Part shown: positions 1 through 32,000 of the stretch, piece by piece
Layout of the letters: each line of letters starts with the position of its first letter
How positions within the stretch are numbered: position 1 is the stretch's first letter
From: Patescibacteria group bacterium
GTDB taxonomy: Bacteria; Patescibacteriota; Patescibacteriia; 2-01-FULL-39-33
DNA: 32,000 nt
Direction of reading: 5' to 3'
NCBI GenBank assembly: GCA_041649575.1
Contig: JBAZMW010000002.1
Coordinates: forward strand, 1-32,000
Made by a program: the position numbers and the translations under genes
The notes under the pieces: generated by a model
Seen by the model: the letters and a program-made list of their open reading frames with translations, nothing else
What the model was told of the DNA's origin: nothing
Database searches by the model: none

Positions 1-2
1 GG

Positions 3-773
3 AATTATAGCCCCAAAACCATAAAGACTTATTTGTATTATAACAACGAATTGCTTAATTTCTGCAAGAAATGTCCCAGAGAAATTGATACTCAAGACAT
101 TAAGAATTATTTGGGTTACCTGTCGGACACCAAATCGGCCAGCACCTTATCTATCGCTTATAACGCCATCCAGTTTTATTATCGGGAAATTTGGAAGAGG
201 TCGTTTTTCTTGAATATTCACCAGCCCAAAAAACCAAAATATCTGCCTGCAGTCTTGTCCAAGGAGGAGGTCGATAAAATGCTTGGTTTGACCAAAAATC
301 CCAAACATCACAGTATTATTTCCTTGCTTTATGGCACGGGTATCAGAGTGGGGGAATTGGTTCGGATAAAGATGCGCGATGTCGATCTGGATCGCATGAT
401 GCTTAGGGTTTTTCAGGGTAAGGGCAAAAAGGATCGGCTGGCAATTTTGCCAGACAAATTAAGGAAAATTTTAAGTATTCAGATGAAATTAAAGGGCGGT
501 GATGAATATTTATTTACCAATGGCCGTGGCCAGCATTTAACCGAGGCGACTATCCAGAAAATTGTTGCCAATTCCGCCATGCTGGCTGGCATAAAAAAAG
601 CGGTCAGCCCGCATACTCTGCGCCATTCTTTTGCCACGCATTTGCTTGAAGATGGTGTTGATATTCGTTATATCCAGGAACTCTTGGGTCATGCCCGTCT
701 GCAGACCACTCAAATTTATACCCATGTTGCCAAAAGCCACCTAAGCGGCATCAGAAGTCCCTTGGACAGATGA
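3..773 (+). CDS. Tyrosine recombinase / integrase (XerC/XerD-like), 5' end cut by the window edge
   Basis: The ORF track starts at TTG 33, but the frame stays open back to nt 3 (NYSPKTIKTYL...). That stretch resembles the N-terminal SAM-like core-binding domain, so the gene runs off the left edge. Catalytic signatures are visible: GTGIRVGEL (Arg), HTLRHSFATHLL (H-x-x-R), and LLGHARLQTTQIYTHV (His plus nucleophile Tyr). Confidence 0.9.
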   Translation, partial: NYSPKTIKTYLYYNNELLNFCKKCPREIDTQDIKNYLGYLSDTKSASTLSIAYNAIQFYYREIWKRSFFLNIHQPKKPKYLPAVLSKEEVDKMLGLTKNPKHHSIISLLYGTGIRVGELVRIKMRDVDLDRMMLRVFQGKGKKDRLAILPDKLRKILSIQMKLKGGDEYLFTNGRGQHLTEATIQKIVANSAMLAGIKKAVSPHTLRHSFATHLLEDGVDIRYIQELLGHARLQTTQIYTHVAKSHLSGIRSPLDR

Positions 774-1064
774 TTTTTTGTCCTCCGGATCGGTTTCCAG
801 GGTTTTCGGGTTGGGGGAGTAGAGTTTGTTTTTTATTTTCCATTTATCCACATACTGCCCGATACCCTGTTTGTTCAGCTTATTTTTGATTTTGATCCGG
901 TCTTGCGACCATTTGAGCAGGCTTTCGAAGTTGATTTTATATACTCCGCGCACTACAATATAGAGCACCTCCTGGTTTTGGATGGCCCGGCGAATAGTTT
1001 TTTGGCTAAGGCCGAATAAATTAGCCGCCTGCGAAATAGTTAGGCGTATTGGAGTATTAGGCAT
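741..1064 (-). CDS. Excisionase-like / MerR-type helix-turn-helix DNA-binding protein
   Basis: The N-terminus LTISQAANLFGLSQKTIRRAIQNQEV..YKINFESLLKW matches the HTH_17/excisionase pattern. The C-terminal half is Lys-rich and low-complexity. The gene is convergent with the integrase and overlaps it by 33 bp. Confidence 0.7.
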   Translation of the reverse strand: MPNTPIRLTISQAANLFGLSQKTIRRAIQNQEVLYIVVRGVYKINFESLLKWSQDRIKIKNKLNKQGIGQYVDKWKIKNKLYSPNPKTLETDPEDKKSSVQGTSDAA

Positions 1065-1107
1065 AGATTGTTTTTTTTTACTCTCAATCCTTAAAATTTT
1101 CTACTTA

Positions 1108-1127
1108 TGTCTAGACATGTCTGGACA
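1108..1127. promoter_or_regulatory. 20-bp near-perfect palindrome TGTCTAGACA|TGTCTGGACA, candidate operator
   Basis: 18 of 20 positions are self-complementary. It can also be read as two tandem 10-mers ATGTCT(A/G)GAC (1107-1126). It sits immediately downstream of the predicted -10 of the minus-strand HTH gene. Confidence 0.5.
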
Positions 1128-1128
1128 A

Positions 1129-1158
1129 ATCTTATCATTTTTGCTAGTATGGTGTCAA
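1129..1158 (-). promoter_or_regulatory. Sigma70-like promoter for the HTH gene (TTGACA-18-TAAGAT on the minus strand)
   Basis: The minus strand reads TTGACA (plus 1153-1158), an 18-nt spacer, then TAAGAT (plus 1129-1134). The palindrome follows directly. Confidence 0.45.
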
Positions 1159-1210
1159 TGTTTCTGGCTTTTTACTCAGCTTAACGCTGGTGGCTATTGG
1201 TTATAAAACC

Positions 1211-1240
1211 TTGCCAAAAATAGCATTTTTATACTATAAT
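1211..1240 (+). promoter_or_regulatory. Sigma70-like promoter upstream of the ECF sigma gene (TTGCCA-18-TATAAT)
   Basis: TTGCCA at 1211-1216 and TATAAT at 1235-1240, with an 18-nt spacer. Confidence 0.4.
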
Positions 1241-1262
1241 TAAGATTGTCTGAATTATTTAG

Positions 1263-1288
1263 TGTAACAAATAGCCTTTTTTTTCGTC
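1263..1288 (+). promoter_or_regulatory. ECF-type promoter motif TGTAAC-N16-CGTC abutting the sigma start codon
   Basis: TGTAAC at 1263-1268 and CGTC at 1285-1288. This resembles the AAC...CGT consensus of group IV sigma promoters such as the B. subtilis SigX/SigW type. The ATG at 1296 lies 8 nt after the CGTC, and no SD is present. Confidence 0.4.
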
Positions 1289-1295
1289 TTAATAA

Positions 1296-1850
1296 ATGAA
1301 CAATCCTTTGTCAAAAAGAATCCTTTTTCTGCAAGTGAAAGATCAGGATTCAGAGGCCTATGGCAAGTTTTATGATTTGTATGTAGAACGGATTTACCGT
1401 TTTGTTTTTTTTAAGGTAAATTCCGTTTCCGACGCCCAGGATTTGACTTCGGAAGTTTTTTTGAAAGTCTGGCAGTATCTGAAAGAAGGCAAGGAAATTA
1501 AAAATTTAAACGCTTTCATTTATTTGATTGCCCGAAACAGCGTGATTGATTTTTACCGGCAGAGAAACCGCCAGGCGGAAACGCTGGCCGAAACCGGCCA
1601 GTTGCCGGAAGTGCCCGATGAAACACAAGACTTGCTCAAGCGGCAAATCGTTGGTTCGGATCTGGAAAACGTCTTGCAGGGTTTAAACGGCCTGAAAGAC
1701 GAATACAAAGAAATAATCATTTTGAGATTTTTGGACGAATTGTCCATTGCCGAAATCGCCGAGATTTTGGATAAATCGAAGGGGTCGGTCAGGGTGCTGT
1801 TGCATCGGGCGCTGACGGCTCTGAAGAACAACGTCAAGGAACATCATTAA
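1296..1850 (+). CDS. RNA polymerase sigma-70 family factor, ECF (group IV) subfamily
   Basis: 184 aa. Region 2 is visible as YGKFYDLYVERIYRFVFFKV...DAQDLTSEVFLKVW..AFIYLIARNSVIDFYR. Region 4 HTH is visible as ILRFLDELSIAEIAEILDKSKGSVRVLLHRAL. Confidence 0.9.
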   Translation: MNNPLSKRILFLQVKDQDSEAYGKFYDLYVERIYRFVFFKVNSVSDAQDLTSEVFLKVWQYLKEGKEIKNLNAFIYLIARNSVIDFYRQRNRQAETLAETGQLPEVPDETQDLLKRQIVGSDLENVLQGLNGLKDEYKEIIILRFLDELSIAEIAEILDKSKGSVRVLLHRALTALKNNVKEHH

Positions 1851-1856
1851 ACCGCA

Positions 1857-3086
1857 ATGACAAACAAAGAATTAATCAAAGGTTTGCAGGAGCTTAAAAA
1901 GCTTGAGGTCGGTGGCCGGCCGCAGGCTGGTTGGGTTTTGTCCAGCCGTCAGATTCTCATGAGCCAATTGAATCCAAAAGCGACGGTTAGCGACGAAGCC
2001 AAGAATCAATCCTTTTATTACTGGCGTTATTTTAGCGGCACTTTCCGGCAAAGAGTCTTTCAGCCGGTGGGCGCTTTTTTGTTAATTATTTTTGCCCTGC
2101 TCACTTACAATGCCACTGTCAGCGTAGCCAGCGCCAGCCTGCCTGGCGATATGCTTTACCCGATTAAGACCGCCGGCGAAAAAGTTCAGTTAGCCCTGAC
2201 CTTTAACGACGAGAGCAAGGTCAAACTGCAGATGAATTTTGTTTCCCGGCGCGCCGATGAAATGCAGTTGATTGCCATCCAGGAAAATGATAATAATAGG
2301 AAGAGCAAAAAAATCGTTCAAACCGCCAAAAAAATTACCCAAGACAACAAATCATTGAAAGACAGTTTGGGCAAAATAAGCATGGCGGCCAACAAGCCGG
2401 CAGTGCTCGAGGTGGCCAAAGAGGTTGATATTAAAAGCCTAGAGATAAAGCAGAATATTGCCACAGTGCAGAATTCCTTGCCCGAAGCGGTAAAAAGCGA
2501 GGTCAAAGATGAGGTAAAGGAAGCCATTGTCACCACCGAAGCCGTCGGTACCAGCGCCCTGGGAGTGATAGTCGATAATTACAAAACCGGCCGGGCCAAT
2601 ATTTCCGGCCAGGAAGTCGCTTCTCGCGTGGCCGAAAGAATAAAGAGCACGGAAGACGACATCAAATCGGCCAGTAACGAAGTGAACGACGTCATCTCCG
2701 TTGTGTCGGGAACGGCTCCTTCTGTCATTTCCACCTCCACCAGCGCCATCAAGCTGGTCGATGTGGCTGGCAGTAGCACCACCTCCACTCTGCAAAACAT
2801 TGTTCAAAAGCCGCAGCAGGCCAAAGAGATCATCGAAGAAGCCAAGAATCTTCTGGGGCAAAAAGACTTCAGCTCGGCCCTGGAAAAAATTCAGCAAAGC
2901 AAGGATATCGTCGTTAATGTAGTTTCCAACGCTCAAAACATTGTTAATGAAATAAAAGAAGTGCAGTCGATAAATACCAGCACCGAGAATTTGCTTCTTA
3001 TCAATAGCAATAAAACCGGCTCCCAGCCTACCACCACCAGCTTGACGACCGGAGAGTCGACCAAAGAGATTTTGATTAAAAGGTGA
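1857..3086 (+). CDS. Single-pass membrane protein with a DUF5667-like domain; candidate anti-sigma / sigma-partner
   Basis: The gene starts 6 nt after the sigma stop codon. One TM segment is present (VGAFLLIIFALLTYNATVSVASA). It is followed by LPGDMLYPIKTAGEKVQLALTFNDESKVKLQMNFVSRRADEM, which I recognise as the DUF5667 pattern. The remainder is a long K/E- and S/T-rich extracytoplasmic tail. The anti-sigma role is inferred from position only. Confidence 0.6.
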   Translation: MTNKELIKGLQELKKLEVGGRPQAGWVLSSRQILMSQLNPKATVSDEAKNQSFYYWRYFSGTFRQRVFQPVGAFLLIIFALLTYNATVSVASASLPGDMLYPIKTAGEKVQLALTFNDESKVKLQMNFVSRRADEMQLIAIQENDNNRKSKKIVQTAKKITQDNKSLKDSLGKISMAANKPAVLEVAKEVDIKSLEIKQNIATVQNSLPEAVKSEVKDEVKEAIVTTEAVGTSALGVIVDNYKTGRANISGQEVASRVAERIKSTEDDIKSASNEVNDVISVVSGTAPSVISTSTSAIKLVDVAGSSTTSTLQNIVQKPQQAKEIIEEAKNLLGQKDFSSALEKIQQSKDIVVNVVSNAQNIVNEIKEVQSINTSTENLLLINSNKTGSQPTTTSLTTGESTKEILIKR

Positions 3087-3093
3087 TTATAGA

Positions 3094-3135
3094 GATTAGT
3101 TATTTAGATAACGATTAGTTATTAATATAACTAAT
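3094..3135. repeat. Cluster of three ATTAGTTAT sites (two direct, one inverted)
   Basis: GATTAGTTATT occurs at 3094-3104 and 3113-3123. The inverted copy ATAACTAAT is at 3127-3135. Copies 2 and 3 form an 8-bp-arm inverted repeat, TTAGTTAT-taat-ATAACTAA. Confidence 0.6.
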
Positions 3136-3243
3136 TAAGGGTTCGTTAAATTTTGGGAGGAATAGAGCGCAGGTTCCCGCCAGTTAATAAGTAAAGGCCG
3201 AACTGATTTTCAGGGCTTATTGGTTGGTCCGGGTCTCGAGAAA

Positions 3244-3265
3244 ATCCTTTTGTAATCAAAAGGAT
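3244..3265 (+). promoter_or_regulatory. Hairpin in the 5' leader of the giant surface-protein gene
   Basis: ATCCTTTT (3244-3251) pairs with AAAAGGAT (3258-3265) around a 6-nt loop. It lies about 70 nt upstream of ATG 3333. Function is unknown. Confidence 0.3.
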
Positions 3266-3332
3266 CTACAATCTGTCAGCTTTACCCAAAAATTTGGCGG
3301 GCTCATTAATAAATAAAAAAAATAAAGGTTCT

Positions 3333-6300
3333 ATGAAAAAATTATTAACCTATGTTGTAGTGGTCGCTACTATTGCTTGGTCGTTGGGTTTGGCATCTGT
3401 AGTCCCTATGGCTTCAGCTGCCTATGCCCCGACTGCCGGCGATAAGGTTAAAGTATCAAGCAGCTCGGCGGTTTATTATGTTGATGCCGACAGCAAAAAG
3501 CATCTTTTCTCCACCCAGAGCACTTTTGAGTCTTGGTATGGCCTGGTTTCTTCCAGCAGCTCTTATTGGTCACAGCAAGGCATCAAAACTATCACTCAGG
3601 AGGAGTTGGATGCTCTTTCCAATGGCAGCAATGTCAATATCCGTCAGGGTAGCTTGATTAAGTTTTCTGACAGCGCCGCTGTTTATGCGGTGTCCACTGG
3701 CAGCAAACTTTACACCGTCAAAAACGGTGACGCCGCCACTACTTTATTCGGTAGCAATTGGAGCACCAAGTTGCTAAAAGTAGTCAACAGCTTCCGCGCC
3801 GGTTATTATGATAACGGCAACGCGGTCGGCGAGTTGACTGCTTCTTCCAAATTGCCCGATGGTTTCTTGGTTAAGTATTCCGGCAGCGATGATACTGTTT
3901 ATTATCTAAGAGATGGCAAAAAGGATCCGTTAACCGATGACGCCTTTGTGGCCAACAAGCTCAAGGATAATTGGGTCATTACGGTTCCGTCTTCCATCAC
4001 TTATGATAACGGTTCATCGGTCACCGGCGCTGATGCCGAATTGACCACTGTGGCGGGCCCCGGTTCTGTTGTTCCGCCTTCATCAGGCTCTTCGCTGAGC
4101 GTTGCTTTGGCGTCAGATACGCCAGCAGCTGGCTTGGCGATTTATAGCGCTATTCGCGTCCCGTTCACCACGGTTGCGATGACAGCTTCGTCTGATGGTG
4201 ACATCACAGTCGACAGTTTGACTGTTGAGAGAAAAGGCGCTTCAGCCGATGCCAACTTTGCTTCAGTTGCCATTATCGATGCTGATACCAACGTCCAAAT
4301 TGGCGTCAATCAGAATTTGAATGCCAGTTCCAAGGCTGTTTTCAGCAATGATTTCGTGATCAAGGCTGGTACCACCAGAAAGATCCTGCTGGCCGGTAAT
4401 ATGAACGCGGCTGGCGCGGGCCAGGTTCCGGCTTTAGCTTTGTCAGAATTGGTTTTATCTGGCAGCGCGACGGTTGTCGGTTCTTTGCCGATCACTGGCA
4501 ACATCCAGACCATGACTTCTTTGACGATTGGTATTCCGACCGTCCAAAGAGGCAGCTATATGACCTCTACCTCCACCGATGTTAAGGTTGGTTCTCCCGC
4601 TTATATTGTCGGCGCTTTCAAGATCAGCGCTGATTCGACCGAAGGCCAGAGAGTCAAGCAGATTAAGTTCTACAATAGCGGTACTGCCGCCTTCGATTCC
4701 GATATTGGCAACTACAAATTATTGATTGACAACAGCACTCCGGTGACCGCCACCTTTACCAAAGATGGCAAATACTTGACTGCTGATTTCACCAATAATT
4801 CCGTCTTGATTGAAAAAGGCAAGAATAAGGAATTTGTCTTGAAAGCCGATATCCTGGACGGTTCGACCAGAACCATCAAGATTTCTATTTATCGCACTAC
4901 CGATGTCTTGGCTTCTGGCGACACCTTTGGTTATATGTACACTCCGGTTTATTCTGGTACTTCCAACAGCACCAGCAACCCGGTTTTGACCAATGACCAG
5001 TTGACAATTTCCACCGGCACCTTAAGAATTGAGTCAAGCTCTTCGGTTGAGGCTCAAGACATTTCTTATGGTGACAGTCAAGAATTGGGCGCTTTCAACC
5101 TGGTAGTGGCCGGCGAGCCGGTTTCCATTACCGCCTTGACTTTGGATGTCAGCTCCACTACCGCTGGCACCACCCAATTCACCAATTGGAAATTGGTTGA
5201 CAAAGACGGCAAGACCCTCTGGGGTCCGAATGATCCGGCTTCCGGCACCGTGGCTTATACTTCCAGCGTGCAGTTGCCGATTGGCAGCAATTTAGTCAAA
5301 GTGATTGCCGATGTGGAGAGCACCGGCGGTTGGGCCAACAACGAGACCTTCTACTTCAAGATCACTGGCTCAAACATTACCGCCACTGGCGTTACCACTA
5401 ACGACACTGTCACCGCTTCTCCGACTGGCGCGGTTAATGCCAACACCCAGACCTTCAAGCCGGCCAAATTGACCATCACGGCCAATTCTTTGCCGGTCGA
5501 TGGCACAGCCACTTTAGGAGCCAAGAAGTTCCTCTATGGTTCTTGGGCGTTGAGCACTTCTGGTTCTGGCGAAAACATTAAGGTTAGCGCTATCACTTTC
5601 GCCAACCAGGCCGCTACTACCACCAATTTGGACAGCGTCACTTTGTACGACGTCACCAACAAGACCAATTGCACCACCAAGTATCCGAACGCGACTTTGG
5701 ATAGCTATGGCTGTTTACTGATGGTTAAGGATGGTTATAGCAACACCACCACCTGGACATTGACCGATCCGATCATTGTCACTAAAAATACCAACCTTAC
5801 CCTTGAGCTGCGGGCCGATGTCAGAACGACCGCGGCGACCTATCAGGGGCACAAGGATGAGTTTGTGATTAGAAATGACGGTACTACTGCTCCGGTGACG
5901 GCGGTTGGCACAGTGACCAACAACACCGTGACCCCGACCGGCAGCGGCTACAATGCGACTGACGGCGCGGATATCACAATTGGCGGCGCTGGCACGATTA
6001 CTATCAATACCAGCGTTTCCCAGCCGGCCTCCAAGCTGTTAGCCGAGGGCCAGACCTATGAAGTCGGCCGTCTGAAATTAACCGCCACCAACGAGGCGAT
6101 TAAAGTCAGCGACTTGAACATTTGTGTAGGCACTGGTTCTGTGACCGGCGCTGGCGATGGCGACAAAGGCGATATTTCCAACATCAAGGTGTATAAGTCC
6201 ACTGACATGACCACGCCGCTCATTGACAGCGCTATTAACGCGGTTTGTGAGTCATTCAGCTTGGCTCAAGGCGCTTTGGAAGTGCCGGTTGGCTCTTCCG

Positions 6301-7169
6301 GTGTCGAATTGGTGATAAAAGCCACCACGGCCAAGGTTGACAACTCTGTCATTGATGAGTCGGGACTGGCTAATGCCAACTTTAAGCTCGGCATCGGCGG
6401 TACTGACGGCATTGCTGGCAAGGGCGTCAATTCCGGCTTATCCGCCAGCGAGACCTATACCGCTGGTTCCAGCTCGGCCATGATTCTTCATAGGAGCTAT
6501 CCGACGGTGACCATCACCACCCCGACCAACAAGTTGGTTTCCGGCGCGGTTTTGTATGACTTCACAGTCAACAACCCGACCAGCGAACCAGTCGCCATTT
6601 ATAAGGTTGGTTTCTATACCTCCACTTCTTCTGGCGATATCATGGTGACCAAGGGTGGTTTGGATGCTAAGTTACCTGATTGGAGCGCTTTCAAGAAGAT
6701 TGCTGACGATATCTCCACCACCACGGTTTTCTATGAAGGTGGCGATACCAATGGCCAGTATTGGAGCTTTATCCTCTGGAACCAAGATTCCACCTCTGAA
6801 ACTCAGAAGGAATTAAGGATTCCGGCCGGTTCCAATGCTCGCTTCCAGTTTATTGGCCGCACTGTTTCCGGTGTCGATGGCACGGCTGGTGAGAGTTTAC
6901 AAGTGTCTTTACTAGGCGATCCGGTTGCCACTTCTTCCACCGAGCTCACCGGCTCTCTAGCGTTAAACTTCAACCGTTTAACCGCCGATTTTGCCTTAGA
7001 TGCTGCGAAGCAGGCTGATCTGTGCCAGAACAACAACAAAGGCAACTTTGTCTGGTCAGATCTCTGGAGCAATGACGGCACCCAAGCGACTAATACCGCG
7101 CAATGGTACAACGGTTACTTGGTCGATGGTTTGTCCGGCACCTCCTCCGTGGTAAGCATTCTTGAGTAA
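3333..7169 (+). CDS. Giant secreted surface protein (S-layer/adhesin-like) with tandem degenerate beta-sandwich-like modules
   Basis: The ORF is open from TTG 3294. ATG 3333 is preceded by AAAGG and yields a classical signal peptide, MKKLLTYVVVVATIAWSLGLASVVPMASA|AY. The protein is very rich in T/S/G/A/V/N and poor in charged residues. At least 6 recurring modules of about 130-170 aa are visible. The N-terminal module is shared with ORF 14830..16101. Confidence 0.85.
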   Translation: MKKLLTYVVVVATIAWSLGLASVVPMASAAYAPTAGDKVKVSSSSAVYYVDADSKKHLFSTQSTFESWYGLVSSSSSYWSQQGIKTITQEELDALSNGSNVNIRQGSLIKFSDSAAVYAVSTGSKLYTVKNGDAATTLFGSNWSTKLLKVVNSFRAGYYDNGNAVGELTASSKLPDGFLVKYSGSDDTVYYLRDGKKDPLTDDAFVANKLKDNWVITVPSSITYDNGSSVTGADAELTTVAGPGSVVPPSSGSSLSVALASDTPAAGLAIYSAIRVPFTTVAMTASSDGDITVDSLTVERKGASADANFASVAIIDADTNVQIGVNQNLNASSKAVFSNDFVIKAGTTRKILLAGNMNAAGAGQVPALALSELVLSGSATVVGSLPITGNIQTMTSLTIGIPTVQRGSYMTSTSTDVKVGSPAYIVGAFKISADSTEGQRVKQIKFYNSGTAAFDSDIGNYKLLIDNSTPVTATFTKDGKYLTADFTNNSVLIEKGKNKEFVLKADILDGSTRTIKISIYRTTDVLASGDTFGYMYTPVYSGTSNSTSNPVLTNDQLTISTGTLRIESSSSVEAQDISYGDSQELGAFNLVVAGEPVSITALTLDVSSTTAGTTQFTNWKLVDKDGKTLWGPNDPASGTVAYTSSVQLPIGSNLVKVIADVESTGGWANNETFYFKITGSNITATGVTTNDTVTASPTGAVNANTQTFKPAKLTITANSLPVDGTATLGAKKFLYGSWALSTSGSGENIKVSAITFANQAATTTNLDSVTLYDVTNKTNCTTKYPNATLDSYGCLLMVKDGYSNTTTWTLTDPIIVTKNTNLTLELRADVRTTAATYQGHKDEFVIRNDGTTAPVTAVGTVTNNTVTPTGSGYNATDGADITIGGAGTITINTSVSQPASKLLAEGQTYEVGRLKLTATNEAIKVSDLNICVGTGSVTGAGDGDKGDISNIKVYKSTDMTTPLIDSAINAVCESFSLAQGALEVPVGSSGVELVIKATTAKVDNSVIDESGLANANFKLGIGGTDGIAGKGVNSGLSASETYTAGSSSAMILHRSYPTVTITTPTNKLVSGAVLYDFTVNNPTSEPVAIYKVGFYTSTSSGDIMVTKGGLDAKLPDWSAFKKIADDISTTTVFYEGGDTNGQYWSFILWNQDSTSETQKELRIPAGSNARFQFIGRTVSGVDGTAGESLQVSLLGDPVATSSTELTGSLALNFNRLTADFALDAAKQADLCQNNNKGNFVWSDLWSNDGTQATNTAQWYNGYLVDGLSGTSSVVSILE

Positions 7170-7204
7170 TTGGTTCAATTTAAGTTATTGTTGAAATAGA
7201 AAAT

Positions 7205-7243
7205 CCCGCCCGCTCAAAATTTGAGCGGGCGGGGTTGATTTTT
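7205..7243 (+). terminator. Rho-independent terminator after the giant surface-protein gene
   Basis: A perfect 11-bp GC-rich stem: CCCGCCCGCTC (7205-7215) pairs with GAGCGGGCGGG (7223-7233). It is followed by GTTGATTTTT. Confidence 0.9.
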
Positions 7244-7269
7244 GCCTGGTTTTTTGCTATAAATATAAT
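7242..7269 (+). promoter_or_regulatory. Sigma70-like promoter for the 7317..13988 operon (TTGCCT-16-TATAAT)
   Basis: TTGCCT at 7242-7247 and TATAAT at 7264-7269, about 48 nt upstream of ATG 7317. Confidence 0.45.
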
Positions 7270-7316
7270 GTCTTTTTTCAATATTATTTTATCGAACAAA
7301 ATTAATTTATAGCCCT

Positions 7317-8054
7317 ATGAAACAAGAAGAAAAAAAAATAATCATCTGGTTGGTCGTTATTATCGTTGCTATTGTTCTGGTGGCGGCCGGTTATTTTTTA
7401 ATAAAAAACAGGAATAATTTGTTCAAGCAACCGGCTCCAGTCAGTGCCGAGTTTAGTATTTACGGGCCGATTGATTATGCCAAGTACGAAAAAATTGGTT
7501 TAAAAAAAGAAAAAGTGGATATTTTGTTTGGGAAAATGAAAGAAACGACTGAAGCGCTGAAGATAAAGCCCAACGATTATGATTATTTAATCCAGCTCGG
7601 CGGTTTTGAAAAGATCTTAAAAGAGTATGATGCCGCCCTAAAGACTTACAGCCAGGCCATCTCGGCTTTTCCCGATTACGGCGTGGCTTATGCCGAAACA
7701 GCGGATATTTATATTTACCCTTTGGGCCGGTACAACGAAGCCGAGGATTATCTCAAGAAAGCGATAGAGAGAATGCCTTATCGCAGCGATTATTATCGTT
7801 GGCTGGCGGATTTGTATATTGCCAAGTTCCCTCAAAAGAAAGCGGAGATCGAGCCGTTGATGCTTCGCGGCGCCAAGGAAACTCCCTCCAACGCCCTGTC
7901 TTTTTATAGTTATCTGGTGGTTTATTTTCAGCGGGAAGGCGATTTCAATAAAGCGATTACTTATACCAATAAATGCGTTCAAATCGCTCCCGAGGCCGAG
8001 AGAGCCAATTTCCGGCAGACTCTGGGCGAGCTCCAGGCTGAACTGAAAAAGTAA
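7317..8054 (+). CDS. Membrane-anchored tetratricopeptide-repeat (TPR) protein
   Basis: N-terminal TM segment IIIWLVVIIVAIVLVAAGYFLI. TPR-like A/Y/L periodicity follows (YDAALKTYSQAISAFPDYGVAYAETADIYI..., GDFNKAITYTNKCVQIAPE). Confidence 0.75.
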   Translation: MKQEEKKIIIWLVVIIVAIVLVAAGYFLIKNRNNLFKQPAPVSAEFSIYGPIDYAKYEKIGLKKEKVDILFGKMKETTEALKIKPNDYDYLIQLGGFEKILKEYDAALKTYSQAISAFPDYGVAYAETADIYIYPLGRYNEAEDYLKKAIERMPYRSDYYRWLADLYIAKFPQKKAEIEPLMLRGAKETPSNALSFYSYLVVYFQREGDFNKAITYTNKCVQIAPEAERANFRQTLGELQAELKK

Positions 8055-8096
8055 AAATACTTAGATACCGCAATCTGGTAATATTTTTTTACTTTT

Positions 8097-9881
8097 ATGG
8101 AGATAAAAAAGTTCTATCAGAACAAGCTAATTGTTTTTTTCGCTATTATTGTTGTAGTTTTAATTTTCTATTCCAATATTTTCAACAACCAGTTTGCCTA
8201 TGACGATAACGATTTTTTTGTTAATTGGCAAACCGTTGAAAGCTTAGGCAACGCTAAGGCGCTGGTTTTGGGCGATTTACCACTTAGCCATCAGCATGTT
8301 TATCGTCCGCTAAGGAGCTTGTTGCAGGCGGTTACTTATCAGTTGTTTGGGCAAAATCCTTTAGGTTATCATTTTCTTGGGTTGTTTTTTTATATTTTGG
8401 CAATTTATTTGCTTTATTTGATTTTCAGAAAGATAATAAACGCCAAAGTCGCTTTTTTGTCGGCCATGATTTTTGCCGTTTTGCCGGTTCATGTCGAAGC
8501 TGTCACTTTTGTCACCGCCAGCTTCGATCTCTTTGGTATTGTTTTGATGCTGGCTAGTCTTTATTTTTATCTGCTGGGCAGAAATAAAAATAAAGCTTAT
8601 CTGGCCCTCTCTTTGATTTTGTCGCTGGCGGCCCTTTTTTCCTACGAGCTCACAGTCGTTTTGCCGCTACTTTTAGTTTTGTACGACAAGTGCTCGGACC
8701 GCGGGAAAAAAATTATTGTTAGCGTCAAAGAAAATTGGTTTTATTTTTTGGGCGTGGCTGTTTATCTGGCCGCCAGGTTTTATGTTATGAAGCTGCTAAA
8801 TCCCCAGTCATTTCTCACCGAACTGGATCCTAAAACAATAGTCTTTACCTCAATCAAATCTTTTTCAAATTATGTCTATCTGGCCGTCTTTAATTATCCC
8901 TTAAGCGTCAATCATCAGACTGTTTTAAGTAGTTCAATTTTTGACTTCAGTGTGGTTTTTTCCATAATTATCTTTGCCTTACTCCTGTACCTGTCTTGGT
9001 ATTTTTACAAAAAGAATAAGAGCGTCTATACTTTACTGATTGGCTGGTTTATTATTGGCCTGTTGCCGGCCGCCAATCTGGTGAGAGTCTCCCGTTTTGT
9101 CGCCGAAAGGTATCTTTTTTTGTCCTCGGTCGCCTTTGGCGTTTTGGTTCCCCTGATTTTTTTTAAGTTATTCAATTATTTTTCAAACAAAAAGCAGACG
9201 GCGGCCAGGATAATTACGGTCATAGTCCTGGTCCTGGTTTTTTTAACTTACGGATTTATGTCTTATGTCAGAAATAATGATTGGCAAAACGACGAAACAT
9301 TATGGCAAAAAACGCTTAAAAATGAGACTGGCGATACCCGTTCTCTGAATAATTTAGCTTTTGAGCTGCGGCAAAAGGGCCAAAACGAAAAAGCGATTGA
9401 TTATCTGGGCCAAGCCATCAAACTAGATCCAAATTATTATTTGGCCTACGAAAACTTGGGAGAAATCTATTCGGAATTAAATCAGCACGATAAAGCGATA
9501 GAAAATTTCAATAAAGTCATTGAATTGAAACCTAATTATTTTATCGCTTATGCCAACAGGGGATTCGATTATTTTTTGTTGGGCGAGGCAGAATTGGCTG
9601 AGAAAGATTATTTAAAGGCGCTGGAGCTAAACCCTCAGTTTTATCAGGCAAACCTTAATCTGGGTGGGTTTTATTTCGAGGCCGGCAATTTTGAACAAGC
9701 GATTGGTTATTTTGAAAAAGCTTTAGCGATAGACGGCAGCAACAGCGAGGTTTATGAAGCGCTGGGTCTAGCTTATCTGGGCGCTAGTCAGCCGTCAGCG
9801 GCCAAGGCCAGCTTTGCCAAAGCGTTAAAAATCAATCCTAATTCATCAAGGGCCAGGGATTTTCTTAATAAATTAAAATAG
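8097..9881 (+). CDS. Polytopic GT-C-fold membrane protein (TMTC/DUF1736-like) fused to C-terminal TPR repeats
   Basis: The N-terminus shows FAYDDNDFFVNW...VYRPLRSLLQAVTYQLFGQNPLGYHF, the hallmark loop of TMTC-like/PMT-related proteins. There are about 11 hydrophobic segments. The C-terminal ~190 aa are canonical TPRs (KAIDYLGQAIKLDPNYYLAYENLGEIY, KAIENFNKVIELKPNYFIAY, QAIGYFEKALAIDGSN). Confidence 0.75.
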   Translation: MEIKKFYQNKLIVFFAIIVVVLIFYSNIFNNQFAYDDNDFFVNWQTVESLGNAKALVLGDLPLSHQHVYRPLRSLLQAVTYQLFGQNPLGYHFLGLFFYILAIYLLYLIFRKIINAKVAFLSAMIFAVLPVHVEAVTFVTASFDLFGIVLMLASLYFYLLGRNKNKAYLALSLILSLAALFSYELTVVLPLLLVLYDKCSDRGKKIIVSVKENWFYFLGVAVYLAARFYVMKLLNPQSFLTELDPKTIVFTSIKSFSNYVYLAVFNYPLSVNHQTVLSSSIFDFSVVFSIIIFALLLYLSWYFYKKNKSVYTLLIGWFIIGLLPAANLVRVSRFVAERYLFLSSVAFGVLVPLIFFKLFNYFSNKKQTAARIITVIVLVLVFLTYGFMSYVRNNDWQNDETLWQKTLKNETGDTRSLNNLAFELRQKGQNEKAIDYLGQAIKLDPNYYLAYENLGEIYSELNQHDKAIENFNKVIELKPNYFIAYANRGFDYFLLGEAELAEKDYLKALELNPQFYQANLNLGGFYFEAGNFEQAIGYFEKALAIDGSNSEVYEALGLAYLGASQPSAAKASFAKALKINPNSSRARDFLNKLK

Positions 9882-9914
9882 TCTTTTTCGCGATTTTGCA
9901 TTATAATTTGTTTA

Positions 9915-11648
9915 TTGTCGAAATATCAATTCATGACGATTAATTTGAACAAAAAAGGATGGTCTTTATTTCTCTTGGCTGTAATTGTGGTTACGGCTGT
10001 CTTTTTTCGTTTTTGGCACTTGACCGGCAATGACCTGTATTCGGACGATGCTCTTTATTCTTTCCGCGCCCTGGGCTGGTTTGACTATCTGGGCGGTGGA
10101 CAGACCACTCCGGTCCAATGGTTTGGTTCTGTCCCTGGTTGGGCCAGATTGTCTTTTCATGATGCGCCGCCGCTGGTTCTGGCCATCCAAAACATTTTTT
10201 TTAAATTTCTAGGGCCGAATGTTTTGGCGGCACGTCTGCCGTTTGCTCTGGCTGGTCTGGGCGCAGTGCTGCTTTTGTATTTTTTGGTAAAAAAGAGCAA
10301 AAATCGAGGCCCGGCTTTGTTAGCCGCTTTTTTACTGGGCATTTCTTCTTTGGCGACTTGGGCGAGTCGGGTCGGTTATCTGGAGGGAGTGGAAGTGTTT
10401 TTTATTGTTTTGAGCGTTTTTTTTCTGGCCAATTTTTTGGCTGGCGGCAAAAAATACAATTTGTATTGGTGGGGTATTACCATCGGTTTGTCGTTGCTTT
10501 GCAAATATACGGCCATTTTTCTGCTACCGGCGGCGATTTTATACCTTTTGATTTGGCGCCGGTCGGCTTTCAAAACCAAAGAGTTATGGTTGGCTCTGGT
10601 TTTATTTCTGGCCGTGCTGACTCCCATTATTATTTATAATGTCAATGTTTTTCAAACACGCGGTCATTTTGACGCTGCCTTGTCGTCGATGGTCGGCCTG
10701 CACCCGGAAGACTTTAAGACCGTTGCCAGCCGTGGTTTGAGCTTGAATTGGTGGCAAAATCTTCTTTCTCTGCCAAAAGACGCCCTTTTCACCACCACCT
10801 CTTTCCCTATTTTTTTACTGCTAATTATTTCCTTTGTTTATCTGTTGGTCAAGGTGGTCAGAAAGAAAGGCGATTATTTAGAAAATTTCATTTTTATCAA
10901 TCTGGTCATGGTTCTGGCGATGTTTGCTTTTGTCGGTGCCGGGCCAAGATTTTTTTCTATTGTCATGCCGTTTTTATCGCTGGTGTTAGCTTTATTCATC
11001 AGCGACATCTGGCGCTGGCTAAGGCAAAAAGAATTTTTGGTGGTGCAAAAGATAATGATTCTGATTTTATTATTAGCGTTTGTCGGGGAAATTGTTTACA
11101 ATATTAACACCAATCTCTCGGTCAAGTCGGCTGGCTGGCCGAATATTTCTTATTCCAGCGCCCGTTTTTATAATCTGGGTTTCAATCAGTTAGATGCTTA
11201 TCTGCAAAATGATGTTTTAACCCCGCTGCCGGCGCCGCTGAGACTTACTGCTTTAAATGATATCTTTCTAAATCCAGAAGATATCAAGGGCGCGCGTTTA
11301 GTTTTGACCGACGAGAGAATCAATTGGTTTGCCTATTCCTGGTATCTGCAAAAATATTCCTTTTTTTATCATTTACCGGTAGTTTCTTTTTATGATGTTT
11401 TAAACCTAACTGTTCCCAATAAGCTCGACCCGATGGAATTTCTAAAAAATTCTGGTGCCAAGGATATTTATTATATTTTGGCCTTGGATGACTCGGTGCT
11501 TGATCCCGTCAAAAAAGAAAATTCCAACCTAGGATACGCCATGAAATTGTTGGGAGACAAACTGCAAGAGCGGGGCGCTGATGTCAAAGAGATAAAAAAT
11601 CATAATAATTTAGCGGTTTTTAAAATTTATCATCTTAAAAATAATTAA
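9915..11648 (+). CDS. GT-C glycosyltransferase, family 39/83 (ArnT/PMT_2-like)
   Basis: The polytopic N-terminal half carries DDALYSFRALGWFDY...FHDAPPLVLA, an Asp-containing first loop plus a PPL motif typical of ArnT/PMT_2. The C-terminal half is soluble. The start is either TTG 9915 or ATG 9933. Confidence 0.75.
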   Translation: MSKYQFMTINLNKKGWSLFLLAVIVVTAVFFRFWHLTGNDLYSDDALYSFRALGWFDYLGGGQTTPVQWFGSVPGWARLSFHDAPPLVLAIQNIFFKFLGPNVLAARLPFALAGLGAVLLLYFLVKKSKNRGPALLAAFLLGISSLATWASRVGYLEGVEVFFIVLSVFFLANFLAGGKKYNLYWWGITIGLSLLCKYTAIFLLPAAILYLLIWRRSAFKTKELWLALVLFLAVLTPIIIYNVNVFQTRGHFDAALSSMVGLHPEDFKTVASRGLSLNWWQNLLSLPKDALFTTTSFPIFLLLIISFVYLLVKVVRKKGDYLENFIFINLVMVLAMFAFVGAGPRFFSIVMPFLSLVLALFISDIWRWLRQKEFLVVQKIMILILLLAFVGEIVYNINTNLSVKSAGWPNISYSSARFYNLGFNQLDAYLQNDVLTPLPAPLRLTALNDIFLNPEDIKGARLVLTDERINWFAYSWYLQKYSFFYHLPVVSFYDVLNLTVPNKLDPMEFLKNSGAKDIYYILALDDSVLDPVKKENSNLGYAMKLLGDKLQERGADVKEIKNHNNLAVFKIYHLKNN

Positions 11649-11663
11649 TCTAACCTTTAAGAT

Positions 11664-13988
11664 ATGAACCAATCTAAAATTTTGGTATTGATTCCCAAGG
11701 TCATTATCTGGCTGTGTCTGGCCGTTATTTTATTCTCGCCCCTTTATGTCAGCAGCCATCTTTTTTTTCCTTTTATCGTCACCAAAACCCTGGTTTTTAA
11801 TATTGCGGTAGAGGTAATGGTTTTGGCTTTTTTGTTTCTGGCCAGCATAAGTGGCGACTATAAAATCAGGATTAATTTGGCGGTTATCTTGGTCGCGGTT
11901 TATATTATCTTGTCTTTCATTTCTTCTTTGGCGGGCGATAATTTTTACCGCAGTTTCTGGAGCAATAACGAAAGAAGCGAAGGATTGCTCCTCTTACTAC
12001 ATCTCTTTTTGTTTTTGGTGGTGCTTTCCAGCTTCTTTAGAAAAATAAAGAGTTGGCTTTTGGTTTTTGACACTTTTTTCTTCGCCAGTTTTCTGGTCGC
12101 TTTGATTGCCCTGGGTCAGTATTTCAAGCTTGATTGGCTTTTTGCTTCCGGTGACGGCCAGCGCCTGGCCGGCACTATTGGTAATGCCGGCTATATGGCC
12201 GGCTACTTGGTTTTTGCCGTTTTTCTGGGCTTATTATTGGTTTTTAAGCGGAAAACCATTTATTTGAAAATTTATTATCTGATAGTAATGGCTTTGGAGG
12301 TCTTTATTATTTTCGGTACTGGTACAAGGGGTGGTATGCTGGCGCTGTTGCTTGGAGCTTTTTTGTTTGTCTTGTATTTACTTTTCTTTTATTTCAAAAA
12401 TAAATATTTAAAATTGGCCGGAGTGGTGGTTATACTTTTGGCTTTGGGGCTGCCCTTGGTAGTGTTTGCCAATAAAGATTCACATTGGGTGAAAAGTAAT
12501 TTTGCCCTGAACAGACTTTCCACTATTTCCGCCACCACGGTCACCGCTCAATACCGGTTTATGACTTGGCAAGCGGCTTGGCAGGGCTTTAAGAAAAAAT
12601 CCGTCCTTGGTTGGGGTCAGGAAAATTTTTATCAACCGTTTGACAAATACTTCAATCCTAAAATATTTCGTCATGGTGGTTCGGTGGTTTGGTATGATCG
12701 CGCTCACAATATAGTTTTTGACCGCTTGGTTACCGGCGGCATCCTGGGCCTGCTGTCTTATTTGGCGCTTTTGTTCGTTCCTTGTTATTTTTTGTGGCGC
12801 CAGCGGGCGAAAAAGGAACCAGAGGCGGGCAATGACCAAGAAAAAAAAGGCAAGAGATATTTCATCCAGGTGATCTTTTCTTTAATTGTTCTGGCTTATT
12901 TTATTCAGAATTTGTTTATTTTTGAGGCTTTGGCTACTTATATTCCTTTATTTCTGGTATTGAGCTTCATTGGCTTGTTTGGTTGGAGCTACGATTGGCA
13001 GCCGCTAGCCAGCCGCCGTGTCAAGTTAGCGTTTTTTATTTTTTGGCTGATTGTTTTTTTACCGATTCTATATTTTGTCAACCTCAAGCCGCTCAATGCC
13101 AACTTGACCCTGACCAAAGCTTTAAGCAGCCAGGATTTGAGTGTTAGCGAGAGAATTGATCTTTTCAAACAAGTTTTGTCGCAGCAGACCCCGGGTAATC
13201 AGGAATATCGACGGCAGCTGTTCAATCTTTTGGAGGCGTTGATTACCCAAAAGTTCCCGGATAAAAAAGTTATTTCCGACCTGGCCGATTTTACCGGCAG
13301 CGAATTAAACAAACAGATCGCCGAAAACCCCCACAGTGTTTCCAATTATTTGCTACTGATGAGATTCAACAGTTCCATGTTCAGTCAGACCGGCAATCTC
13401 GATTATCTTAATAAAAACTTGGATCTTTTTGATCAGGCCAAGGAGCTGTCGCCGGCCCGTCAGGTTATATATTTTGAAATCGGCTATTCCTACATAGCCA
13501 TGGGTAATTATTTTAAACAAACTAGCCAGGGGGAGATGGCCCAGAAATATTATGATTTGGCCGTAGATAACTTTCGTTACGCCCTGGAGTTAAACGATAC
13601 TAATTTCGAATCATACAGGCAGTTAATAAGCGCCTTAATTTATGCCGGTAAAAACCAAGACGTGCTAGATTTTATCGACCAAATGAATCAGAAGGAAAAA
13701 GAAAAAATAATGGATGATTACGATCACACCAGTTTTTTTACCAGCGTCATTAACATCGGCGTTTCAGTAAAAAATTACCAAATTGCAAGATCGATGGCCC
13801 AAAAACTGATTGAGATAGACCCCAAAAATCCTTTGTATTATGTCCAACTGGCTTTAGCTGAAGCCTATTTAGGCAATAACAATGAGGCTATAACAGTAGC
13901 TCAAAAAGTGGCGGAATTCGGAGACGATTACAAAAAACAGTCTGAAGATTTCATCCAAAAGGTAAAAGCGGGCGATTTTTCCAAGTAG
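11664..13988 (+). CDS. O-antigen ligase/polymerase-family (Wzy_C) membrane protein with a C-terminal TPR-like helical domain
   Basis: About 12 TM segments are present. GTIGNAGYMAGYLVF and GTRGGMLALLLGAFLF match the Wzy_C family pattern. The C-terminal ~300 aa are helical-repeat-like (GEMAQKYYDLAVDNFRYALELNDTNFESY, ARSMAQKLIEIDPKNPLYYVQLALAEAYLGN). Confidence 0.7.
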   Translation: MNQSKILVLIPKVIIWLCLAVILFSPLYVSSHLFFPFIVTKTLVFNIAVEVMVLAFLFLASISGDYKIRINLAVILVAVYIILSFISSLAGDNFYRSFWSNNERSEGLLLLLHLFLFLVVLSSFFRKIKSWLLVFDTFFFASFLVALIALGQYFKLDWLFASGDGQRLAGTIGNAGYMAGYLVFAVFLGLLLVFKRKTIYLKIYYLIVMALEVFIIFGTGTRGGMLALLLGAFLFVLYLLFFYFKNKYLKLAGVVVILLALGLPLVVFANKDSHWVKSNFALNRLSTISATTVTAQYRFMTWQAAWQGFKKKSVLGWGQENFYQPFDKYFNPKIFRHGGSVVWYDRAHNIVFDRLVTGGILGLLSYLALLFVPCYFLWRQRAKKEPEAGNDQEKKGKRYFIQVIFSLIVLAYFIQNLFIFEALATYIPLFLVLSFIGLFGWSYDWQPLASRRVKLAFFIFWLIVFLPILYFVNLKPLNANLTLTKALSSQDLSVSERIDLFKQVLSQQTPGNQEYRRQLFNLLEALITQKFPDKKVISDLADFTGSELNKQIAENPHSVSNYLLLMRFNSSMFSQTGNLDYLNKNLDLFDQAKELSPARQVIYFEIGYSYIAMGNYFKQTSQGEMAQKYYDLAVDNFRYALELNDTNFESYRQLISALIYAGKNQDVLDFIDQMNQKEKEKIMDDYDHTSFFTSVINIGVSVKNYQIARSMAQKLIEIDPKNPLYYVQLALAEAYLGNNNEAITVAQKVAEFGDDYKKQSEDFIQKVKAGDFSK

Positions 13989-14046
13989 TGGTTTAAAAAG
14001 TTATCCACAGCTTTCCGTTGACAGTAATGAAAATTTGTTTTTTTTG

Positions 14047-14055
14047 TGTTATAAT
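14047..14055 (+). promoter_or_regulatory. Extended -10 element TGtTATAAT upstream of 14154
   Basis: TG at 14047-14048 and TATAAT at 14050-14055. A TTGACA at 14018-14023 is 26 nt away, too far for a standard -35. Confidence 0.35.
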
Positions 14056-14153
14056 TAAAGCATCATAAAGTATAAGCAAAAACTCAAGTAGCCGTTCTTC
14101 AAAGAGAGTTCCATTTAATTTAATCAAATTAAATAACTTTTAAAAAATAACTC

Positions 14154-14795
14154 ATGTTGTTTATGCACAAAAAAATCAATCTCTCCTCATCTTTGAGGAA
14201 TGCTTTGATTGTTGTGGTGGCGTTGTTTTTTGTGGCCACGGCGGTTTACGCTACTACCATAATCGGGACTAACATAAGCACTGGCGGGACTTTAACGGTA
14301 AGCGGAGATTCCACTTTAACTTCGGCTACCACCAGCCATACTTTGTATGTCACAAGTTACGCCTCTTCCACCGGCGGCCTTTTCACTCAAGGTAATTTAC
14401 ACGCTGGCGGCACCGCTTCTTTTGACGGTAACTCCACTTTTGGCAAGTCGTCATCAATTGTCAATCTGTTCACCGGTACTCTACAGGCATCCACCACGGC
14501 TTTATTTACCGGGGCGAGTACTTTTTATAACACTATAAACCTCAAAAATACCTCTGGCGGCACTTTTGATTTGACCACCAGCACCGCCACCACCACCAAA
14601 GGTATCTTTTCTCGCGATCATACCAACTCAACTTCAACCGTTAGTATTGGTGATGTTGGCTCTGCGGCTACCAAAGGTTGCTTAGAAATAACTGGTACCG
14701 ACGGAGTATTTTATAGTTGTTTTATTGATAACACTCACGGCACTGCCACCACCAGCGGCTACTACCTGTTGTGTCATCTGGGCCGGTGTATATAA
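14154..14795 (+). CDS. Secreted or membrane-anchored Thr/Gly/Ser-rich repeat protein (beta-helix-like periodicity), function unknown
   Basis: N-terminal hydrophobic anchor ALIVVVALFFVATAVYA. Short repeats of the type G-x-L-x-V-S-G-x-S-T-L follow (GGTLTVSGDSTLTS, GGTASFDGNSTFG, TGTLQASTTALFTGASTF). The C-terminus carries 4 Cys (GCLEI..YSCFI..LLCHLGRCI). The start is ATG 14154 or ATG 14166. Confidence 0.6.
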   Translation: MLFMHKKINLSSSLRNALIVVVALFFVATAVYATTIIGTNISTGGTLTVSGDSTLTSATTSHTLYVTSYASSTGGLFTQGNLHAGGTASFDGNSTFGKSSSIVNLFTGTLQASTTALFTGASTFYNTINLKNTSGGTFDLTTSTATTTKGIFSRDHTNSTSTVSIGDVGSAATKGCLEITGTDGVFYSCFIDNTHGTATTSGYYLLCHLGRCI

Positions 14796-14829
14796 AAGCA
14801 GATTTAATTTAAATTTTTAAGCTTATGCT

Positions 14830-16101
14830 ATGAAAATAAAAGCTAAAAAATTATTTTTTAGAGTTTTAATCTTTAGCGCTTGTTTGCTTTTTACTAGCAC
14901 GGTTGTGTTGGCCGCCACCGATGATTTTACGGCTGATGGCGACATCTCGGTCAGTGGAGTAACTTTTGGTGACACCACGGCTGATATGATCATACTTAGC
15001 GGCTCAAAATCAGAAAGCTGGGAGTTTAACAGCGGTACCTTTACGGTTGCCAATCCCGACTCAGCCTTTAAGATTGGTTCGTCAGACAGTGCCGTCAAGG
15101 GACTTAAGGCGGTAAGAGGCACCAATGAATACTGCGAAAACAACACCACGCCTGGCACTAGCTACTTGACGCTCCCAACCACTGCCGGTACTTATACCAT
15201 CACCCCTTTGTCGGGTACTTGCGTTGGCGGTTCACCGTCATCAGTGCCTGCTCCTAGCGCCGGTTCGGGTTCTGGCGGTACAGGGGAAACCACTTTGGGC
15301 GGCACGTCGAATCTTGGCAATGTCAGCAGTAGCGGCAAAAATGTTTTTATGTATATTAATTCCACTGCCAATTTTACTACCACGGTCAGCGGTTCTGGTT
15401 CTAATAGTCACAGCGTGAAAGTCACCGGGCTCGACTTGACCAATAAGCAGATCACCCTGACGTTTCAATCCGACCCGGTTACAGTGGAATTAAATCTAAA
15501 AGAGACCAAAGAAGTTGATTTAAACGGCGATGGTCTTAGTGATGTTAAGGTGACCTTTAATGATTTAATCATCAATAAGGCGGACTTAACGATCACCAAT
15601 ATTTTATCTACGTCAAAGGCATTTGCGCTGGGCTTGGTGGCCGGTGATTTAATCAAAATTGCCACCAATAGCGCCGTTTATTATATAGATTCTAATGGCA
15701 AACGACATTTATTTGTCAACGCGGCTACTTTTTGGACTTGGTATAGCGGTTCCTGGTCAAAAATAAAATATGGCACGGAAGCCAAAACCATCAAGATTAT
15801 TTCTCAAGCTGATTTCGATCAGGTGCTACTGGGCGCCAATATTACAGCCAAGCCGGCAAATAAGTTAATTAAATTCAGAACCAGCAAGAGAGTTTATGTG
15901 GTTGATGAGGGCGCGATTTTGAGACAAGTGGTGTCGAGTTCCGGCGATGCCAGCGTGGCCAAAAAATTGTATGGCGCTGATTATGCCAAAAACGTGATCC
16001 TTGTTCCCGACGGTTTTGAAAGTGACTATACCCACGGGGAAGTGCTGACCGAAACTTCAACAGCCCCAATCAAAACACTGGAGATAAACAAGTTGTTTTA
16101 A
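14830..16101 (+). CDS. Secreted protein carrying the C-terminal SAVYY-type module shared with the giant surface protein
   Basis: Signal peptide MKIKAKKLFFRVLIFSACLLFTSTVVLA|A. A Gly/Ser linker is present (SAGSGSGGTGE). C-terminal aa ~272-410 align with aa ~49-175 of ORF 3294..7169: GD.IK....SAVYY.D...K.HLF....TF..WY ... LIKF....VY.V. Confidence 0.75.
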   Translation: MKIKAKKLFFRVLIFSACLLFTSTVVLAATDDFTADGDISVSGVTFGDTTADMIILSGSKSESWEFNSGTFTVANPDSAFKIGSSDSAVKGLKAVRGTNEYCENNTTPGTSYLTLPTTAGTYTITPLSGTCVGGSPSSVPAPSAGSGSGGTGETTLGGTSNLGNVSSSGKNVFMYINSTANFTTTVSGSGSNSHSVKVTGLDLTNKQITLTFQSDPVTVELNLKETKEVDLNGDGLSDVKVTFNDLIINKADLTITNILSTSKAFALGLVAGDLIKIATNSAVYYIDSNGKRHLFVNAATFWTWYSGSWSKIKYGTEAKTIKIISQADFDQVLLGANITAKPANKLIKFRTSKRVYVVDEGAILRQVVSSSGDASVAKKLYGADYAKNVILVPDGFESDYTHGEVLTETSTAPIKTLEINKLF

Positions 16102-16120
16102 CGAACTGAAATTATTTAAA

Positions 16121-16149
16121 AATCCTCCCGCTTAAGCGGGAGGATTTTT
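16121..16149. terminator. Bidirectional rho-independent terminator between convergent genes
   Basis: AATCCTCCCGC (16121-16131), loop TTAA, then GCGGGAGGATT (16136-16146). An A-run lies upstream and a T-run downstream, so it can serve both 14830..16101 (+) and 16164..17312 (-). Confidence 0.85.
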
Positions 16150-16163
16150 GTTAATCAGGTTTT

Positions 16164-17312
16164 TTATTTTTTGTATTCGCTTAGAGTTTCCAGAATCATT
16201 TTTTGAAAAGAAAAATCATTTATTACAGCAAGCCTTGCTTGTTCGGCCATTTTTTTTGCCAAAGCGGGGTCAGCGATTACTTGTTTGATTTTTTCTGCTA
16301 ACTTAGCGGAATTACCAGGCTCCGAGAGCAGGCCGGTCTTACCATCTTTTATTATCTCCGGGATACCTCCTATTCTGGTGGCGACAATAGGCAGCCCAGC
16401 GGCCATTGCTTCTAGAATGGAGTAAGGCAACCCTTCCTTTAAAGAAGAGCAAAGGTAAAGATCAAAGGCTTTTAGGTATTGGGCGGCATCACTCTGGCTG
16501 CCAGCTAAAATGAATTTATTTTCCAGCCCGGCTTCTTTGATTAAATTTTCCAATTCCGGCCTTAGTTCGCCATCGCCAATCACCACGGCCACGACAGGTA
16601 TTGGATCGGTGTTTATTATCTTTATCGCTTCAATGAAGTATTTTAAGCCTTTGTTGGCATAAAAATTGGCTATGGTGCCGACTATGATTCCTGTCAGGGG
16701 GAGGCCCAATTTTTTTCTAGCCTCTGGCTGGTCTAAAAATTTTATTTTGTCCAGGTTAATCCCATTAGGGATAACCGCTAATTTGTTTTGGGGAGCAATA
16801 TTTTTTTTCAAAGCGGATTGTTTGTCTAATTGGGAAAGGCAAATGATTTTGTCTTTGAACCGGCTGGTGCTTTTTTCTAAGACGAGGTAGGCTAGTTTTA
16901 TCAGAGGATTTAGCGATTCGTTGAATACCCAGCCATGGCAAGTGAAAATAACCCTGGCTTTATGTTTAGCCAGTTTAGCGGCCAGCGAACCAACCACACC
17001 GGCTTTACTGCTGTTTAGATGTATTATATCTGGCTTTTCTTTCTCTATTGTCTTTTTTATTTCCCAAACAGCCAGCAAATCTTTTAGAGGATTAATCTCT
17101 CGGACCAGATTTTTGAAAGTTATTGATTTCAGCCCTTGGTTTTTTGCCCTTTCCGCCAGTTCGCCCTTGTTTTTAGCGCCGCCGCTAATTATTATTTCTA
17201 GGTTGGGCTCATCTTTTAGCCCGCTTATCAGATCATAAACATACTTTTGCGCACCGCCCCAAGAGAGTAAAGTGATTATATATAAAACCTTCGTTTTTTC
17301 AGAGTTGTTCAT
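16164..17312 (-). CDS. Glycosyltransferase family 4 (GT-B fold)
   Basis: The N-terminus WGGAQKYVYDL matches the GT4 donor/acceptor domain. The C-terminus shows the E-x7-E region SLKEGLPYSILEAMAAGLPIVATRIGGIPEII. Confidence 0.85.
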   Translation of the reverse strand: MNNSEKTKVLYIITLLSWGGAQKYVYDLISGLKDEPNLEIIISGGAKNKGELAERAKNQGLKSITFKNLVREINPLKDLLAVWEIKKTIEKEKPDIIHLNSSKAGVVGSLAAKLAKHKARVIFTCHGWVFNESLNPLIKLAYLVLEKSTSRFKDKIICLSQLDKQSALKKNIAPQNKLAVIPNGINLDKIKFLDQPEARKKLGLPLTGIIVGTIANFYANKGLKYFIEAIKIINTDPIPVVAVVIGDGELRPELENLIKEAGLENKFILAGSQSDAAQYLKAFDLYLCSSLKEGLPYSILEAMAAGLPIVATRIGGIPEIIKDGKTGLLSEPGNSAKLAEKIKQVIADPALAKKMAEQARLAVINDFSFQKMILETLSEYKK

Positions 17313-17342
17313 AAATTGACTTTTTAGCTAAAATATATAATA

Positions 17343-17371
17343 ATATTAAGGTATATTCATTTATTAATCAA
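17343..17371 (-). promoter_or_regulatory. Candidate sigma70-like promoter for the minus-strand GT4 (TTGATT-17-TAATAT)
   Basis: The minus strand reads TTGATT (plus 17366-17371), a 17-nt spacer, then TAATAT (plus 17343-17348). The background is AT-rich, so a chance match is plausible. Confidence 0.3.
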
Positions 17372-17384
17372 GAGTGATTAAATT

Positions 17385-18239
17385 ATGGAAAATAAAAAAA
17401 TTGGTTTTATCGGCCAGGGCTGGATTGGCAAAAATTACGCCGATGATTTGGAAGCAAGAGGCTATGAGGTAGTCAGATATTCTCTGGAGGAGCCTTTTGT
17501 AAACAACAAGGAAAAAATAAAAGATTGTAATATTGTTTTTATCGCCGTACCCACACCAACGACCTCAGCCGGCTTCGACGATGCTATCGTCAGAAGCGCT
17601 GTCAAATTGGTCGGTAGCGGCCAGTCGGCGGTTATCAAGTCTACTATTTTACCAGGTACCACCCAATCGATTCAGGCAGAGAATCCCGGCATCTTCGTTT
17701 TTCATTCGCCGGAATTCCTCTCGGTCTCCACGGCCTATGAAGATTCACATCATCCACAGAGAAACATTGTCGGCATACCGGTGGATAACGAAGAATATCG
17801 TAACCGCGCTCGAGAAATTTTGTCAGTTCTGCCCACCGCCGATTTTTCCTTAATTACTGATGCCAGGGAGGCGGAGCTTTTTAAATATCTACGTAATTGT
17901 TTTTTTTATACCAAAGTCATCTATATGAATTTGCTGTACGATCTGGCGAAAAACCTCGGCTGTCGTTGGGAGACGCTTAGAGAAATTATGGCCAATGATC
18001 CCTGGATTGGCAGCATGCACATAGACCCGGTACATAAATCTGGCCGTGGCGCCGGCGGCGAATGTTTCATTAAAGATTTTGCCGCTTTCAGGAAATTTTA
18101 TCAGGCAAAGGTCTCCGATAGCGTGGCCGATGAAATTTTCAAGAGTCTGGAAGACAAAAACCGTGAACTACTTATAAAAAGCAATAAGGATTTGAATTTG
18201 CTAAAAGGGGTCTACGGCGAAGAGACAACAAAAAAATAA
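17385..18239 (+). CDS. UDP-glucose/GDP-mannose dehydrogenase-family protein lacking the C-terminal UDP-binding domain
   Basis: Motif-for-motif correspondence with Ugd-type enzymes, recalled from memory. The shared motifs are: GFIGQGWIGKN (Rossmann), IVFIAVPTPT, VIKSTILPGTT, HSPEFLSVSTAYEDSHHPQRNIVG, TDAREAELFKYLRNCFFYTKVIYMNLLYDLA, and RGAGGECFIKD (catalytic Cys loop). At 284 aa the protein ends where the third domain should begin. Confidence 0.8.
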   Translation: MENKKIGFIGQGWIGKNYADDLEARGYEVVRYSLEEPFVNNKEKIKDCNIVFIAVPTPTTSAGFDDAIVRSAVKLVGSGQSAVIKSTILPGTTQSIQAENPGIFVFHSPEFLSVSTAYEDSHHPQRNIVGIPVDNEEYRNRAREILSVLPTADFSLITDAREAELFKYLRNCFFYTKVIYMNLLYDLAKNLGCRWETLREIMANDPWIGSMHIDPVHKSGRGAGGECFIKDFAAFRKFYQAKVSDSVADEIFKSLEDKNRELLIKSNKDLNLLKGVYGEETTKK

Positions 18240-18260
18240 ATTTTTTTATAAAAATAATAA

Positions 18261-18295
18261 CGCGTCGTCCCCGCTTGAGTCAGGGGGACGACGCG
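18261..18295 (-). terminator. GC-rich hairpin terminator of the minus-strand cassette gene
   Basis: CGCGTCGTCCCC (18261-18272) pairs with GGGGACGACGCG (18284-18295). On the minus strand it is followed by TTATTATTTTTATAAAAAAA. On the plus strand no T-run follows. Confidence 0.75.
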
Positions 18296-18314
18296 GTCTG
18301 TACTTGGTGCGTGT

Positions 18315-18827
18315 CTAGACGTACTGCAGCAGATCGAAGAACGGTCTCTGGTGTTCCATAAACGGCTTCGGAAGCTGGTCGACCCTAAACCATTTTCCCT
18401 CTGTTCTTCTTAGAGCTTCTTCCTCCGCCGTCGTATCGACTACCACGTAGAAGACACAGTGCATTTCGCCACCGTAGATGTGCTTCGAATAGACAACGCC
18501 GAGTAATTCCGCATCTTCCGCCAGGTCCGGACACCCGATTCCTCTAGCTATCCGCCACAGGGTGTCTTTCACTAAATTATCCGATAGCTGCGCTATCTCG
18601 CCGGCGACATGCCATCGGGAAGCAAAGCGAAGGGCGTCTGACGGGTTCTGCACCAGAAAGACCTCCCTGACTTTTTGCCGCTGCCTTATCACCAGCAACT
18701 CTACGGCTGGCAGGCGCAGGAGCCGCGCTAAAGCGCGCAGCAGTTCCGGAGACAGAGTGCCCCAAACCCTCGCTAGCAGCCTTAAAACTACATCCTCTTT
18801 TTCTGAGCTCAATCCTTCCGTGGCCAT
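18315..18827 (-). CDS. Hypothetical 170-aa protein, possible Nudix-fold with a degenerate Nudix box, in a GC-rich cassette
   Basis: The ORF track extends to 18986. However, ATG 18827 is preceded by GGAGG 9 nt upstream, and a consensus promoter lies inside the longer ORF. The pattern VELLVIRQR..EVFLVQNP...RWHVAGEIAQLSDNLVKDTLWRIARGIG...LLGVVYS...HCVFYVVV...GKWFRVDQLP resembles a Nudix fold. The box Glu/Arg positions read S, L, W, A, R. Confidence 0.6.
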   Translation of the reverse strand: MATEGLSSEKEDVVLRLLARVWGTLSPELLRALARLLRLPAVELLVIRQRQKVREVFLVQNPSDALRFASRWHVAGEIAQLSDNLVKDTLWRIARGIGCPDLAEDAELLGVVYSKHIYGGEMHCVFYVVVDTTAEEEALRRTEGKWFRVDQLPKPFMEHQRPFFDLLQYV

Positions 18828-18900
18828 CTGTAAACGCCTCCTTTTCCACTTTCTTATGTACAGGACTAAGACCTGCCACATCAGTAGCAGATTATTTATT

Positions 18901-18929
18901 ATAATATGACTTTCCGACGTTCCTGTCAA
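18901..18929 (-). promoter_or_regulatory. Consensus sigma70 promoter of the cassette gene (TTGACA-17-TATTAT on the minus strand)
   Basis: The minus strand reads TTGACA (plus 18924-18929), an exact 17-nt spacer, then TATTAT (plus 18901-18906). Confidence 0.6.
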
Positions 18930-18940
18930 TGACCAGGAAC
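18919..18940. promoter_or_regulatory. Perfect 7-bp-arm inverted repeat overlapping the cassette -35 (GTTCCTG-N8-CAGGAAC)
   Basis: GTTCCTG at 18919-18925 and CAGGAAC at 18934-18940. The 8-nt spacer contains most of the -35 hexamer. Confidence 0.45.
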
Positions 18941-18942
18941 TT

Positions 18943-18971
18943 TTGACTTTTTTGCTGAAATATACGATAAT
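18943..18971 (+). promoter_or_regulatory. Sigma70-like promoter for the long plus-strand glycan operon (TTGACT-17-GATAAT)
   Basis: TTGACT at 18943-18948, a 17-nt spacer, then GATAAT at 18966-18971. It lies about 57 nt upstream of ATG 19028 and back-to-back with the cassette promoter. Confidence 0.45.
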
Positions 18972-19027
18972 AATAGGGATAATCATTGGTTTAGGTAGAT
19001 AAAGAATGCCAAGGTAATTTTTTTAAT

Positions 19028-20170
19028 ATGAGCAAAATTCTCATTTTTTCCCTGGCCTATCATCCTTTTGTCGGCGGGGCTGAAGTGGCTATCAAGGAAA
19101 TCACCGAGCGGCTGGCTGGCGAGTTTGAATTTGAAATGATCACTGCCAATTTGGACGGTCGGCAAAAAGAATTTGAAGAGAATTTTAACGGCCTTAGCAA
19201 GATTTATCGTCTTGGCAAAAGAAAATCAGATAAATATTTTTTTCCTTGGTTGGCCTGCCGCAAAGCCGTTGAGCTGCACCGGCAGAGTAATTATCAGATG
19301 ATTTGGGCGATGATGGCCAACCAGGCCGGCTGGGCCGCTCTGAAATTCAAGAAGAAATTCCCACAAGTTCCATATTTGCTCACTTTGCAGGAAGGGGATA
19401 GCGAATGGGATATCTGGCGGCGGACATTTTTGATTCGGCCTATTTACAAAGCGATCTACAAAAAAGCTGATTATATTCAGGCTATTAGTAATTTTCTAGC
19501 CCAGCGGGCGAAGAATTTGGGAGCTAAGTGTCCGATAGAAGTGGTGCCGAATGGAATAAGTAACGTCATTGCGAGCGAAGCGAAGCAATCCCATATTTTT
19601 AAAAATAAAGATTTAAAGAGAGTTATAACAGTTTCCAGGTTGGTTAAAAAAAATGGCCTGGAGGATTTAGTAAAAGCCATGGAATTAGTTAATAAAGATT
19701 ATGACAAGCCAGTCGTTCTAAAAATAATTGGCGATGGAGAATTAAAATACAAATTAGAAAAAGCAGTTAATTATTCAAAAATAAAAGACAAAATTGCATT
19801 CTTGGGAAAAATAAATAATGAAAAAGTTTATGAATATTTGGCTCAAGCCGATATTTTTGTTCGGCCGTCATTGTCTGAAGGGTTGGGTAACGCTTTTTTA
19901 GAGGCTATGGCTTGTGGCGTGCCGGTCATTGCCACTCCGGTTGGCGGTATTCCCGATTTTTTGAAAGACGGCGAAACTGGCTGGTTTTGCGAGGTAAGAA
20001 ACCCCAAAAGCATTGCCGAAAAAATAAAGTATATTTTTGATGAGGAAAATAAGGAAGAAGTTGACAGGGTGGTCAAAAGTGCCAAAAAGATGGTAGAAGA
20101 AAATTATAATTGGGAAAAAATCAGTTTGGACCTGAAAAAAATTTTTAACCATTTAATAAACCAAGAATGA
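19028..20170 (+). CDS. Glycosyltransferase family 4 (GT-B fold)
   Basis: The N-terminus is SLAYHPFVGGAEVAIKEI. The C-terminus is PSLSEGLGNAFLEAMACGVPVIATPVGGIPDFLKDGETG (E-x7-E region). Confidence 0.85.
   Translation: MSKILIFSLAYHPFVGGAEVAIKEITERLAGEFEFEMITANLDGRQKEFEENFNGLSKIYRLGKRKSDKYFFPWLACRKAVELHRQSNYQMIWAMMANQAGWAALKFKKKFPQVPYLLTLQEGDSEWDIWRRTFLIRPIYKAIYKKADYIQAISNFLAQRAKNLGAKCPIEVVPNGISNVIASEAKQSHIFKNKDLKRVITVSRLVKKNGLEDLVKAMELVNKDYDKPVVLKIIGDGELKYKLEKAVNYSKIKDKIAFLGKINNEKVYEYLAQADIFVRPSLSEGLGNAFLEAMACGVPVIATPVGGIPDFLKDGETGWFCEVRNPKSIAEKIKYIFDEENKEEVDRVVKSAKKMVEENYNWEKISLDLKKIFNHLINQE
19565..19592. repeat. Short palindromic/tandem element GTCATTGCGAGCGAAGCGAAGCAATCCC embedded in-frame (encodes VIASEAKQS)
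   Basis: ATTGC (19568-19572) and GCAAT (19585-19589) are inverted arms around a tandem CGAAG-CGAAG. The element lies in the inter-domain linker of the GT4. I recognise the SEAKQS-type peptide as a recurrent metagenomic repeat-derived sequence, from memory and unverified. Confidence 0.4.
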
Positions 20171-21579
20171 GAAAAGAAGTTTTGCTAATTTGTCCTCATT
20201 CCGCGCTGGAAATTTTTAAGGAATCGAAAATTAGCATCGTTATTCCCCATATCCCGTATGTATCACTGGCCAGTTTGGCTGGCGCTCTCTTGGCTGGCGG
20301 GCACGGCGTTCATATCTTGGATTTAAGTATTTCTAAAAACCCCCTGGTTGATTTGGAACAAAAACTAAAAGTTTATCAGCCGGATTTTGTGGGCGTCACT
20401 TTTACCACCGGTTTGTGCAGCGAGGCGGCCGCTATCGCCAAGAAAGTCAGGGAGCTTTGCGGCCTGGCAAAGTTGATTGCCGGCGGCGCGCACCCGTCGG
20501 TTTTTCCGGCCGAGCCGATTGAAAAATACGGTTTTGATTTTTCGGTTTTTGGCGAAGGCGAGCTTACTTTGTCGGAATTGGTTTCCGGCCGCGATGTTTC
20601 TGCCATAGACGGTCTGGCTTATCGCGGGGCCGACGGCCAGGTTGTCATTAATTCTCCCCGCGCTCTCATTGGCGATTTGGACGATCTGCCCCCTCCGGCC
20701 TATCAGCTTTACAACGCCAAAAATTATCACAGCCCGAAAGTCGCTTCACGCCGGAGCCCGGTGGCCGCCATTGAGACCAGCCGTGGCTGTCCCTACAGCT
20801 GTATTTATTGCAACAAACACATTTTTCAGACAAAATTTCGTGCCAAGTCGCCCCGACGAGTGGTTGACGAGATGGAAATCCTCTTAAACCTTGGCTACAA
20901 GGAAATTCACGTTTGGGACGATTGCTTTTCCGCTGATTTAAATCACGCTAAAGGCGTTTGCGACGAGATTGTCAGGCGCGGCGTCAAAGTCAACTGGAAT
21001 GTCTATAATGGCATCAGGGTTGACCGCGTGGATGAGGAGTTGCTTTGCAAACTTATGGCCGCGGGCTGCTACCGTCTAAGTTTTGGCATTGAATCGGGCG
21101 ACCAGGCGGTTTTGAACTTGTCTCAGAAGGGAATCACTTTAGAACAAATCAAAAACGCTGTTCGTTTGGCCAACCAAGTCGGCATAGAAACCCTTGGATT
21201 TTTTATGGTCGGTTTGCCCGGCGAAACAAAGGAGACCTTTGAAAAGACCGTTGCCTTGGCCAAAGAATTAGATTTGGATTTGCCCAAAATCGCCATTGCC
21301 ACGCCACTGCCTGGTACTAAATTTTTCGATGATTGGCGGGAAAAGGGTTTGATTAAGTCCTATAATTGGCCCGATTACGTATTGCATACCAAAAAAAGAG
21401 TAGCCAGTCATCCCAATATCGGCGATGAAGAAATGTTTAAATATTATAATTTATTTTACCGGCAGCTGTATTTACGCCCGAGTTTTATTGCGAAAAGATT
21501 TTGGCGAGGACTAAGAACCGGAGAGATATTTTTTGATATCTATTATTTTTTGAAGGTTTTTATTGGCTTTAAATGGTAA
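20167..21579 (+). CDS. B12-binding-domain radical SAM enzyme (class B rSAM)
   Basis: The N-terminal Rossmann-like B12 domain shows LLICP...ASLAGALLAGGHGVHILD...VGVTFTT...IAGGAHPS. The rSAM cluster motif is SRGCPYSCIYCN (CxxxCxxC). Its start overlaps the upstream GT4 stop by 4 bp (ATGA). Confidence 0.85.
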   Translation: MRKEVLLICPHSALEIFKESKISIVIPHIPYVSLASLAGALLAGGHGVHILDLSISKNPLVDLEQKLKVYQPDFVGVTFTTGLCSEAAAIAKKVRELCGLAKLIAGGAHPSVFPAEPIEKYGFDFSVFGEGELTLSELVSGRDVSAIDGLAYRGADGQVVINSPRALIGDLDDLPPPAYQLYNAKNYHSPKVASRRSPVAAIETSRGCPYSCIYCNKHIFQTKFRAKSPRRVVDEMEILLNLGYKEIHVWDDCFSADLNHAKGVCDEIVRRGVKVNWNVYNGIRVDRVDEELLCKLMAAGCYRLSFGIESGDQAVLNLSQKGITLEQIKNAVRLANQVGIETLGFFMVGLPGETKETFEKTVALAKELDLDLPKIAIATPLPGTKFFDDWREKGLIKSYNWPDYVLHTKKRVASHPNIGDEEMFKYYNLFYRQLYLRPSFIAKRFWRGLRTGEIFFDIYYFLKVFIGFKW

Positions 21580-21599
21580 AAGTATAAATTCATTCTACC

Positions 21600-23000
21600 G
21601 TGATGTTAAAGTTTTTTAAAAAATATAAAATAGAAATCATCTTATTGGTGGTTTCTCTTTTGGCCCATTTCTTTTTCTTTTTTTTGTTGTTGCACAACTA
21701 CGGCCATAATTTTCCCTACGACACCAATGAAGATGCGGCGGAATTTTTTACTATTAGTAAAAACATTTATTTTCATGGGGCTTTTTCCAGCGAGCCGGAG
21801 CTGATACAATATCCAAACAGTTTGCGTACCCCGCTTTACCCGGCTTATTTGGCTGGCTTCAATATTTTCACAACCAGTCCTTTATTGCCGATAATTCTAC
21901 AAAATATTCTGGCCGCTTTGGCCGTGGTTTTGGTTTATCGCCTGGGTCTGTTGGTAGTAAAAAACAAAACCATCAGCTGGCTGGCCGCTTTGTTGTTTGC
22001 CCTCGACCCGCTTGCTAATTATTGGGCCAATATCACCGAGCCGGATACCTTGCTGGTAGTGGCGACTCTGGTGGTTTTGGTTTCATTTTTCAAGTTTCGC
22101 GACAGCGGCCAGTTAAAATTTCTGGCCCTCACTAGTTTGTTCTTGGGTCTGTCGATTTTAATCAAACCGGTGGCGCTTTATTTCCCCATTTTCTTTGTCC
22201 TGATGATTATCGGGGACGCGTTTTTTAAAAAACAGCTGCCAAAAGGAATCAAATGGTCGGCGATTTTTTTGGCGATTACATTTTTGGTGGTCGCGCCGTG
22301 GCTGGGGCGCAATTATTCAAGGTTCGGCGTTTTCTCTGTTTCGTCTATTTCCGGTTACAATCTCTATAGTTACGCCGCTGTCGTTGGTCCTTACCCGCAA
22401 GAGGTAAAAGATTATTTAGTGGAGGTGAAAGAAAAATACGGCCAGTTTGGCCAGAATCGTAATGGCGAGCGCGATCTGCGGGCGCAAAAAAAATTCAAAG
22501 CATTGGCGGTCAAAATAATTATGGCCAATCCGATCGTTTATGCCAAGGCGCATGTCCTGGGCATGGCCAGATTTTTTTTGGACGACGGTCATAAGGAAAT
22601 TTTTTACAACCGGCACTACAGGGCGATGCTGATTTATAATACGCCCGAGCCGACTGACAAGCCGGATATCACCGGTGAATTTAAAAAAGGCAATTTCGGC
22701 GTCATCTGGACCACGATAAAAACCGCCAATTGTTATACGGTAATCTATTTTATTTCCAAATTAATTTATTTTTTGGCCTATCTCCTGATTCTTTTCGGCT
22801 TGATAACTTCTGGCCGGCGTGACAAAAAAATGTTTGGCGCCTTTTTATTTTTACTGTCGTTGGCCTTTTTCATTGCTTTGGCGGCCGGGCCTTATGGTCC
22901 GTCTGTTCGTTATCGTTTGCCGGTTCTGCCCGGTCTGCTCTTGGTGATGGTCTATGGTTTTATGAGTTTGAAAAAAATCAAGAATCCAACAATAAAATAA
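21600..23000 (+). CDS. GT-C glycosyltransferase, family 39-like polytopic membrane protein
   Basis: About 11 hydrophobic segments are present. The first loop is YDTNEDAAEFFTISKNI...RTPLYPAYLA, an acidic motif plus Pro-Leu typical of the ArnT/PMT_2 family. The start is GTG 21600 or ATG 21603. Confidence 0.65.
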   Translation: MMLKFFKKYKIEIILLVVSLLAHFFFFFLLLHNYGHNFPYDTNEDAAEFFTISKNIYFHGAFSSEPELIQYPNSLRTPLYPAYLAGFNIFTTSPLLPIILQNILAALAVVLVYRLGLLVVKNKTISWLAALLFALDPLANYWANITEPDTLLVVATLVVLVSFFKFRDSGQLKFLALTSLFLGLSILIKPVALYFPIFFVLMIIGDAFFKKQLPKGIKWSAIFLAITFLVVAPWLGRNYSRFGVFSVSSISGYNLYSYAAVVGPYPQEVKDYLVEVKEKYGQFGQNRNGERDLRAQKKFKALAVKIIMANPIVYAKAHVLGMARFFLDDGHKEIFYNRHYRAMLIYNTPEPTDKPDITGEFKKGNFGVIWTTIKTANCYTVIYFISKLIYFLAYLLILFGLITSGRRDKKMFGAFLFLLSLAFFIALAAGPYGPSVRYRLPVLPGLLLVMVYGFMSLKKIKNPTIK

Positions 23001-23030
23001 TCGTCTCTAAACTAAAAATATTTTCCGATT

Positions 23031-24458
23031 ATGTCTGGTCAGGTTGAAGAAAAATTTATTATTTTAGGTGCTGGGCCGGCGGGTCTGGCGGCTGGTTATG
23101 AGTTGGCAAAAAACGGTAAAAAAGTTGTTTTGATCGAAAAAGACGACGGCGTCGGCGGATTAAGCCGGACCAAAAAATATCAGGGTCATTATTTTGATTT
23201 AGGCCCTCATCGTTTTTTCACCAAGAATAATGAAGTGGAATCACTCTGGCGGGCTTTATTGGGCAATGACTTTTTGGAATTGCCGCGTTTGACACGGATT
23301 TACTACAAAAAAAATTTTTATCATTATCCGCTTCAGCCGGTGGACGCTTTGTATAAACTGGGATTAGTCAGGTCGGTCTGGGTGATCGGCAGCCTGCTCA
23401 AGACAAAATTCAAAAACTTATTTTTTAGAAAACCAGAGGCGAGCTTCGAAGATTGGGTGACTAATCGTTTCGGCAGTAAATTATTTTCTATATTTTTTAA
23501 GAGCTATACCGAAAAGTTATGGGGCATCAGCACTCGTGATTTAGGAGCGGATTGGGCAGTCCAGCGGATCAAAAACCTATCATTAATTTCAGCGATTAAA
23601 AATGCCATTTTTGGCGATGAACACGGTAAAGTAAAGTCGCTGATTGAGAGATTTAATTATCCAAAGCGTGGCGCTGGTATGATGTATGAAAAAATGGCCG
23701 AGAATATCAAAAAATTGGGCGGAGAAATTATTTATAATGCTAACGTCAAAAACATTTTACATGACGAAGACAAAGTCAGTGGCGTGATAATCGAGGATCA
23801 GAGCGGTGAGCGCCAAGTCGCCGGTGATTACATCATTTCCAGTTTGGCGCTAAACGACATGATTAGAGCACTGTCTCCCTTGGCTCCGGAAAATGTTTTA
23901 CGCGCGGCCGAAAATTTACGCTTTCGCTCGTTGGTCATTGTCTATTTGGTGGTCGAAGCGTCACAAGTCTTCCCGGATAACTGGGTTTATGTTCATGAGC
24001 CGGATTTAAAGGTTACCCGCGTCCAAGACACGAGCAGTTTTGGCCCATACCTGTCCGAGAATAAAAACCAAACCATGGTTTGCTTGGAGTATGCTTGCTG
24101 GTCTGGTGATGCCCTGTGGAGCCAGTCTGACGATGAGTTGGTGGAAATGGGCAAAAGAGACATCGCTGCCATGGGGCTTTTGGGCGGCTCAAGGATTTTG
24201 GACGGTTTGGTCGGACGCATCCCTTATGCTTATCCGGTTTATGCTTTCAATTACGAAGATAATTTGAAAATAATTTTTGATTATTTAGGCCAGTTTAAAA
24301 ATTTTCAAACCGTCGGCCGGTCTGGCTTATTCCACTACAACAACATGGACCACTCCATTTTGACTGGCATTTTCGCCGCCAGGAATTTCATGGGCTCAAA
24401 CTACGATGTCTACAAAGTCAATGCCGAAGCCGATTATCACGAATGCAAATTACCATAA
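23031..24458 (+). CDS. FAD/NAD(P)-dependent oxidoreductase (amine-oxidase / desaturase-like fold)
   Basis: The N-terminal dinucleotide-binding motif is ILGAGPAGLAAGYELAKNGKKVVLIEKDDGVGG. At 475 aa the length fits the family. Confidence 0.75.
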   Translation: MSGQVEEKFIILGAGPAGLAAGYELAKNGKKVVLIEKDDGVGGLSRTKKYQGHYFDLGPHRFFTKNNEVESLWRALLGNDFLELPRLTRIYYKKNFYHYPLQPVDALYKLGLVRSVWVIGSLLKTKFKNLFFRKPEASFEDWVTNRFGSKLFSIFFKSYTEKLWGISTRDLGADWAVQRIKNLSLISAIKNAIFGDEHGKVKSLIERFNYPKRGAGMMYEKMAENIKKLGGEIIYNANVKNILHDEDKVSGVIIEDQSGERQVAGDYIISSLALNDMIRALSPLAPENVLRAAENLRFRSLVIVYLVVEASQVFPDNWVYVHEPDLKVTRVQDTSSFGPYLSENKNQTMVCLEYACWSGDALWSQSDDELVEMGKRDIAAMGLLGGSRILDGLVGRIPYAYPVYAFNYEDNLKIIFDYLGQFKNFQTVGRSGLFHYNNMDHSILTGIFAARNFMGSNYDVYKVNAEADYHECKLP

Positions 24459-25198
24459 ATATGGATCAAAAAAAAGCTGGTATAAATTTTAAAAAAGGCA
24501 AATTGGTCTCTGGTGTTATTTATCCTTCGTTTTTTCCCATTACCAAAGAAGACCTGGTGCTTAATATTGGTTGCGGCGATGGAGTGCAGGCCGTGGTTTA
24601 TGGCGGTAATTTCAAGGAAATGGTTGGCGTTGATATTAACGAGAAAAGTTTGGCCACAGCCGTGGCAGTGATGGATTATTATGGTATAAAAAATTTCAAA
24701 TCGATCGGTGGTAATGTCGAAAAAATTCCGCTTAACGATCGGTTTGATAAGGCAATAGCCATCGACATTATTGAACACGTTATTCATCCAGAAAAAGTAA
24801 TTGGAGAAATAAGAAGATTGCTTAAGGATAATGGGCGGCTACTGATGACCTTTCCAGCCATGCATGATAAATGGGAGCGTTTCTTCCGTTTGGTGGGTCA
24901 AAAGATTCTGCGGCGCCGGAGCCAGGCCGCCAGCAAAAACGGCTGGAACCCGGATCGGCACCAACATGATTATTCGCTCAAGAAATGGCTGAAATTGCTC
25001 CAGCACGGCGGTTTTAAATTGGTGAAGTCGCGCGCCAGCACCATGTGGCCGCCGCTGCATTATTTGGGTCTGCCAAAATTTTGGTTTTCCAGTAAAATTA
25101 TCAGAACAATTGATGGGTTCTTTTGCCGGTTGCCAATTGTTAAAAATTTCGGTCAAGCATTGGTTTGCGAATTCATAAAAGACAACAAACATGAATAA
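24443..25198 (+). CDS. Class I SAM-dependent methyltransferase
   Basis: Motif I is VLNIGCGDGVQA. Post-I is VGVDIN. Motif II-like is FDKAIAIDIIEHV. The start is ATG 24443 (16-bp overlap with the upstream gene) or ATG 24461 (2 nt after its stop). Confidence 0.8.
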   Translation: MQITINMDQKKAGINFKKGKLVSGVIYPSFFPITKEDLVLNIGCGDGVQAVVYGGNFKEMVGVDINEKSLATAVAVMDYYGIKNFKSIGGNVEKIPLNDRFDKAIAIDIIEHVIHPEKVIGEIRRLLKDNGRLLMTFPAMHDKWERFFRLVGQKILRRRSQAASKNGWNPDRHQHDYSLKKWLKLLQHGGFKLVKSRASTMWPPLHYLGLPKFWFSSKIIRTIDGFFCRLPIVKNFGQALVCEFIKDNKHE

Positions 25199-26351
25199 GT
25201 TGAAAAAACAAAATCAGAGCATTATCATTGCCGCTGATATTTTTCCGCCGGACATCGGCGGCCCGGCAACCTATAGTCAAAAAGTTGCCGCCGAATTAAA
25301 AAACAAAGGCTGGCAAGTCAAATTAATTTGCTATAGTGATAAAAAGATTAAGGATGATCTCGGTTTTCCGGTTTATAGGATTATTCGAGGCAAATTTGCG
25401 CCTTGGCGCTATCTAAAATACTTTTTAAAGTTATGCCAACTGGCTAGAGGCGTTGACATAATTTACGCCATGGGTCCGGTGGCCGCTGGCTGGCCGGCGT
25501 CTTGGGCGGCCAAATTACTAGGCAAGAAGCTTGTTGTAAAGATAGTCGGCGATTATGCCTGGGAGCAGGCCAGAAATTTGAAGTTGACGGATTTGGGCAT
25601 AGATGAGTTTCAGACGAAAGACTGGCATGGCAAAACTGGTCGGTTGAAAAGAATTGAGACCCGTGTTTGTTTCAAGGCCGATAAAGTTATTACCCCGAGT
25701 GAGTATTTGAAAAAAATTGTGAAAGGCTGGAGCGTAGAAGAAAATAAAATTCAAGTGATTTATAATGCTATTGAATTAAAAACCGTTGAGCCGATATTAA
25801 AACAGGAAAATGAAAGGTGGTTGATTTCTGTGGCTCGTTTAGTTCCCTGGAAAGGAATTGATACAATAATTAAATTAATGCCAGAGATAATAAAAGAAAT
25901 ACCAAACTTGAAATTTATAGTTATTGGTGATGGGCCGGAAAAACCAAAACTTCAAGAGATTATCCACTCTTTTGGATTAGAAAACAGCGTCAGATTGATG
26001 GGTTTAATGACTCATGGGGATACTTTAAAATATATTTGCGCCAGTGACTTGTTTATTCTAAATAGCGGCTATGAAGGATTACCTCACGTTTTAATAGAGG
26101 CTTTATCGTGCAACGTGCCTGTTGTCGCTAGTGATGTGGGTGGCGTTTCCGAGGTTATATATTGTAATGAACTTGGGTTAATTTTCAAATATAATAATGA
26201 AAGAGAAATTTTGAAAGTAATTTTAGACTTTTTTAAAACAGGAGCCAAAAGTGATTGGTTATTAAAATCAAAAGAAAGGACTTCTTTCTTTGAACAATTT
26301 TCTTTCCCCAATATGATAAATAAAACCGAAGAATTATTAAAAAATTTATGA
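25191..26351 (+). CDS. Glycosyltransferase family 4 (GT-B fold)
   Basis: The N-terminus is PPDIGGPATYSQKVAAEL. The C-terminus is SGYEGLPHVLIEALSCNVPVVASDVGGVSEVI. It overlaps the upstream gene by 8 bp. Confidence 0.85.
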   Translation: MNKLKKQNQSIIIAADIFPPDIGGPATYSQKVAAELKNKGWQVKLICYSDKKIKDDLGFPVYRIIRGKFAPWRYLKYFLKLCQLARGVDIIYAMGPVAAGWPASWAAKLLGKKLVVKIVGDYAWEQARNLKLTDLGIDEFQTKDWHGKTGRLKRIETRVCFKADKVITPSEYLKKIVKGWSVEENKIQVIYNAIELKTVEPILKQENERWLISVARLVPWKGIDTIIKLMPEIIKEIPNLKFIVIGDGPEKPKLQEIIHSFGLENSVRLMGLMTHGDTLKYICASDLFILNSGYEGLPHVLIEALSCNVPVVASDVGGVSEVIYCNELGLIFKYNNEREILKVILDFFKTGAKSDWLLKSKERTSFFEQFSFPNMINKTEELLKNL

Positions 26352-27463
26352 AAGTTTTGATGATTTCCATTGACAAGGGACTGCTGGGTCGCGGCCAGCT
26401 CGGCGATGTGGTTGAGCGCCATCGTAGATATGGCGAATTTTGTGAGCGTCTGGACATTATCGTCTTGAGTCAGCCCGGTTTTGTAAATTATCAAATTTCC
26501 GACAAGGTCATGGTTTATCCGACTAACTCGAAAAAAAAATGGAAATATTTTTTTGATGCCAAACGGATTGGCCGGGGATTGTTCAGGCAGACCAGTTATG
26601 ATTTAGTGGTGACCCAGGAGCCATTTTTAACCGGTTTAGTCGGTGTTGGTTTAAAAAAGAAATTTAGCAGTAAACTGTTGGTTCATTTTCATGGCGATTT
26701 TGTCGGTCTGCCTTTATTATTTGCCAAATTATTCGTGTTGCCGAAAGCCGATGGAATCAGAGTAATGAGCGAGGGACAAAAAGAAAAGTTGATCAGAGCG
26801 GGGATTAGTGAAAAAAGAATCAGGGTTATTTCCACGCCGGTTGATTTAATGAAGTTTGAAACTTATGGAGAGAAAGCGTCAGAAGAAGAATTGTTGAGGA
26901 ATTTAACCGTATCAGCGAGAGAAATTAAGTTTGTTTTAATGGTCGGCCGTAAAGATCTGGTTAAAGATTTTGATACTTTATTTAAGGCAATGAACTTAGT
27001 TTATGAAAAACATCCAGAGACTGGGTTGTGGCTGGTAGGCAATTACACTAACTATAGCGAGGTCAAACAACGACTAAACTTACCAGCGGATAAAATAATA
27101 TTTACCAGCAGAGTCAGCTCTAATGATTTAGCAGCTTATTATAAAATAGCTTATCTGACTGTTTTATCATCAATATCGGAAAGTTTCGGCAAAGTTTTAA
27201 TCGAGGCTAATGCTTGCGGCAAGCCGGTGGTTTCTACCGCCACAACCGGCGCCAAGGAGATTATTAAAGACGGTGAAAATGGCTTTTTGGTGCCCATTAA
27301 AGATTGCAAAGGGTTGGCTAAAAAAATTATTTATTTATTGGAAAATCCGGAGGTTGCCAAACAAATGGGAGAAAAGGGGAGGACGATGGTCAAAGAAAAA
27401 TTTAGCGACAACACCGGTAAAATCATTCAATTTTGGAATAATATAATTAATAATAAACTATGA
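26348..27463 (+). CDS. Glycosyltransferase family 4 (GT-B fold)
   Basis: The C-terminus is SISESFGKVLIEANACGKPVVSTATTGAKEIIKDGENGFLV. There are 4-bp ATGA overlaps at both ends. Confidence 0.85.
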   Translation: MKVLMISIDKGLLGRGQLGDVVERHRRYGEFCERLDIIVLSQPGFVNYQISDKVMVYPTNSKKKWKYFFDAKRIGRGLFRQTSYDLVVTQEPFLTGLVGVGLKKKFSSKLLVHFHGDFVGLPLLFAKLFVLPKADGIRVMSEGQKEKLIRAGISEKRIRVISTPVDLMKFETYGEKASEEELLRNLTVSAREIKFVLMVGRKDLVKDFDTLFKAMNLVYEKHPETGLWLVGNYTNYSEVKQRLNLPADKIIFTSRVSSNDLAAYYKIAYLTVLSSISESFGKVLIEANACGKPVVSTATTGAKEIIKDGENGFLVPIKDCKGLAKKIIYLLENPEVAKQMGEKGRTMVKEKFSDNTGKIIQFWNNIINNKL

Positions 27464-28167
27464 ATAAGGTTTTTGTTTCTATTGCCACTTACAACGAAAA
27501 AGAGAATATTGAGAATTTAGTCAGGCAAATTTTTAGCCAGCAGGTTGACAATCTGTCTATCGTTGTAATTGACGACAATTCGCCCGATGGCACGGCGCAG
27601 ATTATCACTGGTTTAAAACAAGAATTTTCCGGCCTGAATCTGATTAAGCGTTCCGGCAAACTGGGCTATGGCAGCGCTCATATCGCCGGTTTCAAAAAAG
27701 CGATGGCCGAGGGGGCGGATATTATTGTTTCTATGGATGCCGATTTTTCCCATCAGCCAGAAAAAATTCCGGAGCTGGTGGCAGCTATTAGAAGTGGCAA
27801 CGACGTGGCTGTCGGTTCAAGAAAAATTAAAGGCGGAGAGGTTGTCGGCTGGGGCTGGTGGCGAAAATTTTGCAGCACCGGCGCCATGATGGCTTCTCAA
27901 GTTATCTTAGGCATCAAGACGCGCGATCTGACCAGCGGCTTCAGGGCCTATAAAAGAGAGGTTTTTGACCGGGTTGATTTGGACGGGATCAAAAGCGACG
28001 GCTATTCCTTTTTGGAAGAATTGATTTATTTGATTGAAAAACAGGGCTTTTCAATCAAAGAGATTCCCATTATTTTTCATGATCGTCGCTTGGGCCATTC
28101 AAAATTATCAAAAAAAGAAATAGTAAAATTTTTTGTTACCATTTTCAGAATTAAATTTGGCAAATGA
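27460..28167 (+). CDS. GT2 polyprenol-phosphate sugar synthase (Dpm1/Ppm1-like, e.g. polyprenol-P-mannose or -glucose synthase)
   Basis: 235 aa and soluble. The signatures are SIATYNEKENI, VIDDNSPDGT and VSMDADFSHQP, typical of Dpm1-type enzymes. The sugar specificity cannot be read from the sequence. Confidence 0.8.
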   Translation: MNKVFVSIATYNEKENIENLVRQIFSQQVDNLSIVVIDDNSPDGTAQIITGLKQEFSGLNLIKRSGKLGYGSAHIAGFKKAMAEGADIIVSMDADFSHQPEKIPELVAAIRSGNDVAVGSRKIKGGEVVGWGWWRKFCSTGAMMASQVILGIKTRDLTSGFRAYKREVFDRVDLDGIKSDGYSFLEELIYLIEKQGFSIKEIPIIFHDRRLGHSKLSKKEIVKFFVTIFRIKFGK

Positions 28168-29225
28168 AACTATTAATGATTACCAGAAAAGTCGATCCCC
28201 ACGACGCCTTAGCCGGCTTTACTTTTAATTGGGTAAAAAAAATCGGGGAGAATCTGGACGAACTCTATGTGATTTCTTGGCAAAAAGGGGACAGGGGAGA
28301 CTTGCCGGCCAAAATCAAAACCATTTTTTTACCTGACAATAAATTGAAAAAGGTGTTGGTTTTAGAAAAAGAGTTATTTAAAATCTTACCAAAAGTTAGT
28401 GGCGTTTTCTGCCACATGAATCCAGAGTATACAATTCTAGCGGCGTTTTTGGCCAAGATTTTTAGAAAAAAAATTGTTAGTTGGTACACGCACAAGACCG
28501 TCAGCTGGAGAAGGAGACTGGTAGAAGTTTTTGCTGACAAAATTTTAACTGCCTCAAAGGAAAGCTTTAGAGACCTTTGGTTTAAGGATAAAGTCGAGGT
28601 GACAGGACACGGAATTGATTTGGATGTTTTTAACAATATTGATTCTTACCATGGTTATGATGGTATTTTTCACATCATCACTGTTGGCCGGATTTCGCCG
28701 ACCAAAAATTATGAGTCAATGATTAAAGCGATGACCGAATTAAAAACTGAACCAGCGAGATTAATAATTGTCGGCGATGCGATTTTACCTTCGCAAATTC
28801 AATACTTAAAATCTTTAAATGAGATGGTAAAAAGGTTAAAGCTTGATTTTACAATCGATTCGAAAAATTATTCAAAAATATCTTTTGCTGGTTGGATTTC
28901 TAATCGTAAAATTCCCAATAGTTTGAAAACAACTGATTTATTTATAAATTTAAGCGGTACTGGCAGCTTAGATAAGGCAGTTTTGGAAGCCATGGCTTGT
29001 GGTTGCTTGGTTTTAACCTCCAATGAAGCGTTTAAAGATATTCTGCCCCCAGAATTAATGGTGGAAAAAAGCAATCCTCAAAAGTTGGCCGAAAAAATAA
29101 AGTGGCTGATGAATTTGCCAGCTGAGAGAAAAGCTGGGCTAAGACAACAATTACGGGACGAGGTTGTCAAAAACCATAACTTGGACGATTTAGTAAAAAA
29201 AATTGTGGCTCAATTTTATGCGTAA
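28164..29225 (+). CDS. GT-B fold glycosyltransferase (GT4-like)
   Basis: The C-terminal domain shows ITVGRISPTKNYESMIKAM...SGTGSLDKAVLEAMACGCLVLTSN. It overlaps the upstream gene by 4 bp. Confidence 0.75.
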   Translation: MKLLMITRKVDPHDALAGFTFNWVKKIGENLDELYVISWQKGDRGDLPAKIKTIFLPDNKLKKVLVLEKELFKILPKVSGVFCHMNPEYTILAAFLAKIFRKKIVSWYTHKTVSWRRRLVEVFADKILTASKESFRDLWFKDKVEVTGHGIDLDVFNNIDSYHGYDGIFHIITVGRISPTKNYESMIKAMTELKTEPARLIIVGDAILPSQIQYLKSLNEMVKRLKLDFTIDSKNYSKISFAGWISNRKIPNSLKTTDLFINLSGTGSLDKAVLEAMACGCLVLTSNEAFKDILPPELMVEKSNPQKLAEKIKWLMNLPAERKAGLRQQLRDEVVKNHNLDDLVKKIVAQFYA

Positions 29226-30717
29226 TAAAATACTACTAATTTACCCAAGGTTTTATAAGATTGATTTTGATGCCAAGAGCTATCCTTTGGGCCTTTTGGC
29301 CATTGGCACGGTTTTGAAGCGGCAGGGTTTTGAAATCAAGTTGATCGATTTTTTAGTGGAAGATAATCCGTTGGAAGTTTTAGAAAAAGAATTAACCGAA
29401 AACGTTTTAGCCGTGGGCCTATCGGTAATGACGCCCCAAATAGCCGATGCCTTGAAAATCAGCCAAAAAATTAAAGATTATAACCGGGCTTTGCCGGTGA
29501 TTTGGGGCGGCATCCACCCTACGCTTTTTCCGGACCAGACTATTGTTCACCCTTTGATTGATTTTTTGATTGTCGGCGAGGGCGAAATTTCTTTTTCCAA
29601 ATTTTTGAGATTTTTGCAAGGCCAGGGCGAACTGGCCGATATTGGCGGCTTGGTTTACAAAAAAGACGGCCAGGTTTTTAAGAATCAAGAAAAAGAGTTG
29701 ATTGATTTAAATGATTTGCCTTTGATGGATTATTCTTTGCTTTCTTCAAAAACTTTGAAGTTCGATTCGATAATTTTTAATACTAGTCGCGGCTGTCCTT
29801 ATCGTTGCACTTTTTGTGTCAATATTTCTCTGCACAACCGAGCTTGGCGGTATCAGAAAGCAGAAAAAGTTTTGGAAGAGCTGGCCTATCTGGTCGATAC
29901 TCTGGGCTATAAAAAATTGAAATTTCAGGAAGATAATTTTTTTGTCAGTCAGGATCGGGTGGAAAAAATTTTGACGGGCATCGAGGAAAGGGGATTAAAA
30001 TTTCAATGGCTGGCTAATTGTCGGGTCAACTATTTTCGAGACGATTATTTAAACGACCAGTTTTTGGAAAAATTGAAGCGATCCGGCTGTTACAAGCTGA
30101 TGTTTGGGGCCGAATCTGGCTCACAGCGGGTTCTCGATTGGCTAAAGAAGGACATCACCGTGGCTCAGATAATCGAGTCTGCCCAGCTGTGCCAAAAGCA
30201 TGGTCTGCGAGCCAATTATTCGTTTATGTGCGCTCTGCCGACCGAGACCAAAAAAGAGAGACTGGAAACCCTAGAGTTGATTGACAGGTTGATGGCGATA
30301 GGCGATTGCATCGAGATTATCTCGCCCCAACCTTATCGGCCTTATCCCGGAGACGAGTTGGCACAGTATTGCCAAAAGTTAGGCTATCAATTTCCGGATA
30401 AACTGGAAGATTGGCCCAAGGTGGTGGCCAAGTCTATGGATAGCAGCTCCAGCAACCTGGAAAATTTTCCCTGGATTAAAAATCCCAATGAGATCCGGCT
30501 ACAGAGAGTTTGTTCTATTATCGCTACCAGCAAAAAAGGAATGAGGGGCTATATCAAAAGATACCCACTGGTTCTCGCTCCATTTATTGCCCTGTTTTAT
30601 TTATTGGAAAAAACCAGATGGAAATTGAAATTTTTTGGCTGGCCTTTAGAGTATTCGATTTTTATTAACTTGTATTGGCAGACGCAAAAATTGAGAAAAA
30701 AATTATTTATCAAATAA
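29218..30717 (+). CDS. B12-binding-domain radical SAM enzyme, paralog of 20167..21579
   Basis: The ORF is open from TTG 29203. ATG 29218 gives MRNKILLIYP... and an 8-bp overlap (ATGCGTAA) with the upstream GT. The B12 domain shows YPLGLLAIGTVLKRQGFEIKLID...WGGIHPT. The rSAM motif is SRGCPYRCTFCVN. Confidence 0.85.
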   Translation: MRNKILLIYPRFYKIDFDAKSYPLGLLAIGTVLKRQGFEIKLIDFLVEDNPLEVLEKELTENVLAVGLSVMTPQIADALKISQKIKDYNRALPVIWGGIHPTLFPDQTIVHPLIDFLIVGEGEISFSKFLRFLQGQGELADIGGLVYKKDGQVFKNQEKELIDLNDLPLMDYSLLSSKTLKFDSIIFNTSRGCPYRCTFCVNISLHNRAWRYQKAEKVLEELAYLVDTLGYKKLKFQEDNFFVSQDRVEKILTGIEERGLKFQWLANCRVNYFRDDYLNDQFLEKLKRSGCYKLMFGAESGSQRVLDWLKKDITVAQIIESAQLCQKHGLRANYSFMCALPTETKKERLETLELIDRLMAIGDCIEIISPQPYRPYPGDELAQYCQKLGYQFPDKLEDWPKVVAKSMDSSSSNLENFPWIKNPNEIRLQRVCSIIATSKKGMRGYIKRYPLVLAPFIALFYLLEKTRWKLKFFGWPLEYSIFINLYWQTQKLRKKLFIK

Positions 30718-30718
30718 G

Positions 30719-31798
30719 ATGAAAATTTGTTATTTTGGCATTTATAATCCCAAGTATAGTCGCAATAGAGTTATTATTAAAGGACTAAAAGAAAATGGCA
30801 TAGAAGTCATAGAGTGCAGCAGCAATTTATCCGGGCTTAGAAAATATTTTGATTTAATAAAAAAACACAAAAAAATTAAAAAAGATTACGACTTAATGAT
30901 TGTTGGCTTTCCCAGCAATCAGGCGGCGTTTCTGGCCAAATTTCTGACTCGAAAACCGGTGATAGCCGATGCTTTCGTGTCTTTTTATGATTCGATGATC
31001 TTTGATCGAAAAAATCATTCCCCTCGCAGTTTACCGGCGCTCTATTATTGGTTTTTAGATTGGTTGCCGGCACGGTTTTCCGATTTAGTTTTATTAGACA
31101 CCCGAGTCCACATTAATTATTTTGTGCGCACCTTCGGCATAAGAGAGGAGAAGTTTGAACGCGTTTTGGTGGGAACTGATGAGAGTGAGATATATTTTGA
31201 CCCGGCCTTAAAGAAAAAACTTGATTATTTTTTGGTTCATTACCATGCTAGCTTTTTACCGCTCCAGGGAACCGAATATATTATTAAAGCGGCCAAAATT
31301 TTGGAAAAAGAAAATATCAGGTTTAATATTATTGGCAGTGGCCCGGAATATAATAAGATTATCAAGTTGGCTCAAAGCCTGGAGACTAATAACACGGAAT
31401 TCATCAAGCCAGTCCCTTATGAGAAATTAAGGCAATATATTTCGGTGGCCGATATTTGTTTAGGGATTTTTGGCCAAACACCTAAGACCAGCCGGGTTAT
31501 ACCCAACAAAATTTATGAAGCGATTGCTTGTGGCAAAGCAGTGATTACCGCTGATGAGCCGGCTATCCATGAAGTGTTTACCGATGGTAGTAATATTGTT
31601 TTGTGTCACTCGGCTGATCCGAAAGATTTGGCAGAAAAAATTTTGTTTCTAAGAGATCACCAAGCGCTAAGACAGAGGATTGCCGATAGTGCCTATGAAT
31701 TTTTTCTATATAAACTAACACCAAGAGTTATAGTGGAGCAACTGATCAAGAGATTGAAAAAAGAATTCTTAAACGATAAAGCCAGAGAGAATGTATAA
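30719..31798 (+). CDS. GT-B fold glycosyltransferase (GT4/WbuB-like)
   Basis: The C-terminal domain shows CLGIFGQTPKTSRVIPNKIYEAIACGKAVITADEPAIHEVF. It starts 1 nt after the upstream stop. Confidence 0.7.
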   Translation: MKICYFGIYNPKYSRNRVIIKGLKENGIEVIECSSNLSGLRKYFDLIKKHKKIKKDYDLMIVGFPSNQAAFLAKFLTRKPVIADAFVSFYDSMIFDRKNHSPRSLPALYYWFLDWLPARFSDLVLLDTRVHINYFVRTFGIREEKFERVLVGTDESEIYFDPALKKKLDYFLVHYHASFLPLQGTEYIIKAAKILEKENIRFNIIGSGPEYNKIIKLAQSLETNNTEFIKPVPYEKLRQYISVADICLGIFGQTPKTSRVIPNKIYEAIACGKAVITADEPAIHEVFTDGSNIVLCHSADPKDLAEKILFLRDHQALRQRIADSAYEFFLYKLTPRVIVEQLIKRLKKEFLNDKARENV

Positions 31799-32000
31799 AA
31801 TCACAAGTCCCCATGATATTTTACTTATTCTGCCACCGAAGCGGTTTAAGGAACACCGTTATTCTTTGGGTTTGATGTATATCTCTGGTTATTTGCGCGA
31901 TCATGGCTATGATAATACTATAATTGAAAGCAAGATTTTTGGCGGTAAAGATTATCAGTACGACCGAGAGAAAGCTAGAGAAGAAATTATTGAAATAGTA
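31791..32000 (+). CDS. Third B12-binding radical SAM paralog, N-terminal 70 codons only (runs off the right edge; absent from the ORF track)
   Basis: My own translation from ATG 31791 gives MYKITSPHDILLILPPKRFKEHRYSLGLMYISGYLRDHGYDNTIIESKIFGGKDYQYDREKAREEIIEIV, with no stop before nt 32000. This has the same ILLI.P...Y.LGL..I...L...G pattern as the other two rSAM N-termini. It overlaps the upstream GT by 8 bp (ATGTATAA). Confidence 0.7.
   Translation, partial: MYKITSPHDILLILPPKRFKEHRYSLGLMYISGYLRDHGYDNTIIESKIFGGKDYQYDREKAREEIIEIV

Follow-up and report, generated by a model that had tools for sequence, protein, structure and literature searches.

Conserved linkage of a TPR/GT-C/Wzy_C membrane module to a giant Ser/Thr-rich surface protein in Patescibacteria

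Four genes of a membrane module, found in a stretch of DNA of 32,000 nucleotides (the window), are best explained as part of a conserved Patescibacteria cell-surface locus that is centred on a giant wall-anchored beta-sandwich protein. This locus provides a first concrete lead on how Patescibacteria build their poorly understood envelope. The module consists of four successive plus-strand genes encoding a TM-anchored TPR protein (TM-TPR), a TMTC-like GT-C/TPR protein, a PMT_2 GT-C, and a Wzy_C/TPR protein. On both sides it is flanked by secreted proteins with a Ser+Thr content of 23-32%. A sequence-only reading had placed this module between Ser/Thr-rich surface-protein genes, and all its gene coordinates and domain calls stand. 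The window derives from a MAG of Patescibacteria, which are tiny uncultured bacteria. Domains, conserved catalytic residues, predicted topology, and conserved gene order were established directly. The following features were annotated:

741..1064, minus strand: HTH_17 (MerR/excisionase-like) regulator (Pfam HTH_17), divergent from the sigma-factor gene
1296..1850, plus strand: ECF-type sigma factor with Sigma70_r2, Sigma70_r4_2 and Sigma70_ECF domains
1857..3086, plus strand: DUF5667 protein, anti-sigma-like (DUF5667 E 3.2e-12)
3087..3332, plus strand: conserved leader 5' of the giant gene, containing a small hairpin (six-locus alignment, 39 invariant columns)
3333..7169, plus strand: giant secreted surface protein, 1,278 aa, with signal peptide, SAVYY module, tandem beta-sandwich domains and conserved C-terminal motif
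7202..7236, plus strand: intrinsic terminator after the giant gene (16-bp stem with 10 G-C pairs, then a T-run)
7242..7269, plus strand: candidate sigma-70-like promoter of the membrane-module operon (TTGCCT-16-TATAAT, 10/12, consensus match only)
7317..8054, plus strand: TM-TPR protein, 245 aa, one TM helix and TPRs (TPR_1 E 2.7e-11)
8097..9881, plus strand: TMTC-like GT-C (PMT_2) with C-terminal extracytoplasmic TPR domain
9933..11648 (alternative start 9915), plus strand: PMT_2/ArnT-type GT-C, 11 TM helices (PMT_2 E 8.7e-23, PMT E 7.7e-8)
11664..13988, plus strand: Wzy_C-family membrane protein, 13 TM helices, extracytoplasmic TPR tail (Wzy_C E 3.2e-19)
14154..14795, plus strand: secreted Thr/Ser-rich protein, 213 aa, Ser+Thr 32.4%
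14830..16101, plus strand: secreted protein, 423 aa, C-terminal SAVYY module, Ser+Thr 23.2%
16164..17312, minus strand: GT4 glycosyltransferase at the conserved glycan-cluster boundary (Glycos_transf_1, Glyco_transf_4)
17385..31798, plus strand: glycan-assembly cluster (Pfam, NCBIfam), including a truncated UDP-glucose-dehydrogenase-like gene
19028, 25191, 26348, 28164 and 30719, plus strand: five GT4s of the cluster
20167 and 29203, plus strand: two B12-radical SAM genes of the cluster
21600-23000, plus strand: third PMT_2 GT-C, in the cluster
23031, plus strand: amine-oxidase/GLF-like flavoprotein, in the cluster
24443, plus strand: methyltransferase, in the cluster
27460-28167, plus strand: GT2, polyprenol-P-sugar synthase-like, in the cluster

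The linkage between membrane module and surface-protein gene far exceeds chance. Of 30 related loci, 28 have a TM-TPR (18), Wzy_C/TPR (5) or PMT_2 (5) gene as first same-strand gene 3' of the giant homologue, at a spacing of 16-965 bp. The TM-TPR gene accompanies the giant gene most consistently (26/30 loci); the Wzy_C/TPR gene was present in 14 and the PMT_2 GT-C gene in 12 loci, and 22 contained PMT_2 or Wzy_C. Conversely, two Wzy_C/TPR homologues picked independently of gene context (L056 and L057) were both located in sigma-DUF5667-giant-TPR loci. The association with Ser/Thr-rich surface proteins proposed from the sequence alone was found in both directions. In two loci the giant protein carries PG_binding_1 instead of the SAVYY module, with a TM-TPR gene (L054) or a Wzy_C/TPR gene (L055) immediately 3'. 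Both are surrounded by housekeeping genes and lack the glycan cluster. Hence, the link follows the protein body, as it holds after a swap of the wall-binding module and without a nearby glycan cluster. In six loci only the TM-TPR gene was found, GT-C and Wzy_C both being missing within 8 kb. The region upstream of the giant gene is similarly constant, since ECF sigma and DUF5667 genes were each found in 27/30 loci and an HTH_17 homologue occupies the equivalent position in 26/30. Judged from its sequence, the DUF5667 protein has a cytoplasmic N-terminus, a TM helix at residues 72-92, and a long extracytoplasmic part. Pairing in the leader hairpin is retained despite changes on either side, and the leader matched no Rfam family.

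The giant protein may be the chief surface or S-layer-like protein and is the proposed glycosylation substrate. Its triple SAVYY repeat module (residues about 35-240) is probably wall-binding; it is shared by numerous proteins (2,576 cluster representatives) and is replaced by PG_binding_1 in some giant homologues. Full-length homologues numbered 121, with identities down to about 25%, and all named ones belong to Patescibacteria. No Pfam family matched their conserved body. The C-terminal motif FxWSDL...QWxNGYLV is strongly conserved. An AF2 model of residues 30-1229 (pLDDT 85.9) showed a mixed alpha/beta N-terminal module followed by all-beta tandem sandwiches, for which Foldseek returned only generic multi-Ig or macroglobulin-type matches. 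The Ser+Thr content is 23.6%, compared to 6-18% in the other 20 ORFs of the window, the three Ser/Thr-rich flanking proteins aside. The protein is largely folded, with short linkers and no long disordered Ser/Thr-rich tracts. High Ser/Thr in folded beta-sandwich proteins is by itself no evidence for glycosylation. Homologues of the secreted protein at 14154..14795 were found in L015-L017, L020 and L056, and those of the protein at 14830..16101 in L015-L017. Residues 271-400 of the latter match residues 35-158 of the giant protein (36% identity, E 1e-19). All three proteins carry an N-terminal signal or anchor.

As anticipated by the sequence-only reading, the TPR domains of the module are predicted to be extracytoplasmic. 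The TM-TPR protein is predicted to be oriented N-in with the TPRs outside, the N-flank being more positive in 27 of 29 family members. By analogy, it might resemble WsaA in its role. In the GT-C/TPR (11 TM helices) and Wzy_C/TPR proteins, K+R density is 0.25-0.28 in cytoplasmic versus 0.10 in outer loops, and the extra 13th TM helix of the latter would place its tail outside the membrane. This tail of about 300 aa is a true TPR domain (family profile against a consensus TPR protein, E 1.7e-53). Among 492 Wzy_C/TPR homologues the named ones are nearly all Patescibacteria. Identity within this family is 38-61% (120 hits) and thereby above that of the giant protein. R222, R298, and W343-D345-R346-H348 are invariant, of which R222/R298/H348 correspond to R215/R288/H338 of WaaL and R224/R298/H349 of PglL (PMC3643930). 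The PMT_2/ArnT-type GT-C ends in an extracytoplasmic domain of roughly 180 aa that lacks TPRs, its family profile matched ArnT (5ezm, E 2.8e-4) in the PDB, and D34, D38, H76, D77, K191, H245 and D247 are invariant.

The boundary GT4, present in 20 of 27 loci, is followed by a glycan cluster that runs at least 10 kb past the end of the window. Including these 10 kb, it comprises at least 7 GT4s, two GT2s, methyltransferases, and at least 5 B12-radical SAM genes. GT4b and GT4c recur in related loci, and methyltransferase or radical SAM genes in some. Best matches of the GT2 at 27460-28167, previously called a polyprenol-P-sugar synthase, were dolichyl-P hexose transferase, AglJ, ArnC, PgfS and PpgS, all below curated cut-offs, which agrees with a polyprenol-P-hexose synthase type. 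The third GT-C was confirmed as PMT_2. Neither a Wzx/ABC flippase nor a priming phosphoglycosyltransferase, both already noted as absent by the earlier reading, was found in the window and the next 10 kb (about 42 kb).

We favour surface-protein O-glycosylation with the Wzy_C/TPR protein as transferase, because its nearest counterparts among known systems are S-layer glycosylation loci of Gram-positive bacteria (TPR protein WsaA; Wzy_C proteins WsaB/WsfB); this assignment has about an even chance of being correct. The giant protein would be exported and then anchored to the wall through its SAVYY module. Enzymes of the cytoplasm (GT4, GT2, methyltransferase, radical SAM) would assemble a modified, polyprenol-carried glycan. 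It would then be flipped and moved en bloc onto surface-protein Ser/Thr by the Wzy_C/TPR protein, as proposed or shown for WsaB, WsfB and PglL. By this analogy the Wzy_C/TPR protein is the more likely protein transferase. The GT2 would supply a polyprenol-P-monosaccharide, from which PMT_2-type GT-Cs might attach single sugars outside the membrane, either to the protein (cf. Pgf, GtrB/PgtC2) or to glycan branches (cf. WsfH/WsfD). Outward TPR modules, free-standing, fused to Wzy_C, and here also fused to the TMTC-like GT-C, would grip the protein substrate. Protein as acceptor, individual enzyme roles, glycan identity, and the giant protein as S-layer are what we infer. Besides the synteny, the invariant Wzy_C triad, the outward TPR tail and the precedents given below, the strong terminator 3' of the giant gene, the promoter-like site 5' of the module and the type of the GT2 speak for O-glycosylation. 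Counting against it are the missing flippase and priming enzyme, the mostly folded giant protein without the disordered Ser/Thr tracts modified by Pgf and GtrB systems, the six loci with TM-TPR only, and the use of TPR domains in polysaccharide export machines as well. The Wzy_C/TPR family, being better conserved than the giant protein, could instead have a housekeeping wall function.

The main rival, which we consider rather unlikely, is that the module makes a cell-wall glycopolymer resembling a secondary cell-wall polymer or teichoic acid. A glycan linked to polyprenol would be polymerised or ligated by the Wzy_C/TPR protein and decorated by PMT_2 GT-Cs from polyprenol-P-sugars, TPR proteins would scaffold export, and the surface proteins would cluster with these genes through binding or co-assembly with the polymer rather than glycosylation. 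Such a role is consistent with the very large adjoining glycan cluster, the high conservation of the Wzy_C/TPR family across candidate phyla, the ligase WaaL as best solved relative (7tpg, E 4e-10), and SAVYY acting as a mobile anchoring domain. However, the giant-TPR and giant-Wzy_C adjacencies outlast both the SAVYY to PG_binding_1 swap and loss of the glycan cluster, the TM-TPR or Wzy_C gene directly adjoins the protein gene on the same strand rather than lying within the GT cluster, and no Wzx, Wzz or ABC exporter was found in the window and next 10 kb. An outward C-terminal TPR tail is not known from WaaL or Wzy. One is reported for the O-oligosaccharyltransferases WsfB and PglL (PMC2943079). 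WaaL-type ligases, Wzy polymerases and O-oligosaccharyltransferases are not separated by sequence (PMC3643930), and GT2 and GT-C pairs also modify teichoic acids and rhamnopolysaccharides (PMC12041528).

Improbable in our view is that TM-TPR and perhaps Wzy_C/TPR have no catalytic role and instead assemble, chaperone or anchor the giant protein, for example by binding its C-terminal tail, with glycan genes as mere neighbours in a conserved envelope super-operon. Terminal peptides are often bound by TPR domains, and the conserved C-terminal motif, the constancy of the TM-TPR gene, and the six loci, L054 among them, in which it is the only module gene beside the giant gene fit this view. On the other hand, 22/30 loci have enzyme genes 3' of the giant gene, and the invariant residues of Wzy_C (R222, R298, H348) and PMT_2 (D34, D38, H76, D77, K191) argue for active enzymes. 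Equally improbable is the earlier idea that the TMTC-like protein O-mannosylates the beta-sandwich modules of its neighbours from polyprenol-P-mannose, as TMTCs do with cadherins. PMT_2 (residues 71-223, E 2.2e-11) is here combined with 5-6 canonical TPRs (TPR_1 E 2.7e-35) in an AF2 model (pLDDT 95.4, pTM 0.92). FAYDDNDF and HVYRPL motifs are present, and DD, (S)HxxxYRP, HPxHxE and ERxxY (ERY) are retained (PMC7801869). Its would-be substrates are modelled beta-sandwich domains, JGI names some homologues 'protein O-mannosyl-transferase', and a paralogue array in L004 lies behind a GT2-GtrA fusion, as would suit use of a polyprenol-P-sugar donor. But this subclade has Tyr in place of the phosphate-binding Lys of KE(T/Q)xxT, a DW motif is not evident, Pfam DUF1736 did not match, and the domain profile found nothing in the PDB. 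Moreover, the gene is missing from 30/30 giant-carrying loci; in the closest ones (61-64% identity) TM-TPR abuts PMT_2. It is therefore accessory in this genome and not the centrepiece it had been taken for. Its nearest homologues (about 40% identity) occur in unrelated contexts, 5/6 without a Ser/Thr-rich neighbour, so that the claimed tie to such proteins largely fails for this gene. From the originally proposed O-glycosylation system, locus linkage, outward TPRs and GT2 were upheld, whereas the TMTC-like core was not supported.

Among known systems, the eukaryotic O-mannosyltransferases TMTC1-4 (GT105) and TMEM260 resemble 8097-9881 in architecture, with 11 TM helices and DD, YRP and ERxxY loops and C-terminal TPR all non-cytoplasmic; the differences lie in the motif and profile deviations above and in its absence from the conserved locus. 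Both TMTC and TMEM260 take folded beta-sandwich domains, of cadherin or IPT type, as substrates (PMC7801869, PMC10214176). In the streptococcal Pgf (PgfS/PgfM1/PgfM2) and GtrB/PgtC2 and the actinobacterial Ppm1/Pmt systems, a GT2 makes a polyprenol-P-sugar and a GT-C with outward Asp motif puts single sugars on surface-protein Ser/Thr extracellularly; the streptococcal GT-A and GT-C pairs modify Ser/Thr-rich regions (PMC12041528, PMC5856776). In contrast to their disordered substrates, the candidate substrates here consist of beta-sandwich folds joined by short linkers. The GT-Cs are PMT_2/ArnT-like rather than YfhO-like, and NCBIfam PgfS and Pmt models matched only far below cut-offs. With WaaL the Wzy_C/TPR protein has the Arg/His catalytic loop in common. 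WaaL has 12 TM helices with both ends cytoplasmic and is not known to carry a TPR. It uses lipid A-core as acceptor. The CPR genomes examined to date seem incapable of making lipid A-core (PMC5220378). PglL/PilO-type O-oligosaccharyltransferases of Neisseria, Acinetobacter and Pseudomonas share the Wzy_C core and the Arg/Arg/His triad at nearly equal spacing, and pglL lies beside its target gene in 21/31 cases (PMC3643930). Unlike the predicted enzyme with its long TPR tail, in which the Pfam PglL_A signature was not found, they target pilins or periplasmic proteins of Gram-negative bacteria.

The closest known systems are the slg loci of Geobacillus stearothermophilus NRS 2004/3a (sgsE, wsaA, wsaB) and Paenibacillus alvei (wsfB, wsfH, wsfD). 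Characterised slg clusters hold a flippase and a priming enzyme, whereas no Wzm/Wzt or WsaP-type gene was found here within about 42 kb. Further differences are the Patescibacteria host, a putative S-layer protein family without Pfam or PDB relative, the superordinate ECF sigma/DUF5667 pair, the replacement of Wzy_C by PMT_2 GT-Cs in some loci, many B12-radical SAM genes, and in this genome the TMTC-like GT-C/TPR. Shared with the slg loci is a surface-protein gene on its own transcript beside glycosylation genes, predicted here from terminator and promoter and reported for the monocistronic sgsE and sgtA, which adjoin their slg clusters (PMC2943079). Likewise, both have a Wzy_C membrane protein as predicted O-oligosaccharyltransferase, which carries a C-terminal TPR in WsfB, as in PglL, whereas WsaB lacks one and has the small TPR protein WsaA encoded ahead of it. 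A GT cluster with methyltransferase activity and a lipid-P-monosaccharide branch through GT2 and membrane transferase, comparable to the branching glucose attached by WsfH/WsfD, complete the resemblance (PMC2943079).

The gene for the giant surface protein and the membrane gene module downstream of it are associated in a strongly non-random manner. A sequence-only reading of the window, one end of a 235-kb metagenome contig, had placed four consecutive plus-strand membrane genes at this site. Both their positions and the domains ascribed to them hold, as does its third GT-C farther downstream, which is of the PMT_2 type. The features of the window relevant to this locus are:

33-773, tyrosine recombinase gene, between the contig end and the locus
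741-1064, divergent HTH_17 gene
1108-1127, palindrome TGTCTAGACATGTCTGGACA
1296-3086, two genes, one for an ECF sigma factor and one for a single-pass, anti-sigma-like DUF5667 protein
3087-3332, conserved leader of about 200 nt 5' of the giant gene, with a small hairpin whose pairing is kept through two-sided changes in six loci
3333-7169, plus strand, giant surface-protein gene
7202-7236, very strong intrinsic terminator directly 3' of the giant gene (16-bp G+C-rich stem with 10 G-C pairs, T-run)
7242-7269, sigma-70-like promoter match 5' of the TM-TPR gene
7317-8054, plus strand, TM-TPR protein of 245 aa, a single N-terminal TM helix followed by TPRs
8097-9881, plus strand, TMTC-like GT-C/TPR protein of 594 aa, PMT_2-type membrane domain (E 2.2e-11) and 5-6 canonical TPRs
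9915/9933-11648, plus strand, PMT_2/PMT GT-C (E 8.7e-23)
11664-13988, plus strand, Wzy_C protein of 774 aa (Wzy_C E 3.2e-19)
21600-23000, further PMT_2 GT-C
27460-28167, GT2 whose top NCBIfam matches are all of the polyprenol-phosphate hexose synthase type

A scan for the giant-protein family with one genome per species, based on a closer set of giant homologues (the broader family alignment was too diverse), yielded 43 loci; in 30 of them the sequence ran on for at least 3 kb past the giant gene. Every ORF of the 43 loci was searched with the window proteins and with family HMMs. The closest related loci belonged mostly to Candidatus Buchananbacteria. Directly 3' of the giant gene, on the same strand and after a gap of 16-965 bp, the 30 loci carried a TM-TPR gene in 18 cases, a Wzy_C/TPR gene in 5 and a PMT_2 gene in 5. 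Over the whole loci, TM-TPR was present in 26/30 and PMT_2 or Wzy_C in 22/30; Wzy_C/TPR lay within 8 kb downstream of the giant homologue in 14/30. A conserved minus-strand GT4 gene followed downstream in 20 of the 27 loci with at least 5 kb of downstream sequence. The enzyme content varies by locus and comprises Wzy_C/TPR alone, PMT_2 alone, often as two paralogues around the TPR gene, or both. In a reciprocal test, two Wzy_C/TPR homologues were taken from 492 matches without regard to context; both were found in loci of the order sigma-DUF5667-giant-TPR that continue with GT4, methyltransferase and B12-radical SAM genes. The most telling are two distant loci, in which a TM-TPR gene (L054) or a Wzy_C/TPR gene (L055) immediately follows a giant gene encoding a PG_binding_1 domain, in housekeeping surroundings with no glycan cluster. 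These contexts imply that the link tracks the body of the giant protein and neither its SAVYY repeat module nor the glycan cluster.

Two PMT_2 paralogues surround the TM-TPR gene downstream of the giant gene in the related loci L024, L033, L034 and L042, which have no Wzy_C/TPR. Loci bearing Wzy_C/TPR are often devoid of PMT_2, and this either/or pattern recalls the paired GT-Cs PgfM1/M2 and Pmt1/2. Many metagenome-assembled records (L007, L009, L011 and others) are titled 'uncultured Gammaproteobacteria bacterium' and carry a clearly Patescibacteria-type locus; these titles appear to be mislabelled.

The Ser/Thr richness ascribed to the proteins flanking the module was confirmed, with Ser plus Thr at 23.6%, 32.4% and 23.2% compared to 6-18% in the other 20 ORFs. 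None of these three surface proteins had a Pfam match at E<=10, and the conserved body of the giant protein likewise matched no Pfam family. Homologues that span the full length of the giant protein number 121 (about 1,150-1,300 aa), and the informatively named sources are all Patescibacteria. In the structural model of the giant protein (residues 30-1229, pLDDT 85.9), three SAVYY repeats form a mixed alpha/beta module at the N-terminus, and tandem beta-sandwiches come after it. Foldseek returned only generic multi-Ig/macroglobulin-type matches with TM-scores of 0.1-0.2 for this model, and apart from such generic beta-sandwiches neither Pfam nor the PDB offers a relative of the giant protein. 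The SAVYY module (window 3420-4064) is repeated at the C-terminus of the 423-aa neighbour (15640-16030, 36% identity) and corresponds to no Pfam family. It was found in 2,576 cluster representatives, at either terminus of proteins 218-1,753 aa long, and PG_binding_1 stands in its position in several giant homologues. Because the module occurs in many proteins, at either end, and is exchanged with PG_binding_1, it is probably an undescribed wall-binding domain or anchor, and we infer the giant protein to be wall-attached and a major protein of the cell surface. Among the best-kept parts of this protein, down to 23% overall identity, is the C-terminal motif GNFVWSDL...QWYNGYLV (window 6960-7169, residues ~1210-1278; F1239, W1241, D1243, N1260), which may be a sorting signal or a tail bound by the TPR partner. 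The G+C content of the giant gene (window 4001-7000) is 0.51-0.52 compared to 0.39-0.44 elsewhere in the window, which probably reflects its Ala/Gly/Thr/Ser-rich composition.

The terminator at 7202-7236, the promoter-like site behind it and the short junctions after the TM-TPR, GT-C/TPR and PMT_2 genes (42, 51 and 15 bp, respectively) suggest that the surface-protein gene is monocistronic and that the four genes behind it form one operon. ECF sigma and DUF5667 genes lay upstream of the giant gene in 27/30 loci and HTH_17 in 26/30, a gene set which suggests dedicated regulation of the surface protein. The leader at 3087-3332 could stabilise the mRNA, serve in regulation or hold an ECF-type promoter; searches of Rfam gave no matches anywhere in the window, this leader included. 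Phase variation driven by the upstream integrase was considered and rejected, as convincing inverted repeats were not found and the integrase is kept only in the related loci L009 and L030.

The TPR domains of the module are predicted to face outward from the structural model and from loop and flank charge, so that the cytoplasmic location which would have spoken against surface-protein O-glycosylation is not predicted. The AlphaFold model of GT-C/TPR (pLDDT 95.4, pTM 0.92) contains 11 membrane-length helices, and its fourth outer loop (EL4) forms an amphipathic one; this is the arrangement deduced for human TMTCs (PMC7801869). The density of Lys plus Arg in 52 homologues is 0.25 in loops assigned to the cytoplasm versus 0.10 in outer loops. 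Because the number of TM helices is odd and the N-terminus cytoplasmic, the TPRs of this protein (residues 399-594, after TM11) are predicted to be extracytoplasmic. The Wzy_C/TPR family fits 13 TM helices (0.28 versus 0.10), a fit that places all conserved catalytic loops outside and in which the 13th helix would direct the TPR tail outward. For the PMT_2 family the fit is to 11 helices (0.26 versus 0.07), and its C-terminal domain, about 180 aa long, is placed outside. For TM-TPR the window copy is ambiguous, with flank charges of +1 (N) and +3 (C); across the family the N-flank is more positive in 27 of 29 homologues, pointing to an N-in orientation with the TPRs outside.

The PMT_2 GT-C at 9933-11648 scored 81.7 bits against the PMT_2 cut-off of 26.1, its Asp motif in the first outer loop (D34, D38) is invariant across 18 homologues, and the family profile matches ArnT 5ezm (E 2.8e-4). 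With regard to the Pmt (GT39) equivalog NF058602, 9933-11648 had no NCBIfam match of any kind and 8097-9881 reached 22 bits against a cut-off of 800. The Wzy_C/TPR protein scored 69.6 bits for Wzy_C (cut-off 31.7), matched WaaL 7tpg in a profile search (E 4e-10), and has an Arg-Arg-His set in outer loops (R222, R298, H348) that is invariant in 16 homologues. Its tail is a genuine TPR, as the family profile matches a consensus TPR protein (E 1.7e-53). PglL_A (PF15864), the signature by which PglL is told from WaaL, was absent from it at E<=0.01; G316 and G318 are invariant, and the PglL-specific positions in PMC3643930 were matched by numbering only, not by alignment. Since PglL and WaaL are inseparable by simple sequence comparison (PMC3643930), a sequence-based decision between O-oligosaccharyltransferase and ligase/polymerase was rejected as unsound.

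The sequence-only reading had centred the system on the TMTC-like GT-C/TPR gene. This gene was found in 0/30 giant-protein loci, and PMT_2 directly adjoins the TM-TPR gene in the closest relatives (61-64% identity). The nearest homologues of the TMTC-like gene share about 40% identity and differ in their surroundings: those in L003 and L052 stand alone, one follows a GT2-methyltransferase gene (L053), and one lies near PMT_2, GT2 and GT4 genes (L051). Only the homologue in L006 lies near Ser/Thr-rich proteins, which are unrelated; the 1,288-aa neighbour there was rejected as a relative of the giant protein. In a Patescibacteria contig (L004 6343-21854), six paralogues of 600-663 aa lie around and after a GT2-GtrA fusion gene, which points to a GT-C/TPR family expansion on a polyprenol-phosphate-sugar donor. 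TMTC loop motifs comprise DD and SHKSYRP (EL1), KE(T/Q)xxT (EL3), DW (EL4) and ERxxY (EL5) (PMC7801869). The window protein, with loop motifs FAYDDNDF and HVYRPL, keeps DD (52/52 and 51/52 sequences of its family), YRP (SHQHVYRP), HPxHxE and ERY (AERY), and no clear DW was found in it. Its EL3 reads SYELT (residues 183-187, window 8643-8657), retaining the Glu and replacing the Lys, the proposed donor-phosphate binder in TMTCs, by Tyr; this change is common to its whole CPR subclade (10/52 sequences). The 11-TM GT-C domain and the predicted outer C-terminal TPR domain are features of TMTCs, whereas Pfam TMTC_DUF1736 gave no match and the membrane-domain profile matched no PDB sequence at E<=10. 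The analogy is one of architecture only. The protein probably is an active polyprenol-phosphate-sugar-dependent transferase, and it appears as an accessory in the window locus because the related loci lack it.

We give about even chances to surface-protein O-glycosylation, in which, by analogy, Wzy_C/TPR would act as an en-bloc glycan transferase, the PMT_2 GT-Cs would attach monosaccharides taken from a polyprenol-phosphate-sugar donor, and the outward TPR modules would grip the substrate. The earlier proposal of such a system was right in kind and wrong in its emphasis on the TMTC-like gene. A version centred on that gene is very unlikely in view of its distribution, its contexts and the Lys to Tyr change. 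Synthesis of a wall glycopolymer, with the surface proteins as its binders, is conceivable though rather unlikely, and is weakened by L054 and L055, where the gene pair occurs apart from any glycan cluster. Little probability is likewise assigned to the TPR proteins being purely non-catalytic assembly factors.

The surface-protein O-glycosylation reading can be extended to a lineage-wide, ECF-sigma-controlled system of Patescibacteria in which TPRs are interchangeable substrate adaptors for O-glycosylating the folded beta-sandwiches of the main envelope protein; this extension is speculative and quite unlikely. Such adaptors, free-standing, Wzy_C-fused or GT-C-fused, would then parallel the TMTC/TMEM260 logic in prokaryotes, and Wzy_C (en bloc) and paired PMT_2 GT-Cs (stepwise) would be alternative chemistries for one substrate.

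As for the donor, the GT2 at 27460-28167 had been proposed as a polyprenol-phosphate-sugar synthase. Its best matches are of that type (dolichyl-phosphate hexose transferase, 75 bits, followed by AglJ, ArnC, PgfS and PpgS), but all scores are far below the curated cut-offs. A flippase or priming phosphoglycosyltransferase had been noted as missing; none was found among the window ORFs or over the 10 kb that follow. The GT4 and methyltransferase genes of the glycan cluster are interspersed with no fewer than five genes for B12-binding radical SAM proteins (window 20167-21579 and 29203-30717; L050 1-861, 11073-12551 and 20262-21080), and such genes recur in L042, L056 and L057. They are unusual in glycan loci and could serve C-methylation or other radical modification of sugars. 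A UDP-glucose/GDP-mannose-dehydrogenase-like protein of 284 aa (window 17385-18239) is without the C-terminal domain, and the truncated gene holds its position in several loci, e.g. L009, L010, L030 and L049. L050 also encodes a 579-aa polytopic protein (14367-16106) with no Pfam match and an NDDELYY loop past the first TM helix, probably another GT-C-like enzyme; a fourth PMT_2 gene and then a second GT2 come after it.

Envelope building in CPR/Patescibacteria has been described as unclear (PMC5220378), and our literature search found no description of such a locus. From the locus come a candidate for the main surface protein, which has full-length homologues in several candidate phyla, that protein's near-constant TM-TPR partner, proposed enzymes that could modify it, and a likely regulatory pair, the ECF sigma factor and the anti-sigma-like protein. 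If the O-glycosylation reading is true, S-layer-type O-glycosylation would extend to ultrasmall episymbiotic bacteria, and bacterial models for TPR guidance of membrane glycosyltransferases would become available. Host attachment and phage recognition in Patescibacteria plausibly depend on surface glycoproteins.

Among known systems, the Gram-positive S-layer glycosylation (slg) locus is the best match by analogy. As in slg loci, a TPR protein and a Wzy_C protein are encoded beside a glycosyltransferase/methyltransferase cluster and near a surface-protein gene (PMC2943079). WsaB and WsfB are predicted O-oligosaccharyltransferases with Wzy_C; WsfB, like PglL, has a C-terminal TPR, WsaB has none, but WsaA, a TPR protein of 168 aa, is encoded ahead of it; S-layer genes form monocistronic units, which in two species adjoin the slg cluster, and branching glucose is added via lipid-phosphate sugar by WsfH/WsfD (PMC2943079). 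Unlike in slg loci, a Wzm/Wzt exporter and a WsaP/WbaP-like priming enzyme were absent from the window and the next 10 kb, and the PglL_A signature is missing. The locus described here further differs in its mostly folded putative substrates, its ECF sigma/anti-sigma-like pair, its many B12-radical SAM genes and the use of PMT_2 as an alternative to Wzy_C. In streptococci, surface proteins receive O-linked sugars outside the membrane from the GT2 and GT-C pairs PgfS/PgfM1 and GtrB/PgtC2 (PMC12041528, PMC5856776). The pglL genes adjoin their target genes in 21 of 31 cases (PMC3643930), and the Wzy_C/TPR gene resembles the PglL type in its adjacency to the proposed protein target gene, as in both contexts of the reciprocal test.

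Follow-up and report, generated by a model that had tools for sequence, protein, structure and literature searches.

The P0001 gene is a short minus-strand gene in a 32,000-nucleotide stretch (hereafter the window) of the genome of an uncultured Patescibacteria group bacterium (contig JBAZMW010000002.1). On balance, it is best explained as a locus-resident accessory gene of the Nudix fold that belongs to a family with a reduced Nudix box of the GDP-mannose mannosyl hydrolase (GDPMH) type, the P0001 copy itself being likely catalytically impaired. The protein retains the Nudix fold, with near-invariant charged residues of the family replaced at four positions (R61N, R80Q, E96G and R118Y); its present role may be that of a pseudoenzyme that binds a ligand, or its enzymatic activity may have changed or been lost.

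Expression signals and genomic locus

The P0001 gene is genuine: an accessory, monocistronic unit that has a predicted promoter, a strong ribosome-binding site and a terminator of its own (Table 1). The minus-strand reading frame, the promoter, the Shine-Dalgarno (SD) sequence and the GC-rich hairpin with a T-run that an earlier sequence-only reading of the window had described were all borne out by sequence checks, and its five GC counts in 60-nt samples (32, 36, 39, 23 and 16) were reproduced exactly on recount.

Table 1. Features of the P0001 gene and its flanks (positions in the window)
Feature	Position	Strand	Description
P0001 ORF	18827..18315	-	170 aa + stop; Nudix-fold protein, uncharacterised Patescibacteria family
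Sigma-70-type promoter of the P0001 gene	18901..18929	-	TTGACA-17-TATTAT; 11/12 match
Shine-Dalgarno sequence of the P0001 gene	18837..18842	-	AGGAGG; 9-nt spacer to ATG 18827
Intrinsic terminator of the P0001 gene	18241..18295	-	12-bp GC-rich stem 18261-18272 / 18284-18295, 11-nt loop, T-rich run
Perfect palindrome	18919..18940		GTTCCTG-N8-CAGGAAC; hairpin scan, plus strand
Left flank, UDP-glucose/GDP-mannose dehydrogenase-family gene	17385..18239	+	284 aa; PF03721, PF00984
Right flank, GT4 glycosyltransferase	19028..20170	+	Opens the downstream glycan operon
Divergent promoter-like site before the glycan operon	18943..18971	+	TTGACT-17-GATAAT; 10/12

The P0001 promoter ranks first among the 16 promoter-like sites between positions 16000 and 21000. 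Equally good sites with a 17-nt spacer number 83 on both strands of the 0.92-Mb genome (about 0.045 per kb per strand), and because such sites are sparse genome-wide, the presence of this one 74 nt upstream of the ATG is unlikely to be due to chance. A GGAGG at the SD distance precedes 3-7% of the long ORFs in the genome and none of the 24 other ORFs in the window; a pattern search of the assembly for the conserved 16S 3' end, carried out as an anti-SD check, found no match. The terminator stem is 100% complementary, with a predicted folding energy of -28.7 kcal/mol, and the hairpin sequence occurs once in the genome; the terminator scan was limited to loops of at most 8 nt and hence missed this hairpin. 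Because the plus strand lacks a T-run after the hairpin, the terminator is expected to act on the minus-strand gene only. The palindrome overlaps the -35 element of the P0001 promoter and ends 2 bp short of the -35 element of the plus-strand operon. The start at 18827 is backed by the N-termini of homologs and by the promoter, which falls within a longer 223-aa frame; the start given in the public annotation is corrected here accordingly, which shortens the product from 223 aa to 170 aa.

A non-coding RNA in the GC-rich island was considered and rejected, the coding status being settled by protein-level homologs. A search of the whole window against Rfam at gathering thresholds gave no match, the terminator hairpin drew sub-threshold chance matches only, and a tRNA search of the window found none.

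Comparison with related genomes shows where the gene resides. In eight genomes of the same family, the dehydrogenase-family and GT4 genes lie 0-100 bp apart with no P0001-type gene between them, in agreement with the earlier description of a self-contained unit interrupting a glycan locus; two further same-family genomes carry other inserts at this site, a slot that repeatedly receives small genes. Orthologs of the GT4 gene with 59-70% identity are present in 17 same-family genomes, and the P0001-type gene is absent from most genomes of the family. The flanking genes are adjacent, and probably co-transcribed, in most relatives; the P0001 gene sits antisense between them. The exception comes from another genus, where the genome G006 shows seven-gene collinearity with the locus and contains an ortholog of P0001 in the same slot and orientation, with the same layout (promoter, an SD-like AAGGA, and a hairpin followed by a T-run) and with ordinary GC content. 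The two proteins are 36% identical, compared with 45-66% for the neighbours in the block, so that P0001 is its most diverged member; of the palindrome, G006 shares nothing beyond the overlapping TTGACA boxes. The GT4 gene tree is an unresolved star, and the RpoB tree was used for ordering the relatives; that tree, which has a weak backbone, does not join the source genome (G000) and G006 as sisters.

Composition and origin

The composition of the gene and its distribution among relatives bear on the possibility, which we consider real but doubtful, that horizontal transfer brought in the cassette from a donor that is richer in GC and uses SD sequences, whether as a recent arrival or as a xenologous replacement for the resident copy. 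The P0001 ORF has a GC content of 54.6% and a GC3 of 62%, whereas the neighbouring genes have a median GC3 of 0.48 (local z of 3.6); its codon usage is in the 7th percentile and its tetranucleotide distance in the 96th percentile relative to the genome. Such an origin would also fit the strong SD sequence, given that SDs are rare in this genome, the lack of an ortholog in the eight relatives with intact adjoining flanks, and the placement of G000 and G006 apart from each other in the RpoB tree. Furthermore, 6 of 22 members of the Nudix family stand out locally in GC3 within the genomes that carry them, as a mobile family might, and the family has a patchy distribution, with representatives in 25 of the 301 genomes of the class (about 8%).

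Genome-wide, however, both GC and GC3 of the gene are only in the 91st percentile, and 5% of the genome's 513-nt segments are as GC-rich as the ORF. The first codon position deviates most (z = 2.3 for GC1), which points to amino-acid composition as the source of the GC excess. The unusual residue make-up that had been remarked upon is indeed apparent against the genome average: arginine (9.4% vs 4.6%) and leucine (14.7% vs 10.6%) are enriched, and lysine (3.5% vs 8.0%), isoleucine (2.9% vs 7.6%) and asparagine (1.2% vs 4.9%) are depleted. Also at odds with horizontal acquisition, the G006 ortholog combines ordinary GC with the matching slot and orientation and falls with P0001 into a supported subclade, a search for flanking repeats, a target-site duplication or mobility genes around the gene yielded only short chance repeats, and the backbone of the RpoB tree, on which the separation of the two genomes depends, is weakly resolved.

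With an ortholog in the matching slot of another genus, the P0001 gene does not look like a recent arrival from GC-rich, unrelated taxa; it is most probably a locus-resident accessory gene shared with at least one other genus. Of the earlier proposal of a horizontally acquired or independently regulated module, the part concerning the gene's own signals stands, and import from a GC-rich source is weakened by the 91st-percentile values and the syntenic ortholog. Both comparisons suggested at that stage gave divided results: composition is deviant in local GC3 and in tetranucleotides but much less so in genome-wide GC3, and the gene is syntenic in G006 but has no counterpart at the site in the eight relatives.

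The Nudix family of P0001

Searches started with P0001 alone are uninformative. Against Pfam, NCBIfam and the PDB (phmmer), they return nothing meaningful (DUF4351 with E = 0.019 and a P-type ATPase with 0.4), with no match to PF00293 in Pfam and none to helix-turn-helix families in Pfam or NCBIfam, and a word-indexed homolog search retrieves only the query itself. An exhaustive phmmer search identifies 65 relatives, the best of which is 42% identical; 31 of 53 relatives match PF00293, and four family members match the NCBIfam model PRK15434. A search of the PDB with the family profile identifies the regulators NrtR (3gz8/3gz5, 5e-9) and AraR (5bs6, 7e-9), GDPMH (1rya, 2e-4) and also MutT. The AF2 model of P0001 built with 53 aligned relatives has a pLDDT of 94.4 and a pTM of 0.87, a high-confidence fold that depends on the alignment of relatives (single-sequence pLDDT, 46.6). 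The model consists of a Nudix domain and two N-terminal helices only, and displays the alpha/beta/alpha sandwich of about 130 aa with a loop-helix-loop at the box that typifies the Nudix clan; Foldseek matches it with a probability of 1.0 to more than 50 Nudix structures, including AraR, NrtR, the MUTYH Nudix domain, GDPMH and MutT. Both the Nudix-like fold and the kinship with GDPMH that had been surmised from the letters alone are thereby supported.

Among the known proteins, GDPMH (E. coli NudD/WcaH/Gmm; 1RYA, 2GT2, 2I8T), which cleaves its substrate at the sugar C1 to yield GDP and the sugar, resembles P0001 in having a Nudix fold whose first strand is preceded by an N-terminal helix (TM of 0.65-0.67 on the target in Foldseek, with 156-163 columns aligned), shares with the family the same subset of box residues, and like the family is found in glycan loci. 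It differs in sequence (about 18% identity), in the spacing before the box arginine (x7, as opposed to x8 in the family) and in lacking one of the N-terminal helices of the family; P0001, in turn, is without the counterparts of GDPMH R37 and E70. Profile and Foldseek searches both rank NrtR and AraR (3GZ5, 3GZ8, 5BS6, 5DEQ) best, and P0001 has in common with them an RG motif after strand 5. Their Nudix domains are described in two published accounts as non-catalytic ligand sensors with degenerate boxes (PMC2330246, PMC4666351). Nevertheless, these regulators are 225-240 aa long with a C-terminal wHTH, whereas P0001 stops at 170 aa, after the last Nudix helix, and has its extra helices at the N-terminus; the Foldseek alignments (140-147 columns) cover only the Nudix part of their 214-228-residue chains. 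Furthermore, the targets of NrtR are NAD genes and those of AraR arabinose genes, rather than genes of glycan synthesis. With the canonical Nudix proteins (MutT, PF00293) the family shares the fold and, in the relatives counted above, the Pfam match, but the glutamates of the REUXEE motif are down to one in the family and to none in P0001. Three canonical PF00293 genes are present elsewhere in the genome, so that the housekeeping Nudix functions are covered. The P0001 gene is not a new kind of system.

Over 19 family loci, the recurring neighbours are NAD-dependent sugar epimerases/dehydratases (6), GT4 glycosyltransferases (5), DegT-type aminotransferases (5) and GT2 glycosyltransferases (3). 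About half of the members examined adjoin nucleotide-sugar or glycan genes, and about half of the loci are without sugar genes; the closest relatives of P0001 (P0002, P0003 and P0005) are on contigs of 1-3 kb and gave no gene context. These proteins most likely bind, and in most members hydrolyse, a nucleotide-sugar, the substrate class being uncertain because the best structural matches are the effector domains of regulators (AraR and NrtR) rather than GDPMH. In the family tree, P0001 and the G006 protein belong to a subclade with support of 100/92 that also includes the nearest relatives of P0001; the terminal branch of P0001 (0.91 vs 0.45-0.74 for its tree neighbours) is moderately long and the longest in the subclade.

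A connection to defence systems was also considered and dismissed as spurious: it consists of a single weak PADLOC match of P0001 (DrmMI, 18 bits, E = 1e-4), and five relatives all lack this match.

Residue losses and candidate functions

The canonical Nudix box, GX5EX7REUXEEXGU, includes three metal-binding glutamates, a pattern that P0001 lacks. In the alignment, the family box reads G-x5-[D/E]-x8-R-x4-E, i.e. the reduced GDPMH type (GX5EX7RLX2AEXGU; PMC5389931), which preserves the arginine and, of the metal-binding glutamates, only the last, with other residues in place of the remaining two. In register with the family and with GDPMH, the box of P0001 is E77-x5-D83-x8-R92-IAR-G96-I-G98; with glycine at position 96, it lacks the box glutamate and thus even the reduced pattern. 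The degeneracy of the box had been correctly recognized in the sequence-only reading, in which its register was shifted (G-x5-S-x7-L-W-R-x-A-R). Nudix enzymes with unusual boxes can remain active, an observation that counts against loss of activity.

In the alignment of 72 family members, P0001 departs from the prevailing residue at four positions: 61 (R in 69 members and K in one; N in P0001), 80 (R in 60; Q), 96 (E in 70; G) and 118 (R in 64; Y). It is the sole member with each of these four replacements taken singly and, over seven key columns, just one other member matches it in having three departures. R92, present in 70 of the 72 members, is retained, as are D83, H73 and G76. The profile alignment to GDPMH, which covers chain residues 5-104 of 1rya, matches R61, D83, R92 and E96 of the family with R37, E57, R65 and E70, respectively, so that the equivalent of Arg37 in P0001 is N61. 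In GDPMH, Arg37 binds phosphate and Glu70 is a Mg2+ ligand; His124 (catalytic base) and Tyr103 are catalytic residues of the enzyme. Because two of the four lost residues align with Arg37 and Glu70, P0001 is most likely catalytically impaired, as judged from alignment to a distant enzyme of about 18% identity, and probably represents a relative of the nucleotide-sugar hydrolases that has become inactive or been put to another use.

That P0001 continues to hydrolyse a nucleotide-sugar or another NDP-X in the glycan pathway, with other residues taking over the metal and phosphate roles, appears unlikely. The intact, full-length frame with strong predicted expression signals, the four retained residues and the nucleotide-sugar genes around family members are compatible with activity, and the Nudix clan tolerates many box variants, active enzymes included (PMC5389931). 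Against this, P0001 has lost the one box glutamate that remained in the family, the counterpart of GDPMH E70, together with three near-invariant arginines, and on its own reaches no Nudix model of Pfam or NCBIfam.

The same losses, occurring together in the most diverged protein of the syntenic block, which has the longest terminal branch of its subclade and is missing from most same-family genomes, could be expected of an accessory enzyme gene in decay under relaxed selection, its function lost and its reading frame not yet. This appears rather improbable given that the frame is open over its full length and the family profile aligns over residues 1-166, that P0001 retains its hydrophobic core positions as well as the L152-P153 motif, and that the promoter is near-consensus, the SD perfect and the 12-bp terminator stem perfect; moreover, the losses are at charged, functional-looking positions and are not randomly spread.

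The loss of catalytic-type residues, the NrtR and AraR effector domains as the best profile and structural matches, and the divergent orientation of the gene, with the perfect 7-N8-7 palindrome over its -35 element and next to that of the operon, would be in line with a non-catalytic nucleotide-sugar sensor, analogous to those effector domains, that regulates the divergent glycan operon either via a partner protein or with its own N-terminal helices acting at the palindrome; a regulator that binds a sugar nucleotide had been suggested in the sequence-only reading. We regard this as very unlikely: the protein ends with the Nudix domain and contains no winged-helix or other DNA-binding domain, the palindrome is not common to G006 apart from the TTGACA boxes, and the other 71 members keep the catalytic-type residues, so that the family is not a regulator family. 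More remote still is the complete form of this proposal, in which P0001 would be a stand-alone, catalytically dead Nudix sensor of nucleotide-sugars that controls the divergent surface-glycan operon by either of these routes. If true, the sensor reading would make P0001 a minimal, domain-split counterpart of the NrtR/AraR-type regulators.

The preferred explanation remains an accessory, likely impaired member of a GDPMH-type family. To our knowledge, little is understood of the envelopes and glycans of Patescibacteria (CPR), and hardly anything of how such reduced genomes regulate them. The practical impact of the finding is modest unless biochemistry reveals the function of P0001. What emerges is a Nudix subfamily, so far uncharacterised, that combines a reduced box of the GDPMH type with an additional N-terminal helix and is present in about 8% of the genomes of the class, often in nucleotide-sugar loci. 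Within this subfamily, P0001 represents a natural experiment, in which four near-invariant charged residues were lost and strong predicted expression signals were kept; should P0001 prove to be a pseudoenzyme, it would illustrate in compact form how an enzyme within a glycan locus became a binding protein.

Fold and affinities of the 170-aa protein

The 170-aa protein of the window (P0001) by itself finds no match in Pfam, NCBIfam or PDB, and a word-indexed homolog search retrieves only the query. An exhaustive phmmer search of 1.84 billion representatives identifies 65 relatives, nearly all of 160–200 aa, the best of which (P0002 and P0003) show 42% identity; Pfam NUDIX is reached by 31 of the 53 aligned relatives. 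Searching PDB with the family profile detects two regulators with Nudix effector domains, Shewanella NrtR (3gz8/3gz5, 5e-9) and Bacteroides AraR (5bs6, 7e-9), followed by MutT (4v14, 2e-6) and GDP-mannose mannosyl hydrolase (GDPMH; 1rya, 2e-4). The AlphaFold2 model of P0001 obtained with the family alignment (pLDDT 94.4, pTM 0.87) consists of two N-terminal helices and a Nudix alpha/beta sandwich, and Foldseek matches it to Nudix structures at probability 1.0, in the order AraR and NrtR effector domains, the MUTYH Nudix domain, GDPMH (TM 0.65–0.67 on the target) and MutT. Given that profile, model and structural comparison agree, the predicted Nudix fold can be considered established, as the sequence-only reading had suspected when it proposed modelling the protein. 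P0001 is a new degenerate variant inside the known Nudix clan; three ordinary PF00293 genes are present elsewhere in the genome.

The family consensus is WHxPG[T/G]xxRxx[D/E]-x8-R-x4-E-[L/I/F]-G. When residues 6–76 of 1RYA are placed on the profile, positions R61, D83, R92 and E96 of the family (P0001 numbering) correspond to R37, E57, R65 and E70 of GDPMH. In the GDPMH structure of Gabelli et al. from 2004, E70 is said to be a Mg2+ ligand, with R37 and R65 contacting the GDP phosphates. Because of these correspondences, the box residues that the family retains are those also retained in GDP-sugar glycosyl hydrolases, in which the box reads GX5EX7RLX2AEXGU (PMC5389931). The P0001 box had been read as G-x5-S-x7-L-W-R-x-A-R; this register is shifted, but a degenerate box stands. 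The suggested GDPMH-type relationship is supported by the box alignment and by the 1rya and Foldseek matches.

The gene and its slot in the glycan locus

P0001 is encoded in a 0.92-Mb genome (5 contigs) between genes for a GT4 glycosyltransferase, a protein of the UDP-glucose/GDP-mannose dehydrogenase family, a second GT4, a B12-binding radical SAM protein and a PMT_2 protein, and was rightly called part of a glycan locus. The gene has its own expression signals, all borne out where they had been placed (see the table); the five GC hand counts are likewise exact.

Coordinates of the features discussed (window positions unless a locus is named)
Feature	Position	Strand	Remarks
P0001 ORF	ATG 18827 to stop 18315-18317	minus	170 codons
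Promoter TTGACA-17-TATTAT	18929-18901	minus	top-ranked among the 16 promoter-like sites of 16000-21000
SD AGGAGG	18842-18837	minus	9 nt upstream of ATG
Terminator hairpin	18261-18272 pairing with 18284-18295		12-bp perfect stem, 11-nt loop
Palindrome GTTCCTG-N8-CAGGAAC	18919-18940		overlaps -35 of minus-strand promoter
Palindrome with TTGACT-17-GATAAT site	18919-18971	plus	palindrome 2 bp from -35 of the site
Extension in public model	18828-18986		
Dehydrogenase-family gene	17385-18239		284 aa
Slot with Nudix-like gene	18240-19027		Nudix-like gene also in G006
Region collinear with G006	9915-20170		seven genes
Slot gene, G009	L088 3816-4715		299-aa ORF
Slot gene, G020	L093 4598-4957		119-aa ORF
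GC3 outlier, G043	L054 6996-7559		0.81 vs 0.44
GC3 outlier, G035	L016 7792-8505		0.41 vs 0.19
GC3 outlier, G063	L060 7013-7519		0.41 vs 0.25
Multiple family copies, G093	L055 7010-9030		
Family member with second Nudix gene, G030	L014 5951-7746		
Family member with second Nudix gene, G033	L017 7125-8309		

Promoter sites of this quality with spacer 17 number only 83 in the genome (both strands). The SD is unusual for the organism because GGAGG at this distance precedes only 3–7% of its long ORFs; it precedes no other ORF in the window, and the earlier statement about the neighbours is correct. The hairpin (-28.7 kcal/mol), followed by a T-rich run on the minus strand only, occurs once in the genome; neither Rfam nor ARAGORN detects RNA genes. 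The public gene model (P0082) is 223 aa long, starting at an upstream ATG (18986). Because this extension includes the promoter itself and has no equivalent in homologs, whose N-termini begin to match at residue 4 of the shorter form, the public model is probably mis-annotated, with the true start at 18827.

In genome G006 (same taxonomic family, another genus), the ortholog P0004 lies at the corresponding site, in unchanged orientation, and likewise has a promoter, an SD-like AAGGA and a terminator of its own; it is 36% identical to P0001, compared to 45–66% for the flanking genes. In 8 other same-family genomes, the dehydrogenase-like and GT4 genes are 0–100 bp apart with nothing between them, so the description of an independent module interrupting the locus is correct by comparison with relatives; two further genomes carry a different small gene each. 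This spacer looks like a recurrent insertion point. The dehydrogenase-family gene contains only the N-terminal and central domains and is missing from the G006 locus. Since 10 or more same-family genomes conserve it at a length of 283–345 aa (E-values between 1e-159 and 1e-121), the short form is a stable gene rather than a truncation. In several relatives (loci L085, L086, L091, L092, L084, L096), the 55–90-bp spacer after the dehydrogenase-like gene contains two or three tandem TACGTA-centred palindromes (e.g., GCTACGTAACATGCTACGTAGCAAGCTACGTAGCAA), which may represent a conserved element of operator or terminator type and are absent from the window.

Composition and origin

Among the 784 long ORFs of the genome, the P0001 gene is at the 91st percentile for both GC (54.6%, z = 1.7) and GC3 (62%, z = 1.4), with the largest deviation in GC1 (z = 2.3). 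It is at the 96th percentile for tetranucleotide distance and the 7th for synonymous codon usage. GC3 stands out against the local neighbours (z = 3.6), but 5% of the 513-nt windows in the genome are at least as GC-rich. The proposed compositional check finds a mildly atypical gene, suggestive but not diagnostic of foreign origin. Horizontal acquisition had been named as a possibility; a recent one from an unrelated GC-rich donor is not supported: the ortholog search leads to the same slot in G006, where composition is ordinary (GC 0.43, GC3 0.39), and both proteins belong to one subclade (support 100/92), a grouping that speaks against a source in some unrelated lineage.

In the RpoB tree, the backbone of which is unresolved, the two genomes are not sisters, and G006 groups with G019, G008 and G001 (96/94); the gene may have been gained at this slot or lost multiple times. 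RpoB of genera g7, g15, g17 and g6 (L119–L128), which do not group together in this tree, has an insertion that splits the match (open frame of ~1140–1156 aa vs 1093 aa in the window's genome). The family is patchy, being present in 25 of 301 genomes sampled from the class, and in three of those sampled from the same taxonomic family, the window's own included. Six of 22 members are local GC3 outliers (z ≥ 3) in their own genomes, as would fit movement of the family between Patescibacteria of differing GC; the strong outliers in G043, G035 and G063 suggest that lateral movement has been repeated, and accessory or mobile status within this group is plausible. In some genomes (G093, G142, G250) the family is present as three copies in tandem or as four to five dispersed ones.

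The divergent window protein and the probable function of the family

In a one-profile alignment of 72 members (53 library relatives and 19 from genomes), P0001 is unique at four positions: 61 (N; R in 69, K in 1), 80 (Q; R in 60), 96 (G; E in 70) and 118 (Y; R in 64). All four residues are retained in P0002–P0005, the syntenic ortholog among them. One G093 copy also departs at three of the seven key columns, carrying C, S and F at 73, 76 and 96, respectively. The P0001 terminal branch (0.91) is the longest in the subclade (0.45–0.74 for its neighbours) but not extreme. Positions related to the fold, namely H73, G76, L152-P153 and the hydrophobic strands, are kept. Because the loss of charged residues is concentrated while frame and fold are preserved, the pattern points to catalysis lost or changed rather than to random decay, which is an unlikely explanation.

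That P0001 might sense a ligand and regulate the glycan operon is suggested by its best matches, the effector domains of NrtR and AraR, by its divergent orientation and by the perfect palindrome over its -35 box; in the G006 spacer, TTGACA/GTCAAT boxes overlap and this palindrome is missing. Such a role is unlikely, however, given that Pfam, NCBIfam, the model and Foldseek reveal no DNA-binding domain in P0001 and that catalytic-type residues are kept in the rest of the family.

Across 19 loci with a family member, recurrent neighbours are NAD-dependent sugar epimerases/dehydratases (6 loci), GT4 (5), DegT-type sugar aminotransferases (5) and GT2 (3), with NeuB, RfbC and GDP-mannose dehydratase also found; sugar genes are absent from about half of the loci. 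In two distant genomes, G030 and G033, a second Nudix gene (PF00293; 196 and 184 aa) with an R-x4-E, GDPMH-type box adjoins the family member, its best PDB match being GDPMH (5e-4); the three-gene group in G030 is a GC-rich island (GC 0.55–0.58 vs ~0.45). The most economical reading, we infer, is that these are nucleotide-sugar-binding or -hydrolysing Nudix proteins.

Follow-up and report, generated by a model that had tools for sequence, protein, structure and literature searches.

There are precedents for radical SAM (rSAM) action after glycosyl transfer. One is GenD1/GenK (PMC4340712); others are the calditol synthase Cds and the HpnI/HpnK/HpnJ set, and for both Cds and HpnJ the proposed substrate is a sugar that a glycosyltransferase (GT) has already attached (PMC13459092). 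A polar lower-axial residue is a mark of the enzymes that do not carry out radical methylation (PMC12931638). Some relatives, such as ArsL and AprD4, have a Rossmann-like domain without cobalamin binding; the N-terminal domain of AprD4 is not cobalamin-binding (PMC12931638).

We analyzed a stretch of 32,000 nucleotides (the window) from a metagenome-assembled genome whose readable sequence amounts to about 42 kb. The source is a member of the Patescibacteria (CPR), the kind of host that the original prediction had supposed. From position 19,028 to the end of the window, the plus strand carries the single dense gene run that had been described, with 12 tightly packed genes (11 complete and one cut) rather than 13 (Table 1). 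This run, 13 kb long, opens an operon that continues past the window on the same contig and has at least 20 genes, among them a fourth rSAM. The operon mixes GT-B, GT-A (Dpm1-like GT2) and GT-C (PMT_2) glycosyltransferases and SAM methyltransferases with at least four class-B-type rSAMs, which are anciently diverged from each other. Judging from sequence, we think it somewhat probable that the operon makes a cell-surface glycan or glycoconjugate, and that its rSAMs serve, in differing modules, as tailoring enzymes on lipid-linked sugars.

Table 1. Features of the operon and its upstream context within the window
Feature	Position	Strand	Remarks
PMT_2+TPR, context	8097-9881	+	
PMT_2, context	9915-11648	+	
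Wzy_C (O-antigen-ligase-like)+TPR, context	11664-13988	+	
GT4, context	16164-17312	-	
Short nucleotide-sugar dehydrogenase-like gene, context	17385-18239	+	
Divergent promoter-like site TTGACA-17-TATTAT	18929-18901	-	Consensus match only
Promoter-like site TTGACT-17-GATAAT	18943-18971	+	Consensus match only; 57 nt 5' of first operon gene
GT_A1, canonical GT4 (GT-B), 380 aa, first operon gene	19028-20170	+	Pfam Glycos_transf_1 147 bits, Glyco_transf_4
rSAM1, B12-domain radical SAM, 470 aa	20167-21579	+	PF02310 56 bits, PF04055 86 bits
PMT_2-family GT-C membrane glycosyltransferase, 466 aa	21600-23000	+	Pfam PMT_2/PMT
FAD oxidoreductase, amine-oxidase/PRK07208 type, 475 aa	23031-24458	+	Pfam Amino_oxidase 104 bits
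Class-I SAM-dependent methyltransferase	24443-25198	+	Pfam Methyltransf_31/23/11
GT4 (GT-B), 386 aa	25191-26351	+	Pfam
GT4 (GT-B), 371 aa	26348-27463	+	Pfam
GT2 (GT-A), Dpm1/ArnC/AglJ-like, 235 aa	27460-28167	+	Pfam Glycos_transf_2 107 bits
GT_A2, divergent GT-B, 353 aa	28164-29225	+	Pfam: C-terminal Glycos_transf_1 signal only
rSAM2, B12-domain radical SAM, 499 aa	29218-30717	+	PF02310 69 bits, PF04055 72 bits
GT_A3, divergent GT-B, WcaI-like, 359 aa	30719-31798	+	Pfam and NCBIfam
rSAM3, 5' end (70 codons), gene cut by window end	31791-32000	+	Full protein 492 aa

Terminator-like sites within the operon do not exceed shuffle expectation, and we recognized no flippase in its readable part. Two Ser/Thr-rich secreted proteins are encoded upstream, and a Wzy_C gene also lies 5' of GT/rSAM clusters at other loci (L008, L014, L018 and L020). 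The FAD oxidoreductase matches NCBIfam NF005548 ('hypothetical protein') with 588 bits, above the cut-off of 389, and shows a weak GLF (UDP-galactopyranose mutase) signal. For the methyltransferase, the ATG at 24443 gives 251 aa and the ATG at 24461, used in the public gene call, gives 245 aa. The top NCBIfam matches of GT2 27460, all under cut-off, are dolichyl- and undecaprenyl-phosphate sugar transferases, and the protein is a probable polyprenyl-phosphate sugar synthase.

The rSAMs are paralogs, as had been claimed: they have the motifs ILLI.P and SRGCPY.C..C in common, at 31-33% pairwise identity. Both PF02310 and PF04055 score above Pfam gathering in rSAM1 and rSAM2; the 70-aa fragment of rSAM3 has no Pfam match by itself, and the complete gene on the same contig (L003, 11073-12551) encodes a B12+rSAM protein. 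The CxxxCxxC motif is intact and invariant (C208/C212/C215 in rSAM1), and the N-terminal domains align with the corresponding domains of OxsB, TsrM and TokK, which bind cobalamin, and not with the non-binding domain of AprD4. The enzymes are of class-B type, and from the homology of their N-domains to domains that truly bind cobalamin we infer that they bind it too. No clade of known function contains them, and none reaches a curated NCBIfam cut-off, every match being far below.

Methylation is one candidate chemistry. We consider it unlikely, but worth weighing, that the rSAMs, at least those of the rSAM1 type, are not methyltransferases and instead rearrange or dehydrate sugars, by contracting a ring into a carbocycle, as has been suggested for HpnJ and Cds, by an OxsB-like contraction, or by an AprD4-like 1,2-diol dehydration yielding deoxy sugars. 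HpnJ is the best NCBIfam match of rSAM1 and aligns over its full length, but at 197 bits, where the cut-off is 578; AprD4 is the best PDB match of the rSAM1-family profile (131 bits), but the likeness is confined to the rSAM core and the N-domain does not align. A polar lower-axial residue would also fit, and in the rSAM1 family a nearly invariant Thr aligns with OxsB N186 at that position, while in the rSAM2 family a hydrophobic Met (Met71 in rSAM2), which aligns with the lower-axial position of TsrM and OxsB, speaks against it; both assignments come from profile alignments with loop-length ambiguity, in which TokK aligns two positions off. The proposed action of HpnJ and Cds on GT-attached sugars (PMC13459092) is consistent with such chemistry, but all scores are far under cut-offs, and hopanoid and aminoglycoside genes are absent. 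For rSAM1, methylation and an HpnJ-, OxsB- or AprD4-like rearrangement or dehydration are both candidate chemistries.

The original prediction read the locus as three equivalent, translationally coupled units, in each of which a GT partners the next rSAM, possibly as a complex. The three GT-B to rSAM adjacencies are indeed present with the overlaps described, at 20167 (ATGA, -4), 29218 (ATGCGTAA, -8) and 31791 (ATGTATAA, -8), and this order and these overlaps fit the idea. The GTs concerned, as had been noted, are not obviously paralogous, with 25-30% identity across their C-terminal domains and membership in separate GT clusters. However, overlaps are the norm in this operon, found at 8 of the 11 junctions between 19028 and 32000 (7 with the methyltransferase start at 24461), and all three GT->rSAM junctions would fall among them by chance with a probability of 0.21-0.34. 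The stop/start overlaps reflect general operon compaction and are not particular to these pairs. In a random order of 12 genes, five of them GT-B, three rSAMs would each follow a GT-B with a chance of about 0.05; for the 20-gene operon, the chance that at least three of four do so is about 0.06. The window alone is thus borderline, and the real evidence is in other genomes.

There, only one of the three pairs is maintained. GT 28164 directly precedes rSAM2 in four of four orthologous loci, with an identical GT family and cross-locus best hits in 12 of 12 cases, and a GT2>GT>rSAM trio with GT2 27460 first occurs in three of the four, including L009 and L010. The rSAM2 orthogroup is tight (66-75% identity) and includes one member with a fused SAM methyltransferase. 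GT2, GT 28164 and rSAM2 make up a conserved three-gene module. Elsewhere in the Patescibacteria, a sister clade of rSAMs has an orthologous GT4 of its own upstream in 15 of 17 cases, with cross-locus best hits agreeing in 177 of 210. The pairing of GTs with 'cluster 0' rSAMs is conserved, and GT 25191 is the window GT nearest to those that precede cluster 0 rSAMs in other Patescibacteria.

The other two adjacencies are not conserved. No co-directional GT-B lies directly 5' of an rSAM1-family gene at any of 64 informative metagenome loci, and among the closest rSAM1 orthologues the upstream gene varies, being AmOx, another rSAM or a divergent GT. Orthologues of GT_A1 (49-66% identity) are followed mostly by an FAD oxidoreductase, not an rSAM. 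At four other loci, orthologues of GT 30719 (51-55% identity) always stand in the order rSAM>GT>MT, and the rSAM3 orthologue in L010 has a methyltransferase upstream, not a GT; by comparison with these relatives, the GT(30719)->rSAM3 order is a local arrangement specific to the window. Across 22 Patescibacteria-type loci, GT-B genes are enriched beside rSAMs, but equally on both sides: directly upstream of 26 of 42 rSAMs (15.6 expected from local GT density) and directly downstream of 24 of 42 (15.6 expected), with open reading frames called crudely and neighbor classes assigned by HMMs that were built from proteins of the window itself, and with permutation P values that overstate significance because the loci are phylogenetically related. 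No full-length GT-rSAM fusion occurs among the 120 + 150 listed relatives. Since two of the three adjacencies are not kept in relatives, the idea of equivalent units is not supported; the pairs are non-equivalent, and we hold a scheme of three matched units to be improbable.

The rSAM1 family is large, with more than 2600 homologues spread over CPR, DPANN archaea and further phyla. Its companions in both CPR and DPANN archaea are an FAD oxidoreductase, a Dpm1-like GT2, a methyltransferase and a PMT_2 GT-C, and with these four rSAM1 forms a module that the two groups share. The oxidoreductase directly adjoins the rSAM gene in 18 of 80 loci and is at most three genes away in 31, and PMT_2 genes of the 21600 type are recurrent neighbors. 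Solitary family members also occur amid housekeeping genes, as in Omnitrophota (L006).

Several observations support a lipid-linked stage: the rSAM1-family loci contain both the motif PMT2>GT2>(MT>)rSAM>AmOx and a Wzx-type flippase; fusions to homologues of GT 28164 involve GT2 (P0242-P0245), GtrA and PMT_2 domains, as well as SAM-MT domains; and all three complete rSAMs have basic, aromatic-rich, amphipathic C-terminal tails. The link to sugars is supported by a relative, P0284, that carries an NDP-sugar 4,6-dehydratase/epimerase and a DegT aminotransferase as fusion partners, and by rSAM-methyltransferase fusions, which exist in both orders. The tails, which suggest membrane association, would also suit rSAMs that modify lipid rather than sugar (for instance the polyprenyl carrier, or membrane lipids that are scavenged), like the class-B rSAMs whose substrates are hopanoids or membrane-spanning lipids of archaea and bacteria (reviewed in PMC13459092). 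Matches to TIGR04072 (lipid biosynthesis B12/rSAM), HpnR and HpnJ point the same way, but all are under cut-offs, the conserved neighbors are glycosyltransferases, methyltransferases and nucleotide-sugar enzymes rather than lipid-synthesis genes, and the P0284 partners are NDP-sugar enzymes, so that we give this very little credence. Least probable of all is a protein or peptide substrate (a glycoprotein target or RiPP-like substrate) for rSAMs merely co-operonic with glycosylation genes: by sequence, the nearest relative of rSAM2 with a known structure is MgmA/QCMT (9CCB), a protein glutamine C-methyltransferase, the RiPP enzyme ApyD tops the NCBIfam list for rSAM2 and rSAM3, and PMT_2, Wzy_C and the Ser/Thr-rich secreted proteins upstream fit protein glycosylation, but the scores are far under cut-offs, no small precursor-peptide gene or peptidase/transporter set lies beside the rSAMs, and rSAM clades co-vary with specific GT families.

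In the preferred reading, of rSAMs as tailoring enzymes on lipid-linked sugars, they would perform radical chemistry on sugar residues of a cytoplasmic intermediate, probably polyprenyl-phosphate-linked, which would then be flipped and moved onto its target by enzymes of the PMT_2 or Wzy_C type. In comparison with known enzymes, the AF2 model of rSAM2 (pLDDT 92) matches the class-I B12-rSAM structures TsrM, MgmA/QCMT, OxsB, AprD4, CysS and TokK at TM 0.6-0.75, a comparison in which methylases and the AprD4-type dehydratase are not separable. The hydrophobic Met of rSAM2 lies below the predicted corrin position, and the most plausible role of this enzyme is cobalamin-dependent C-methylation of the sugar handled by GT 28164.

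ORF listing and translation gave a single unbroken run of plus-strand genes from position 19028 to the end of the window, for which the original prediction had counted 13 genes and we count 12. The three junctions at which a GT-B glycosyltransferase (GT) gene runs into a gene for a B12-binding radical SAM enzyme (rSAM) read as predicted (ATGA, ATGCGTAA and ATGTATAA). They had been taken as a sign of translational coupling, an argument that we dropped: 8 of the 11 operon junctions overlap (7 of 11 with the methyltransferase start placed at 24461), and the chance that all three GT->rSAM junctions do so is 0.21-0.34. Because overlap is so common across the operon, it is uninformative about GT/rSAM pairs. 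A promoter-like site lies 57 nt upstream of 19028, accompanied by a divergent promoter-like site for the minus strand, and terminator-like sites within the run show no excess over expectation. No cobalamin riboswitch, other Rfam family or tRNA was found in the window.

The proteins of the window turn up again on an ENA contig of 235 kb (ERZ27247363 k141_2894300) and on a Logan contig of 29 kb. On the Logan contig, past the end of the window, the third rSAM (rSAM3) is a complete B12-binding and rSAM protein of 492 aa. It is followed in order by a GT4, a methyltransferase, a 579-aa polytopic protein without a family, a PMT_2 membrane glycosyltransferase, a membrane-anchored GT2, a methyltransferase, a nitroreductase-family protein and a fourth rSAM (rSAM4). 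All intergenic gaps in this extended operon are 60 nt or less; the unit therefore comprises at least 20 genes, four of which encode class-B-type rSAMs. The gene before rSAM4 encodes a nitroreductase-family flavoprotein, not a GT, and thus one of the four rSAMs follows a non-GT gene. BluB, the synthase of the lower ligand of B12, is the top NCBIfam match of this flavoprotein but reaches only 82 bits against a cut-off of 150, and we rejected that assignment.

Features of the window, of its continuation and of one related locus (L003, a record of the same contig that reads past the window; L009, a surveyed locus)
Feature	Position	Strand	Basis or remark
Tyrosine integrase, ECF sigma factor, DUF5667 protein, 1291-aa ORF without family	33-7169	+	
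Two Ser/Thr/Gly-rich proteins with N-terminal hydrophobic anchors	14154-14795, 14830-16101	+	No Pfam family; directly after Wzy_C+TPR gene
Nucleotide-sugar dehydrogenase-like protein, 284 aa	17385-18239	+	N-terminal and central domains, without C-terminal domain
Candidate 223-aa ORF	18315-18986	-	No Pfam match; 170-aa form from Met54 also without NCBIfam match
GT4	start 19028	+	Pfam
rSAM1, B12-binding + Radical_SAM, 470 aa	start 20167	+	Pfam
PMT_2 (GT-C)	start 21600	+	Pfam
FAD amine-oxidase-type oxidoreductase	start 23031	+	Pfam
SAM methyltransferase	start 24443, or 24461 in public gene call	+	Pfam
Two GT4	starts 25191, 26348	+	Pfam
GT2	start 27460	+	Pfam
GT-B, Glycos_transf_1 signal C-terminal only	start 28164	+	Pfam
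rSAM2, B12-binding + Radical_SAM, 499 aa	start 29218	+	Pfam
Second divergent GT-B	start 30719	+	Pfam
rSAM3, first 70 codons inside window	start 31791	+	Complete protein in L003
Operon beyond window, 8 genes after rSAM3	L003 11073-21080 (from rSAM3), window-equivalent 31791-41798		
Fusion of rSAM2-branch class-B rSAM with class-I SAM methyltransferase	L009 8001-10142		

The rSAMs of the window belong to the Radical SAM superfamily (PF04055: 85.7 bits for rSAM1 and 72.0 bits for rSAM2, gathering threshold 29.5). With PF02310 scores of 56.2 and 69.2 bits, respectively, against a threshold of 32.1, they are class B enzymes of class-I architecture, in which an N-terminal Rossmann-type B12-binding domain precedes the rSAM TIM barrel. 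They had been described as paralogs that share a SAM-cluster motif and a B12-binding domain, and this held: pairwise identity among the four copies is 31-33%, the cysteines of the CxxxCxxC motif (C208/C212/C215) are invariant in the four paralogs and three homologues, and full-length rSAM3 contains SRGCPYSCTFC.

None of the rSAMs could be placed in a clade of known function: every curated NCBIfam cut-off was missed, with scores 2.5- to 6-fold too low for membership of any known family. The top curated models were HpnJ followed by BchE for rSAM1, and ApyD for rSAM2 (146 bits) and rSAM3 (179 bits). For HpnJ (TIGR03471, cut-off 577.6), rSAM1, rSAM2 and rSAM3 scored 197.3, 125.9 and 134.0 bits, and no hpn genes occur within the approximately 42 kb read; for BchE (TIGR02026, cut-off 481) they scored 191.7, 125.3 and 157.4 bits. 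Best scores for MgmA/QCMT (TIGR04014), BzaD (TIGR04385), ApyD (NF050148) and AprD4 (NF033070) were 128.7, 146.1, 178.6 and 111.6 bits against cut-offs of 360, 450, 750 and 500. Many homologues carry the JGI label 'anaerobic magnesium-protoporphyrin IX monomethyl ester cyclase' (BchE) or 'YgiQ'; since the BchE cut-off is missed by a factor of at least 2.5, at least the BchE labels are over-annotations. The AlphaFold model of rSAM2 (pLDDT 92, pTM 0.89, from a 90-sequence alignment) superimposes on TsrM, MgmA/QCMT (9CCB; PMC12931638), OxsB, AprD4, CysS and TokK with TM-scores of 0.6-0.75, similar for all. With TsrM, MgmA, OxsB and AprD4 fitting about equally well, the fold does not tell a methylase from a dehydratase.

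The proposed GT->rSAM pairing was examined in the neighbourhoods of homologues together with 80 genome loci from the rSAM2-family alignment and 80 metagenome loci from the rSAM1-family alignment, with neighbouring genes annotated by HMMs built from the window's own proteins. In 22 Patescibacteria-type loci (318 genes, including 107 GT-B and 42 rSAM), a co-directional GT-B lies directly upstream of the rSAM in 26 of 42 cases and directly downstream in 24 of 42. Shuffling genes within each cluster predicts 15.6 +/- 2.8, giving P values of about 4e-4 (upstream) and 2.5e-3 (downstream) that are optimistic because the loci are related. The alternation can equally well be read as rSAM->GT. The adjacency pattern is real and testable; its function we infer.

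Conservation of the individual pairs was confirmed for GT 28164 and rSAM2 and failed for the other two. Orthologues of rSAM2 (66-75% identity) have the same GT family directly upstream in all four loci, namely the window, L007, L009 and L010, with agreement in 12 of 12 cross-locus best hits, and a Dpm1-like GT2 precedes this GT in three of the four. A sister clade ('cluster 0') of 17 rSAMs, about 40% identical to rSAM2 and without a member in the window, has its own orthologous GT4 upstream in 15 of 17 loci (best hits agree in 177 of 210 comparisons). Its loci are labelled Falkowbacteria, Parcubacteria, Paceibacterota and Gribaldobacteria, among others, and its usual layout is GTB>GTB>rSAM>GTB downstream of a Wzy_C gene. 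For the rSAM1 family, no co-directional GT-B lies directly upstream in any of the 64 informative metagenome loci; the genes upstream of close rSAM1 orthologues are a FAD oxidoreductase (L010), a divergent GT (L004) and an rSAM (L005). Orthologues of GT 30719 occur in the order rSAM, GT, methyltransferase in four of four other loci, and the one other rSAM3 orthologue available (L010, 67% identity) follows a methyltransferase; the sample is small in both cases. The picture of three coupled pairs arises largely from operon compaction and a high density of GTs. The GTs themselves differ: GT 19028 is a canonical GT4 (PF00534, 147 bits, plus Glyco_transf_4), whereas GT 28164 (66 bits) and GT 30719 (85 bits) match PF00534 in the C-terminal domain only and are therefore divergent GT-B proteins.

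Some record labels in this sample deserve comment. The 'MAG TPA_asm' records titled 'uncultured Gammaproteobacteria bacterium' (L010, L015-L017, L021, L052) are Patescibacteria-like in gene content and closest relatives; L010, for example, encodes the same operon with a protein 72% identical to rSAM2, and the taxonomy given in such records seems unreliable. Loci labelled Acidobacteriota/Terriglobia, Bryobacterales and Chloroflexota-type lineages (L038, L053, L054, L057, L061, L062, L085) hold more distant relatives (26-30% identity) as tandem sets of three to five rSAM genes, around which few GTs or none were recognised, a different system.

The rSAM1 family has partners of another kind. Within three genes of its members we found a GT2 in 37 of 80 loci, another rSAM in 34, a FAD oxidoreductase in 31 (directly adjoining in 18), a methyltransferase in 18 and PMT_2 in 12, and the recurring order is PMT_2, GT2, an optional methyltransferase, rSAM and FAD oxidoreductase. 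In L122 and L110, a Wzx-type flippase, a GDP-mannose 4,6-dehydratase and a TylC3-like C-methyltransferase belong to the module as well. Family members at 43-49% identity occur in proteins labelled Woese-, Pace- and Nanoarchaeota, and others in Planctomycetota, Omnitrophota and Fermentibacteria; in one Omnitrophota genome the gene stands alone among housekeeping genes. Both rSAM1- and rSAM2-type subfamilies are common to CPR and DPANN at 38-49% identity, together with PMT_2, GT2 and methyltransferase neighbours (L005 from Woesearchaeota, L031, L040, L051). The shared gene sets suggest that envelope-glycan modules have been exchanged between these small-celled symbionts.

Gene fusions offer a separate view of functional partners. 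No full-length GT-rSAM fusion was found with a concatenated GT 28164 and rSAM2 query or among the long proteins of the 150 best representatives. The only candidate, P0409, was rejected: its rSAM is preceded by a methyltransferase fragment and by no more than half of a Glycos_transf_1 domain, and the gene looks truncated or mis-called. Homologues of GT 28164 are instead fused to GT2, PMT_2, GtrA, SAM-methyltransferase or second GT4 domains, and rSAM2-type proteins to SAM methyltransferases in both orders (P0154 and P0334, rSAM first; P0375, methyltransferase first). A second methyltransferase domain is puzzling on a presumed cobalamin-dependent methylase. P0284 (1189 aa, 32% identity) joins B12-binding and rSAM domains to an SDR NDP-sugar 4,6-dehydratase/epimerase and a DegT/DnrJ/EryC1 aminotransferase, which suggests that at least one branch of the rSAM group acts on nucleotide sugars. 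The fusions tie the GT 28164 type to polyprenyl-phosphate-sugar machinery and the rSAM2 branch to sugar metabolism; they give no support to a GT-rSAM complex.

Two further architectures were seen. P0339 (2331 aa), P0426 (2096 aa) and P0430 (2279 aa) carry four or five consecutive Radical_SAM domains, of which three to four are accompanied by B12 domains and one by a SPASM domain; each polypeptide is in effect an entire rSAM array. Related clusters also contain an SDR epimerase fused to a FAD amine-oxidase-type oxidoreductase and a PMT_2 (GT-C) fused to a GT4 (L004 10026-12362; L009 2485-4953; L004 13205-; P0241). The former is reminiscent of what we take to be the two-step oxidation-reduction epimerisation of a lipid-linked sugar by DprE1/DprE2.

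Profiles of the rSAM families align with the cobalamin binders OxsB, TsrM and TokK across the N-terminal domain, whereas AprD4 aligns with both profiles through the rSAM core only. AprD4 does not bind cobalamin, and having a Rossmann-like domain is not enough, as AprD4 and ArsL illustrate (PMC12931638). Since the N-terminal domain aligns to true binders and not to AprD4, the predicted cofactor site is plausibly real. There is no diagnostic ligand motif to look for, because the cofactor is bound base-off without a protein ligand (PMC12931638). At the lower-axial position, which aligns with TsrM R69 and OxsB N186, the rSAM2 family has Met71 and the rSAM1 family Thr80, both nearly invariant. According to a 2026 review, this residue is hydrophobic in radical methylases and polar in non-methylating enzymes (PMC12931638); we take it as a lead only, and the TokK alignment is two positions off. 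C-methylation would be the most likely chemistry for the rSAM2 type, favoured because of the hydrophobic lower-axial residue, the methyltransferase fusions and neighbours, and the dominance of C-methyltransferases, which are the most represented and most studied group of B12-dependent rSAMs (PMC12931638); for rSAM2 itself we propose it tentatively. For the rSAM1 type, methylation and HpnJ/Cds/OxsB/AprD4-like remodelling are both candidates. In each of the three complete rSAMs the last 45 residues include 8-12 Lys/Arg and 23-26 that are hydrophobic or aromatic, and show amphipathic segments; such tails would fit action at a membrane surface.

Genes upstream of the operon (PMT_2+TPR, PMT_2 and Wzy_C+TPR genes and two Ser/Thr-rich secreted proteins) fit a surface-glycosylation region, and the two Ser/Thr/Gly-rich proteins are candidate glycoprotein substrates. 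The nucleotide-sugar dehydrogenase-like protein scores 120 bits with TIGR03026 (cut-off 190). For the minus-strand ORF, the divergent promoter-like site (18929-18901) suggests a start at the ATG near 18827 (Met54). The 1291-aa ORF has a G+C content of about 0.51, compared with about 0.42 elsewhere, and the stretch 33-7169 may mark where a variable or mobile region borders on the glycan cluster.

What we observe is which genes are present, that the rSAM motifs are intact, that the architecture is of class B and how the arrangement is conserved; beyond this, we lean slightly towards the overall reading that the rSAMs tailor glycan intermediates. The Dpm1-like GT2 and the GT-B enzymes would make cytoplasmic lipid-linked sugar intermediates, the rSAMs would tailor the sugars on them, and the products would be flipped and then used by PMT_2 or Wzy_C-type enzymes. 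A fuller version, which we consider rather doubtful, is that modular class-B rSAM sets act on unactivated carbons of the lipid-linked intermediate, so that CPR and DPANN surface glycans carry C-methylated, deoxygenated or ring-contracted sugars; one set would be wired to a particular GT (GT2->GT->rSAM) and the other to a FAD oxidoreductase, a Dpm1-like GT2 and a GT-C. Such chemistry would be an undescribed branch of glycan biosynthesis, and organisms unable to synthesise cobalamin would have to scavenge it for their envelope.

To our knowledge, almost nothing is known of the envelope glycans of CPR bacteria and DPANN archaea, groups whose members live attached to their host cells. Class-B rSAMs form a huge family (rSAM2 alone matches 53,478 cluster representatives at 50% identity with E<=1e-3), of which we know only a handful with an assigned function; our literature search found nothing on B12-type rSAMs in CPR/Patescibacteria or DPANN glycan clusters. 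Two units lend themselves to testing: GT2 with the GT 28164-type and rSAM2-type genes, which has a sister module in many Patescibacteria, and the rSAM1-type gene with a FAD oxidoreductase, a methyltransferase, a Dpm1-like GT2 and PMT_2, common to both domains. If the rSAMs modify lipid-linked sugars, this would be a new kind of glycan tailoring. It would also bind envelope synthesis in reduced-genome symbionts to an external cofactor. If the rSAMs prove ordinary, widespread 'BchE' and 'YgiQ' mis-annotations are still corrected.

Among known systems, GenD1 and GenK of gentamicin biosynthesis are cobalamin-dependent rSAMs that C-methylate sugar carbons after glycosylation (PMC4340712). They share the N-terminal B12 domain and rSAM core of class B and work in a pathway with GTs and SAM methyltransferases (PMC4340712; PMC12931638). 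Compared by description only, they belong to actinomycete secondary metabolism and act on a soluble pseudotrisaccharide, whereas here several divergent rSAM paralogs sit in a CPR surface-glycan operon with GT-C and Dpm1-like enzymes. In the HpnI/HpnK/HpnJ and GT/Cds calditol routes a GT places a hexose or hexosamine on a lipid and an rSAM is proposed to remodel the sugar, the HpnJ and Cds chemistry itself being only proposed (PMC13459092). HpnJ is the best-scoring curated family for rSAM1, with full-length alignment, but hopanoid and GDGT genes are absent here and the neighbours of rSAM1 are a FAD oxidoreductase, GT2, methyltransferase and PMT_2. TsrM, TokK, OxsB, MgmA/QCMT and CysS resemble rSAM2 in fold, and their profiles align over the B12 domain and rSAM core with the CxxxCxxC motif intact; however, identity is 16-22%, their substrates are Trp, carbapenem, nucleoside and protein Gln, and the window's rSAMs end in a basic, aromatic-rich helical tail unlike their C-terminal domains. 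AprD4, the apramycin 1,2-diol dehydratase, acts on an aminoglycoside sugar and has a similar fold, and both rSAM1 and its family profile find their best PDB sequence match in it, yet it is a non-binder whose N-terminal domain does not align with either family.

In Arn-type logic, a GT2 synthase makes a polyprenyl-phosphate-linked sugar, which is tailored, flipped and transferred by a GT-C. The ArnC/ArnD/ArnT-type route resembles ours in its Dpm1/ArnC-like GT2, tailoring enzymes and PMT_2/ArnT-type GT-C, with a Wzx-type flippase in related loci. The GT2 at 27460 scores 107 bits with PF00535, and its top NCBIfam matches are all Dpm1/ArnC/AglJ-type (for example, 75 bits against 375). Tailoring here would fall to rSAMs, a FAD oxidoreductase and methyltransferases, and all NCBIfam matches are below cut-off. 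GT 19028 also weakly matches TIGR04157 ('glyco_rSAM_CFB', a Bacteroidota GT found beside rSAM genes), but at 88 bits against a cut-off of 400 it is not a member, and we take that system to be a peptide-modification cassette with a non-B12 rSAM. The GenD1/GenK, HpnI/HpnK/HpnJ, GT/Cds and Arn routes are the nearest in logic, and none is a family that contains the window's proteins. The enzyme class and the tailoring role are familiar; the CPR/DPANN surface-glycan operon context, the multiplicity of rSAMs and the two conserved modules are undescribed.
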